The notes under the pieces: model-generated
What the model was told of the DNA's origin: nothing
Databases searched by the model: none
Seen by the model: only the letters and a program-made list of their open reading frames with translations
Part shown: positions 1 to 42,556 of the stretch, piece after piece
How the letters are laid out: every line of letters begins with the position of its first letter
Position numbering within the stretch: the stretch's first letter is position 1
Made by a program: the position numbers and the translations under genes
Assembly (NCBI GenBank): GCA_038247045.1
Contig: JBBRVK010000001.1
Location: 1-42,556 of the forward strand
Reading direction: 5' to 3'
Source: Minisyncoccia bacterium
GTDB lineage: Bacteria > Patescibacteriota > Minisyncoccia > Phycocordibacterales > UBA9973
Length of the DNA stretch: 42,556 bases

Positions 1-207
1 GCTGGAGGTTGTTTCTCTGTTGATTCTGGAACTTCTGCTCAATACGGAACAACTGATTGCTTTACCAGTGGAGGAAATCCAGAGAGTTCATTCCAGAAAA
101 CAACAGTTACATATACATATGGTAGTAATGGTGGAGTTACATACTATGTCTACCGTTCTCCCAACCCACTTGCTCCAGGAAACTCGATAACTTATATCAC
201 TCAATAA
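1..207 (+). CDS. 3' end of an ORF that runs off the window (68 codons, ...NSITYITQ*). Hypothetical Gly/Ser/Thr-rich protein, probably secreted
   Basis: Frame 1 is open from base 1 to TAA at 205-207. The stop lies 1 nt before the ATG of the next gene, which looks like operon coupling. No domain is recognisable in the fragment. Confidence 0.45.
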   Translation, partial: AGGCFSVDSGTSAQYGTTDCFTSGGNPESSFQKTTVTYTYGSNGGVTYYVYRSPNPLAPGNSITYITQ

Positions 208-208
208 T

Positions 209-3200
209 ATGATTAAAAAGAATTTTATCTTCAAAAGAAATATGGTAATGGTCGGCATGCTTATATGTGCCGTTTTCATTTTATCCTATGGGCGAGTAAT
301 GGCCTTAAATGGACCGAGCACAAAACTAAATGGTCTCTACTTAGGTAACACTATTGTTGTCGGAGATACTTCTGCTACTTGGGCAATTGCTGATACAAAT
401 TATTTAAAAGGGGGACACATGCAAGCTGAAAGTCACACTGACTACATGTCTCACTTGGATCATCTTCAACTTCTAACAATTCCTCAAGCTCGTCGTTCTG
501 TCGGCATGCTCGTCACCGTTGCTGATGACAATGATGGAGCTGCAGGAAGTCCTGTTGTTACTTATTTACTTATTACTAATCCTGCGACTGCCTTAACTAC
601 TGATTCTGATTGGACAGTTTTCATGCCTTCACTAGAAAATAATTCTGGTAAATATTTAACGACTGATGGGACGAATGTTATGTGGGGGAATGGAGGGTCA
701 AGTTCTCAATGGACAACAACAGGTTCTGATATTTATTATAATACTGGAAATGTTGGTATCGGAACAACAACTCCTTCTCAAAAACTTGAGGTAGTGGGTA
801 ATGCTCTAGTTAATGGAAATCTTGCTGTTGGTAATTCTGCGGTTTCCGGAAGTTCAACTTGGGTAGATGGAACGATTGTTCCGACTCTTTTAAGTGCATC
901 TCAAACAATCGGAGCAGATGCTGGAGTCAGATATGCAGGTGTTAATAGTTATTTAAGACTTGATAGTACTGCCACTGATTCAAAATATGCAGTGTTAAGT
1001 GTATTAGAAACACCACCAACTAATATAAATAATATAACAGGCGGTATTAGGAGTGGTATGTTTATTTTAAATCATAATGGTAATGGTATATTTTCATCAC
1101 CTATTGGAATACAATCATTAGTATCTCTAAAATCAGGTGGTACTATGACCAATACAAAAGGTGCAGAGCTGGGTATATTGAATACCAATATAGGTACAAT
1201 ATCATCAGCTATTGCTTCTAATAATTCCATCACTAATCAATCAACAGGTATAATAAATTTAGCCATGAGTACTAGTGGTACTATTGTAAATTCTGGTAAT
1301 GGAACTATTACAAATGCTGCTTTAATGAGTACGTATTTGCGTAATGGAACAAATGGTACAGCTACTGGTGCAACAATTAATTATTTATATGGATTATCAT
1401 TAGGAAAAAGTGAGACTTGGTATAATTATGGTACAGTAAATAATTCCTACGGTATATATTTAGACCCGTCAATTGATGTAGGCACCACAAGATATTCTAT
1501 TTATAATGCCTCACTATCTAATTCATATTTTGCTAGTAACATAGGTCTTGGAATAACTTCACCAACTGCATATTTAAATATAAAAGCCGGTACTACCACC
1601 GCAGGAACCGCTCCACTTAAATTAACAAGCGGAGTAAATCTTGGAACAACAGAAGCTGGAGCAGTTGAATATAATGGTACTCATTTATATTTCACCGCCG
1701 CTAATGCTGGAACAAGATATCAACTCGACCAACAGGTGACATACCCATCAGCAGGTATCGCTTTCTCAACAGGTTCTGCATGGGGAACATCCTACACAAC
1801 AAGTGGGACGGGGACCGTTCTTGCTCTTACCTCATCTCCAGTACTTATAACACCCACTCTCGGAGTGGCAACTGCAACTTCAATCAATGGATTAGAACTT
1901 TCTGCTGAGAATACATATTTTAATACAAAGATTGGAATCAACGCAGGATTAAATATTATTCCTGGATCTAGAAATAATACATATGTTGGATTTGAGTCAG
2001 GAAAATCTGGTGCGACGGGAGGAACTTTTGATGCAGAATATAATACAGCGATTGGTTTTAAATCCTTCACATCTAATCTTACTGGATATGAAAATACAGC
2101 ATTGGGGGATTCAACTCTTTACTCAAATACGACAGGAAGTGGTAATACAGCTTCTGGATCTCAAGCACTTTTTAATAATATTTCCGGTAATGGAAACTCG
2201 GCTTCTGGTTATGCAACATTACTTGCCAATACAACAGGAAGTACAAATACTGCTACTGGTTCTTATGCACTATCTGCCAATACAACAGGATCAGATAATA
2301 CTGCAAATGGAAGCAACTCTTTACTTTCTAATACAACCGGTTTAAATAATTCAGCATATGGTGTTCTTTCTCTTTACTCTAATACTACTGGGAATAACAA
2401 TACATCTTTTGGATATCAATCAGGTAGATATATTGCTTCTGGGACTACTCCAAATTCTACTTCAAGTAATTCACTTTATCTAGGTTACGATACTCGAGCT
2501 GCAGCTAATGGTGATACAAATGAAATTGTTATTGGTTATGGAACCGTTGGTAACGGAAATAATACTACAACTCTTGGAACAAATAATGTCCTATTTATAG
2601 GTAATAATACAATTTCAGGTAAGGTTGCACGCTTTATAAATAGTGCAGGGTACTGTGATGTTAATCCAACAACAGCATCTCTTATATGCTCTTCAGATAT
2701 AAATTTAAAGAAAAATATTACCGATTTTAATAATAAAGAATTTACTCTTCAAGAAAATTTTAATACTTCAGATATTTCAATTTTGGAACGTTTAAATTAT
2801 TTAACTCCCGTAAATTATAATTGGAAGAATGAAATAGATGGCACAGATAAACATATTGGTTTTATCGCTCAAGAAATGGAACAAATATTTCCCAATTTAG
2901 TATTTATTGATTTTGCGACAGGTAGTAAATCAATTGCTTATACAAATATGATTCCATATATGGTAAAAGCAATACAAGAAATGGATTTAAAAATAAATGA
3001 AATTAATAATTTAGAAAAAACAAACAATTGGAGAGATAATCTAATTTCATGGTTTGCTAATAGTAAAAATGGTATTTCACATTTATTTGCAAAAACAATC
3101 ATAACCGAAGGAATGGAAATGAAAGATATTGCCACTGGGGATACTTATTGTGTTGTTATTACAAATGGTGAATTTAATAAAGTAAGAGGAAAGTGTGATG

Positions 3201-3499
3201 AAGTATCTTTAAATAAAGCAGTAGAACCTACCCAACCAGAAAAAACACCTGCTGTTGTTGTGCCAGAAATTATAGTCCCAGTAGTAGTAGTACAGGAAGT
3301 CGTTCCAATTATTGAGGCTCCTGTTATTGATAAAAAAATTACTCCGGAAGTAATAGTTGCACCAGTTGCTCCGGTTGATATAAAAGTAGAAAATAAAAAA
3401 GAAATAATAGTTCCCGTTGTTGTTCCTATTGTTGCGCCAGTTACATCTGTTGCTCCTACTGAAACTATAAATATAAATACAGAGGGAAAAGGTTTATAA
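209..3499 (+). CDS. Large secreted tail-fibre-like surface protein with Hep_Hag/YadA-like 14-residue repeats and a peptidase S74 (intramolecular chaperone) domain
   Basis: 1096-aa ORF. N-terminal hydrophobic signal/anchor MVMVGMLICAVFILSYG. NVGIGTTTPSQKLEV motif. NTAxGxxALxxNTTGxx repeats at about 2040-2430. SSDINLKKNI...HIGFIAQEMEQIFPNLV at about 2690-3004. Pro/Val-rich tail. Confidence 0.85.
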   Translation: MIKKNFIFKRNMVMVGMLICAVFILSYGRVMALNGPSTKLNGLYLGNTIVVGDTSATWAIADTNYLKGGHMQAESHTDYMSHLDHLQLLTIPQARRSVGMLVTVADDNDGAAGSPVVTYLLITNPATALTTDSDWTVFMPSLENNSGKYLTTDGTNVMWGNGGSSSQWTTTGSDIYYNTGNVGIGTTTPSQKLEVVGNALVNGNLAVGNSAVSGSSTWVDGTIVPTLLSASQTIGADAGVRYAGVNSYLRLDSTATDSKYAVLSVLETPPTNINNITGGIRSGMFILNHNGNGIFSSPIGIQSLVSLKSGGTMTNTKGAELGILNTNIGTISSAIASNNSITNQSTGIINLAMSTSGTIVNSGNGTITNAALMSTYLRNGTNGTATGATINYLYGLSLGKSETWYNYGTVNNSYGIYLDPSIDVGTTRYSIYNASLSNSYFASNIGLGITSPTAYLNIKAGTTTAGTAPLKLTSGVNLGTTEAGAVEYNGTHLYFTAANAGTRYQLDQQVTYPSAGIAFSTGSAWGTSYTTSGTGTVLALTSSPVLITPTLGVATATSINGLELSAENTYFNTKIGINAGLNIIPGSRNNTYVGFESGKSGATGGTFDAEYNTAIGFKSFTSNLTGYENTALGDSTLYSNTTGSGNTASGSQALFNNISGNGNSASGYATLLANTTGSTNTATGSYALSANTTGSDNTANGSNSLLSNTTGLNNSAYGVLSLYSNTTGNNNTSFGYQSGRYIASGTTPNSTSSNSLYLGYDTRAAANGDTNEIVIGYGTVGNGNNTTTLGTNNVLFIGNNTISGKVARFINSAGYCDVNPTTASLICSSDINLKKNITDFNNKEFTLQENFNTSDISILERLNYLTPVNYNWKNEIDGTDKHIGFIAQEMEQIFPNLVFIDFATGSKSIAYTNMIPYMVKAIQEMDLKINEINNLEKTNNWRDNLISWFANSKNGISHLFAKTIITEGMEMKDIATGDTYCVVITNGEFNKVRGKCDEVSLNKAVEPTQPEKTPAVVVPEIIVPVVVVQEVVPIIEAPVIDKKITPEVIVAPVAPVDIKVENKKEIIVPVVVPIVAPVTSVAPTETININTEGKGL

Positions 3500-3507
3500 A
3501 ATAAATT

Positions 3508-4062
3508 TTAATTATTAAAACCACAAAGAGAAAAGAATTCTTTTTCTGTCTCTTTATCTATTTTATCAGTTACGATAATAATAAGTTCCGTAGATAGATT
3601 TAAATCTTTTTTAATATTTGTGAAAAGATGTTCATACGGATACATTGATATCCAAACAGAATTTTTCAAACAAACAAAACCGGCCTTCTTAAGTAAATAA
3701 CGAAGAGCTTCTCTTTCGTTCTTTCTGTCCTCTGGAATATCAAGTAATATTATCCGCCAGTAATTATCCCAAGAAGTTGAAACTAGACTCGATTCATTTT
3801 CTAGAGTAATATTGTTTAATTTTTGTTTTCCTTGCTGTGTAAGTCTGAAATACTGCTTATTATCAGAGTTAAAGGCCTCTAAAAGCCCATCTGAGAGTAA
3901 ATTTTTGATTGAACGGGAAATAGCATAGTTGGTTTTATTCTCTGTTTTACAATCACCTAAAACAACTTCTCCAACGTCTTTTTGAAGGGAATCTAAGGGT
4001 AAAACTCTCTTTTTTGAAAGAGTTTTAAGTATAGCTCTTTGAATTGAAGGCTTTTTTGCCAT
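3508..4062 (-). CDS. PaaX-like transcriptional regulator: N-terminal winged helix plus C-terminal Cas2/PaaX_C-type ferredoxin-fold domain
   Basis: 184-aa ORF. The C-terminal WRIILLDIPEDRKNEREALRYLLKKAGFVCLKNSVWIS pattern is typical of PaaX_C/Cas2-fold domains. The N-terminal part looks like a wHTH. It is divergent from dnaK. Confidence 0.6.
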   Translation of the reverse strand: MAKKPSIQRAILKTLSKKRVLPLDSLQKDVGEVVLGDCKTENKTNYAISRSIKNLLSDGLLEAFNSDNKQYFRLTQQGKQKLNNITLENESSLVSTSWDNYWRIILLDIPEDRKNEREALRYLLKKAGFVCLKNSVWISMYPYEHLFTNIKKDLNLSTELIIIVTDKIDKETEKEFFSLCGFNN

Positions 4063-4069
4063 ATAAAAT

Positions 4070-4075
4070 ATTATA
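4070..4075 (-). promoter_or_regulatory. -10 hexamer TATAAT exactly 7 nt upstream of the ATG of the PaaX-like gene (leaderless configuration)
   Basis: The minus strand reads gaatTATAATattttatATG. Confidence 0.45.
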
Positions 4076-4111
4076 ATTCTTTTTTATATATTTAACAAGT
4101 ATTTAGTGGTC

Positions 4112-4137
4112 GCAAATTACTTGTCAAAATAATTTGC
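4112..4137. promoter_or_regulatory. Inverted repeat GCAAATTA-N10-TAATTTGC that encloses the dnaK -35 box. Candidate operator
   Basis: Perfect 8-bp arms at 4112-4119 and 4130-4137. A second inverted repeat, ACAAGTA (4095-4101) / TACTTGT (4118-4124), overlaps it. Confidence 0.3.
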
Positions 4138-4149
4138 TTGGTATATAAT
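4121..4149 (+). promoter_or_regulatory. Sigma-70-type promoter of dnaK
   Basis: TTGTCA (4121-4126), 17-nt spacer, TATAAT (4144-4149). The ATG is at 4215. Confidence 0.5.
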
Positions 4150-4214
4150 ATAAAAGTTAGGTAAAAAATAACAAATTATCAACTAATTATTATTAATAAT
4201 AAAATAAAGAAAAT

Positions 4215-6107
4215 ATGAGTAAAATTATAGGTATAGATTTAGGTACAACAAATAGTGCGGTTGCTATAATAGAAGGAGGACAACCAAAAATTATCGAAAA
4301 TATTGAAGGAGCTCGAACGACTCCCTCTGTTGTTACGATGACAAAAAATGGAGACCGAATGGTTGGTCTTCTTGCTAAACGTCAAGCAGTAACAAATCCT
4401 GAGAATACTATTTATGGTATTAAAAGATTTATTGGTCATTTGTATGAAGATCCTGAAATTCAGAAAGATGAGAAAACTATTCCTTATAAAATTCAGAAAG
4501 GTTCAACTGGTGGTGTTGAAACAAAAATGGGTGATGCTTGGCTTCGCCCCGAAGAAATTTCAGCAATGATTCTAAGTAAGATTAAAGCTGATGTCGAAGC
4601 AAAACTCGGAGAAAAAATAACAGAAGCAGTCATCACCGTTCCTGCTTATTTTAATGATGCCCAACGTAAGGCAACAAAAGATGCTGGTGTAATTGCTGGA
4701 CTTGATGTTAAGCGTATCATTAATGAGCCGACAGCTGCCGCACTTGCTTATGGTTTCAATACAAAGAAAAATGAAAAAATAGTTGTTTACGACTTTGGTG
4801 GAGGAACATTTGATGTTTCTGTTCTTGAAGTTGGAGATGATGTTATTGAAGTTAAATCAACAGATGGAGATTCACATATGGGTGGAGAAGATATTGACCA
4901 GAAGGTTGTCCGTTGGATTGCAGATGAATATAAAAAGGAATCAGGTATCGATGTCACAAATGATATGTTGGCACTTCAGCGTCTAAAAGAAGCAGCTGAG
5001 AAGACAAAACATGAGCTTTCCACAACTATGGAATCAGAAATAAATATTCCATTTATCACTTCTGATGCTTCAGGTCCAAAACATTTACTACTAAAGATGT
5101 CGAGAGCTGTTCTTGAATCACTTTCAGAAGAATATGTAACTCGTTCTATTGAAATTACTAAACGTGCGCTTGAAGCTTCTCCATTTAAAATGGAAGAAAT
5201 TAATGAAATAATTTTGGTTGGTGGTCAGACAAGAATGCCAGCTATTGTAGATGCTGTTAGAAAATTATTTAATAAAGAGCCAAATCGTTCTATTAACCCA
5301 GATGAGGTTGTAGCTCTTGGAGCTGCGGTTCAAGCGGGTGTTCTCCAGGGAGATGTTCGTGATGTTCTCTTGCTTGATGTTATACCTCTATCACTTGGTA
5401 TTGAAACATTAGGTGGAGTTGCGACAAAATTAGTTGAACGAAATACAACAATTCCTAGTTCAAAATCACAAATATTTTCAACTGCGGCTGATAATCAGAC
5501 AAGTGTAGAAATACATATAACTCAAGGTGAGCGTCCAATGGCCACAGATAATAAATCTCTTGGAAGATTCATCTTAGATGGTATTCCACCATCACCACGT
5601 GGTATTCCTCAAGTTGAGGTAACTTTTGATGTTGATGCAAATGGAATATTAAATGTGAAAGCAAAAGATAAAGCTTCAGGCAAGGAACAATCGATTCGTA
5701 TTGAAGCAAGTTCTGGACTTTCCGAAGCTGATATTAAAAAAATGAGAGATGAAGCTGAAATTCATCGTGATGAAGATGCTAAAAAGAAAGAATTAGCTGA
5801 TGAAAAAAATACAGCTGAAATGATGATATTTACTGCTGAAAAATCAATCAAAGATTATGGAGATAAAGTAACACCTGAAATAAAGACTGAAATTGAAGTT
5901 AAAATCGCTGAAGTTAAAAAAGCTAAAGAAGGTAATGACATGGAAGCTCTTAAGAAAACTACAATGGAACTTTCAAATGAAATGTCAAAAATTGGTGAAG
6001 CAATGAGTAAGGCACAACCTGAACCTCAAGCTGAAAATAAAACACCAGAAGAACAAGAACCAGAAATTAAGGATGCTGAGGTAAAAGAGAATCCAGAAAA
6101 AAATTAA
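4215..6107 (+). CDS. dnaK: Chaperone DnaK (Hsp70)
   Basis: 630 aa. [18 protein letters not shown] and [11 protein letters not shown] signatures, with an acidic C-terminal tail. Confidence 0.97.
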
Positions 6108-6118
6108 CGTCACTTCAT

Positions 6119-6212
6119 AGAAGATACTATTTTTGAGGTCTTCGGTTCGCTCGTGCAATATCGTATTTCAGATAATAACGAGCTCAACCAGACCATAAAA
6201 ATAGTATCTTCT
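6119..6212 (+). repeat. Intercistronic long hairpin, family member 1 (dnaK-dnaJ gap), with a nested insertion hairpin
   Basis: Arms AGAAGATACTATTTTT (6119-6134) and AAAAATAGTATCTTCT (6197-6212) are perfectly complementary. Core GAGGTCTTCGGTTC (6135-6148) and CCAGACC (6188-6194). Inner GCTCG/CGAGC stem at 6149-6153 and 6179-6183. Confidence 0.65.
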
Positions 6213-6227
6213 ATTGTTACGTTTATG

Positions 6228-6233
6228 TATAAT
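6228..6233 (+). promoter_or_regulatory. -10 hexamer TATAAT 7 nt upstream of the dnaJ ATG (leaderless configuration)
   Basis: tatgTATAATaaaaaatATG, with the ATG at 6241. Confidence 0.45.
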
Positions 6234-6240
6234 AAAAAAT

Positions 6241-7323
6241 ATGCCAAAAGACTATTACAAAACATTAGGAATAGAAAAAAATGCTTCTAAGGAAGAAATA
6301 AAAAAAGCTTTTCATAAACAAGCTCATAAATTTCACCCAGATAAAAATAATGGCGATGATTCAAAGTTTAAAGAAGCTAATGAAGCCTATCAAGTCTTAT
6401 CAGATGATAAGAAGCGTTCTTCTTATGATCAATTCGGCAATGCAGACGGTCCTCAGGGTTTTGGAGGAGGGCAAGGTGGTCCATTTGGTGGCTTTGATTT
6501 TAATGGTGGAAATGGTGGAGTTGAATTTGATATGGGGGATTTAGGAGATATTTTTGGAGATTTTTTTGGGGGCGGTATGGGGCGTGGTAGAAATAAAGTA
6601 AAAAGAGGTAGAGATATTTCAACTGAAATAAATATATCTTTTGAAGAATCAATTTTTGGAATTGAACATACTGTCAAAGTAAACAAACAATCTAATTGTA
6701 ATACTTGTGGTGGCACAGGAAGTAAACCAGGAACTAAAATGAATACTTGTAGTGTGTGTAATGGACAAGGACAAGTTCGTGAAATAAAGCGTTCTATTTT
6801 AGGTAATTTTTCAACAATAAAAACTTGTGATAATTGTGGCGGCACTGGTAAAATTCCTTCAGATAAATGTAGTGACTGTAGAGGTGCTGGGGTAAAAAAA
6901 CAAGATGAAGAAATTACAGTAAAAATCCCCGCCGGAATTAATGATGGTGAATCTCTTCGTGTTAATGGTAGAGGTGAAGCAATTAATGGAGGAGAATCAG
7001 GTGATTTATATATTAAATTAAATGTTAAAAAACACCCAATTTATTCTCGTGATGGAACTAATTTATTAATGGATTTAAAGATTAAATTAACTGAAGCATT
7101 GCTTGGGGTGACATATAATCTTAAGACATTAGATAATCATAATATCGAAGTGAAAATACCTGAAGGTATAAACAACGGAGAGATGTTAAGGGTTCGAGGT
7201 AAAGGGGTGCCTTCCGTTCATGGACGTGGTGATATTATAATTCGGATTCAGATAGATATGCCAAATAAATTATCTCGCAAAACTAGGGAAGTTATAGAGA
7301 TGTTAAAAGAAGAAGGTTTGTAA
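6241..7323 (+). CDS. dnaJ: Co-chaperone DnaJ, type I: J domain, G/F region and four CxxCxGxG zinc-finger repeats
   Basis: I place the start at the ATG at 6241 ([10 protein letters not shown]), not at the track's 6214. HPDKN motif, GGFGG-rich linker, and the [24 protein letters not shown] and CSDCRGAG repeats. Confidence 0.95.
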
Positions 7324-7477
7324 AAATTAGGAGTTAATCTTATAAATAACCAGATACGGGATTTAAGCCCTATCTAGGATCTACCTTATTTTTCTTTACA
7401 AATTTTCATATTTTGTTATGATGTGTCATGTTATTATTATTATTTATTACGGGTAGACAAATGCCTGGTATAAAGAA

Positions 7478-8863
7478 ATGACTAAACGTTCAATCGCATC
7501 CAAAAAACTTTGGAAGCTTGGTATTAATGATTTTAATACTCAATACTTTGATTTTAACAAAGAAGGAGATTTAATAATCAAAGAGGGTCACAATATCTAT
7601 AATGTTAAATATTTAGCTGAAAAATTTGGAACATCATTAGAGATATTGATGCCTTTTGTGATAGAAGAAAGACTAGAAGATTTTTTAGATCTTGCTGCTT
7701 CACTTTCAAAAAAAGTTGGGTATAAGGGTAAATTCTTTTATCATTATCCAATGAAAGTGAACCAAAGTAGAGATATTGTTATGTCTATTGTTGGAGAAGG
7801 GGCTCATCTTGAGACTTCTTCTTATAATGAACTATGGCTAGTCAAAAAAATGCTTGAGCAGGAAACTTTCGATCCGAATATTCGAATTCTTTGTTCTGGT
7901 CCAAAAACTGATAAATATATAAATCTGATTGATGATCTTCAGCATAAGGGAGTTAAGATTTTTCCTTTAATTGAGGGACCAAAAGAATTAAGATTTCTTC
8001 AGTATTCAAAATATGATGTAGGGATAAGACTTGATATGCCAATAAAGGCAAATTCATATTGGAATAAGCCAATTGATCGTTTTGGTTTTTCCGCAAAAGA
8101 AATACTTGAAATGGGAACTTTTAAAAATCTAAAAATATTACATTATCATGTAGGCTCACAAATTGAAAAACTATCTGATGTTTTAGTTCCAATAAAATAT
8201 GCTCTTGATGTATATTTTAAATTGAAAGAAAAAAATCCATCTTTAGATACATTAGATATTGGGGGTGGTATGCCAATTCCTTACACTCGCACTAAGGGTT
8301 ATTCCGTAAATAAAATTTTGGAAAAAATTCTTGAACTTGTAAAAAAGGAATCAGAAAAAAGGGAACTTCCTCATCCAAATTTAATTTGTGAATGGGGACG
8401 TTATATTGTTGCCCCAGCTCAAATTACCGTTTTTAAAGTAATTGATACAAAAACTATTTTAAATAAAAAAAGTCCGGCTAAAAAATGGTATGTAGTTGAT
8501 GGTAGTTTCATGAATGATCTTCTTGATACTTGGGCTATCGGACAAAAATGGGCAATTTCACCAGTAAATACCAAAAGAGATGATGATCTAAAAGAGGTAT
8601 GGCTAGCAGGTTCTTCTTGTGATTCTGATGATATATATACTGGGGTTGATGGAACTGTAACCCTACCTAATTTTGATGCCAGTGATGACAGTGAAGGACC
8701 AATGTATATTGTTGTATATGATACTGGAGCTTACCAAGACTCATTATCAGCTAAACACTGTATGTTATCTGCTCCAATGAAGGTTATAGCTGAGAATGGA
8801 CATCTTGTTGTTGCAAGACCTCATGAATCACCTGAAGATATTGGAAAAACTTTTGGATGGTAA
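7478..8863 (+). CDS. speA: Compact SpeA-type PLP-dependent arginine decarboxylase (Orn/DAP/Arg decarboxylase fold)
   Basis: 461 aa. YPMKVNQ, LHYHVGSQ, DIGGGMPIPY and EWGRY resemble the SpeA motifs YPIKVNQ, HFHLGSQ, DxGGGLGVDY and ESGRA. Confidence 0.75.
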   Translation: MTKRSIASKKLWKLGINDFNTQYFDFNKEGDLIIKEGHNIYNVKYLAEKFGTSLEILMPFVIEERLEDFLDLAASLSKKVGYKGKFFYHYPMKVNQSRDIVMSIVGEGAHLETSSYNELWLVKKMLEQETFDPNIRILCSGPKTDKYINLIDDLQHKGVKIFPLIEGPKELRFLQYSKYDVGIRLDMPIKANSYWNKPIDRFGFSAKEILEMGTFKNLKILHYHVGSQIEKLSDVLVPIKYALDVYFKLKEKNPSLDTLDIGGGMPIPYTRTKGYSVNKILEKILELVKKESEKRELPHPNLICEWGRYIVAPAQITVFKVIDTKTILNKKSPAKKWYVVDGSFMNDLLDTWAIGQKWAISPVNTKRDDDLKEVWLAGSSCDSDDIYTGVDGTVTLPNFDASDDSEGPMYIVVYDTGAYQDSLSAKHCMLSAPMKVIAENGHLVVARPHESPEDIGKTFGW

Positions 8864-8885
8864 AAAAAGTTAAAAATTAATAAAC

Positions 8886-8918
8886 AAAAATTACCAAAGC
8901 GAAGCCTTGGTAATTTTT
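8886..8918. terminator. Bidirectional intrinsic terminator between the convergent speA-like gene and asd
   Basis: AAAAATTACCAAAGC-gaa-GCCTTGGTAATTTTT, with an A-tract on one side and a T-tract on the other. Confidence 0.7.
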
Positions 8919-8933
8919 GTTTTAAATTCCTAG

Positions 8934-10025
8934 TTATTTTATATATCCCTTGCTGACCAATAATTCTGCGTTTAATATTCCTCCACCAGCAGCTCCACGG
9001 ACAGTATTGTGACTAAGGGAAATAAACTTGTAATCAAAAATATTACAATCTCTAAGTCTTCCAACCGTCACTGCCATACCTTTATCATTATCTCTATCTT
9101 TTCTAGGTTGAGGACGATTTTCTTCCTCGGTATAAATTATAGGACAAATAGGAGCAGAGGGGAGTTTTAATTCTTGAGGAGCAGATTTAAATTCACGCCA
9201 AATTTTTATAATATCTTCTTTGTTTGGTTTTTTATCTTTGAATAAAATATTTACACAGGCTGTATGTCCATCTATTACTGGAACTCTAGTGCAAGTTGCT
9301 GATATAGCAATATCTTTGTTTGTGATAAATTTATTATTTTTAATATTGCCTAATATTTTTAGAGGTTCATTTTCAGTTTTTTCTTCTTCACCTCCAATAT
9401 AAGGAATAATATTATCAATCATATCAAGACTTGGTACCCCAGGATATCCAGCACCAGAGACAGCTTGAAGGGTTGTAATGATTATTTTTTTGACAGGGAA
9501 TCCAGCTTTTTGCAAGGCATAAATTGGAGTTAAATAACTTTGAAGACTACAGTTTGGTTTAACAACAATAAAACCTTTATTCCAAGAATGTTTTTTCATT
9601 TGTGATGGTAATATTTCTAAATGATCGCTATTTATCTCAGGAACAAGCATTGGAACATCGTCTATTTGTCTATTGGCGGAAGCGTTTGAGACAACAGGGA
9701 AGCCTGCGGCGGCATATTTTTCTTCCATCTCTTTTACTAATTTTTTATCAGGTAATTCAAAGGCTGAAAAAACAAAATCGCATTTATTTTTAATTTTATC
9801 TATATCTGCGACATCCTCCATAATAATTTTTTTAACAGAGTGTGGTATTGGGGTTGCCATTTGCCAGCGATTTTTAACTGATTCTTCATAAGTCACTCCT
9901 GCAGAATTAGCTGAAGCTGCAAGATAAACAACAGAAAACCATGGATGATTTTCTAAAAGACGAATATAATTCTGACCCACCATACCTGTTGCACCTAGAA
10001 TTCCAACTTTAAATTTTTTTGCCAT
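8934..10025 (-). CDS. asd: Aspartate-semialdehyde dehydrogenase
   Basis: 363 aa. GATGMVGQ Rossmann N-terminus, active-site KPNCSLQ, and TCTRVPVIDGH. Confidence 0.9.
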   Translation of the reverse strand: MAKKFKVGILGATGMVGQNYIRLLENHPWFSVVYLAASANSAGVTYEESVKNRWQMATPIPHSVKKIIMEDVADIDKIKNKCDFVFSAFELPDKKLVKEMEEKYAAAGFPVVSNASANRQIDDVPMLVPEINSDHLEILPSQMKKHSWNKGFIVVKPNCSLQSYLTPIYALQKAGFPVKKIIITTLQAVSGAGYPGVPSLDMIDNIIPYIGGEEEKTENEPLKILGNIKNNKFITNKDIAISATCTRVPVIDGHTACVNILFKDKKPNKEDIIKIWREFKSAPQELKLPSAPICPIIYTEEENRPQPRKDRDNDKGMAVTVGRLRDCNIFDYKFISLSHNTVRGAAGGGILNAELLVSKGYIK

Positions 10026-10040
10026 TGTATTTCTTCAGAA

Positions 10041-10106
10041 TTAAAATATTGTTTTCTTTATAGTCTGGTGAGTTGAACCGAGGACTTAAAGAAAATAATA
10101 TTTTAA
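10041..10106 (-). repeat. Intercistronic long hairpin, family member 2 (lysC-asd gap). This is the minimal copy
   Basis: The minus strand reads TTAAAATATTATTTTCTTTA-AGTCCTCGGTTCAACTCACCAGACTA-TAAAGAAAACAATATTTTAA. The arms pair over about 24 bp with one mismatch and one bulge. Confidence 0.65.
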
Positions 10107-10112
10107 TGTAGT

Positions 10113-11450
10113 TTATTTAATAAATTTTTTATAAATAGCTTTAACGACCTTGTTTATATTATCAGTTCTAATAACTGCCTCCATCCGATAACAATTTTCA
10201 TAATAGAATGCACTTATCAATAAATCTGTTTTAAGTTTAACTAATAAGTCATTAAAATTACTAACATCTTTGGCATGAAACCATCCAACTAGAAATACCA
10301 TACTTGCATTGACCATTTCTATTTTATTTACTTTGCCTTTCAATTCCTCATACACTTTATCTAACTGACCATTACTATTATTAGCTACTAATTGTAAGCT
10401 ATACCTGGTATTACTAATTAATGTTATTTCAACTTTATATTTAATAAAAATCTCGCTTACCATTAAAAGTAAATCATTTACTTTAATATTTTCATCAGTA
10501 ATTAACAATAAACTTAGATCTTTTTTTAAACTTACAATTTTAGCTCCTTTTTCTTGTTTTTTTATTAAACCTACCTTTGTATTTTTTTTAGGGTCTGAAA
10601 TAGAGGCTATTTCTATTGGTGTTTTAAACATTTTCACATATTGAATAGCTTTATCATGAATGATTTTTCCTGATTCTTCGGCTTCTAAATAGCTAATTAT
10701 TGGAATCGTTTCTGCCTCGGGTACTATTTTAGGATCAGCGGATAAAACACCACCAACATCTTTCCATAAAATAATTTTTTCAGCTTTTAGAGCTGTTCCA
10801 ACAAAGCAAGCTGTTGTGTCTGTACCACCTCTACCAAGAGTCGTTATTTCACCTGTGATAGTTTTACCTGTAAAGCCTGAGATAACTACAACATCATCTA
10901 TTTTAGATAATTTTTTATTAATATTAACTTCAGAAACTTGATATACAATATTAGCATTCTTAAAATTATTATCTGTAATAATAGGTATTTCTTCCGCTAG
11001 GATTTTTTGAGCTTGAATTCCTGAGGCATTTAAATAATGAGTAAGTATTATTGCTGAGAGTTTTTCTCCATAAGCGACAACTTTATCTTCAAGATCATTA
11101 GAAATATTTTTTTTATTATTTAAATCTTTTTCTAGATTTTCCAAATTCTTTAATAATTCTAATTTTGTTTTTTTTTGCAAATCAATATCTAAAATAAGGT
11201 CGTTTATTATTTGCTCATGCTTGCTGAATATATCTGATATAAATGTTTTAATTATCTCAGCGCTATAATTTTCTTTTAAATTATTTAAGAACAGGAGTAT
11301 ATAATCTGTCATTTTTGGCATTGCCGAAACAACAGCAATAGATTGATAACCTCTGGTTGTTTGCTCTTTGATTCTTTTTTTAATAACAGGAATAAGGTCT
11401 TTTGTTAAAATTCCACCTCCAAATTTATTAACAATGATTTTTTTATGCAT
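10113..11450 (-). CDS. lysC: Aspartate kinase
   Basis: 445 aa. NKFGGG N-terminus, the GRGGTDTTA motif of the amino-acid kinase family, and a C-terminal ACT-like region. Confidence 0.85.
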   Translation of the reverse strand: MHKKIIVNKFGGGILTKDLIPVIKKRIKEQTTRGYQSIAVVSAMPKMTDYILLFLNNLKENYSAEIIKTFISDIFSKHEQIINDLILDIDLQKKTKLELLKNLENLEKDLNNKKNISNDLEDKVVAYGEKLSAIILTHYLNASGIQAQKILAEEIPIITDNNFKNANIVYQVSEVNINKKLSKIDDVVVISGFTGKTITGEITTLGRGGTDTTACFVGTALKAEKIILWKDVGGVLSADPKIVPEAETIPIISYLEAEESGKIIHDKAIQYVKMFKTPIEIASISDPKKNTKVGLIKKQEKGAKIVSLKKDLSLLLITDENIKVNDLLLMVSEIFIKYKVEITLISNTRYSLQLVANNSNGQLDKVYEELKGKVNKIEMVNASMVFLVGWFHAKDVSNFNDLLVKLKTDLLISAFYYENCYRMEAVIRTDNINKVVKAIYKKFIK

Positions 11451-11490
11451 ATATAATTTGAGCAGCCCTCTGTTAATAATAGACCTTAGA

Positions 11491-11518
11491 ATTATATAAT
11501 ATTATGTGTAAAAATCAA
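11491..11518 (-). promoter_or_regulatory. Candidate promoter of lysC
   Basis: On the minus strand: TTGATT (11513-11518), 16-nt spacer, TATAAT (11491-11496). Confidence 0.4.
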
Positions 11519-11540
11519 ATATTATAAGGATTTTGTATGA

Positions 11541-11569
11541 TTGACTTGTTAATGGTCTGATAGTAAAAT
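11541..11569 (+). promoter_or_regulatory. Candidate promoter of the carboxyspermidine dehydrogenase operon
   Basis: TTGACT (11541-11546), 17-nt spacer, TAAAAT (11564-11569). The leader to the ATG at 11650 is about 75 nt. Confidence 0.5.
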
Positions 11570-11649
11570 ATATCACATATTAACGTAGAATTATTAATTA
11601 TTTCAGTATTGCATTTGCTATTAAATGTGACCTGAATTAGTAAAATCAT

Positions 11650-12900
11650 ATGGCAAAAATACTTGTAATAGGTTGTGGTAACGTTGGTAGTGTTGGTTTG
11701 CATAAGATGGCTCAATTCCCAACTGTTTTTTCTGAAATTCACCTTGTTTCTCGTACGCTTTCAAAATGTGAGGTAGTTAGAGATGCTATAAATAAAAAAA
11801 CAAAGGGTAATGTAAATTTGATTGTTCACCAGGGGAACGTGGGGCAAACAGATGTTTTTTTGAATTTATTAAAAGAGGTAAAACCAGAACTTGTTGTAAA
11901 TTGGGGTAGTCCATATGACAATCTCGTCGTCATGGATGCTTGTTTAGAATATGGTGTGAATTATATAGATACAGCTTGTTATGAAAACCCAGAAAAATAT
12001 GGATTCTCTTATAAATTACAATTAGCTAAAAATGAAGCATTCAAAAAGAAAGGATTACTCGCAATCTTAGGTATTGGTTTTGACCCAGGAGTTTCCAATA
12101 TTTATTCAGCTTATGCTCGTGATTATTTATTTGATAAAATAAAGACTATTGATATTCTTGACTGTAATGGTGGTTCAAAAGATAAAAAGATAAAGTTTGC
12201 TCCTAATTTTGATCCAGAAATAAACTTACGTGAACTTATTCTACCTATTAAATTCTGGAGGAATGGCAAGTGGCAAGAACGTGGCCGTCTAATAGATGAA
12301 GATGCTCCTTACTTTGAATTTAATTTTCCTGAAGCTGGTAAATTTACTCCATATTTAATGTATCACGAAGAAATGGAAACAATTCCAACCCATATTCCGG
12401 GATTGAAGCGTATTCGTTTTTGGATGACGTTCTCGAAAAATTATCTTACATATTTAAGAGTGCTTTATGAGATTGGGTTAACACGTATTGACCCAATAGA
12501 TTACAATGGAACCCCCGTTGTGCCTGTTAAGTTCTTGAAAAAAATATTACCAACTGGAGATGATTTTAATAAGAGCTATAAAGGTAAAACCAACATCGGA
12601 AATATTATATCTGGGACAAAAGATGGGAAAAATAAATTCGTTTATATTTATAATGTCTGTGACCATGAAGGTGCTTTTAAAGAAACTGGGGGAAACGCTA
12701 TAGGTTATACTACTTCTATTCCTACAGTTACATGTGCTAAGTTAGTTCTTGAAGGTAAATGGTTTGGATGTGGAGTTAAAAATACTGAAGATAAAAGTCT
12801 TGATTCAAAAATCTTTATTGAAGAGATGAAGAAGGTAGGTCTTTCAACAATAATAAAGAAGATAAAAGATTTACCAGCTGCTCTTAAAAATGATTATTAA
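11650..12900 (+). CDS. Saccharopine-dehydrogenase-family carboxy(nor)spermidine dehydrogenase/synthase
   Basis: 416 aa. ILVIGCGNVGS Rossmann N-terminus. The length and layout are typical of CANSDH/CASDH, and the gene sits immediately upstream of the cognate decarboxylase. Confidence 0.75.
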   Translation: MAKILVIGCGNVGSVGLHKMAQFPTVFSEIHLVSRTLSKCEVVRDAINKKTKGNVNLIVHQGNVGQTDVFLNLLKEVKPELVVNWGSPYDNLVVMDACLEYGVNYIDTACYENPEKYGFSYKLQLAKNEAFKKKGLLAILGIGFDPGVSNIYSAYARDYLFDKIKTIDILDCNGGSKDKKIKFAPNFDPEINLRELILPIKFWRNGKWQERGRLIDEDAPYFEFNFPEAGKFTPYLMYHEEMETIPTHIPGLKRIRFWMTFSKNYLTYLRVLYEIGLTRIDPIDYNGTPVVPVKFLKKILPTGDDFNKSYKGKTNIGNIISGTKDGKNKFVYIYNVCDHEGAFKETGGNAIGYTTSIPTVTCAKLVLEGKWFGCGVKNTEDKSLDSKIFIEEMKKVGLSTIIKKIKDLPAALKNDY

Positions 12901-12913
12901 ATAAAAATATTAT

Positions 12914-12939
12914 GTCAGATTATTGAATAATAATCTGAC
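12914..12939 (+). other. Intercistronic stem-loop between the dehydrogenase and decarboxylase genes
   Basis: GTCAGATTATT-gaat-AATAATCTGAC. Perfect 11-bp stem, no U-tract. Confidence 0.5.
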
Positions 12940-12951
12940 TCAATTAAAAAT

Positions 12952-14136
12952 ATGAAAAATTTATTTATAGAGCCATGGATTGATACAGAAGGCTGGAATC
13001 TTTTAGATGTGGAAAATGTAAAAACTCCATGTTATATTGTTAGCGAAAAAAGACTAGAGAAAAATCTAAAAATTTTAAAGGAAGTAGAAGATAAAACTAG
13101 GGTTAAAATATTAATGGCTCTTAAAAGTTTTTCTATGTTTTCAACTTTTCCATTAATGAAGAAATATCTAATAGGAAGTGAAGCTAGTTCTGTGAATGAA
13201 GCAAGACTAGGCTATGAGAAATTTGGAGGTGAAGTTCATGTTTTCTCTCCTTCTTATACAAAAGAAAATATTAAAGAATATATTAAATATTCTGATCATT
13301 TGGTTTTTAATTCATTTTCTCAGTGGAATAATTTTAAAAATATTTTAAAAAAATCAAAGAAAAAAATATCTGCTGGAATTAGGGTAAACTTGGAGCATAG
13401 TGAAGTTGAAACTTCTATGTACGATCCAAGTAGTCAGAATTCACATTTTGGAGTGACTAAATCAAATTTTGAAATAGAAAATTTAGAAGGTTTGGAGGGA
13501 CTTCACTTTCATAATTTATGTGAACTCAATGCCGATGCACTGATGCGATCACTTGTTGTTTTTGAAGAAAAATTTGGTGAATTTTTGTCTAAAATGAAGT
13601 GGGTAAATTTTGGGGGAGGTCACCATATTACTAGATCTGATTATGATTTAAATTTATTATCAGAGATAATTTTAAAATTTAAGAAAAGGCATCCTCATCT
13701 AGAAGTTTATCTTGAACCAGGTGAAGCTGTAGCCCTCAATGCTGGGGTTTTAGTTGCTGAAGTAGTAGATATCTTCCATAATGGTATTGATATAGCAGTT
13801 CTTGATGTTTCTGCGACAACGCACATGCCTGATGTTCTTGAAATGCCATATTTACCGACTATTTTAGGAGCGAGTCCTAAATCGGAGAATGGTAACAATT
13901 ATCGTCTGGTTGGACCAAGCTGTCTTACTGGAGATGTTATTGGTGAGTATTCATTTGGTAAATCCTTAAAAATTGGAGAAAAAATTGTATTTCTCAATAT
14001 GGCTATTTATACAATGGTAAAGAATAATACTTTTAATGGAGTTAATTTGCCTTCTGTTTTAATTTGGACAAAAGATAATAAGATAAAGATTATTAAAAAA
14101 TTTGGATATAAAGATTTTAAAGAGAGATTATCATAA
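12952..14136 (+). CDS. nspC: Carboxy(nor)spermidine decarboxylase (PLP-dependent, NspC family)
   Basis: 394 aa. N-terminal TPCYIVSEKRLEKNL, NFGGGHH and EPGEAV motifs of the NspC-type alanine-racemase-fold decarboxylases. Confidence 0.75.
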   Translation: MKNLFIEPWIDTEGWNLLDVENVKTPCYIVSEKRLEKNLKILKEVEDKTRVKILMALKSFSMFSTFPLMKKYLIGSEASSVNEARLGYEKFGGEVHVFSPSYTKENIKEYIKYSDHLVFNSFSQWNNFKNILKKSKKKISAGIRVNLEHSEVETSMYDPSSQNSHFGVTKSNFEIENLEGLEGLHFHNLCELNADALMRSLVVFEEKFGEFLSKMKWVNFGGGHHITRSDYDLNLLSEIILKFKKRHPHLEVYLEPGEAVALNAGVLVAEVVDIFHNGIDIAVLDVSATTHMPDVLEMPYLPTILGASPKSENGNNYRLVGPSCLTGDVIGEYSFGKSLKIGEKIVFLNMAIYTMVKNNTFNGVNLPSVLIWTKDNKIKIIKKFGYKDFKERLS

Positions 14137-14157
14137 TGTAGATAAAAAGCTGCACAA

Positions 14158-14226
14158 ATTATATTATAAAAAAGTCCTCAGACGAGGGAAATAAAAAACA
14201 GAGCCAGACATTTTTTATAATATAAT
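14158..14226 (+). repeat. Intercistronic long hairpin, family member 3 (decarboxylase-ureohydrolase gap)
   Basis: ATTATATTATAAAAAAGTC (14158-14176) pairs with GACATTTTTTATAATATAAT (14207-14226), with one bulged A. Core AAGTCCTCAG at 14172-14181 and CCAGAC at 14204-14209. Confidence 0.6.
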
Positions 14227-14256
14227 ATAATTTGTTACGTTTTTAATAAAAAATAT

Positions 14257-15294
14257 ATGAATAAAATATTAGAAGAAATAATATCAAAATTTAATCCAGA
14301 TGAAAATGGGTTACATCATCATGGTATTTTTGGTCTGCCTTTTAAATCAGAAGAATCAAAAATGGTTTTACTTCCAATTCCATGGGAAGCCACTGTCTCT
14401 TACAAAGGTGGAACATCTTTAGGTCCAAAAGAGATACTTGATGCTTCTCAGCAAATAGATTTATATGATGCAATTTATCCAAATGGATGGAAAGAGGGTA
14501 TTGCAATGGAAGATATTTCATCTAGTACTTTTTATGAAAATAAACAGGTTAGAGAAAAAGTTTTAAAATATTTAGATGGATACGGAGAAGGTAATATTGA
14601 TATTGATTTGCAAAATGATATTAATAAAGATTGTTTGGATCTAAAAAATTACGTTAAAGAAGAAACTAAAAAATTAATCGAGAAAGGTAAAATCGTTGGA
14701 ATTGTAGGAGGAGACCATAGTGTCCCTCTTGGTTATATGGAGTCTTTGTCTACTTATTATAGTGATTACGGAATTTTACATATTGATGCTCATGCCGATC
14801 TTCGTGATGCTTATGAAGGACTTGAGTATTCACATGCTTCAATTTTTTATAATGCCTTAAAAATTAAAAATATATCAAAATTAGTTCAAGTTGGAATTAG
14901 GGATATAAGTGAAGGGGAGCAGAATCTAATTAAAAAAGAAAAAGGTAGAATCTCCATGTTTAAAGATTATGATATCCGTAAAGATTTATTTAATGGTGTG
15001 ACTTGGGCTAAAAAATGCGATGAGATAGTCAAAAAATTACCTAAAAATGTTTACATCTCATTTGATATTGATGGTTTAGTTCCATATCTATCACCAAATA
15101 CTGGAACTCCTGTTCTTGGTGGTTTTACACTCGACGAGATTACTTTCTTAATAGAAAAAATTGTAATATCAGGCAGAAAAATTATTGGTTTTGATCTTTG
15201 TGAAGTTGCTCCAGGTGTTGGTGATCAATGGGATGGGAATGTTGGAGCAAGGGTTTTATATAAACTTTGTTTATTGACTCTAAGATCACAATAA
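14257..15294 (+). CDS. speB: Ureohydrolase of the arginase/agmatinase family (agmatinase or aminopropylagmatine ureohydrolase)
   Basis: 345 aa. GGDHSV, DAHADL and SFDIDGL metal-binding motifs. Confidence 0.75.
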   Translation: MNKILEEIISKFNPDENGLHHHGIFGLPFKSEESKMVLLPIPWEATVSYKGGTSLGPKEILDASQQIDLYDAIYPNGWKEGIAMEDISSSTFYENKQVREKVLKYLDGYGEGNIDIDLQNDINKDCLDLKNYVKEETKKLIEKGKIVGIVGGDHSVPLGYMESLSTYYSDYGILHIDAHADLRDAYEGLEYSHASIFYNALKIKNISKLVQVGIRDISEGEQNLIKKEKGRISMFKDYDIRKDLFNGVTWAKKCDEIVKKLPKNVYISFDIDGLVPYLSPNTGTPVLGGFTLDEITFLIEKIVISGRKIIGFDLCEVAPGVGDQWDGNVGARVLYKLCLLTLRSQ

Positions 15295-15315
15295 TTTATA
15301 TTTAAATTGCTTATA

Positions 15316-15324
15316 TGATACAAT
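15316..15324 (+). promoter_or_regulatory. Extended -10 (TGaTACAAT) 9 nt upstream of the transporter ATG
   Basis: tatgaTACAATaaccattatATG. Confidence 0.4.
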
Positions 15325-15333
15325 AACCATTAT

Positions 15334-16251
15334 ATGCAATGGCTTTTGTTAACACTAGGGGCAACATTCTTATGGTCTGTTGTAAATATATCTGATCAAT
15401 TTTTAGTTAGAAAATATGGGAATGGAAGATTTGCCTCTGGCTCTCTTGCTATTTTTTCTAGTTTAATAGGAATTTTTGTTGCAATTTTTATTTTCATTTT
15501 TATTACAAAAAATGTTTTAGATATATCCTTAAATGATAAGTTTTTATTAATAATATCTGGAATTTTTAATATTGGATGGATACTCTTGTATTTATTTGCT
15601 ATAGAAATAGAAAATGTTTCAGGTATTGCTCCTTGGTTTATGGTTGTACCAATATTTGGTTATATTATGGGGTATGTTTTTTTCAAAGAGACTTTTCCAC
15701 TTTTACAAATGGCAGGTTCTGTAATAATTTTAGCAGGTGTCGCAATACTTTCCTTTGATTTTACAGATAAAGAAAATTATCGTTTTAAATGGAAGGTAGC
15801 AATTTATATGATTTTTGCTTGCTTAATGATAGCTATTATGGGTATTATCTTTAAATATGTAACGGTTGCAAATAACTATTGGGTATCTTCTTTTTGGGTT
15901 TATATTGGGCTAGGGATTTCTGGTGTATTTATTTACAGTTTTATCCCGAACTATCGTCGAGATTTTTGGACAATGATTAGAAGGGGTGGAATAAAGATTT
16001 TTTCCATAAATTTAGGGAGTGAAATTATTTCAATAATTGGTAATTTTTTATCAAATTACGCAATTCTCCTTGCTCCATTTTTTTTAGTATATTTATTTGA
16101 AAGTTTACAGCCAGCGATATTGTTGATTTTAACGCTTATATGTACTTATTTTTTTCCTAATATTATTAAAGAAGATATATCTAAAAGAGTTCTTGTTCCA
16201 AAAATTATCTCAATAGTATTAGTTATAATAGGAAGCATGATAGCTTTTTAG
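15334..16251 (+). CDS. EamA/DMT-superfamily 10-TM transporter
   Basis: 305 aa, about ten hydrophobic helices in two halves, ending in a TAG stop. The substrate is unknown. Confidence 0.7.
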   Translation: MQWLLLTLGATFLWSVVNISDQFLVRKYGNGRFASGSLAIFSSLIGIFVAIFIFIFITKNVLDISLNDKFLLIISGIFNIGWILLYLFAIEIENVSGIAPWFMVVPIFGYIMGYVFFKETFPLLQMAGSVIILAGVAILSFDFTDKENYRFKWKVAIYMIFACLMIAIMGIIFKYVTVANNYWVSSFWVYIGLGISGVFIYSFIPNYRRDFWTMIRRGGIKIFSINLGSEIISIIGNFLSNYAILLAPFFLVYLFESLQPAILLILTLICTYFFPNIIKEDISKRVLVPKIISIVLVIIGSMIAF

Positions 16252-16255
16252 TTTT

Positions 16256-17554
16256 TTAAAGATATCCCCATTTTTTAAGTTTATCTTGGTTTTCATTTAA
16301 AAAACTATCTCCAATATCAGAACGATAAAACATTTTAGGAATATATATATTTTTTATCATTCCATAAACTTCTTTCTGTGTATTTTTTAATGAGGCACTT
16401 ACTCCTGTAACATATAAAATATATCCACGAGTGTCAGAAATATAATAACGTTTTTTACTTGGGTTGTATGAAATTTCTTCAAAATGAATATGCTCATGGT
16501 CTTCCTCTTTAACGTTATCTATATAAACATATGATCCATAGAGTAGATTTTTTTGTGATTTTTCAGTATAAGGGAAAGGAGGAACAGCAACAAGAACAAC
16601 GATTCCGTAACCTTTTTTCCACTTAAGATCATATTTTTCTCCTTTTGCTATTGCGTATAAAAGATCACCCCAGGGTGAAATATGTAGTTCGCTGTGCAAG
16701 TGAATAATAGGTGAACCCATGCGGGGGGTTGCTTCAAGTGGATAAATCCCAGTTTCATTAACAATACAGTTAATCTCAAAATCACCTTTAAATTTTATTT
16801 TCTTTAAATATGGTTTTAATTTTTCGATTGTTTCTTTATATAATTTATTTTTTTCATCCTCAGAATACCAAGCAACAGTACCCATTTCACTTGTAAGTGG
16901 TCCAATGTCTCCAGGAAAGAATCTTGGATATTCAATATTAAATTCTATAGGGCCAACCCAATCATTACCATTAAAATATCTACCAATACCCACCTCAACT
17001 CCAATTATTTTTTGATGAAGACTTATTTTTTCTGTCCTAACATTTTTATTATGATAATAATTATCAAGCATTCCTATAACATCTCTACCATCTTCAAACT
17101 CTCCAACATAATTTAGAACTTTAGAGTAGTGATGATTATTTTGTTTAATAACCCATGCTTTTTTGTTCTTTTTAACAAAAGCAATAGCACTTTTAATACT
17201 ATTAAAATCTTTCAGTGGTACAGTATTTAAACCATATTTTTTAAATATTTTTTGACCATAAGCTCTATCTTGTTCTAGTTTATCTCCAGCTGCATTTCCA
17301 CCGAAAACAGTATAACCTTTTTTTCTTAAATTATCTTGGACTTCACCATAACCAACATCATCAAAAACAATTAGTCCATCTTTCCCAACCCAAGATAGTT
17401 CTTTTTTCCAATTATAAGTTTTAGTAACCATATGATTAAAATTTTCATGACGACCACTATCTTCTATAAATAGTTTAACGTTGTGTCCTTCTTTTTTTAA
17501 TAGATATGCAAGGTTTCCACCAATTAAGTCGTTTGATATAAACAGTATATTCAT
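16256..17554 (-). CDS. Divergent PurD-like (glycinamide ribonucleotide synthetase family) ATP-grasp ligase
   Basis: 432 aa. The layout matches PurD N/A/C domains: GGNLAYLLKK in place of GGREHALAWK, GPLTSEMGTV in place of GPNTGGMG, and a C-terminal YILYVTGVSASL...YRSDIG. Confidence 0.65.
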   Translation of the reverse strand: MNILFISNDLIGGNLAYLLKKEGHNVKLFIEDSGRHENFNHMVTKTYNWKKELSWVGKDGLIVFDDVGYGEVQDNLRKKGYTVFGGNAAGDKLEQDRAYGQKIFKKYGLNTVPLKDFNSIKSAIAFVKKNKKAWVIKQNNHHYSKVLNYVGEFEDGRDVIGMLDNYYHNKNVRTEKISLHQKIIGVEVGIGRYFNGNDWVGPIEFNIEYPRFFPGDIGPLTSEMGTVAWYSEDEKNKLYKETIEKLKPYLKKIKFKGDFEINCIVNETGIYPLEATPRMGSPIIHLHSELHISPWGDLLYAIAKGEKYDLKWKKGYGIVVLVAVPPFPYTEKSQKNLLYGSYVYIDNVKEEDHEHIHFEEISYNPSKKRYYISDTRGYILYVTGVSASLKNTQKEVYGMIKNIYIPKMFYRSDIGDSFLNENQDKLKKWGYL

Positions 17555-17614
17555 ATATAATACATATTATATTAAAAATTATATAACTACAAGAATAAAA
17601 GTGCATATCATTAT

Positions 17615-18478
17615 ATGAATGAAAATATTAAAGATGAGTCAGATGGTGAAGGTTTTAGTTCCGTCGATTTAATTTATCAATGTTTAATTGATAAGGATAA
17701 ATTTAATGCTTTTGAATATGTTCTTAAAAATAATATAAAATCTAACTCAAAAGTTCTTGATATTGGTACTGGTTCAGGAATTCTTGCTTTGACTGCAGGT
17801 AGACTGGGAGCAGAAAGTGTTCTTGCTTTAGAATTTGACCCAACTGTTGCAAAAATAGCTGAAAATAATTTTTTAGAAAATAATTTAAATAATAAAATAA
17901 AAATTAAAGTTGGAGATGCCAGGAATATTGATTTATCTAGTCATAAATTTAATGTTGTTGTTATGGAGTTATTAGCAACTGGGCTTGTTGATGAAATGCA
18001 AGTAGATGCTATAAATAATCTTTATTCTCAAGATTTGATAGGAGCTAATACTGTGGTGATACCTTATGCTCAAGAAAATTATTTATCATTAGCAAGTACG
18101 GATTTCAATCTTTATGGTTTTAAAATGAAGATGATTAAACATCTGTGGTCTCATGATGCTGCTGAAGGTTCTTATAAAATATTTTCAGATAAAAATTTGA
18201 TAAATAAAGTAGTATTCAATCAGAAAAATGAAAGAAATTATTCTGGAATATTAAAATTCTTAGTATCAGAACCGGGTGAAATTAATAGTCTTTGTTTGAC
18301 AAGTAAAATTTTAGTAGATGAAAAAGGAGAAATTACACTCACTGAGACACATTCTTTGAATCCAATAGTCTTTATTCCATTACCAGAAAGAAAAGTTTCA
18401 AAAGGAGATGAGGTTTCTATTAAATTAGATTATCAGATGGGGGGAGGTTTTAGTAATTTTAAAATAAATTACATATAA
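17615..18478 (+). CDS. PRMT-like class I SAM-dependent methyltransferase with a C-terminal beta-barrel
   Basis: 287 aa. VLDIGTGSGILAL SAM motif. The double-E loop VVVMELLATGLVDEMQ has the same E-x8-E spacing as SEWMGYCLFYE. TETHSLNPIVFIPL resembles the THW-loop region. Confidence 0.65.
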   Translation: MNENIKDESDGEGFSSVDLIYQCLIDKDKFNAFEYVLKNNIKSNSKVLDIGTGSGILALTAGRLGAESVLALEFDPTVAKIAENNFLENNLNNKIKIKVGDARNIDLSSHKFNVVVMELLATGLVDEMQVDAINNLYSQDLIGANTVVIPYAQENYLSLASTDFNLYGFKMKMIKHLWSHDAAEGSYKIFSDKNLINKVVFNQKNERNYSGILKFLVSEPGEINSLCLTSKILVDEKGEITLTETHSLNPIVFIPLPERKVSKGDEVSIKLDYQMGGGFSNFKINYI

Positions 18479-18482
18479 AAAT

Positions 18483-20180
18483 ATGGAAAATCAATTATTG
18501 TGTTTAGATTCAACTCCAAAGTTCTTAAATCTTTTTGATTTCGGGGTTGCTCCATCTCTTCTTTTTTATTCTTATATACCAGTACTTATTATAGTCATAT
18601 TTTTTAGCACCTTAATCTTATTTAAAGATAAATTTTCTCTCCAAAGTAAAGCTTTATTTACAATTGGTTTTTCTTTTTCATTGTGGATTATTAATATGAT
18701 TTTTCAATGGATAGGAGTTGATGCGAATTTTGTTATCTTTTCGTGGCAGATTACAGCTCTAATAGAAATAATGATTCCAATTTCTGTTATTTATTTTAAT
18801 CTTATACTTATTAATAAGGGTAAGGACATCTCAGTTATATCGAAGTTAATATTACTATTAATGTCTTTTCCTATTTTTATTCTTTTGCCAACAAGTTATA
18901 ATATTATAAATTTTGATCTTTCTACTTGCGCTGGTGATGTTGGTCCACTTTTGTATTATGTTTATGGTTTAGAAATAATATCCATGTTCTGGATAACTAT
19001 CTATGTTGTATATAAATTATATAAAGAAAAAACAAAAAGGACTTTAGAATATATTAGGCTCAATAGATTGATGTACATTATTATTGGATCAGCTATTTTT
19101 TTGCTAATTTTTTCTTTATCAAATACCTTTGGTGAAATAACAAAGATATATGAAATAAACTTGTTTGGACCTATTGGAATGTTGATTTTCGTTACTCTTT
19201 TGACTTATCATATTGTTAAATTTAAAACATTTCACTTGAAAGTGTTGGTCTCTGAAGCATTAGTTGCAGGGCTATTTATTTTAATTGGCGCACAATTTTT
19301 CTTTATAAAAGTAAAAATAAATTTTATTTTAAATGGAATATCTTTTCTTGGAATAATTATTTTAGGTAATAATCTAATTAAAGGAGTTAAAAAAGAAATA
19401 GAACAACGAGAAGGATTAGAAGTGTTGAGGGTTAAATTAGAAGAAACAAATATGAATTTAGCTGAGGCTAATGATAAATTGAAAGATTTAGATAAACTAA
19501 AAACAGAGTTCGTTTCTCTCGCTTCTCACCAACTTCGTAGTCCATTAACTGCGATTAAGGGTTATGCTTCAATGGTTATTGAAGGGGATTATGGTGAGGT
19601 AAACAAAGATGCGACTGGTGCAATAAAACGAGTGTTTGAATCTAGTCAAAATTTGTCAAAAATTGTTGAAGACTTGTTGGATGTATCAAAAATAGAACAA
19701 GGAGGTATGAAATATGAAATGACTCCATTTAATTTAGCTGATGTTGCTCGTGATATGACCAAAGATTTATCTATTCCAGCAGAAAATAAAGGTTTGAAAT
19801 TAAATTTTAAGGTAGAGAATGAGGATAAATGTGTTGTAAATGGAGATAAGGAAAAAATTAGACAAGTTATTTTAAATTTTATTGATAACTCTATTAAATA
19901 CACAAAAGAAGGAGAAATTAATGTCTCTGTTAAAAAAGAATCTCATAAAATTATATTTATTGTTTCTGATATGGGTATGGGTATGACACCAGAAATTAAA
20001 TCAAGTCTATTCCAAAAATTTGTTCGTGGTGATGGGGCTCGTATGAACACTACTGGTTCAGGTTTGGGTCTATATTTAGCTAAAGAAATTGTTGAAGCAC
20101 ATAAGGGCCGTGTTTGGGTTGAGTCAGAAGGTCCCAATAAAGGTTCAACTTTCTATATGGAACTAGAAGCAGTTGAATAG
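18483..20180 (+). CDS. Sensor histidine kinase with an N-terminal multi-pass (7TM-type) membrane domain
   Basis: 565 aa. Seven or eight TM helices, a coiled coil, the H-box LASHQLRSPLTAIKGY, and N/G boxes DNSIKYT and GSGLGLYLAKEIV. It starts 4 nt after the methyltransferase gene. No response regulator is adjacent. Confidence 0.85.
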   Translation: MENQLLCLDSTPKFLNLFDFGVAPSLLFYSYIPVLIIVIFFSTLILFKDKFSLQSKALFTIGFSFSLWIINMIFQWIGVDANFVIFSWQITALIEIMIPISVIYFNLILINKGKDISVISKLILLLMSFPIFILLPTSYNIINFDLSTCAGDVGPLLYYVYGLEIISMFWITIYVVYKLYKEKTKRTLEYIRLNRLMYIIIGSAIFLLIFSLSNTFGEITKIYEINLFGPIGMLIFVTLLTYHIVKFKTFHLKVLVSEALVAGLFILIGAQFFFIKVKINFILNGISFLGIIILGNNLIKGVKKEIEQREGLEVLRVKLEETNMNLAEANDKLKDLDKLKTEFVSLASHQLRSPLTAIKGYASMVIEGDYGEVNKDATGAIKRVFESSQNLSKIVEDLLDVSKIEQGGMKYEMTPFNLADVARDMTKDLSIPAENKGLKLNFKVENEDKCVVNGDKEKIRQVILNFIDNSIKYTKEGEINVSVKKESHKIIFIVSDMGMGMTPEIKSSLFQKFVRGDGARMNTTGSGLGLYLAKEIVEAHKGRVWVESEGPNKGSTFYMELEAVE

Positions 20181-20190
20181 TTTAATAAGT

Positions 20191-20245
20191 AAAAATAATA
20201 AATAAAATCCTCACACCCGGTGTGAGGATTTTATTTATTATTTTT
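20191..20245. terminator. Perfect 25-bp hairpin. Bidirectional terminator between the convergent kinase gene and cysS
   Basis: AAAAATAATAAATAAAATCCTCACA-cccgg-TGTGAGGATTTTATTTATTATTTTT. The right arm overlaps the cysS stop codon (20244-20246). Confidence 0.8.
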
Positions 20246-21596
20246 ATATTTTTGAAATTTGATAATCTTGACCTATATCTTTTATTTCATAACCAAGGTT
20301 GTTTATTTTATTTCTTAATTCATCACTTTTGGACCAATCTTTACCTGTACGAGCATCCAGTCTCTCTTTTGCGAGCCTTTCTACTTCTCCTGGTATAGTA
20401 TCTTGCTTTATTTTATCCAAACCAAGACCCAATACTTTATCAAAATCAAGGATTGTAGCCTTTTTATCAGAATCTGACAGAGAAGAATCTTTCATTATCT
20501 CCCATACTAATGCCAAAGCTTTTGGAGTATCTAGGTTATTATCCATGTATTCTATAAATTGATTTTTGAAATCTTTATTTACAATTCCTATTTCATTAAT
20601 CGAAGATATAAAAGATTTTAATTTATTTAATGCTATATTTGTCCCGATAACCGTCTCAATAGTGAAATTTGTTCTAGTTGTATAATTCCCAGTATATAAC
20701 CACATTCGAAAAGCGATTGGATCTATTCCTTTATCTACTAAATCTTTTAGAATATAATAATTTCCAGCTGATTTTGACATTTTTTTATTATCAACCAAAA
20801 GATGTTCATTATGCATAAAATATTTAGCAAATATTTTTCCTGTAGCACATTCAGACTGAGCTATTTCGTTTTCATGATGAGGAAATATATTGTCTACTCC
20901 TCCTGTATGTATATCAAAACTCTCTCCAAGATTATCCATACTCATAGCAGAACACTCTATGTGCCATCCAGGGCGTCCTTTACCTATCTCTGTATCCCAA
21001 TACACGTCGCCATCGCTAGGTTCCCAAGCTTTCCATAAAGCAAAATCTTGAGCATTTTCTTTTTCATATTCATCACTGGAGAGTCTGCCTTTAGCATTTT
21101 CTTTTAGATCTGATAAAGTAAAGTGTGAGAGTTTCCCATATTCTTTATCTTTTTTAATATCAAAATAAATTGAACCATCTTTCTCTTTATAAGCAAACTC
21201 TTTATTTAATAGAATTTTTATTAACTCCACCATTTGAGGTATATAATCAGTTGCTTTAGTATATACATCAGCAGGTTCTATGTTTAAAGATTTTATATCA
21301 TTCATAAAAATCTCAGTATAAAATTCTGTAAAATCTTTTAGTGTCTTTCCTTCTATTTGAGAATTCTTAATCGTTTTATCGTCGATATCAGTAATATTTA
21401 TCACATGATTTATTTTATATCCTTTATATTTTAAATACCTCTTGATCATATCAGCAAAAATATAGGCACGATAATTCCCAATATGAGCATAGTTGTAAAC
21501 GGTAGGGCCACAAGTGTACATCCCGACTTCATCATTATGAATTGGTTTGAATTCCTCCTTCTCTCTTGTTAATGTGTTATATATTTTTAAAGCCAT
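20244..21596 (-). CDS. cysS: Cysteinyl-tRNA synthetase
   Basis: 450 aa. CGPTVYNYAHIGN (HIGH region) and KMSKS. Confidence 0.95.
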   Translation of the reverse strand: MALKIYNTLTREKEEFKPIHNDEVGMYTCGPTVYNYAHIGNYRAYIFADMIKRYLKYKGYKINHVINITDIDDKTIKNSQIEGKTLKDFTEFYTEIFMNDIKSLNIEPADVYTKATDYIPQMVELIKILLNKEFAYKEKDGSIYFDIKKDKEYGKLSHFTLSDLKENAKGRLSSDEYEKENAQDFALWKAWEPSDGDVYWDTEIGKGRPGWHIECSAMSMDNLGESFDIHTGGVDNIFPHHENEIAQSECATGKIFAKYFMHNEHLLVDNKKMSKSAGNYYILKDLVDKGIDPIAFRMWLYTGNYTTRTNFTIETVIGTNIALNKLKSFISSINEIGIVNKDFKNQFIEYMDNNLDTPKALALVWEIMKDSSLSDSDKKATILDFDKVLGLGLDKIKQDTIPGEVERLAKERLDARTGKDWSKSDELRNKINNLGYEIKDIGQDYQISKI

Positions 21597-22498
21597 TTTC
21601 TATTTTTTATATAAATAAAAGTTATTAAACTGGTTATTAGCATTAATATTAATACTAGTATATATAGTTTATCATTATCTGATCTAAGAAACTTGCTATT
21701 GATGACAAAAATATTTGATATTACTGTTATTGGTGAAATTAAGAAGGTGATTATCGTTAATATTTTCATTGTCTCCTTTGTTTTATTTGCGAGAAGAGAA
21801 TCATTCGTTTCTCGAAGGTCGTCTAATATTTCTTTATGACTATCAAGTGTTGCTTGAGTTTTGTTATATTCACTAATAATAGCGGAAATATAATAACCAA
21901 ACTTTTCCCCAAAAAAATGTTTACCTGCAATTTCAAAAGAACCTAAGACTTCTTTGTGGAATCTAATAGCTTGGCGGAAATCCAATAAAGTTCTATTAAT
22001 ATTAGATATTGTTTGTACCATTTTTCCTTCTGTTCCTTCAAATATTTTTCTTTCAACTTCTTTTAGGAGTAAATTGACAGTGTTGAGTTGTTGTCTTGAA
22101 TGTAGATATAATGATTTTATAAGGTGGAAGAATAGAAATCCAGCATGATCAACATCCATTCTCTTTTCTAAAATAGCATCTACTTCAAAAGTCTTAGAAA
22201 ATTCATGTAATGATTCTATTGGTTCATAGTGGGTAGTAATTATAAAATTATTGCTGACAATGAAATCTATTTCTTTCTCAATACTCTTAGTCCCTTCGTG
22301 GGATATCTCTGGGAAATGTAAAATTAGATAAATAAAATTAGGGTATAAGTCAACTTTTGATTGTAAACTTAGGTTTTTCATCTCTTCTCCTACTGTTGGT
22401 AAAATAGAGTATTCTTCCATTATGTGCAATAATTCGCTTTCTGTTGGTGATTCAAGGTCAACCCAAGTCAAACCTTTATAAGTGTATTTTGAAATCAT
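21587..22498 (-). CDS. CorA-family divalent-cation transporter homologue with a non-canonical pore motif
   Basis: 303 aa with two C-terminal TM helices. LTIITFLISPITVISNIFVINSKF aligns with the CorA LTxxxxxFxPLTFIxGIYGMNF. It overlaps the cysS start by 10 nt. Confidence 0.7.
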   Translation of the reverse strand: MISKYTYKGLTWVDLESPTESELLHIMEEYSILPTVGEEMKNLSLQSKVDLYPNFIYLILHFPEISHEGTKSIEKEIDFIVSNNFIITTHYEPIESLHEFSKTFEVDAILEKRMDVDHAGFLFFHLIKSLYLHSRQQLNTVNLLLKEVERKIFEGTEGKMVQTISNINRTLLDFRQAIRFHKEVLGSFEIAGKHFFGEKFGYYISAIISEYNKTQATLDSHKEILDDLRETNDSLLANKTKETMKILTIITFLISPITVISNIFVINSKFLRSDNDKLYILVLILMLITSLITFIYIKNRKWL

Positions 22499-22506
22499 AT
22501 TATCCT

Positions 22507-22512
22507 AGTATA
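22507..22512 (-). promoter_or_regulatory. -10 hexamer TATACT 8 nt upstream of the corA-like ATG
   Basis: The minus strand reads gctgTATACTaggataatATG. Confidence 0.4.
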
Positions 22513-22603
22513 CAGCTCCACTTGCTTTTTTCAAAACTTTTGTGTATTATACAGTCTGTGGAAAACCTATTTATTTAGGGCTTTCTATCTAATATATAAA
22601 CAT

Positions 22604-22966
22604 ATGGCAACAGTTAAAAAGACAACAAAAAAAGTAGACGTAGAAAGTACAGAATTTGCTGTAATTCTTACAGGTGGTAAACAATATAAAGTCGCAGTAG
22701 GTGATGTTCTCAAGGTTGAAAAGCTAGACGGAGAATTTACACTAGGAGACAAAATTGTCTTTGATAAGGTTTTGCTCGTTGATAATGGAGTAGACACAAC
22801 AATCGGTACACCTTATATAACAGGAGCTAAAGTAGAATCATTATTTCAAAAAGCAGGTAAGGGAAAAACAGTTAGTGTTGTAAAATACAAACAGAAAAGC
22901 CGATACTTGAAAAAGAACGGACACAGACAGCCTTACATCGAAGTAAAGATATCTGCAATTAAATAA
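22604..22966 (+). CDS. rplU: 50S ribosomal protein L21
   Basis: 120 aa. FAVILTGGKQYKV and KQKSRYLKKNGHRQPY are typical of L21. A short Lys-rich N-terminal extension is present. Confidence 0.9.
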   Translation: MATVKKTTKKVDVESTEFAVILTGGKQYKVAVGDVLKVEKLDGEFTLGDKIVFDKVLLVDNGVDTTIGTPYITGAKVESLFQKAGKGKTVSVVKYKQKSRYLKKNGHRQPYIEVKISAIK

Positions 22967-22976
22967 ATTTAAAAAT

Positions 22977-23004
22977 AAAAAACTAGACATTCGTCTAGTT
23001 TTTT
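22977..23004. terminator. Bidirectional terminator between the convergent rplU and recR
   Basis: AAAAAACTAGAC-attc-GTCTAGTTTTTT. Confidence 0.75.
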
Positions 23005-23010
23005 ATTTTT

Positions 23011-23625
23011 TTACGCTCTATTTTTTATAGCATTTTTAATTGTCTCAGAGTCAGAGTATTCCAACTCTGTGCCGGTTGAGAGTCCACGCCCAAGAGAAAC
23101 TATTTTAAAATTATATTTTTTTTCTACAACACTTAGCATTTCTCGTAAATACATATCAGTATGTTCACCTTGAGGATTTAGCGATAGAGCAATAATAACT
23201 TCCTTTAGACCATCTTGCTTAGCTCTCATCTCAATATTATGCATTAATTCTTTAATCCTAACGTAGTTGGGAGTATCTTTGGTTACAATAGGAACAAGCC
23301 CCCCCAATATAAAGTATAAACCACTGTAATTTCTGCTTTTTTTTATGTTTTCATAATCAGCATCTTTTTCAACGATAAGAAGGGAAGTCTTATCTGTTCT
23401 TGAATTATTACAAATATCGCAGAGTTCATCTTTTTTAGATTGGAAAAAAAGAAAACATGATGGACACTGATGAATTGTATTTTTTAAATCTAAAATTTTA
23501 TCGCCAAGTTCTAGAACAAAACTTGGATTTTTATGTAGTAGAAAATATACAAAACGTTTGGCTTGACGTTCGCCGATACCAGGAAATTCTTTAAAGTATT
23601 CTGTCAATTTTTCTATTGGGTTCAT
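23011..23625 (-). CDS. recR: Recombination protein RecR
   Basis: 204 aa. N-terminal HhH (FPGIGERQAKR), C4 zinc finger CPSCF...CDIC, and a Toprim region. Confidence 0.9.
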   Translation of the reverse strand: MNPIEKLTEYFKEFPGIGERQAKRFVYFLLHKNPSFVLELGDKILDLKNTIHQCPSCFLFFQSKKDELCDICNNSRTDKTSLLIVEKDADYENIKKSRNYSGLYFILGGLVPIVTKDTPNYVRIKELMHNIEMRAKQDGLKEVIIALSLNPQGEHTDMYLREMLSVVEKKYNFKIVSLGRGLSTGTELEYSDSETIKNAIKNRA

Positions 23626-23651
23626 AATATATTTTTTTTAAATATTGTGTA

Positions 23652-23719
23652 ATTGGGTTATTCTTTTATTGATGATTTAGTGAACCAAACCGAGGACCTC
23701 AAGAAAATAATAATCCAAT
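23652..23719 (-). repeat. Intercistronic long hairpin, family member 4 (dnaB-recR gap)
   Basis: The minus strand reads ATTGGATTATTATTTTCTTGA-GGTCCTCGGTTTGGTTCACTAAATCA-TCAATAAAAGAATAACCCAAT. The arms pair at 18 of 21 positions. The GGTCCTCGGTT core is present, but there is no CCAGAC. Confidence 0.55.
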
Positions 23720-23736
23720 GTAAATAATTTAATAAA

Positions 23737-25128
23737 CTAAAATTGATCCATACCAGTTTCTTTTCCAGATGGGGCAAATTGATTTACGCCTGATTTTTCA
23801 ATCGTCATAAAGGTTGTTGTCTTCTCATCGAAATACAAATCAACCTTACCAACAGGACCATTACGGTGCTTTTCAATAAGTATTTCAGCTATGTTCGTAC
23901 GTTCGCTTTCATCTTTACCTTTATCTTCACGGTGAATAAACATCACAATATCGGCATCCTGTTCAATAGATCCTGAATCACGAAGATCAGAGAGTCTTGG
24001 TCGTCCTCCACGAGCTTCAACTGCACGAGAAAGCTGTGAAAGTGCAATAACTGGAACATCAAATTCTTTAGCTAGAGCTTTGAGAGATCGAGAAATTTCT
24101 GTCACTTGGTTGACCATACTGTCATAGTTTTTTGAAGTAGACATAAGCTGTAGGTAGTCGACGATAATGAGTCCTATGCCATGTTCTGCTCGAATCCGAC
24201 GACATACGGATCTCATTCTAACAATAGAATTACCTGCTAAATCATCAACGAAGATTGGAGCTTTTGATAAACTGTCTAATGAATCTCGGATTTTTGCGAA
24301 CTCACTTTCTGCAGTTAAATTACCAGTACGAAGATTCCAAGCATTAACTCGTGATTGTGCCGCTAACATTCTATCGACGAGTTGCTGTGTACTCATTTCA
24401 AGTGAAAAGATAACAGTTGGAGTGCCGTGGTTTAGTGCTGCCTGTCGGGCTATATCAAGAGCCAGTGTTGTTTTACCCATAGAAGGACGAGCTGCAAGTA
24501 TTATGAGATCAGATTTTTGAAGTCCAGACAGGTATTGGTCAAGATCACGGAAACCAGTTGGAACTCCACGAAGTTCACCTTTACTTTCATGAAGTCTCTC
24601 GAGTCTTTCCCATGCTTCTGGTAAACTATCTTTAAGCGAAGTATAAGTATGACCTCCAGTATTGTTATTTATACCCATCATTCTTTTCTCTGCTTGATCT
24701 AGAATTTCAAAGACATCTTCTACTTCTTCTTTAAAACCAAGTTCTGAAATATCAGAACCAGCGTCAATAATTTTTCTTAAAAGATGTTTCTTGTTAACAA
24801 TGTCAGCATAATATTTAATGTTTGTGGAAGCGGGGACTGAATTTGTAAGTTCAGTTAGATAACTATTTCCACCAACAGAATCTAGTTGTCCTTTTTCTCC
24901 AAGTTTATGAGAGACGGAAAGTAAGTCAATAGGATCGCCCTTATTTGAGAGTTCTACCATTATTTTATATATTTGGGAGTGTTTTGCTGCGTAAAATGAA
25001 TCAATATTAATAACATCATTAATTTCATGAATAGCAGAAGGACGTAACATTATAGAACCTAGAACTGCTTTTTCTGAATCGACACTTTGAGGTGGAATAC
25101 GTAAATTTGTTTTTTTATCTGTGGCCAT
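23737..25128 (-). CDS. dnaB: Replicative DNA helicase DnaB
   Basis: 463 aa. PPQSVDSEKAVLGS N-terminus, Walker A ARPSMGKTT, DYLQLM and SQLSR motifs. Confidence 0.95.
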   Translation of the reverse strand: MATDKKTNLRIPPQSVDSEKAVLGSIMLRPSAIHEINDVINIDSFYAAKHSQIYKIMVELSNKGDPIDLLSVSHKLGEKGQLDSVGGNSYLTELTNSVPASTNIKYYADIVNKKHLLRKIIDAGSDISELGFKEEVEDVFEILDQAEKRMMGINNNTGGHTYTSLKDSLPEAWERLERLHESKGELRGVPTGFRDLDQYLSGLQKSDLIILAARPSMGKTTLALDIARQAALNHGTPTVIFSLEMSTQQLVDRMLAAQSRVNAWNLRTGNLTAESEFAKIRDSLDSLSKAPIFVDDLAGNSIVRMRSVCRRIRAEHGIGLIIVDYLQLMSTSKNYDSMVNQVTEISRSLKALAKEFDVPVIALSQLSRAVEARGGRPRLSDLRDSGSIEQDADIVMFIHREDKGKDESERTNIAEILIEKHRNGPVGKVDLYFDEKTTTFMTIEKSGVNQFAPSGKETGMDQF

Positions 25129-25135
25129 AGGTCCT

Positions 25136-25144
25136 ATTGTATCA
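25136..25144 (-). promoter_or_regulatory. Extended -10 (TGaTACAAT) 7 nt upstream of the dnaB ATG
   Basis: The minus strand reads gtgaTACAATaggacctATG. Confidence 0.45.
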
Positions 25145-25215
25145 CAGTAAAAAATATTACAAATTGTCGTTTTCGGATAAAGATGTTACTAATATGTGCA
25201 AAACTTTCTATATTT

Positions 25216-25224
25216 TGATATTAT
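25216..25224 (+). promoter_or_regulatory. Extended -10 (TGaTATTAT) 8 nt upstream of the trpS ATG
   Basis: ttTGaTATTATatatacatATG. Confidence 0.4.
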
Positions 25225-25232
25225 ATATACAT

Positions 25233-26240
25233 ATGAATAAATACTCTAAAATTGTTATGACAGGGGATCGCCCAACAGGGAAATTACATCTTGGGCATTT
25301 TGTTGGTTCTATCAAAAATAGAGTTAAATTACAAGACGAAGCAGAAAAATCCTTTTATATGATTGCAGATATGCAAGCTCTTACAGATAATGCTAGTAAT
25401 CCAGAAAAAGTTAGAAATAATGTTTTAGAAGTAGCATTAGACAATCTTGCTTGTGGTCTTGACCCTAAGAAAACTATTATGTTTATCCAATCTGAAATTT
25501 CAGAAATTGCGGAACTTACAGTTATATTTTTAAATTTGGTAACTTTAGCAAGGTTAAAAAGAAATCCTACAGTAAAAGACGAAATGAAACAAAAAGGTTT
25601 TGGGGAAAATGTCCCTGCTGGTTTTTTGGCTTATCCTGTATCTCAAGCAGCAGATATTCTTTTTTGCAAAAGTAATTTAATTCCAGTAGGTGATGATCAA
25701 TTGCCACAGATTGAACAAGCGAATGAGATAGTAGATACATTTAATCGATTTTATGGGGAAATATTTACAAAAATAAAACATTTAGTAGGTGATACATCTA
25801 GACTTATAGGAACTGATGGTGGATCAAAAATGAGTAAATCTATTGGTAATGGAATTTATCTTTCAGATGATTTTGAAACTATTTCAAAAAAAGTTATGAG
25901 TATGTACACAGACCCAAAACATATTCATGTTGAAGATAAAGGAGAAGTGAAAGGTAATGTTGTTTTTGCTTATCTTGATATTTTTGATGCAAATAAAAAT
26001 GAACTTGAAGACCTTAAAAAACATTATAAAAAGGGTGGGCTTGGAGATGTTGTAATTAAAAAAAGATTAATTAATATTTTAGAAAATATAATTAAACCTA
26101 TTAGAGAAAAAAGAGAAGAGTTAGCCAAAAATCCAGAAGCAGTAATGAAGATTTTACAAGAAGGAACTACAAAAGCACAAATCACAGCAAAAGAAACCAT
26201 GTTAGAAGTTAGAAAAGCATTAAAAATTAATTATTTTTAA
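25233..26240 (+). CDS. trpS: Tryptophanyl-tRNA synthetase
   Basis: I place the start at the ATG at 25233 (MNKYSKIVMTGDRPTGKLHLGH), not at the track's 25137. KMSKS is present. The track's 32-codon extension overlaps the divergent promoter region. Confidence 0.9.
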   Translation: MNKYSKIVMTGDRPTGKLHLGHFVGSIKNRVKLQDEAEKSFYMIADMQALTDNASNPEKVRNNVLEVALDNLACGLDPKKTIMFIQSEISEIAELTVIFLNLVTLARLKRNPTVKDEMKQKGFGENVPAGFLAYPVSQAADILFCKSNLIPVGDDQLPQIEQANEIVDTFNRFYGEIFTKIKHLVGDTSRLIGTDGGSKMSKSIGNGIYLSDDFETISKKVMSMYTDPKHIHVEDKGEVKGNVVFAYLDIFDANKNELEDLKKHYKKGGLGDVVIKKRLINILENIIKPIREKREELAKNPEAVMKILQEGTTKAQITAKETMLEVRKALKINYF

Positions 26241-26252
26241 ATATATAATTTT

Positions 26253-26468
26253 ATGAAATACATTCGTATTTTACTAACAGTTGTTTTTGGAATTGTTTAT
26301 TGGCCCATTAATGTTCTTCATACAAAAGTACAAAAATGGTATTTTAGTATGAGGAAAAAAGATGAAGTAATGTATTATCTGTTCACTCCTTTTTATTGGA
26401 TTCTTGTAGTAATTACTTTTATAATATCAGTTCCTTATGATTTTTTCATTGCTAAAGACTTACATTAA
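26253..26468 (+). CDS. Small hypothetical membrane protein (71 aa, two predicted TM helices)
   Basis: The ORF lies 12 nt downstream of trpS and has two hydrophobic stretches. No homology is recognisable. Confidence 0.4.
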   Translation: MKYIRILLTVVFGIVYWPINVLHTKVQKWYFSMRKKDEVMYYLFTPFYWILVVITFIISVPYDFFIAKDLH

Positions 26469-26519
26469 TACTGCTTACAAAATGACTTGTTTATAAAAAT
26501 AGATATGTTATTATAAAAA

Positions 26520-26696
26520 TATAACCTTTGATCCAGCTGACATTGGGGAGGTGAGAGAAGAAAGCCTTATGGTTATTAGAACTCTCCGTTAACTACGTAA
26601 AAGTTGTAATTAAGTAAAAAGTAGGGTGGTACCGCGATAGAAAAATCGCCCCTGCAAATTTATCAACAATGATAAGTTTGAAGAGGCGATTTTTTG
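26520..26696 (+). promoter_or_regulatory. T-box riboswitch leader of aspS (antiterminator/terminator type)
   Basis: T-box sequence AGGGTGGTACCGCG at 26623-26636. Antiterminator at 26623-26653 with a UGGUACC bulge. Competing terminator at 26641-26696 ending in GGCGATTTTTT. AGAGA at 26554-26558. CCGTTA (F-box-like) at 26586-26591. Confidence 0.85.
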
Positions 26697-26775
26697 CATC
26701 TTAATCGTGATATACTTATTGAATAAAAATAAATATATTAAGATTATATCTTATTAATTAATATAATAAATATTT

Positions 26776-28122
26776 ATGACACGTACATATATTAAAGATT
26801 TAAAGAATTTTATAGGGGAGACTATTAGTATTTCTGGATGGGTAGATGTTCGTCGAGATCAAGGAAAAATGATTTTCTTGGATTTTCGTGATATGACAGG
26901 TAAGGTTCAGGGTGTCATTTTGCCAAATTATATAGATACACTAGAAATTGGAAAAACTTTACGCAATGAATTTGTTGTAAAAATTAATGGTAAAGTAAAT
27001 AAAAGACCAGAAAGAAATATAAAAGAGGGAATCTTAAATGGTGATCTTGAACTTGAAATACAAGAGATAATTGTTTTAGCTGAAGCTGCTCCGTTACCCT
27101 TTGATTTATCATTAGGAGGTTATAATTTGGAATTATCAACTGAACTTGATAATAGAGCTCTAGTATTAAGACAACCAAAAATTCAGGCTATATTTAAAGT
27201 AGAAGAAACAGTTATTGATTCTTTTCGTGAATTTATGAAACAGAATATGTTTTTTGAATTTCAAGCACCTTCTATGGTTCCTGCCACAGCTGAAGGTGGG
27301 GCGGAAGTTTTTCAAATAGATTATTTTGGCAAAAAAGCATTTCTATCACAATCACCTCAATTATACAAACAGATTGTTATGTCTGCTTTTGAAAGATGTT
27401 TTTCTGTGAATAAAGTTTTTCGTGCAGAACCATCATCAACAACTAGACACTTAACAGAGATAGTATCACTTGATGCCGAAATGGCTTTTATTGAATCTTG
27501 GACTGATGTACGCGATATGGCAGAAAATACAGTTAAATATATTTTAAAACAAGTAGAAGAAAAAAATTCTGAGCATATAAAATTATTAAACGTAGAACTT
27601 CCTGTGATGATAGATAAAACACCAACGCTTTCCTTAAGAGAAGTACAACAGAAAATTTTTGAAAATTACGGTCGTGATGTTCGTGGAGAAAAAGATACGA
27701 ACGCACAAGACGAAAGAGAAATATGTGAAATAGTTAAAAAAGAGACCAATTCTGATTTTGTGTTTATCTATGGTTATCCTACTCGTAAAAAGCCATTTTA
27801 TATTTATCCAAATCCTGCCGAACCTGAATACAACGAGGGAATGGACCTTATTTGCCGTGGCGTAGAATGGCTCTCTGGTGGCAGAAGAATCAATGATTAT
27901 ACTCAAATGCAAGAACATATTAAGCTCTGGGAAATGGATTCAAGTAAAGTGAAAATGTATTTGGAAGCATTTAAGTATGGAGTACCACCTGAAGGGGGGT
28001 TTGCCTTTGGAGCAGAACGCATTACAATGCAATTATTAGGATTAAAAAATGTTCGTGAGGCTTGTATGTTTCCAAGAGATATGAATAGAATCGATGAAAG
28101 ATTAAACGAAGAAGGCTATTAA
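26776..28122 (+). CDS. aspS: Aspartyl-tRNA synthetase, short archaeal/eukaryotic type (no GAD insertion)
   Basis: 448 aa. N-terminal OB fold (GWVDVRRDQGKMIFLDFRD), motif 2 FRAEPSSTTRHLTE, motif 3 GGFAFGAERITM. Confidence 0.9.
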   Translation: MTRTYIKDLKNFIGETISISGWVDVRRDQGKMIFLDFRDMTGKVQGVILPNYIDTLEIGKTLRNEFVVKINGKVNKRPERNIKEGILNGDLELEIQEIIVLAEAAPLPFDLSLGGYNLELSTELDNRALVLRQPKIQAIFKVEETVIDSFREFMKQNMFFEFQAPSMVPATAEGGAEVFQIDYFGKKAFLSQSPQLYKQIVMSAFERCFSVNKVFRAEPSSTTRHLTEIVSLDAEMAFIESWTDVRDMAENTVKYILKQVEEKNSEHIKLLNVELPVMIDKTPTLSLREVQQKIFENYGRDVRGEKDTNAQDEREICEIVKKETNSDFVFIYGYPTRKKPFYIYPNPAEPEYNEGMDLICRGVEWLSGGRRINDYTQMQEHIKLWEMDSSKVKMYLEAFKYGVPPEGGFAFGAERITMQLLGLKNVREACMFPRDMNRIDERLNEEGY

Positions 28123-28124
28123 TA

Positions 28125-28901
28125 ATGAATAATATGGAAGTTGAAGAATCTACACCTACATATAAAGTTCACTCTGGTTCATTTGAAGGACCGCTTGATT
28201 TACTATTGTCACTTATCGAAAATAGAAAACTTTTTGTAAATGAAATATCATTAGGTGATGTCACAAATGATTATATTGCCTATGTTAAATCTCTCGGCGA
28301 ATCAGACCGAAGAATAAACGATGTCTCGTATTTTATTTTAATTTCAGCGACTTTAATTTTAATAAAATCAAAGTCATTATTACCAAATCTATCGCTCACT
28401 GAAGATGAGACAGAAAAAATTGTTGACCTTGAATCTCGTTTAAGGTTATATCAAATAATTAAAAACGCCAGTATAGATATTAAAGATAATTTTGGAATAA
28501 AAATAATTTTTACTCCGTGCGATCGTGTTTGGAACGATCCACTTTTTTCGCCAGACCCAATAATAAATATTTCTTCTATGGCAAAACATATTGAAGATGT
28601 TCTAACTCAACTTCCCAAAAAAGAAAGTAAATTACCGGAAATAGAAATAAAGAAAATAATTAATATAGATGAATTTATAAATGGTCTGACGGAAAGAATT
28701 CAAACCGCTCTGAATCTTTCCTTCCGAGAGTTTTCCAAGAGTCATGGTGCAGAAAATGCGGAAGAAGCCAGAGTTCATGTTATAGTTTCTTTCTTAGCTA
28801 TGCTAGAATTGGTCAGAGAGGGAATTATTGAAGTAATTCAGAATGCTACGTTTGAAGATATTGAAATCAGCAAGCAACCATTATTAGTTAAAGTTGAATA
28901 A
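28125..28901 (+). CDS. scpA: Segregation and condensation protein A
   Basis: 258 aa. FEGPLDLLLSLIE N-terminal kleisin motif and a C-terminal winged-helix-like FLAMLELVREG. Confidence 0.85.
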   Translation: MNNMEVEESTPTYKVHSGSFEGPLDLLLSLIENRKLFVNEISLGDVTNDYIAYVKSLGESDRRINDVSYFILISATLILIKSKSLLPNLSLTEDETEKIVDLESRLRLYQIIKNASIDIKDNFGIKIIFTPCDRVWNDPLFSPDPIINISSMAKHIEDVLTQLPKKESKLPEIEIKKIINIDEFINGLTERIQTALNLSFREFSKSHGAENAEEARVHVIVSFLAMLELVREGIIEVIQNATFEDIEISKQPLLVKVE

Positions 28902-28904
28902 TAT

Positions 28905-29450
28905 ATGGCAATAGAACTAGAATCAAAAATAGAAGGTTTATTATTTTATAAAGGGGAAGAAATTTCTGTAAAAAAACTTGCTGAACTTTTGAGTGTGCAA
29001 GAATCTGAGATAGAAGAATCACTCACAAAACTAGAGGCCTCACTCTCTGGAAGAGGTCTTGTTCTTGTTCGAAAAGAAGACAAAGTTGTCTTAGGTATTA
29101 CAGGAGAACTTTCATCTATTATAGAATCTATTCGTAAGGATGAGATTACAAAAGAACTATCTAGGGCTACACTTGAAACTCTATCTATTGTTTTATATAA
29201 AAATGGAGTTTCTCGAAGTGAAATAGACTATATTAGGGGTGTAAACTCGAGTTTTATCCTAAGAAACCTACTTGTTAGAGGTTTAGTTGAAAAAATAGCT
29301 GACACGAACGATAGCAGAAGAATCTTATATCGTCCGACTTTTGATACACTGACTTACATGGGTGTCACATCTATAAAAGATTTACCAAATTACGAACAAG
29401 TTGTTTCTTCATTAACAGGTGTAATTAATCAAAACGAAAACAATGAGTAA
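28905..29450 (+). CDS. scpB: Segregation and condensation protein B
   Basis: 181 aa. IEGLLFYKGEEISVKKLAELL and ETLSIVLYKNGVSRSEIDYIRGV match the tandem wHTH of ScpB. Confidence 0.85.
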   Translation: MAIELESKIEGLLFYKGEEISVKKLAELLSVQESEIEESLTKLEASLSGRGLVLVRKEDKVVLGITGELSSIIESIRKDEITKELSRATLETLSIVLYKNGVSRSEIDYIRGVNSSFILRNLLVRGLVEKIADTNDSRRILYRPTFDTLTYMGVTSIKDLPNYEQVVSSLTGVINQNENNE

Positions 29451-30501
29451 TGCTATTAAAATTTTTCTTCCCGCAGTTATTTCTTTTATTGTAGGAATTA
29501 TATTAACTCCGATTGCTACTCATTATTTTTTTAAATATAGAATGTGGCGCCGAGTTGCAAGAGTAGATAATATCCCTGGCAAGGAAGCAGCTGGATTTAT
29601 GAAAATCCATGACGGTCAAGCAGAAATTTCCACTCCACGCACTGGAGGTATGATTATTTGGATTTCAGTAGTTTTAACATTGGCAATTGTTGGCTCGGTT
29701 GATTTTATTTTTCAAAGTGATGTTGAGCATAGTTTATATTTTATAAGTCGTAGTCAAACTCTTCTTCCATTTTTTGCTTTAATTGTAGCTTCACTCATAG
29801 GATTAGGTGATGATTTTCTGCAAATATTTGGCAGAGGAAAATGGACAACAGACCCCATGATTTTAAGATATATCAAGATAGGAATTATTCTACTTCTTGG
29901 AATGTTGATTGGTCTATGGTTTTATTTTAAATTAGGATATACAAGTATATATATACCTTGGTATGGGTTTTTTAATCTTGGATTTTTATTTATACCATTT
30001 TTTATTTTTATAATGTTTTCCATGTGGTCAACTAGCGTTATTGATGGAATTGACGGTCTCTCCGGTGGAATTATGGCTTCAATTTTCATGGCCTATTCAC
30101 TTATTGCTTTTTTTAACAATCAAGTTGATATTGCAACCTTCTGCGCTGTGATTACTGGTGGAATATTGGCTTTTTTGTGGTTTAATATTCCTCCTGCGAG
30201 ATTCTACATGGGAGAAAGTGGTATGATAGGACTAACTGTAACACTTTCTGTTATAGCTTTTCTAACCGATACAGTTTTACTATTACCAATAATTGCTTTT
30301 CCTCTTTTTGTTACGTCACTTTCGGATGTTATACAAATTGCATCTCGAAAGTTTCGTCACGGTAAAAAAGTCTTTCTTTTTGCGCCACTTCACCATCATT
30401 TCGAAGCCCTTGGTTGGCCTAAATACAAAGTAACTATGAGATATTGGATCGTAGGAATTATGACTGCAATTATGGGAGTTATAATTTCACTTATTAGTTA
30501 A
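29443..30501 (+). CDS. mraY: Phospho-N-acetylmuramoyl-pentapeptide transferase
   Basis: 352 aa polytopic protein. VIDGIDGLSGG and APLHHHFE motifs. It overlaps scpB by 8 nt. Confidence 0.9.
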   Translation: MSNAIKIFLPAVISFIVGIILTPIATHYFFKYRMWRRVARVDNIPGKEAAGFMKIHDGQAEISTPRTGGMIIWISVVLTLAIVGSVDFIFQSDVEHSLYFISRSQTLLPFFALIVASLIGLGDDFLQIFGRGKWTTDPMILRYIKIGIILLLGMLIGLWFYFKLGYTSIYIPWYGFFNLGFLFIPFFIFIMFSMWSTSVIDGIDGLSGGIMASIFMAYSLIAFFNNQVDIATFCAVITGGILAFLWFNIPPARFYMGESGMIGLTVTLSVIAFLTDTVLLLPIIAFPLFVTSLSDVIQIASRKFRHGKKVFLFAPLHHHFEALGWPKYKVTMRYWIVGIMTAIMGVIISLIS

Positions 30502-30511
30502 TCTGTTTTTA

Positions 30512-31624
30512 ATGAATACAAATAATAAAGTAGATAGAATATTTTTTGGTATAGTTATTTCTCTTGTCGTAATCGGAGTGATTATGTTTATTTCAGCATC
30601 TCTTGGAATTTTAAATAAAAATGAATCAAAATTTTATGGAGTTATCTTTAGTCAATTAATATATGGATTAGGAGGAGGTGTTGTTGCTCTATATTTAGGA
30701 CTACGTATTCCATATAAATTCTGGAGACAGTATTCACTTCCATTATTTATTGCTTCAATTTTTGTCACAGCCTTAGTTTTTGTCCCAGGTCTTGGTTTTG
30801 AACACGGAGGATCTCGTCGTTGGATAAACATTTTTGGTCTTTCACTACAACCTGTTGAATTCTTAAAAATCGGATTTGTTATATATTTTGCTGCATGGCT
30901 TTCTTGGGCAAAAGGAAGAGTGCAAGATCCCCGTTTTAGTTTAATGCCTCTTGTGGTGTTACTAGGAGTTATAACTGCCGTTCTAATAAAACAACCAGAT
31001 ACTAAGAGTCTTATTTTAATTACAGCCACAGGACTTGTGATGCTTTTTGTTTCAGGAACACCTTGGAAATATATTTTAGGAATGTTTGCCGTTAGTTTAA
31101 TCGCCTTTGTGATATTAGCCCTAACAACACCATACTTAAGAAGTAGGGTAAATACATTTATAAATCCAAGTCAAAACGGAAGCGGTTCTTCTTACCAGAT
31201 TCAACAGTCCTTAATAGCTGTTGGTTCTGGTGGTATTGCAGGGCGGGGATTGGGGCAAAGTATTCAAAAATTTAATTATCTACCAGAACCTCAAGGGGAT
31301 TCTATCTTTGCTGTTGTTGGGGAAGAAATGGGCTTTGTTGGTTGTACTATTTTAATTTGTCTCTATTTAGCATTTTTTATGAGAGGGTTTAGAATTGCAC
31401 ATTATGCTCCAGATTCTTTTAGTAAATTATTTGTCATCGGTATCATAACCATAATTACAGCACAATCATTTATGAATATTGCTTCGATTATTGGTGTTTT
31501 CCCTTTGACTGGTGTTCCTTTGGTCTTTGTCTCACAAGGAGGGACTGCGCTTCTAATCGATATTGGTTTAATGGGTATTGTTTTAAATATTTCTAAATTT
31601 CAAAAGAAAGGAAAAGAGGTATAA
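30512..31624 (+). CDS. ftsW: SEDS-family peptidoglycan glycosyltransferase (FtsW/RodA)
   Basis: 370 aa. QPVEFLK, PEPQGDSIFAVVGEEMGFVG and SQGGTA motifs. Its position between mraY and murG favours FtsW. Confidence 0.85.
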   Translation: MNTNNKVDRIFFGIVISLVVIGVIMFISASLGILNKNESKFYGVIFSQLIYGLGGGVVALYLGLRIPYKFWRQYSLPLFIASIFVTALVFVPGLGFEHGGSRRWINIFGLSLQPVEFLKIGFVIYFAAWLSWAKGRVQDPRFSLMPLVVLLGVITAVLIKQPDTKSLILITATGLVMLFVSGTPWKYILGMFAVSLIAFVILALTTPYLRSRVNTFINPSQNGSGSSYQIQQSLIAVGSGGIAGRGLGQSIQKFNYLPEPQGDSIFAVVGEEMGFVGCTILICLYLAFFMRGFRIAHYAPDSFSKLFVIGIITIITAQSFMNIASIIGVFPLTGVPLVFVSQGGTALLIDIGLMGIVLNISKFQKKGKEV

Positions 31625-31653
31625 TTGACAGATTTTTAAAATAATTGTATTAT
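31625..31653 (+). promoter_or_regulatory. Near-consensus sigma-70 promoter of the orphan sigma region-4 gene
   Basis: TTGACA (31625-31630), 17-nt spacer, TATTAT (31648-31653). It starts directly after the ftsW stop. Confidence 0.6.
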
Positions 31654-31731
31654 TTATGCAAAGTTATTTTAACAAGTAGTACTAACCCTGGTAACGTAAA
31701 ACCACGTTGCCCCAAAAATGGAGGATTTGAT

Positions 31732-32187
31732 ATGTGGAAAAATGAGGCATTGCCCCTTGTGGCAGAAGAATCTGTTGTGGAGAAAAATTTTTTATCGAGA
31801 CAGCTTAAAATTCTTGATAATGAATGCGATAAATTTCTTTCTAAAAAATCAGAGCATGAAGTGCTTGTAGAAGAGATTGAAGATATCGCTGAAGATATTG
31901 GTCTTGATTGTTTTTTTTGCCAGTCTCTGAATCAACAAATTGAAAGATCTCTGAAAAAATTAAGAAGAAGAGATGCATTAATTATCAGGATATTTTACGG
32001 GATAAATACCTTTAATTATCTCGATTCAACACACTTGGAATTACTGAATTCCTCTTCCGATAAAATTGGATTTATCTGTGATTTTTTAATGGTTAGCAGG
32101 AAAACCGCAAATAAAAGGCACCGGTTTGCCTTAAAGCAACTACAGAGTAAAACTCTTTCAAAAGGTTTAAAAGAGTATCTTGGTTAA
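31732..32187 (+). CDS. Stand-alone sigma-70 region 3.2/4-like protein (C-terminal RpoD-like fragment, 151 aa)
   Basis: I place the start at the ATG at 31732, preceded by GGAGGA 7 nt upstream. LKKLRRRDALIIRIFYGIN...VSRKTANKRHRFALKQLQSKTLSKGLKEYLG parallels RpoD L..L..REA.VLRMRFGI...[31 protein letters not shown]. Confidence 0.6.
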   Translation: MWKNEALPLVAEESVVEKNFLSRQLKILDNECDKFLSKKSEHEVLVEEIEDIAEDIGLDCFFCQSLNQQIERSLKKLRRRDALIIRIFYGINTFNYLDSTHLELLNSSSDKIGFICDFLMVSRKTANKRHRFALKQLQSKTLSKGLKEYLG

Positions 32188-32195
32188 TCAAAATG

Positions 32196-32234
32196 AGGTC
32201 CCTTACTAGTAAAATAGTAAGGGACCTTTTTATT
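32196..32234 (+). terminator. Intrinsic terminator of the sigma region-4 gene
   Basis: AGGTCCCTTACTA-gtaaaa-TAGTAAGGGACCT followed by TTTTATTTT. Confidence 0.85.
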
Positions 32235-32408
32235 TTAAAATAAATTACTAGAAAAAAAACATGGAATGCGTTATAATTAAAGGTACATGAATCTCATTAG
32301 AAACTGCGGTCGCAGTGGACAATGAGAATATAATGAATTTTAATTATTTAACTTTAATTTAGGGGGTTGGTGTTATTGAATAAATGACCACGACCTACTT
32401 CTAACAGG

Positions 32409-33536
32409 ATGAAAATATTACTTACAGGAGGTGGTACTGGTGGACATTTTTACCCACTGATTGCTATAGCAGAAAAACTTGTGGAAATTGCGGACAAGCA
32501 GAAGATTGTTGATTTGAAGTTGTACTACATGTCAGACTCACCTTATGACAAGCGAATGCTGTTTGAAAATAGCGTTAATTATATTCAGATACCTTCAGGT
32601 AAGATGCGTCTGTATTTTTCATTAAGGAACATTTCAGATATTTTCAAAACAGTGACGGGAATGTTTTTTGGACTTATAAGTATGTTTTTTGTTTATCCTG
32701 ATGTTGTAATTTCAAAGGGTGGTTACGCCGCCTTCCCAGCCGTCTTTGCTGCAAAATTACTTCGTATCCCTGTTATTGTTCATGAATCTGATTCATACCC
32801 AGGTAGATTAAATCTTTGGACTGCTAAATTTGCTAAAAAGGTTGCTATCTCTTGGCCTGAAGCTATTGAATATTTACCCAAAGATAAAACTGCGCTAACT
32901 GGCCAACCAATTAGAAAAAATATTCTACACGGAGACTCTGAGGGTTCGCATGAGTTTTTCAAATTAAATTCTGACCTTCCTGTTATTTTAGTTTTAGGTG
33001 GATCTCAAGGTGCTGAAATAATTAATAATATTTTTATTGAAGTATTGCCTGATTTACTTTCCAAGTATCAGATTATTCATCAAACTGGAATTAATAATAT
33101 AGAGGATGTTACTCAAAGGTCTAAACTTGTGATGGAAAATAATAATAATATTGTTAGATACGTTCCACTTCCTTATTTAAATAATTTAGCAACTCGTATG
33201 GCAGCAGGGGCTGCAACTCTTATTGTGTCTCGAGCTGGATCTGCTATTTTTGAAATTGCTTCATGGGGTATTCCTTCTATTATTATTCCAATAACAAATT
33301 CAAACGGGGACCATCAACGTAAAAATGCCTACAACTATGCTCGTAATGGAGCATGTGAAGTTATTGATGAATCAAATCTTACCCCACATTTACTCATTGC
33401 TGAAATTGATAAACTTATAAGCAACAAAGAAAAATTGATTCAAATGAAAGAAAGAGCTTTGGCTTTTTCTTCTCCAGATGCTGCTTCAAAAATTGCCGAT
33501 GAAGCTATAAAAATAGCTTTAACTCATCAATCATAA
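32409..33536 (+). CDS. murG: UDP-N-acetylglucosamine--N-acetylmuramyl-(pentapeptide) pyrophosphoryl-undecaprenol N-acetylglucosamine transferase
   Basis: 375 aa. TGGGTGGHFYP N-terminus, GGSQGA, and a GT28 layout. Confidence 0.9.
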   Translation: MKILLTGGGTGGHFYPLIAIAEKLVEIADKQKIVDLKLYYMSDSPYDKRMLFENSVNYIQIPSGKMRLYFSLRNISDIFKTVTGMFFGLISMFFVYPDVVISKGGYAAFPAVFAAKLLRIPVIVHESDSYPGRLNLWTAKFAKKVAISWPEAIEYLPKDKTALTGQPIRKNILHGDSEGSHEFFKLNSDLPVILVLGGSQGAEIINNIFIEVLPDLLSKYQIIHQTGINNIEDVTQRSKLVMENNNNIVRYVPLPYLNNLATRMAAGAATLIVSRAGSAIFEIASWGIPSIIIPITNSNGDHQRKNAYNYARNGACEVIDESNLTPHLLIAEIDKLISNKEKLIQMKERALAFSSPDAASKIADEAIKIALTHQS

Positions 33537-33537
33537 T

Positions 33538-34977
33538 ATGGAAAATATAAATAAAAAAATCGTCACTCGTTTTGCTCCTTCACCTACAGGTTTTGTCCAT
33601 GTGGGTAATATTCGTACTGCTTTGTATGCTTGGGCTTATGCAAAGAAAAATAATGGAACATTTATATTAAGGATTGAAGATACCGATAAGGCCCGTGAAG
33701 TTGAAGGTTCTATCGATCATGTTGTTACTTCTCTTAAATGGATTGGAATTGATTGGAATGAAGGTCCAGATATTGGCGGTCCAAATGCTCCATATAAACA
33801 ATCTGAAAGATTAGATAGTTATTTAAGATATGCAAAAATTCTTCTAGATAAGGATTATGCCTATGCTGATCCATATACAGAAGAGGAGGTTGAAGCTTTT
33901 CGTAAAAAAGCCGAAGAAGAAAAAAGACCCTTTTTATACCGAGACCATAGACCAGAAAATCCTCCTGTCTGGGAGCCATCAATGCCCCTCCGTTTCAAAG
34001 TAAAAGATATTAAATCATATGAATGGGACGATTTAGTCCGTGGACATTTAAAGGCTGGGGCTGAAGCTCTCGATGATTTTATTTTAATTAAAGGAGATGG
34101 ATATCCAACTTATAATTTTGCTCATATTATAGACGATTTAGAAATGGGGGTGACTCATATAATGAGAGGTGACGAATTTATTTCTTCAACTCCAAAATTT
34201 TTGTCTTTGTATGATGCACTTGAAATCAAGAGACCAGAGTTTGTGATGTTACCGCCAATTATGGGAGCAGATGGAAAAAAGAAACTAGGAAAAAGAGATG
34301 GTGCTAAAGATTTTTTAGAATACAGAAATGAGGGTTACCTGCCAGATGCTATGATAAATTTTCTTGCTTTTATTGGATGGAACCCAGGAGGAGAAAAGGA
34401 GGTTCTGACAAAAGAAGAATTTATAGAACTATTTGATATTAAACAAATTCACATAAGTGGAGGTGGTTATAATGAAGAAAAATTAGATTGGATAAACAAA
34501 GAGCATATTAAAAGACTACCAGCAGATTTGCTTGAAAAACATATTTTTTCTTGGCTACCAGAAGAATTACAGATAAAAAAAATTGTTCCAATTATTGCTG
34601 AACGTATTTCAAAATTCGGAGATATTAAAGATATGATTAATAATGGCGAATTAGATTTATTTTACAAAAAACCAGAATACCAAAAAGAGAAGCTACTTTA
34701 TAAAAATACTTCAATTGAAAAAACATTAATTAATTTAAAAAATGTTTTGTTAACATTAGAAAGTCTTAACGAGGATGATTTTACAAAAGAAAATATCAAA
34801 ATTATTCTAATAGAAATAGCAGATAAGGCAGAAAGTCGCGGGGATGTATTACATCCTGTTCGTTTTGCTCTTTCAGGACTCGATAAGTCACCTGACCCTT
34901 TTATTTTATCGGAAATATTAGGAAAAACAGAGACAATAAATCGCTTAAATAGAGCCATAGAGATTTTAAATTTATAA
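33538..34977 (+). CDS. gltX: Glutamyl-tRNA synthetase
   Basis: 479 aa. RFAPSPTGFVHVGNIRTAL (HIGH region) and a KLGKRDG (KMSKS-like) motif. Confidence 0.93.
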   Translation: MENINKKIVTRFAPSPTGFVHVGNIRTALYAWAYAKKNNGTFILRIEDTDKAREVEGSIDHVVTSLKWIGIDWNEGPDIGGPNAPYKQSERLDSYLRYAKILLDKDYAYADPYTEEEVEAFRKKAEEEKRPFLYRDHRPENPPVWEPSMPLRFKVKDIKSYEWDDLVRGHLKAGAEALDDFILIKGDGYPTYNFAHIIDDLEMGVTHIMRGDEFISSTPKFLSLYDALEIKRPEFVMLPPIMGADGKKKLGKRDGAKDFLEYRNEGYLPDAMINFLAFIGWNPGGEKEVLTKEEFIELFDIKQIHISGGGYNEEKLDWINKEHIKRLPADLLEKHIFSWLPEELQIKKIVPIIAERISKFGDIKDMINNGELDLFYKKPEYQKEKLLYKNTSIEKTLINLKNVLLTLESLNEDDFTKENIKIILIEIADKAESRGDVLHPVRFALSGLDKSPDPFILSEILGKTETINRLNRAIEILNL

Positions 34978-35042
34978 ATATTGTCATTTTCATTTTCAAG
35001 AAACTTTCAGTTTAAGGAAAAGGTAGTATAATAAAGAAAGTA

Positions 35043-36320
35043 ATGAAGAAAATTACATTCATCTCAATTTTTTTTAGCATATTAATTGTATTTATATTCA
35101 CTTCTATCACATCTGCTCAAACTGCTGATGAACTAAGAGGGCAGATAGATAACACAAATATTCAAATAGAACAGTTAAATAAAGAAATAGAGGCTTTAAA
35201 TATTCAGCTTACTAAGACAGGAGGAGAGAAAAAGACTTTATTGGGGGCTGTTAATGATTTAATTTTAAAAAGAAAAAAACTTTTAACTGAAAAAGAACAA
35301 ACTCAAAAGAAAATTAACGCAACAGGAATGGTTATTACTTCTTTGAGTGGAGAAATTACAGTTAAAGATAGCACTATAAATGAGTCAAAAAATTCTTTAG
35401 GTAATTTTTTAAATGACCTATATCAACAAGATAATCAAACTTTTTTTCTTAGATTATTATCTACAGAAAATCTAAGTGAAGCTAGTCGTGAATACAATAA
35501 TATCATAGGAATAGATTCAAAAATTAAATCTCAGATTAAGGAAGTTGTTGTTCAAAAAGAAGTTTTAACAGAAACTAGAACTAAAAAAGAGATTGAACAA
35601 GACGCATTAAATAAATTAAAAAATAACTTAACTCAAAAACAAATTGAAATAGAAAATAACAAGAAAGAGAAAGACACACTTTTAGCTCAGACAAAAAACA
35701 AAGAATCTAATTACCAAAAACTTTTAGCTGAAACAGAAAAAACGAAGAATGCTTTCGAGAAATCATTAGAAGATTACGAAAGTCAACTTAAATTTATTTT
35801 AAATCCAAAACTGATACCAAAGACAGGTTCAGGCGTTCTGTCTTGGCCTCTTACTAATGTGTTGATAACATCGCCCTATGGATCAAGATGGGGAAGATTC
35901 CATTACGGGTTAGATTTTAGAGCGTCGATTGGTTCTAAGGTTATGGCTATGGGTTCTGGAACAGTCTTAGGGACAGGAGATACTGATATAGCATGCAAAG
36001 GTGCTTCTTTTGGTAAATGGGTTTTTATAAAATATGATGATGGTCTTTCAAGTACTTACGGACACCTATCTTCTATTACTGCTAGTGTTGGAGATAAAGT
36101 AAAAGCAGGTGATATAGTAGCTTATTCAGGGAATACTGGTTCTTCTACTGGTCCACACCTTCATGTCGCAGTCTATGCTTCAGATGGAGTTAAGGTTGAT
36201 ACAGTTCCAAGTAAAGCATGTGGTGGCAAGATTTTTACTCAACCAATTTCTGCTTTAACAGCATACTTAGATCCAGGGCTTTACTTACCAAAAATTTTAG
36301 CAAGTATGATAAAAAAATAG
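35043..36320 (+). CDS. Secreted coiled-coil M23-family metallopeptidase (EnvC-like murein hydrolase or activator)
   Basis: 425 aa. Signal/anchor peptide, about 230 aa of coiled coil, and a C-terminal HYGLDF...GNTGSSTGPHLH M23 domain. Confidence 0.85.
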   Translation: MKKITFISIFFSILIVFIFTSITSAQTADELRGQIDNTNIQIEQLNKEIEALNIQLTKTGGEKKTLLGAVNDLILKRKKLLTEKEQTQKKINATGMVITSLSGEITVKDSTINESKNSLGNFLNDLYQQDNQTFFLRLLSTENLSEASREYNNIIGIDSKIKSQIKEVVVQKEVLTETRTKKEIEQDALNKLKNNLTQKQIEIENNKKEKDTLLAQTKNKESNYQKLLAETEKTKNAFEKSLEDYESQLKFILNPKLIPKTGSGVLSWPLTNVLITSPYGSRWGRFHYGLDFRASIGSKVMAMGSGTVLGTGDTDIACKGASFGKWVFIKYDDGLSSTYGHLSSITASVGDKVKAGDIVAYSGNTGSSTGPHLHVAVYASDGVKVDTVPSKACGGKIFTQPISALTAYLDPGLYLPKILASMIKK

Positions 36321-36368
36321 AGTTGTAAAAAAATATAAAATATGTAATTATATTAGAGTGTTTTATTT

Positions 36369-36450
36369 GCCCGAGTGGCGGAACTGGTATACGCGCACGA
36401 CTTAAAATCGTGTCTCGTAAGGGATGTGGGTTCGATTCCCACCTCGGGCA
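36369..36450 (+). tRNA. tRNA-Leu (anticodon UAA), class II with a long variable arm. No CCA is encoded
   Basis: Acceptor GCCCGAG/CTCGGGC. Anticodon stem CACGA/TCGTG with loop CTTAAAA. T arm GTGGG-TTCGATT-CCCAC. Discriminator A at 36450. Confidence 0.92.
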
Positions 36451-36498
36451 CATATTAAAAAGAGTAACTTTTGTTACTCTTTTTAATATGTGCCCGAG
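36443..36498. repeat. Perfect 26-nt inverted repeat (TTTT loop) whose left arm includes the last 8 nt of tRNA-Leu
   Basis: CTCGGGCACATATTAAAAAGAGTAAC (36443-36468), tttt, GTTACTCTTTTTAATATGTGCCCGAG (36473-36498). No flanking U-tract. Confidence 0.75.
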
Positions 36499-36627
36499 AG
36501 CAAGCAAACTGCCTTACTCGCGTGCGGGAAACGAAAAGAACCTGGCTATGTAATGACCGATAAGTGTCATCACTGTCCCACCTTGAGATTTCTTATAGGA
36601 TAATTATTTTCAAAATTTTACAAATTT

Positions 36628-36636
36628 TGCTATACT
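36628..36636 (+). promoter_or_regulatory. Extended -10 (TGcTATACT) 7 nt upstream of the gatB ATG
   Basis: ttTGcTATACTctcttatATG. Confidence 0.45.
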
Positions 36637-36643
36637 CTCTTAT

Positions 36644-38059
36644 ATGTCTAAACAATATTATACTACTATCGGATTAGAAATCCATGCAGAATTAAATACA
36701 AATTCAAAGATGTTTTGTGGGTGTAAAAATGACCCTGATGCTGAAGTACCAAATATAAATATATGTCCAATATGTATGGCTCATCCTGGCACTTTGCCAG
36801 TTATAAATAAAAAAGCGGTAGAAAGTGTAATAAAAGTTGGACTTGCTCTAGGTTCTGATATTGCTGACTTTACTGAATTTGATCGTAAAAATTATTTTTA
36901 TCCAGATATACCAAAAGCTTATCAGATTTCACAGTATAAATTTCCCATAGTCTCTGGTGGAGAACTAAGAGGCATTAAAGTTACTAGGGTTCACTTAGAA
37001 GAAGATACAGCAACCTCTAAACATGACAGGGGAAATTATTCACTTGTTGATTTTAATCGTGCGGGAGTCCCACTTATGGAACTTGTTACTGAACCTGTAA
37101 TACATGGAGCTCGCGAAGCTGGTGATTTTGGACGTGAACTTCAAGTAGTATTAAGATATTTAGGAGTTTCTGAAGCTAATATGGAAAAAGGACAAATGCG
37201 AGTTGAATTAAATATTTCAATATCAGAAGACCAAAATGTTCTCGGAACAAAAGTTGAAGTAAAAAATATAAATTCATTCAGAGCTATGGAGCGTGCTGCT
37301 GAATATGAAATGAAAAGAATGGCAGAGTTACTAGATGCAGGTCGTGGTTCTGAAATCGTTCAGGAGACTCGTGGTTGGGATGAAAATAAGCAATCAACAT
37401 TTAGTCAGCGTTCAAAAGAAAATGCTAATGATTACAGATACTTCCCAGACCCAGATTTACCAAAATTATATTTGAGTAAGGTCTTTGATATTAATAAAAT
37501 GAAATCAGAACTACCTGAACTACCAGATGCAAAAAGAAATCGATATAGAAATGATTTTGGAATAAAAGATGAAGATATAGAAAGTTATATTACTGATATG
37601 GAATTAGGTTCTTGGTTTGAAAAAGTTGCAAATTCTCTAAAAGAAAAAGATGCAGTAAAAACTGCTTCAAACTATATCACTTCTGACTACTTAGGTTTAA
37701 AGAAAAATAATGCAGGTATAATATTACCAGCAGTTGAGAATTTTACTGAACTTATAAACATGGTTACTTCAGGTAAAATTTCATCTCGAGCAGCAAAAGA
37801 CATTTTGGCTATTATTGTGATAAAAGACGAAACACCAATTAAGATTGCAGAAGAGAAAGGTTTAATACAAAATCACGATGAAGGTGCACTTAAAGAAATT
37901 GCCAAGAAGATTATTGAGGCAAATCCGCAAGTTGTAGCGACATATAAAGGCGGTAAAGAAAATGCTTTGATGTCACTTGTAGGACAAATAATGAAAGAAA
38001 CAAAAGGTTCGGCTAATCCAACCATGGTTCAGAAATTATTAAAAGAGTTGCTTTCGTAA
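36644..38059 (+). CDS. gatB: Asp/Glu-tRNA amidotransferase subunit B
   Basis: 471 aa. IGLEIHAELNT, CPICMAHPGTLPV and HLEEDTA, plus a C-terminal YqeY-like tail. Confidence 0.95.
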   Translation: MSKQYYTTIGLEIHAELNTNSKMFCGCKNDPDAEVPNINICPICMAHPGTLPVINKKAVESVIKVGLALGSDIADFTEFDRKNYFYPDIPKAYQISQYKFPIVSGGELRGIKVTRVHLEEDTATSKHDRGNYSLVDFNRAGVPLMELVTEPVIHGAREAGDFGRELQVVLRYLGVSEANMEKGQMRVELNISISEDQNVLGTKVEVKNINSFRAMERAAEYEMKRMAELLDAGRGSEIVQETRGWDENKQSTFSQRSKENANDYRYFPDPDLPKLYLSKVFDINKMKSELPELPDAKRNRYRNDFGIKDEDIESYITDMELGSWFEKVANSLKEKDAVKTASNYITSDYLGLKKNNAGIILPAVENFTELINMVTSGKISSRAAKDILAIIVIKDETPIKIAEEKGLIQNHDEGALKEIAKKIIEANPQVVATYKGGKENALMSLVGQIMKETKGSANPTMVQKLLKELLS

Positions 38060-38060
38060 T

Positions 38061-38279
38061 ATGGAAATTAAACTTGGAAAATACAAACATTATAAGGGCT
38101 TCATTTGTAAAGTTATTGGTGTAGCAAAACATAGTGAAGATCATAATCAGAAATTAGTTATTTATTATCATCCAGATGAAAGTGGTAATGATCAGCTTTG
38201 GGCTCGACCAATAGAGATGTTTAAAGAGGATGTTGAAGTAGGAAATTATAAAGGTCCAAGATTTGAATACTTTGAATAA
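38061..38279 (+). CDS. DUF1653-like small protein
   Basis: 72 aa. The YKHYKG...VIYYH...LWARPIEMF pattern is typical of DUF1653. Confidence 0.55.
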   Translation: MEIKLGKYKHYKGFICKVIGVAKHSEDHNQKLVIYYHPDESGNDQLWARPIEMFKEDVEVGNYKGPRFEYFE

Positions 38280-38308
38280 AAAATTAAGTAGTCCGACTAC
38301 TTAATTTT
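38280..38308. repeat. REP-like palindrome, left copy (centre C). It also has a bidirectional terminator shape
   Basis: AAAATTAAGTAGTC-c-GACTACTTAATTTT. It lies between the DUF1653 stop and the RayT-like stop. Confidence 0.7.
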
Positions 38309-38944
38309 TTATTCAAATTCTACTTCCTCTTTTCTTTTTAATGTTTCCGTCCATGAATATTTTGCAAATTCAAAATATTCATTTTTATTTTTAAAATTTG
38401 ATAAAATTATTTCTTTATTACAGATACCGTTAATATTTTCTTTTTGATATTCACAAAGGCTTGACTTGGTTAAATCTGAAATTAAACTTAAATCGCTATT
38501 CATGTTATTAAAATTAACATAAGCACTTAAGTTTAAAAGATAGTTATTATTTTTAATAATTTTTGATTTAAATTTTCCCTGAAAAAGAACGCCAGATCTT
38601 TTATATTTCTCATTAAAATATCTAGTATAGCCTCCGATTCTTTGCATAAACTTTTCAACACCACACTTAACAAGAGGAGATAGTATTAAATGAAAATGAT
38701 TTTCATTTATACAATAAGCAACAATAGATACTAATTTTTGAGTAGTTGGAGTACTCAATTCTTTAAATTTATATTTTTTTAAATTTTTTAAATAAATACT
38801 TTTTATTGGTTCTTCGACATTAAATTCAATGATACTCTGAAAAAATCTTTGTAAGTCTAAGCTGTCTAAAATAACATCTCTTTTGTCAGAACCTCTATTG
38901 TAAATATGATAATACTCTCCAATTTCAAAAGTATGATTTCTCAT
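38309..38944 (-). CDS. IS200/IS605-superfamily Y1 (HUH) tyrosine transposase of the REP-associated (RayT-like) type
   Basis: 211 aa. YHIYNRG, the HUH motif NHFHLIL, FNEKYKRSGVLFQGKFKS, and a candidate catalytic Tyr in LSAYVNFNN. Confidence 0.75.
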   Translation of the reverse strand: MRNHTFEIGEYYHIYNRGSDKRDVILDSLDLQRFFQSIIEFNVEEPIKSIYLKNLKKYKFKELSTPTTQKLVSIVAYCINENHFHLILSPLVKCGVEKFMQRIGGYTRYFNEKYKRSGVLFQGKFKSKIIKNNNYLLNLSAYVNFNNMNSDLSLISDLTKSSLCEYQKENINGICNKEIILSNFKNKNEYFEFAKYSWTETLKRKEEVEFE

Positions 38945-38951
38945 GTTTATT

Positions 38952-38960
38952 ATTATACCA
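38952..38960 (-). promoter_or_regulatory. Extended -10 (TGgTATAAT) 7 nt upstream of the RayT-like ATG
   Basis: The minus strand reads caTGgTATAATaataaacATG. Confidence 0.45.
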
Positions 38961-38969
38961 TGTTTTTTT

Positions 38970-38996
38970 AAATTAAGTAGTCGGACTACTCAATTT
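38970..38996. repeat. REP-like palindrome, right copy (centre G), inverted relative to the left copy
   Basis: AAATTAAGTAGTC-g-GACTACTCAATTT. Its reverse complement equals the left copy except for one base. Confidence 0.7.
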
Positions 38997-39025
38997 TTTA
39001 TTTTTTTTGTTTTAATAGAATGAAA

Positions 39026-39034
39026 TGTTATAAT
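39026..39034 (+). promoter_or_regulatory. Extended -10 (TGtTATAAT) 7 nt upstream of the gap ATG
   Basis: aaTGtTATAATtaatattATG. Confidence 0.5.
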
Positions 39035-39041
39035 TAATATT

Positions 39042-40073
39042 ATGGAAAATAAAAAACTTAAAGTAGCGATAAATGGTTTTGGAAGAATTGGTAGAGCATT
39101 TTTAAAAATTTCATGGGACAGGGAAGATATAGAAGTTGTTGCAATAAACGACCTCGGTTCAATTGAGAGTTTTGCTTATTTACTTCGTCACGATACTGTT
39201 TATCGTAATTGGAATCATAAAATTGAAGTAGTTGGAAGTGATTTAGTTATAGATGGAAAAACTGTTAAATTTATTTCAGAAAAAGACACAACGAAATTAC
39301 CATGGAAAGATTTAGGGATTGATGTTGTTGTTGAATCAACAGGATTATTTACTTCATTTGATAAGGCAAAGTTTCATTTAGATTGTGGAGCCAAGAAAGT
39401 TGTCATCAGTGCACCATCAAAAGGAGCCGATAGCACAGTTGCCGGTGAGACAATTCTTCTTGGTGTAAATGAAGATAAATTTGGCACATGTGATATTACT
39501 TCAAATGCATCTTGTACAACAAACGCTGCAAGCCCACTTATCGCTATACTTCATGAATCAATTGGTGTTGAGAAGGCAATTTTAAACACAGTTCATGGAT
39601 ATACAGCAACTCAAGCTCTCGTAGATGGTCCAAGTAAGAAAGACCTTCGTGAAGGCCGTGCAGCCGCTCAAAACATCATTCCTTCTTCCACTGGGGCAGC
39701 AATAGCTGTTACTGAAGCTTTCCCTGTACTTAAAGGTTTGTTTGATGGTATTTCAATTCGAGTTCCAGTTCCCGCTGGTTCAATAGTTGATATTACATTC
39801 ATAGCTAAGAGAGACACAACAAAAGAAGAGGTAAATGAGATACTTACAAAGGCATCAAATGATCCTCGTTGGAGTAAAATATTTGCAATTACAACAGAAC
39901 CATTAGTATCAAGTGATATCCTTGGAGAAAGTCATCCGTGTATTGCAGACCTTGAACTCACTCGTGTTGTCGGAGGTAACTTAGTAAAAGTTATGGGTTG
40001 GTATGATAATGAAATGGGGTATACCTACACATTAGTTGATCATGTTATTAAAACGGGGAATACGATTAAGTAA
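39042..40073 (+). CDS. gap: Glyceraldehyde-3-phosphate dehydrogenase
   Basis: 343 aa. INGFGRIGR, active-site SNASCTTN and WYDNEMGY. Confidence 0.95.
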   Translation: MENKKLKVAINGFGRIGRAFLKISWDREDIEVVAINDLGSIESFAYLLRHDTVYRNWNHKIEVVGSDLVIDGKTVKFISEKDTTKLPWKDLGIDVVVESTGLFTSFDKAKFHLDCGAKKVVISAPSKGADSTVAGETILLGVNEDKFGTCDITSNASCTTNAASPLIAILHESIGVEKAILNTVHGYTATQALVDGPSKKDLREGRAAAQNIIPSSTGAAIAVTEAFPVLKGLFDGISIRVPVPAGSIVDITFIAKRDTTKEEVNEILTKASNDPRWSKIFAITTEPLVSSDILGESHPCIADLELTRVVGGNLVKVMGWYDNEMGYTYTLVDHVIKTGNTIK

Positions 40074-40078
40074 AAAAT

Positions 40079-40390
40079 ATGGAAAGTTACAATAAATTAG
40101 TTAGAGATAAAATACCAGAGCATCTTGATGCTAAAAGTATTATATATGAAAAGAGAATTGCTACGGATTTAGAATATAAAGAAGAATTGATTAAAAAGTT
40201 AGAGGAAGAAGTTAGAGAATTCATGGAAGCTGGTAGTCCTGAAGAATTAGGTGATTTAATAGAAGTAATTGAATCACTTAAAAAACTTCCTGAATATGCA
40301 AGTGTGGAAGAAATAAGATTAAATAAAAAAGAAACAAATGGAGGTTTTGAAAAAAGAATAATTTTAAAAGGGAATGACGACAGAAAATAA
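40079..40390 (+). CDS. Small MazG/PRA-PH-like nucleoside triphosphate pyrophosphohydrolase
   Basis: 103 aa. YNKLVRDKIPE N-terminus and an acidic EExxE helix (KLEEEVREFMEA...ELGDLIEV). Confidence 0.55.
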   Translation: MESYNKLVRDKIPEHLDAKSIIYEKRIATDLEYKEELIKKLEEEVREFMEAGSPEELGDLIEVIESLKKLPEYASVEEIRLNKKETNGGFEKRIILKGNDDRK

Positions 40391-40392
40391 TT

Positions 40393-41172
40393 TTATATCT
40401 CTCCCTTAAATACAAAAGTAGCTGGGCCACGTAATATTACGTGGCCTTGTTCGTTGCTCGATAGAAATAGTTCACCACCAGGAAATTCCAATGAAATTTC
40501 TTTTTCAAATTTTTCTTTATTATTAAGGATAGAATAGACAGCACAAGCTCCAGTTCCACAAGCAAGAGTCAATCCACATCCACGCTCCCAAACTTTTACC
40601 TTATAGTGATAGTCGCTAATATTTTCAACCAATTCAACATTAATTTTATTTGGAAATATTTTATTATTTTCAACGATAGGGCCTAGACTTTCAATTTTAT
40701 AATTATCCAAACTTTCAACAACACCAACAGCATGAGGATTGCCCATAGATACAAATTCAAATTGTATGTTTTCTATGGGAACAGAATGATCTGGAAAATC
40801 AGAGTGAAGGTAAACAGGTTTTCCCATATCAACAGAATAAGTATCGTCATCATTGCATGTTATTTTTTTAATGCCATCTCTGGTGTCTATATTTAATTCT
40901 CCCCTTGGGTAAGTTTCGCTTTGGAAAAACTTGGCAGTACAACGGATTCCATTTCCACACATTTCTGCCAGTGTCCCGTCAGAATTATAGTAATCCATAA
41001 AACACTCAGCGGTAATAGATGGCTGGAGTAGTATTAAACCATCAGCCCCAACACCAAAATGCCTATCACATAAGCGACTAATATCTAGTGGGGTAAAAGT
41101 AATATTACTATCTAAATTGTTTATCATTATAAAGTCATTACCTGTACCGTGGTATTTGTGGAAATTTATCAT
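40393..41172 (-). CDS. dapF: Diaminopimelate epimerase
   Basis: 259 aa. HGTGNDFIMI and the two catalytic Cys motifs MCGNGIRC and ACGTGACA. Confidence 0.9.
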   Translation of the reverse strand: MINFHKYHGTGNDFIMINNLDSNITFTPLDISRLCDRHFGVGADGLILLQPSITAECFMDYYNSDGTLAEMCGNGIRCTAKFFQSETYPRGELNIDTRDGIKKITCNDDDTYSVDMGKPVYLHSDFPDHSVPIENIQFEFVSMGNPHAVGVVESLDNYKIESLGPIVENNKIFPNKINVELVENISDYHYKVKVWERGCGLTLACGTGACAVYSILNNKEKFEKEISLEFPGGELFLSSNEQGHVILRGPATFVFKGEI

Positions 41173-41272
41173 ATATATGCATATTATACTCCCATTTTCT
41201 TAGATTGTAATCAATCTTTTGAAAATGCAGCCCAGCGTAGCACAGCGAAGTCGTGGATATATATTAATTAAA

Positions 41273-41281
41273 TGTTATAAT
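41273..41281 (+). promoter_or_regulatory. Extended -10 (TGtTATAAT) 9 nt upstream of the rpiB ATG
   Basis: aaTGtTATAATctacagagtATG. Confidence 0.45.
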
Positions 41282-41290
41282 CTACAGAGT

Positions 41291-41734
41291 ATGAAAATTT
41301 TTATTGGAAGTGACCATGCTGGATATGAATTAAAAGAAAAATTAAAAGAATATTTAATTTCCTTAGACTATGAAGTTGAAGATAAGGGGGCATTTGATTT
41401 TGATAAGGATGATGATTATCCAGATTTTATTGTTCCAGTAGCAATTGCGACAGCAGATGACCCAACGAGTTTTGGTATTATTTTAGGTGGAAGCGGTCAG
41501 GGTGAAGAAATGATAGCAAATAAAATAGATGGAATTCGGGCTTGTGAATATTATGGCTGCAACTTAGAGATTGTTAGTTTAGCTCGAGAGCATAATGATG
41601 CAAACATACTTTCAATTGGTGCTCGTTTTGTAAAAGAAGATGAAGCCAAAAAAGCTGTAAGGATATTTCTTGAAACAAAATTCTCAGGTGATGAACGACA
41701 TATTCGTCGTATTAATAAATTAGATTCTATATAA
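41291..41734 (+). CDS. rpiB: Ribose-5-phosphate isomerase B
   Basis: I place the start at the ATG at 41291 (MKIFIGSDHAGYELKEKL), not at the track's 41219. GGSGQGEEM and RHIRRI are typical of the RpiB/LacAB family. Confidence 0.9.
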   Translation: MKIFIGSDHAGYELKEKLKEYLISLDYEVEDKGAFDFDKDDDYPDFIVPVAIATADDPTSFGIILGGSGQGEEMIANKIDGIRACEYYGCNLEIVSLAREHNDANILSIGARFVKEDEAKKAVRIFLETKFSGDERHIRRINKLDSI

Positions 41735-41737
41735 ATT

Positions 41738-42427
41738 ATGACAGAAGTTATACCAGCAGTATTAGCTAAGGGTTTCAGAGATTTACATGATAAAATTGCA
41801 AGAGTTGCAAGTGTTGCAAACATGGTGCAAATAGATATTTGTGATGGAAAATTTGTTGACTCTATTTCTTGGCCAATGGACAGAGATGATGAACAAAGTG
41901 TAAAAGCTATCTTAGATGAAGAAGAAGGTCTTCCTTCTTGGGATACAATCGATTTTGAATTTGACCTTATGGTTATGAATGCATATGAGAATTTTGATTT
42001 CTTTCTAAAACTAGGACCCCGAAGAGTTGTTTTCCATTTTGAGGCCCAAACAGACCCTATTAAATTTAAAGAATTCTTGGAAGGTTTAGATGTGTATACC
42101 CGTGATAGTATTGATATTGGGATTGCTATAAATACCACTACTAATATTGATGATATTAAATATATTATTAATAATATTGACTTTATTCAATGTATGGGGA
42201 TAGAGCATATCGGACATCAAGGAGAACCATTTGACGAAAGAGTCCTTAGTCAAATAAAAGCTATCAAGAGTGAATATCCTGATATGATTGTTAGTGTTGA
42301 TGGTAGTGTGAATGAGGATACTGCCTCACTACTTGTTGAAGCTGGGGCGGATAGGATAATTATTGGTTCTGCTTTAACAAAAAGTTTTGATATTCGCGAA
42401 ACTATGAGAGAGTTAGAAAATCTTTAA
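41738..42427 (+). CDS. rpe: Ribulose-phosphate 3-epimerase family protein
   Basis: 229 aa. QIDICDGKFV, VVFHFE and VDGSVNEDT...AGADRIIIGSAL match the Rpe TIM-barrel motifs (DxMDGxFVPN, HxE, DGG...GSA). Confidence 0.75.
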   Translation: MTEVIPAVLAKGFRDLHDKIARVASVANMVQIDICDGKFVDSISWPMDRDDEQSVKAILDEEEGLPSWDTIDFEFDLMVMNAYENFDFFLKLGPRRVVFHFEAQTDPIKFKEFLEGLDVYTRDSIDIGIAINTTTNIDDIKYIINNIDFIQCMGIEHIGHQGEPFDERVLSQIKAIKSEYPDMIVSVDGSVNEDTASLLVEAGADRIIIGSALTKSFDIRETMRELENL

Positions 42428-42431
42428 TAAT

Positions 42432-42556
42432 ATGGAAACTATAAATGATATTAAAATAAAAGAGCTAGAAATAAAGGCAAACGAAATCCGTAAGTCTATT
42501 GTTAAAATGCTTTATTTGGCAGGCTCAGGTCACACTGCAGGAGCGCTTGGTATGAC
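42432..42556 (+). CDS. tkt: Transketolase, N-terminal part (5' fragment that runs off the window)
   Basis: ATG at 42432. METINDIKIKELEIKANEIRKSIVKMLYLAGSGHTAGALGM contains the SGHxG thiamine-diphosphate motif region. Confidence 0.7.
   Translation, partial: METINDIKIKELEIKANEIRKSIVKMLYLAGSGHTAGALGM

Follow-up and report, generated by a model that had tools for sequence, protein, structure and literature searches.

A predicted self-processing S74 fibre encoded in a conserved, phage-free chromosomal slot of a Minisyncoccia bacterium

The occurrence of a phage-type tail-fibre protein among the housekeeping genes of a bacterium raises the question of whether such a fibre serves the cell that encodes it. 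Here the question is posed by a single gene in a 42,556-nucleotide stretch of a Minisyncoccia bacterium genome (contig JBBRVK010000001.1, hereafter the window), an organism that is probably episymbiotic, as its small genome and lineage suggest. Little is known about how ultrasmall CPR/Patescibacteria recognize and hold their hosts beyond the type IV pili of Saccharibacteria, which are, in the portion of the literature consulted, the experimentally supported attachment structures of cultivated Patescibacteria. Literature searches retrieved no papers connecting S74/tail-fibre proteins to CPR/Paceibacteria. An earlier note on this DNA had proposed a secreted, tail-fibre-like protein of 1096 aa; the reading frame is confirmed, and the secreted, tail-fibre-like character of its product is upheld by the combination of a signal peptide, collar motifs, a repeat array and a Peptidase_S74 domain (Table 1).

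Table 1. Position in the window of the fibre gene, its predicted parts and its neighbours
Feature	Position	Strand	Basis or remarks
Upstream ORF, C-terminal 68 aa	1..207	+	gene cut by contig start; ends ...TYYVYRSPNPLAPGNSITYITQ, stop 205-207
Fibre gene	209..3499	+	1096 aa; stop codon 3497-3499
Signal peptide, aa 1-32	209..304	+	sequence features, hydropathy; predicted cleavage VMA/LNG
N-terminal domain, aa 33-165	305..703	+	...AIADTNYLKGGHMQ...RRSVGMLVTV...VTYLL...DWTVF.P; rare module
Collar motif 1, aa 181-195	749..793	+	NVGIGTTTPSQKLEV
Variable Gly/Ser/Thr/Asn-rich beta region, aa 196-443	794..1537	+	few homologs
Collar 2 and conserved module, aa 444-560	1538..1888	+	NIGLGITSPTAYLNI then ...KAGTTTAGTAPLKLTSG..EAGAVEYNGTHLYFT..RYQLDQQ..STGSAWGTSYTTSG...
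17-residue repeat array, aa 605-740	2021..2428	+	~7-8 copies; consensus xNTTGxxNTAxGxxSLx
Pre-cleavage stalk/tip, aa 741-828	2429..2692	+	ends ...VARFINSAGYCDVNPTTASLIC/S; alignment A1
Peptidase_S74 intramolecular chaperone domain, aa 829-935	2693..3013	+	Pfam PF13884, alignment, PDB/BFVD/phage matches
Predicted catalytic Ser829	2693-2695	+	SDxxxK motif
Predicted catalytic Lys834	2708-2710	+	SDxxxK motif
Post-S74 module, aa 936-1000	3014..3208	+	helix then small two-Cys beta unit (...EGMEMKDIATGDTYCVVITNGEFNKVRGKCDE)
Low-complexity Pro/Val/Ile/Glu-rich tail, aa 1001-1096	3209..3496	+	composition V 26, I 15, P 13, E 10%
PaaX-like regulator	3508..4062	-	PF20803, E 9.8e-20; convergent with fibre, 8-nt gap; marks slot
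dnaK and dnaJ	4215..7323	+	downstream slot border

The domains follow one another in the order signal peptide, N-terminal domain, two collars, repeat array, Peptidase_S74, two-Cys module and tail, and relatives of the protein carry the NCBI name 'tail fiber domain-containing protein'. An alternative public gene call (P0001, 1083 aa) begins at Met14; we prefer the ATG at position 209, which yields the canonical charged n-region. From this start the N-terminus reads MIKKNFIFKRN-MVMVGMLICAVFILSYG-RVMA/LNGPS, with a basic n-region, a 17-residue hydrophobic core and a V-x-A site; hydropathy peaks at aa 12-15, and the junction '...A/LNGPS' is also found in homologs. On these heuristics (n-, h- and c-regions, hydropathy and the junction in homologs) the signal peptide claimed in the earlier note is borne out, and signal peptides are also present in every complete ortholog at this locus.

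The N-terminal domain, which invariably comes immediately after the signal peptide, has 28 invariant columns in its family alignment (A2) and is rare: a search of 1.84 billion proteins gave about 13 representative matches over the full length. Its distribution is sporadic (4 of the 61 genus genomes, one copy each), and the fibre paralogs within the source genome display three different N-termini and do not have the A2 domain in common. The Pfam segment scan returned no family for it at E ≤ 10 and its profile found no relative in the PDB, the importin matches of that profile (E 0.2) being noise; an AF2 model built from an 11-sequence alignment reached a pLDDT of 45.7 and was unusable. As to recognisable anchors, neither an LPXTG motif, nor a C-terminal transmembrane helix, nor a known wall-binding domain was found in the fibre.

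Two collars frame the variable region. The tail-fibre-type motif reported earlier, NVGIGTTTPSQKLEV, is confirmed and is accompanied by a second copy, NIGLGITSPTAYLNI (aa 444-458); both fit the pattern 'NVGIGTTxPxxKLxV', and the collar is the most widely shared segment of the fibre, with 2062 proteins matching at E ≤ 1e-3. The variable region between them (aa 196-443) retrieved no family in the Pfam segment scan at E ≤ 10. Assembly breaks fall at paralog copies of the collar-2 module (aa 444-560).

The repeats had been described as a 14-residue array resembling YadA-head/Hep_Hag repeats. The tandem array stands, at some seven to eight copies, but its period is 17: self-identity is 0.45 at lag 17 (z = 11.8, 2000 shuffles) and 0.06, under random, at lag 14. 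The motif cited for the shorter period, NTAxGxxALxxNTTGxx, itself counts 17 letters. The YadA-head/Hep_Hag likeness is not supported: no Pfam family, Hep_Hag (PF05658, with repeats of period 14) among them, matches the array at a threshold as loose as E ≤ 10. Trimeric autotransporter adhesins also present short Asn/Thr/Gly-rich tandem repeats in a secreted fibre, and some sources label homologs 'trimeric autotransporter adhesin'; a YadA-type C-terminal beta-barrel anchor was not found here, either in the whole protein (Pfam, E ≤ 1) or in the C-terminal 164 aa (E ≤ 10). The 17-residue repeat is kept at the protein level only, and Tandem Repeats Finder did not detect the array in the DNA. PHROG virion structural and tail spike families match aa 465-934, the array included.

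The assignment of a phage-type S74 domain proved significant. PF13884 matches aa 829-898 (E 2.5e-13) at 50.5 bits, its gathering threshold being 22, and reaches 55.1 bits when the genome is scanned; Peptidase_S74 is the sole Pfam family in the whole protein at E ≤ 1. When five segments of the fibre were searched separately at E ≤ 10, the N-terminal domain, the middle, the repeats and the tail yielded no family, and an NCBIfam search returned nothing meaningful. In an 18-sequence alignment of relatives (A1), Ser829, Asp830, Leu833 and Lys834 of the SDxxxK motif are invariant, and S829-D830-I-N-L-K834 aligns with SSDRRIKK of 6F45 and SASDERLKR of 8JOV. Solved S74 domains are reached by the family profile only (phage S16 gp37, 6F45, E 2.5e-10; 8JOV, 2.8e-7; MYRF, 7DC3, 2e-4), a whole-protein phmmer search against PDB sequences giving nothing at E ≤ 1. 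The AF2 monomer model of the C-terminal part (pLDDT 75.8) found no significant Foldseek match in the PDB. In BFVD, 41 viral models (S74, tail-fibre or gp37) matched it at E ≤ 1e-3, although their TM-scores stayed low, at 0.25-0.44. The difference is presumably due to S74 domains forming intertwined trimers, since BFVD contains predictions for monomers. The protein is a genuine and fairly ordinary member of a large family.

Phage S74 receptor-binding proteins (K1F endosialidase, T5 pb1, S16/T4-like gp37 6F45, GA-1-type neck appendage) share with the fibre the domain family, its Ser/Lys motif and the placement of S74 C-terminal to a repeat-built shaft. Unlike them, the fibre lies in a core chromosomal locus and bears a Sec signal peptide, and its shaft is barely similar to fibres of sequenced phages, with a single short match. 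Alignments with the 126 phage records that match are limited to the S74 core. Many phage S74 proteins are depolymerases, endosialidase among them, and the matching records include some labelled 'endo n acetylneuraminidase' and 'hyaluronidase'; these labels, together with the beta-rich aa 196-443, would suit a secreted tailspike-like protein that binds or cuts an extracellular glycan, whether in the capsule or wall of a host or in the matrix of the producing cell, instead of acting as a holdfast. We regard this alternative as unlikely, given that no glycosidase, lyase or pectate-lyase-type family is found in any segment at E ≤ 10, that the phage matches do not leave the S74 core and that the neighbouring genes are chaperone and ribosomal genes, not genes of glycan metabolism.

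The genomic context bears directly on the origin of the gene. The 1-nt gap to the upstream ORF noticed earlier is present (TAA at 205-207, T at 208, ATG at 209). The upstream fragment aligns with the extreme C-termini of four proteins (P0295, P0242, P0244 and P0269), sharing the signature C...DCF...YxxYRS, and these four have the same N-terminal domain as the fibre under study; on this evidence the fragment is the C-terminal tip of another protein of the fibre type, one that belongs to the non-S74 kind. Downstream, the housekeeping genes mentioned in the earlier note are indeed found: the PaaX-like regulator, DnaK, DnaJ, arginine decarboxylase, Asd, aspartate kinase and others. Across relatives the gene order is rpsM...rpsI, grpE, fibre, PaaX-like (opposite strand), dnaK and dnaJ, with orthologs of the PaaX-like gene adjoining the fibre genes. 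At least seven genomes of the same genus (G056, G055, G068, G020, G015, G008 and G022) have an S74 fibre in this slot, as does an independent 122-kb metagenome contig (the one that encodes P0010), and another contig of the source genome (C34) runs through rplM-rpsI-grpE into the N-terminus of a slot-type fibre. Because of this synteny, in the genus genomes, on the 122-kb contig and on C34, it follows that the region missing upstream of the window would be rpsI-grpE and not a prophage tail module, which answers the earlier suggestion to inspect it for phage structural genes.

The absence of phage context is likewise sustained: the fibre gene is flanked on either side by housekeeping genes in the window, on C34, in the seven genus genomes and on the metagenome contig, and no phage genes occur in the 42 kb that follow it or in the syntenic region that precedes it. 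The S74 and PHROG matches are phage-type, as would be those of a prophage or tailocin relic, a tail-fibre gene left stranded and now of no use to the cell. Such an origin is very improbable. Besides the lack of phage genes on either side, the reading frame is uninterrupted and encodes a signal peptide, a feature foreign to virion fibres; the slot is kept in at least seven genus genomes; and 50,697 phage records contain neither the post-S74 module nor the greater part of the shaft.

What occupies the slot changes much faster than what surrounds it. Flanking genes are 60-92% identical, whereas the fibres align only partly, at 32-56%; relative to G056, DnaK is 92% and the PaaX-like regulator 80% identical, against 47% for fibre aa 794-1087, the one stretch to align well, and 35% for its other parts. 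N- and C-terminal modules recombine among the fibre proteins, and the paralogs evolve fast, as mosaics. Conservation is highest in the C-terminal half, which takes in the tip that cleavage would expose, and the N-proximal and middle parts vary, a distribution that departs from a simple 'constant base, variable tip' pattern. S74 ORFs are found in 18 of the 41 relatives, with at most four matches per genome of about 0.8 Mb. A fibre match is missing in about half of the genus genomes searched, a proportion affected by fragmented assemblies, which undercount; the protein is therefore not essential to the lineage. A whole-protein search for related loci among genome contigs found no relative.

A hypervariable gene at a fixed locus, with several mosaic paralogs per genome, is also what might be expected of an envelope coat or protective fibre, a variable layer that shields the cell from phages or predators, or decoys them, and diversifies under that pressure rather than for recognition of a host; such variability is expected, for that matter, of any surface molecule under antagonistic selection. 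We consider a coat function improbable, as no homology to S-layer or coat proteins is seen, about half of the genus genomes searched have no match, and the characterised cellular homologs are adhesins (PMC10769870).

Those homologs, the MAT (mosaic adhesive trimeric) fibres of Bdellovibrio, are the closest characterised system. In B. bacteriovorus, S74 MAT fibres are displayed on the cell surface, Bd3182 cleaves itself at the serine of SDxxxK, and one member of the MAT family binds glycans of the prey (PMC10769870). The MAT S74 subgroup (e.g. Bd3182; Caulton et al. 2024, Nat Microbiol, PMC10769870) is likewise chromosomal, signal-peptide-bearing and phage-fibre-like, and its bearer lives on bacteria, a lifestyle to which that of the source organism is probably comparable. 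The MAT family comprises S74 and non-S74 members with swapped modules, as is the case here, where the tandem upstream gene is of the non-S74 kind. Proteins from Bdellovibrio and Halobacteriovorax are direct sequence matches for the collar and S74 parts and carry the collar 5-7 times. The collars VGIGTTTPSQKL and IGLGITSPTAYL resemble the MAT capping-loop consensus V-G-G/N-pi-x-x-P-x-x-x-L, from which they depart by one extra residue before Pro and by I or L at position 3.

Differences from the MAT fibres are also evident. S74 with SDxxxK is terminal in the MAT subgroup, and here some 160 further residues follow (the two-Cys module and the Pro/Val tail). The MAT post-signal domain (~130 aa, beta-rich and common to all members of a genome) has no counterpart detected here; hhalign of A2 against an alignment of post-signal domains from Bdellovibrio sp., Halobacteriovorax and Bacteroidota (A3, five sequences, none from HD100) gave a probability of 0.4%. 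Finally, the MAT host is a diderm predator, whereas the present fibre belongs to a Paceibacteria-type CPR bacterium.

Alongside the observed anatomy, the invariant catalytic motif, the conserved non-phage slot and the mosaic, fast-diverging paralogs, we consider it moderately probable that the gene encodes a chromosomal, vertically inherited, Sec-exported fibre resembling phage receptor-binding proteins, which processes itself, is retained at the surface and binds a ligand. Export would remove the signal peptide (aa 1-32). The C-terminal S74 chaperone domain would then bring three chains into register and nucleate folding of the 17-residue-repeat shaft, starting from its C-terminal end, after which the Ser829/Lys834 dyad would cut before Ser829 and free a 268-residue fragment made up of S74, the two-Cys module and the Pro/Val-rich tail. 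What remains, a mature fibre whose chains are about 796 residues long, would expose a new tip, with aa 741-828 forming its new C-terminus. Trimerisation and self-cleavage are suggested by both phage S74 proteins and the Bdellovibrio MAT fibres; surface retention and adhesion are suggested only by the latter, together with lifestyle. The N-terminal domain would keep the mature fibre on or near the cell surface, where it may bind a ligand on another cell or surface, in a Paceibacteria-type organism most plausibly the host cell. Several observations weigh against this reading: the search for a recognisable anchor was negative, the N-terminal domain is sporadic, conservation is greatest towards the exposed tip, about half of the genus genomes searched show no fibre match, and attachment in the cultivated Saccharibacteria is by type IV pili.

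The fibre may thus serve attachment to other cells and, to judge from the fibres with which Bdellovibrio recognises its prey, chromosomal, secreted, self-processing fibres assembled from swappable phage-type modules are plausible determinants of specificity. The locus adds three points to this picture: a fixed chromosomal slot free of phage genes (grpE-fibre-PaaX-like-dnaK), in which the fibre has diverged far more rapidly than the genes beside it; two fibre genes in tandem, one non-S74 and one S74; and a post-S74 module that has no phage counterpart among the 50,697 records.

That last module, with the tail that follows it, had no match in the phage records, and the C-terminal 164 aa have none in Pfam at E ≤ 10. 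The module itself is kept in slot orthologs and was modelled as a helix plus three strands (pLDDT 66-85); the tails of the orthologs are instead acidic or Pro/Thr-rich, and the architecture of a two-Cys module followed by a variable low-complexity tail is kept in all of them. It is conceivable, if doubtful, that the released 268-residue fragment is itself a functional product or retention device and that the placement of the gene couples the fibre to a chaperone or stress regulon. The two-Cys module and tail might keep the still unfolded pro-fibre attached to the cell envelope pending the assembly of three chains, in which case self-cleavage might be the step of release or activation, and the position between grpE and PaaX-like plus dnaK might link fibre production to such a regulon. 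Small ORFs resembling a stand-alone post-S74 module, in G009, G045 and G068, all lie at contig ends and were set aside as truncated fibre genes.

The contig that forms the window (C1, in full) belongs to an 815-kb genome in 109 contigs that is 85% complete, and its fibre gene at 209..3499 (+) encodes a 1096-aa product, for which the best-named homologs are proteins of Candidatus Nomurabacteria and Paceibacterota. The public gene call (P0001, 1083 aa) begins at Met14 (window 248), which leaves out the signal peptide's basic n-region. Judged from sequence, the signal peptide would be canonical with the ATG at 209, one base past the upstream stop; neither start has an obvious Shine-Dalgarno sequence ahead of it.

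Features of the fibre protein (aa numbering of the 1096-aa product) and related loci
Feature	Location	Remarks
Signal peptide (predicted)	aa 1-32	Basic n-region, hydrophobic core of 17 residues, VMA|LNG site
N-terminal domain	aa 33-165	
Collar motif	aa 181-195	NVGIGTTTPSQKLEV
Variable beta region	aa 196-443	Rich in G/S/T/N
Second collar and conserved module	aa 444-560	NIGLGITSPTAYLNI; ...TAPLKLTSG..EAGAVEYNGTHLYFT..
17-residue repeat array	aa ~605-740	
Short stalk	aa 741-828	Ends ...GYCDVNPTTASLIC
Peptidase_S74 domain	from Ser829	
Helix and small two-Cys beta unit	aa 936-1000	
Tail	aa 1001-1096	Rich in Pro/Val/Ile/Glu
Interrupted grpE-dnaK-dnaJ, window	3508-4062 (-) and 4215-7323 (+)	
Interrupted grpE-dnaK-dnaJ, relatives	L021 11951-19500; L027 9266-17258	
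Fibre fragment, same genome	C3 end (C3:36914)	532 aa, with S74
Fibre fragment, same genome	C39:6580-7392 (+)	Contig end C39:7394; 271 aa, N-terminal hydrophobic segment

The intramolecular chaperone domain recognized in the earlier note is well founded, with a Peptidase_S74 (PF13884) score of 50.5 bits (cut-off 22). Ser829, Asp830, Leu833 and Lys834 do not vary across 18 aligned relatives, and Ser829-Asp830...Lys834 constitutes the SDxxxK motif described as catalytic by Caulton et al. (PMC10769870). The profile of this alignment matches three solved S74-type chaperones: phage S16 gp37 (6F45, E 2.5e-10), tail fibre 8JOV (E 2.8e-7) and human MYRF (7DC3, E 2e-4). An AF2 model of aa 780-1010 (pLDDT 75.8) retrieved nothing from the PDB and 41 viral S74, tail-fibre, gp37 or neck-appendage models from BFVD (E<=1e-3). 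The repeats, previously read with a 14-residue period, have a period of 17 (lag-17 identity 0.45, z = 11.8; lag-14 identity 0.06), and their supposed Hep_Hag likeness found no support in a Pfam scan, which gave no Hep_Hag match even at E<=10. Two cysteine pairs, which may be disulfide-linked in an exported protein, lie just before the predicted cleavage site (Cys816/Cys827, window 2654-2692) and in the post-S74 unit (Cys980/Cys995, 3146-3193); the first is complete in 12 of the 18 aligned sequences, and the second is present in those whose aligned fragment extends to the post-S74 module.

Because the contig begins within the upstream gene, the window alone cannot decide between a phage and a cellular locus. 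The single-nucleotide gap that separates the fibre gene from the upstream ORF and the housekeeping nature of the downstream genes, both remarked on before, were confirmed. In seven same-genus genomes (G056, G055, G068, G020, G015, G008 and G022) an S74 fibre gene faces a convergent PaaX-like ortholog, beyond which lie dnaK and dnaJ; wherever the contig reaches upstream, rpsM-rpsK-rpsD-rpoA-rplQ-rplM-rpsI and GrpE (Pfam E 1.7e-33) come before the fibre. Precomputed Pfam labels give the same gene order around P0010, a protein on an independent 122-kb metagenome contig that is 45% identical to the fibre across aa 445-1091. Contig C34 of the window's own genome carries rplM-rpsI-grpE and then the first 55 codons of a further gene, where it ends; the encoded N-terminus (...HWPKIFSIFLFILLLSSYLNLFSFFSPGTELDPTCPP) belongs to the type seen in the relatives' slot fibres. 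Slot synteny, the 122-kb contig and C34 together thus place ribosomal-protein and grpE genes, not a prophage, upstream, in agreement with the absence of phage context noted earlier for the downstream side, and a phage relic is highly improbable. A Nomurabacteria relative, P0013, sits elsewhere, between TatD and rpsF-ssb-rpsR.

In this genus two genes break up the usual grpE-dnaK-dnaJ order: the fibre gene and, convergent with it and adjoining dnaK, that of a PaaX-like (PaaX_M/Cas2-like) regulator. PaaX-like paralogs number several per genome (five matches in the window's genome), some copies in other genus genomes carry in-frame stops, and the regulator might be an HrcA substitute or part of an expanded family.

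An exhaustive protein search with aa 28-175 retrieved about 13 representative clusters matching the N-terminal domain at full length, nearly always directly behind a signal peptide; the domain is sporadic, occurring once each in 4 of 61 genus genomes. Some of these proteins end in S74 and the same kind of tail (P0241, P0246, P0247, P0255, P0260), and others, without S74, in a '...YYVYRS...TYTIQ' domain (P0242, P0244, P0269, P0295). The 68-aa fragment entering the window aligns to exactly these non-S74 C-termini, and therefore the locus most likely reads grpE, fibre A (non-S74), fibre B (209-3499), PaaX-like, dnaK, with fibre A most likely split between its N-terminus on C34 and its C-terminus at window 1-207, across an inferred C34-C1 join. 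The G015 slot (L024, contig C28) holds two ORFs that overlap by 13 nt in different frames, one of 968 aa (5196-8099) with a signal peptide of the slot type and one of 2587 aa (8087-15847); they are either tandem genes as in the window or a single gene of ~3550 aa that a frameshift or a sequencing error has broken in two.

In a search of 50,697 phage records, the S74 core alone matched (126 records, all below 60% identity), the shaft gave one short match and the post-S74 part none. In every slot ortholog with a recognisable SDxxxK, 227-267 residues follow the predicted scissile Ser, a stretch that includes the two-Cys unit and a low-complexity tail whose composition varies. Among 100 retrieved homologs with SDxxxK the median distance from this Ser to the C-terminus is 190 residues, the most populated ranges being 100-149 and 200-299 (35 proteins each).

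The closest characterised system is the mosaic adhesive trimeric (MAT) fibres of Bdellovibrio bacteriovorus, 21 phage-like trimeric fibres with signal peptides, of which 13 end in S74 with SDxxxK and 8 do not; they are displayed on the surface, Bd3182 self-cleaves at the serine of SDxxxK, one member binds prey glycans, and tips have been swapped over evolution (PMC10769870). Bdellovibrio sp. and Halobacteriovorax proteins match the collar motif and S74 of the fibre directly, but the domain that follows the signal peptide and defines MAT fibres is undetectable in it (hhalign probability 0.4%) and its own N-terminal domain is sporadic; by this comparison the fibre would work like an S74 MAT fibre, yet it is therefore not filed as a MAT member. 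We propose that the protein would be exported via Sec, fold as a trimer templated by S74, cleave itself ahead of Ser829 and, as a mature surface fibre, bind an external ligand. The structural and processing part is very likely, an adhesin role an even call, and the mechanism overall fairly probable. That the fibre is instead a tailspike-like glycan enzyme seems unlikely, and a protective or decoy coat more unlikely still. Relatives already carry the NCBI name 'tail fiber domain-containing protein', and we found no published literature on such proteins in CPR bacteria. The finding of the earlier note is real and its reading correct in outline; what this analysis adds is the conserved position of the gene between grpE and dnaK, its pairing in tandem with a non-S74 fibre, the correction of the repeat period to 17 residues and a post-S74 module absent from the phage records.

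The family is mosaic and fast-evolving. DnaK and the PaaX-like protein are 92% and 80% identical to their G056 counterparts, whereas the fibre aligns well only at aa 794-1087 (47%; other stretches 35%), and the slot fibres vary in length between 953 and about 2600 aa. Whole-fibre searches return more than 2800 proteins, mainly via repeats and S74, and none of the top 120 whole-protein matches covers aa 1-125. Fibre genes repeatedly lie at contig ends, in the window's genome (C1:1, C34:1, C3:36914, C39:7394) and elsewhere (G009 C7, C8 and C22; G045 C39; G068 C15), and shared modules (e.g. ...TSG.NLGTTEAGAVEY.G.HLYFT...) evidently break short-read assemblies. S74 was found in at least 18 of 41 relatives and fibre matches in at least 30 of 61 genus genomes, the window's included, counts that are lower bounds because fibre genes break assemblies, so that S74 fibre copy numbers in metagenome-assembled genomes are underestimated. 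What looked like five small ORFs in other genomes proved to be fibre genes truncated at contig ends, and they were rejected as independent genes. The C39 fragment, from another fibre-like protein, combines a long leader of cytoplasmic appearance with one hydrophobic segment (IAYTILFTIVIFSIVSIVSA) and the repeated motifs '...GTG..LTG..KGNGTSA...' and '...GQVLISNGTTVAPSW...'; its N-terminus is a third type within this genome.

Follow-up and report, generated by a model that had tools for sequence, protein, structure and literature searches.

Probable membership of four intercistronic hairpins of a Minisyncoccia bacterium in a dispersed family of palindromic repeats

The stretch of DNA analyzed here (42,556 nucleotides of contig JBBRVK010000001.1 from a Minisyncoccia bacterium, hereafter the window) holds one long hairpin in each of four gaps between co-directional genes, and the four share an asymmetric apical core. 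The question raised by this arrangement is whether the hairpins are RNA structures selected in place or copies of a repeat that moves. A first-pass annotation, made from the sequence alone, favored selection for a structure over recent copies of a mobile repeat. The analysis reported here suggests a different answer. The four hairpins are probably diverged and partly decaying members of a large non-autonomous palindromic repeat family of the Paceibacteria/Parcubacteria, and what they resemble is selfish DNA of the type of REP, RPE and ERIC repeats, more than a set of RNA structures each built for a function. The genomes of bacteria of the candidate phyla radiation are among the smallest and most compact known and are usually called repeat-poor. 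Dispersed palindromic repeats are apparently undescribed in this group; the literature on repeats, terminators and RayT yielded no description of such repeats in Patescibacteria.

The four window copies

All four hairpins were present where the first-pass annotation had placed them, at 6117-6214 (+), 10040-10107 (-), 14158-14226 (+) and 23652-23719 (-), and domain matches bore out its identification of the flanking genes (Hsp70/DnaJ, AA_kinase/Asd, Orn_DAP_Arg decarboxylase/arginase family, and DnaB/RecR). The units and their parts are as follows.

6108..6221, + strand: copy 1, dnaK-dnaJ gap, a full imperfect palindrome with its hairpin at 6117-6214
6117-6141 / 6190-6214, + strand: arms of copy 1, around a core at 6138-6193
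10040..10107, - strand: copy 2, lysC-asd gap, with arms at 10040-10060 / 10087-10107
10063-10085, - strand: minimal core of copy 2, 23 nt, GTCCTCGGTTCAACTCACCAGAC
14145..14244, + strand: copy 3, decarboxylase-arginase-family gap, with its hairpin at 14158-14226
23652..23719, - strand: copy 4, dnaB-recR gap, a degenerate relic with imperfect arms

The shared core GTCYTCRG is well supported in the window, where it occurs five times against 1.45 expected, and four of the five occurrences lie inside the hairpins. The longer string GAGGTCCTCGGTTC, with up to three mismatches allowed, gives five window matches against 0.75 expected. A DNA-uptake sequence was considered and rejected, as the 8-mer is not spread through coding DNA and only one of its five window matches is outside the hairpins. 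In copy 1 the core consists of GGTC paired with GACC, TTC opposite A, GGTT paired with AACC, and then a long apical stem, GCTCGT..ACGAGC. CCAGAC closes three of the copies, as had been described. It is missing from copy 4, which retains an intact 5' core half, GAGGTCCTCGGTTT (23687-23700), but in which the closing 3' CCAGAC has decayed to CTAAAT. The annotation had interchanged the core strings of copies 3 and 4: the copy at 14158 reads AAAAAAGTCCTCAGAC, and the copy at 23652 reads TCTTGAGGTCCTCGGTTT, without CCAGAC.

The folding that had been proposed for all four copies was upheld for copies 1 to 3, with RNA folds far below their dinucleotide shuffles (z of -11.3 with dG -46.6 for copy 1, z of -8.4 for copy 2 and z of -6.3 for copy 3), but not for copy 4, whose z of -0.9 means that it folds no better than chance. 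Copies 1, 2 and 4 are of type T polarity (T-tract/core/A-tract) and copy 3 is of type A polarity (A-tract/core/T-tract). The arms of copy 3 (gcTGCACAAATTATATT..AAAAAA / ATTTTTT..ATAATTTGTTACG) are those of a canonical type A element of subfamily i, and its core (14174-14209) is an AT-enriched form of the RAAC4-type apex. A single mismatch in copy 2 reads A.C on the mRNA strand and G.U on the opposite strand, and the + strand of this copy folds at -27.3 kcal/mol versus -20 kcal/mol for the mRNA strand.

Two statements about the window copies needed correction. The absence of a following U-tract is true of copies 1, 2 and 4, which are followed by A-rich sequence, but not of the core of copy 3 (..CCAGAC-ATTTTTT), and this matters because A-tract/core/T-tract is the build of most copies elsewhere, in a pattern scan that required those tracts. 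The arms had also been called different in every copy. Their sequence does vary, but the arms of copy 3 (CACAAATTATATT.. / ..ATAATTTGTTACG) are the consensus of dozens in other genomes, and uniqueness was overstated for the copies at 10041 and 23652, whose 5' halves are identical at 28 of 37 positions. A family HMM run on the window returned only the four known sites, with E values of 1.5e-14 (copy 3), 0.0016 (copy 1), 0.0031 and 1.6 (copy 4, core only). Copies 2 and 3 are also carried by an independent Logan contig (L001; fetched loci are given here by their L numbers), so those copies are not peculiar to the window record.

A palindromic family in related genomes

The closest homologues of the Asd protein (76-81% identity) are from Patescibacteria MAGs labelled Paceibacteria or Parcubacteria, including RAAC4_OD1_1. 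The window thus comes from a genome of the candidate phyla radiation and not from a member of the Bacteroidota. Its G+C content is 27-38%, and no Shine-Dalgarno sequence was obvious upstream of the start codons inspected by eye in the intergenic listing. An alignment of ten sequences showed that homology extends through the arms, beyond the apex, with the consensus gcttCACAAATTATATTCTGAAAAAAGTCCTCGGA...CCAGACATTTTTTCATAAAATAATTTGTTtCGc. A strict pattern that requires the A/T tracts, AAAGTCCTCRGA-N(8-38)-CCAGACATTTT, was found in at least 120 metagenome stretches. When a looser core pattern was combined with an arm-pairing test on all fetched DNA, 129 copies (a count that pools contigs without correction for shared ancestry) had 14 to 20 of 20 possible arm pairs beside the core, versus never more than 11 of 20 in a reversed-sequence control; arm complementarity was bimodal, and the control yielded no false positives. 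L004 alone, a 21-kb piece of RAAC4_OD1_1, held four copies, two of which came to light only with an HMM built from the collected copies, and where the family is present its density is roughly one copy per 5-10 kb. Contigs classed as viral gave one exact pattern match only, at L188:9753-9803 (-) in IMGVR_UViG_3300001533_001295 (IMG/VR). The copies found in related genomes and the bimodal arm test agree with the earlier proposal of a genuine family with a conserved asymmetric apex.

The unit is an imperfect palindrome of 95-125 nt, and 105 of 116 unique copies fit one ungapped register. From the outside inwards it has an outer stem of 2-3 bp, AT-rich arms of ~20-27 bp, the core and the apex; the core measures 23-57 nt, and the median extent of the arms to either side of it is 28 nt. 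The commonest subfamily has a 3x3 internal loop in which TTC lies opposite TTC. Within the core, GTC/GAC is invariant and is followed by CTC opposite a single A and then by GG/CC. The arms are plain inverted repeats without a palindrome of their own, and they occur in at least four sequence subfamilies and in both polarities. It is the central core and not the arms that is conserved, and the ends of the unit are its least conserved part.

Apex modules are wholly different between classes. The commonest is a purine-rich apex (GAGGGAGGACGAGGAG) that is found in the 53 copies of the 32-nt core class and forms no consistent hairpin. Other apices are several unrelated hairpins at the same position, GTCCGTCGCGACGGAC and GGGTCGCTTCACGGCGACCC among them, and a bare 9-nt loop is shared by the core class of window copy 2, L046 and L072. 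In the 45-nt apex class, visual comparison of two competing pairings gave clear support to neither as a single fold, so reliance is placed only on the apical hairpins that differ between classes.

The elements match no named RNA family, which agrees with the first reading of the motif. In Rfam 15 (gathering score or E <= 1), tRNA was the only family that the window matched at the gathering score; its sub-threshold matches (T-box, PyrG leader and mir-2797) all lie away from the elements, and the search of L004, L005 and L061 gave no relevant match. Several other motifs were tried and rejected. These were a tRNA-like reading of GGTTCAACTCACC (ARAGORN finds only tRNA-Leu, and the stem is unlike a T-arm), a K-turn (no tandem G.A pairs follow the 3-nt bulge), a hammerhead-like reading of CGGATGAGG...GTC (which lacks the GAAA box and stems I/II), and an integron attC site (the hairpin bases do not fit the R''/R' boxes, RYYYAAC / GTTRRRY, and the flanking genes are housekeeping genes). 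No integrase was noticed among the window ORFs scanned against Pfam, which were a minority of the ORFs.

For each of the four window gaps there is at least one relative in which the gap is empty. The dnaK-dnaJ gap is empty in L002, the decarboxylase-arginase gap in L002, L046 and L007, and the dnaB-recR gap in L007; L004:4052-4158 occupies the same gap as copy 3. The lysC-asd gap holds a family element in L002, L004 and L005, a different long hairpin in L061 and a different GC-rich hairpin in L008, and it is only 2-25 nt long in the other seven relatives. The hairpin in L061 belongs to a second palindrome family (family B, described below), so that this one gap contains the main family (family A) in four genomes and family B in another. 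The gap upstream of dnaK likewise has family A in L004 and family B in L005.

Three filled/empty pairs show an insertion that comprises the whole unit. L184 is filled where the same two genes overlap as TAATG in L084/L102, and in L141 compared with L136 the insertion stops just outside the outer GC pairs. L106 is filled where the window is empty (42391-42446, reading TAA-TAAT-ATG), and TAAT is on both sides when the site is filled. The flanks in these pairs are only ~70-85% identical, and independent insertion and loss both fit. No clean target-site duplication was seen among the filled/empty pairs, the one possible case being this TAAT, in AT-rich DNA. With regard to the features of a MITE, inverted arms are present, duplication is limited to the possible TAAT of that one pair, and neither the window nor the loci yielded a parent insertion sequence.

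Two copies are in frame within genes. One is in a Pfam-supported SAM-dependent methyltransferase ORF (L080:10026-10124, +), where the homologue in L166 is 20 residues shorter at the site of the copy and the net insertion of 60 nt corresponds to the core plus one arm. The other is in a Pfam-supported class-V aminotransferase ORF of L116 (~9229-9260, numbered on the + strand), with the element on the - strand, and the Pfam match is split in two. The copies encode stretches such as ..FSGPRMREDEEPDHEK.. and ..FSRSSDEGGRGARPLK.., and both have the T-tract/core/A-tract polarity. The elements thus split translationally coupled gene pairs, and two copies add ~20 residues to enzymes.

An apex identity of at least 0.8 was found for 56% of same-locus pairs of copies versus 19% of between-locus pairs. 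The window copies are dissimilar from one another (0.2-0.39) and are therefore old. Decay is visible in copy 3, whose apex is AT-eroded, and in copy 4, which has lost half of its closing helix. An orthologous copy shared by L004 and L005 is 90% identical, compared with 69% at third codon positions of lysC and 58% at those of asd, which could reflect either purifying selection or homogenization between copies. The dispersal of the family in many copies, its presence and absence at orthologous gaps, the apex classes shared within contigs and the two in-frame copies all argue against the initial preference for a selected structure over a mobile repeat.

Maintenance of the palindrome and effects on transcripts

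The observation that the arms change yet stay complementary proved to be general. Among 38 diverse copies 84.8% of arm cells pair, versus 56.3% when shuffled and 35-49% with a slid partner. Double-sided arm changes in the same copies number 315 against a shuffle mean of 104, and the covariation score of 0.61 (versus 0.15) was attained by none of 500 shuffles. The changes are almost exclusively of the Watson-Crick type: single-side changes of the G-U type number ~8 compared to the 315 double changes, and on the GTCCTC strand G.U makes up 1.2% of cells and A.C 3.4%. In 96 of 115 copies the better fold is that of the strand opposite GTCCTC, with a mean difference of 3.9 kcal/mol. The 3-nt internal loop of subfamily i has been made perfectly paired in single copies, with either arm as the template (GCGAAAC/GTTTCGC in L152, CTTCAC/GTGAAG in L179 and GCTAAC/GTTAGC in L116), and this patch conversion is the product expected from template switching within a palindrome. 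The arms therefore point to the upkeep of a DNA palindrome and not of an RNA helix, and the reading of their complementarity as an RNA helix is not sustained.

If the elements are selfish repeats, they would spread as a folded single-stranded DNA hairpin, and the asymmetric core would be the recognition site of a putative enzyme, possibly of the HUH/Y1 type. It would be in the DNA that the complementarity of the arms is maintained, whether by a need for the hairpin in mobility or through templated correction within the palindrome. The preference for the sense orientation described below, at about 80%, could then be a survival filter, because a sense copy has its weaker hairpin on the transcribed strand and would disturb operon expression less. 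Putative RNA effects of the elements (a target for RNase III, a transcript end, or the uncoupling of translation) would be by-products.

It is also conceivable, though unlikely, that the core is the true mobile or functional unit and nucleates its own arms. A site would then be entered by the core, with or without one arm, and fold-back (template-switch) copying of the neighboring DNA would produce or correct the second arm. Such a process would account for the Watson-Crick-only covariation of the arms, for outer arms that are peculiar to one copy and extend into coding sequence or the end of a tRNA, for the presence of two arm polarities with one core orientation, and for the 60-nt insertion of core plus one arm in L080. 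In a related possibility, a protein peculiar to the candidate phyla radiation may also recognize the core in mRNA.

The position of the elements bears on any role in the transcript. They fill whole gaps, with the stop codon of the upstream gene mostly 23-40 nt before the core and the next ATG 27-40 nt after it in 53 of 79 cases. The contexts comprise 59 co-directional sense, 15 co-directional antisense, 10 divergent and 8 convergent settings. The single orientation relative to transcription reported for the window, where GTCYTC is on the mRNA strand in 4/4 copies, is therefore also the prevailing one in the larger sample (59 of 74 co-directional cases, ~80%). Copies on both strands of one contig are each in the sense orientation (window, L004 and L005), and antisense copies are not aligned with the majority gene direction of their contig. 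This suggests that orientation follows the local genes rather than the contig majority and that a replication-linked bias is unlikely; replication direction was rejected as the source of the bias because the copies on both strands follow their own genes. A promoter in the 3' arm was also rejected, as TAAAAT-like boxes shift between arm subfamilies and sigma-70-like matches are not above shuffles.

These positions would suit a cis-acting operon RNA, that is, a processing, stability or attenuation signal or an insulator between cistrons that is selected on the transcript and is either recognized by a host protein through the asymmetric core or cut in its arms by RNase III. The sense bias, the sharp spacing to the next start, the conservation of the asymmetric core across many genomes, the apical hairpins of unrelated sequence at one position, the conservation of the element beyond neighboring synonymous sites and an arm length sufficient for RNase III substrates are all consistent with this. 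However, such a role is improbable for elements that are absent from all four window gaps in one relative or another, that also occur in divergent, convergent and antisense settings and that can lie in frame within genes. The mRNA strand is the worse-folding one in those 96 of 115 copies, G-U pairs amount to ~1% of cells with ~8 single-side versus 315 double changes, and the commonest apex (the 53 copies of the 32-nt class) has no consistent hairpin. In addition, window copies 3 and 4 are decaying and no Rfam family matches the elements.

The RayT-like gene, known repeats and neighboring structures

The window contains a candidate for an enzyme of the required type, a RayT-like gene whose protein matches Y1_Tnp, and it had been linked to the hairpins in the first-pass annotation. 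The gene and its flanking hairpins are as follows.

38309-38944, - strand: RayT-like gene
38271-38317 and 38963-39000: hairpins flanking the RayT-like gene, an inverted pair reading TAGTAGTC(C/G)GACTACTA

Homologues of the protein are widespread in Paceibacteria and are often labelled RayT (JGI). The gene is single-copy and syntenic, lying between the genes gap and gatB, and it is in the same place in L185 and L186 (~9930-10705); this is typical of domesticated RayTs. Mobilization of the elements as REP/REPIN repeats by this Y1 transposase would thus have a suitable protein, and asymmetrically bulged hairpins are the type of substrate used by HUH/Y1 enzymes. However, the gene is bracketed by its own, different short hairpins, of which the downstream one overlaps the stop codon. 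The flanks in the window and in L185-L187 read AAGTAGTC(C/G)GACTACT, which is not the GTCYTC core, and L185 has the compensatory variant GTAGTT-C-AACTAC. This GTAG hairpin was found nowhere else in 184 loci, and the family lacks a GTAG tag. Additionally, L185 and L186 both have the gene, yet 20 kb of each contained no member of the family, and no Y1 gene adjoins a family element in 748 kb of element-bearing loci. Mobilization by this protein is therefore doubtful. As its flanking hairpin is not dispersed, the RayT-like locus looks like a 'REPtron' without a dispersed REP family, a situation that has been described (PMC3733652). The asymmetric core is nevertheless a concrete candidate substrate for this orphan, syntenic RayT-like protein of the lineage.

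Comparison with REP and REPIN elements and their RayT proteins (PMC3733652, PMC3116915) shows both likenesses and differences. Both are abundant extragenic palindromes that are mostly just 3' of genes and are probably transcribed, and intragenic copies are known. A REP unit is a stem-loop of 20-40 bp that has an unpaired tetranucleotide at one end as its tag (GTAG or CGTC, with TGTC and CCTC as variants) and a CCA-like tail (PMC3733652), whereas the family unit is 95-125 nt long, contains no GTAG and apparently has no unpaired CGTC tag. The family core begins GTC-CTC-GG and ends CC-A-GAC and so contains CCTC-like and CCA-like strings, but these are located within the GTC/GAC helix instead of terminating a short stem. 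Some REP dimers are reported to lie within long palindromes (PMC3733652), which is a precedent for a conserved center within longer arms. A REPIN consists of two inverted REP palindromes with a spacer and folds into a single long hairpin, unlike the plain arms found here, and the repeat flanking the RayT-like gene differs from the dispersed family.

Ordinary (bidirectional) intrinsic terminators, alike only through the AT-rich style of the genome, are very unlikely: most copies elsewhere do have an A-tract, GC core and T-tract (in a search that required the tracts) and true window terminators have the same A-tract/stem/T-tract look, but three of the four window copies are reversed (T-tract before and A-tract after, which leaves copies 1, 2 and 4 with no U-tract on either strand), the core helices of copies 2 and 3 are weak (-1.9 and -5.5 kcal/mol), the sites include operon interiors such as dnaK-dnaJ, divergent promoter gaps and ORFs, and 30-100 nt in common across loci and genomes indicates homology and not style. 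The earlier view that these are not canonical intrinsic terminators is thus supported, as a consensus terminator scan flags 0/4 window copies and a GC stem with a direct U-tract was not found except for the GAC-ATTTTTT of copy 3. The majority type A elements do resemble bidirectional terminators or the paired DNA-uptake sequences of Neisseria and Pasteurellaceae in having an A-tract, GC stem and T-tract and in reusing a conserved sequence at many gene ends. The family differs from these in that window copies 1, 2 and 4 are of reversed polarity and that the core is asymmetric and not a simple inverted pair.

As repeats of the selfish kind, the elements are closest in behavior to the Rickettsia palindromic elements (RPE) and to ERIC/IRU and Correia. 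RPE are palindromic repeats of ~100-150 bp in a small AT-rich genome, they are found between genes and in frame within genes, as in L080 and L116 here, and no associated transposase is known. They belong to a different phylum, and the likeness meant here is one of description. The most conserved part here is the asymmetric GC-rich apex with its swappable module, and the arms occur in several subfamilies and two polarities, neither of which is like RPE.

ERIC/IRU of enterobacteria and Correia/NEMIS of Neisseria are imperfect palindromes of ~100-150 bp in transcribed intergenic regions of operons. These elements are co-transcribed, and orientation-dependent effects on mRNA and cleavage by RNase III or RNase E have been reported. 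ERIC is also best conserved at its center. However, ERIC and Correia have unrelated sequences and hosts, and Correia has conserved terminal inverted repeats and a TA target duplication, whereas the ends of the present family are its least conserved part. The parallel to RPE in an unrelated reduced-genome lineage offers a way into the question of how selfish DNA survives when genomes are strongly reduced. In practice the elements are useful as markers for typing strains, and they probably cause breaks in the assembly of genomes from metagenomes.

Family B, the second family of long intergenic palindromes in the same genomes, has a core unrelated to that of the main family and similar AT-rich arms. 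Its copies include the following, plus those in about 20 more loci.

L004:14340-14515, - strand: family B
L005:14354-14500, - strand: family B
L005:16443-16548, - strand: family B
L003:5438-5550, - strand: family B
L061:9881-9979, + strand: family B
L061:13874-13983, - strand: family B
L061:15978-16075, + strand: family B

At least 25 copies of family B are in the fetched loci, with none in the window and no Rfam match. The apex is three-way, with two small hairpins whose loops are conserved (TACT and CGTC/CGAC) and whose stems covary; on the opposite strand the first loop reads AGTA/GTAG. Family B is sometimes in the same gaps as the main family, and in some lineages at least two families of ~100-nt palindromic repeats fill about one gap per 5-10 kb. 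The arms of window copy 1 (AGAAGATACTATTTTT / AAAAATAGTATCTTCT) resemble family B arms (AAAATAGCTCTTCTT / AAAGACTATTTT) from the same dnaK-dnaJ gap of L003 and L005, with the order swapped, and this swap is the one that separates the two polarities of the main family.

Other structured sequences were noted in the window. At 36369-36498 a perfect 26-bp palindrome (36443-36468 / 36473-36498) comes after tRNA-Leu(TAA). The tRNA 3' end (acceptor strand and discriminator base) makes up its outer 9 bp, and the downstream arm therefore repeats the tRNA 5' end. This looks like a terminator hairpin that was extended outward by copying of flanking DNA. A sub-threshold match to the T-box leader (48.8 bits against a gathering score of 93, E = 7.7e-08) lies at 26519-26656 (+), in a 535-nt gap upstream of the ORF at 26776-28122. 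Two long gaps, at 32188-32408 and 36500-36643, fold strongly and have further structured sequence upstream of the next gene, and one of them holds a hairpin resembling a terminator, GAGGTCCCTTACTA..TAGTAAGGGACC, with a weak match to the PyrG leader (E = 0.22).
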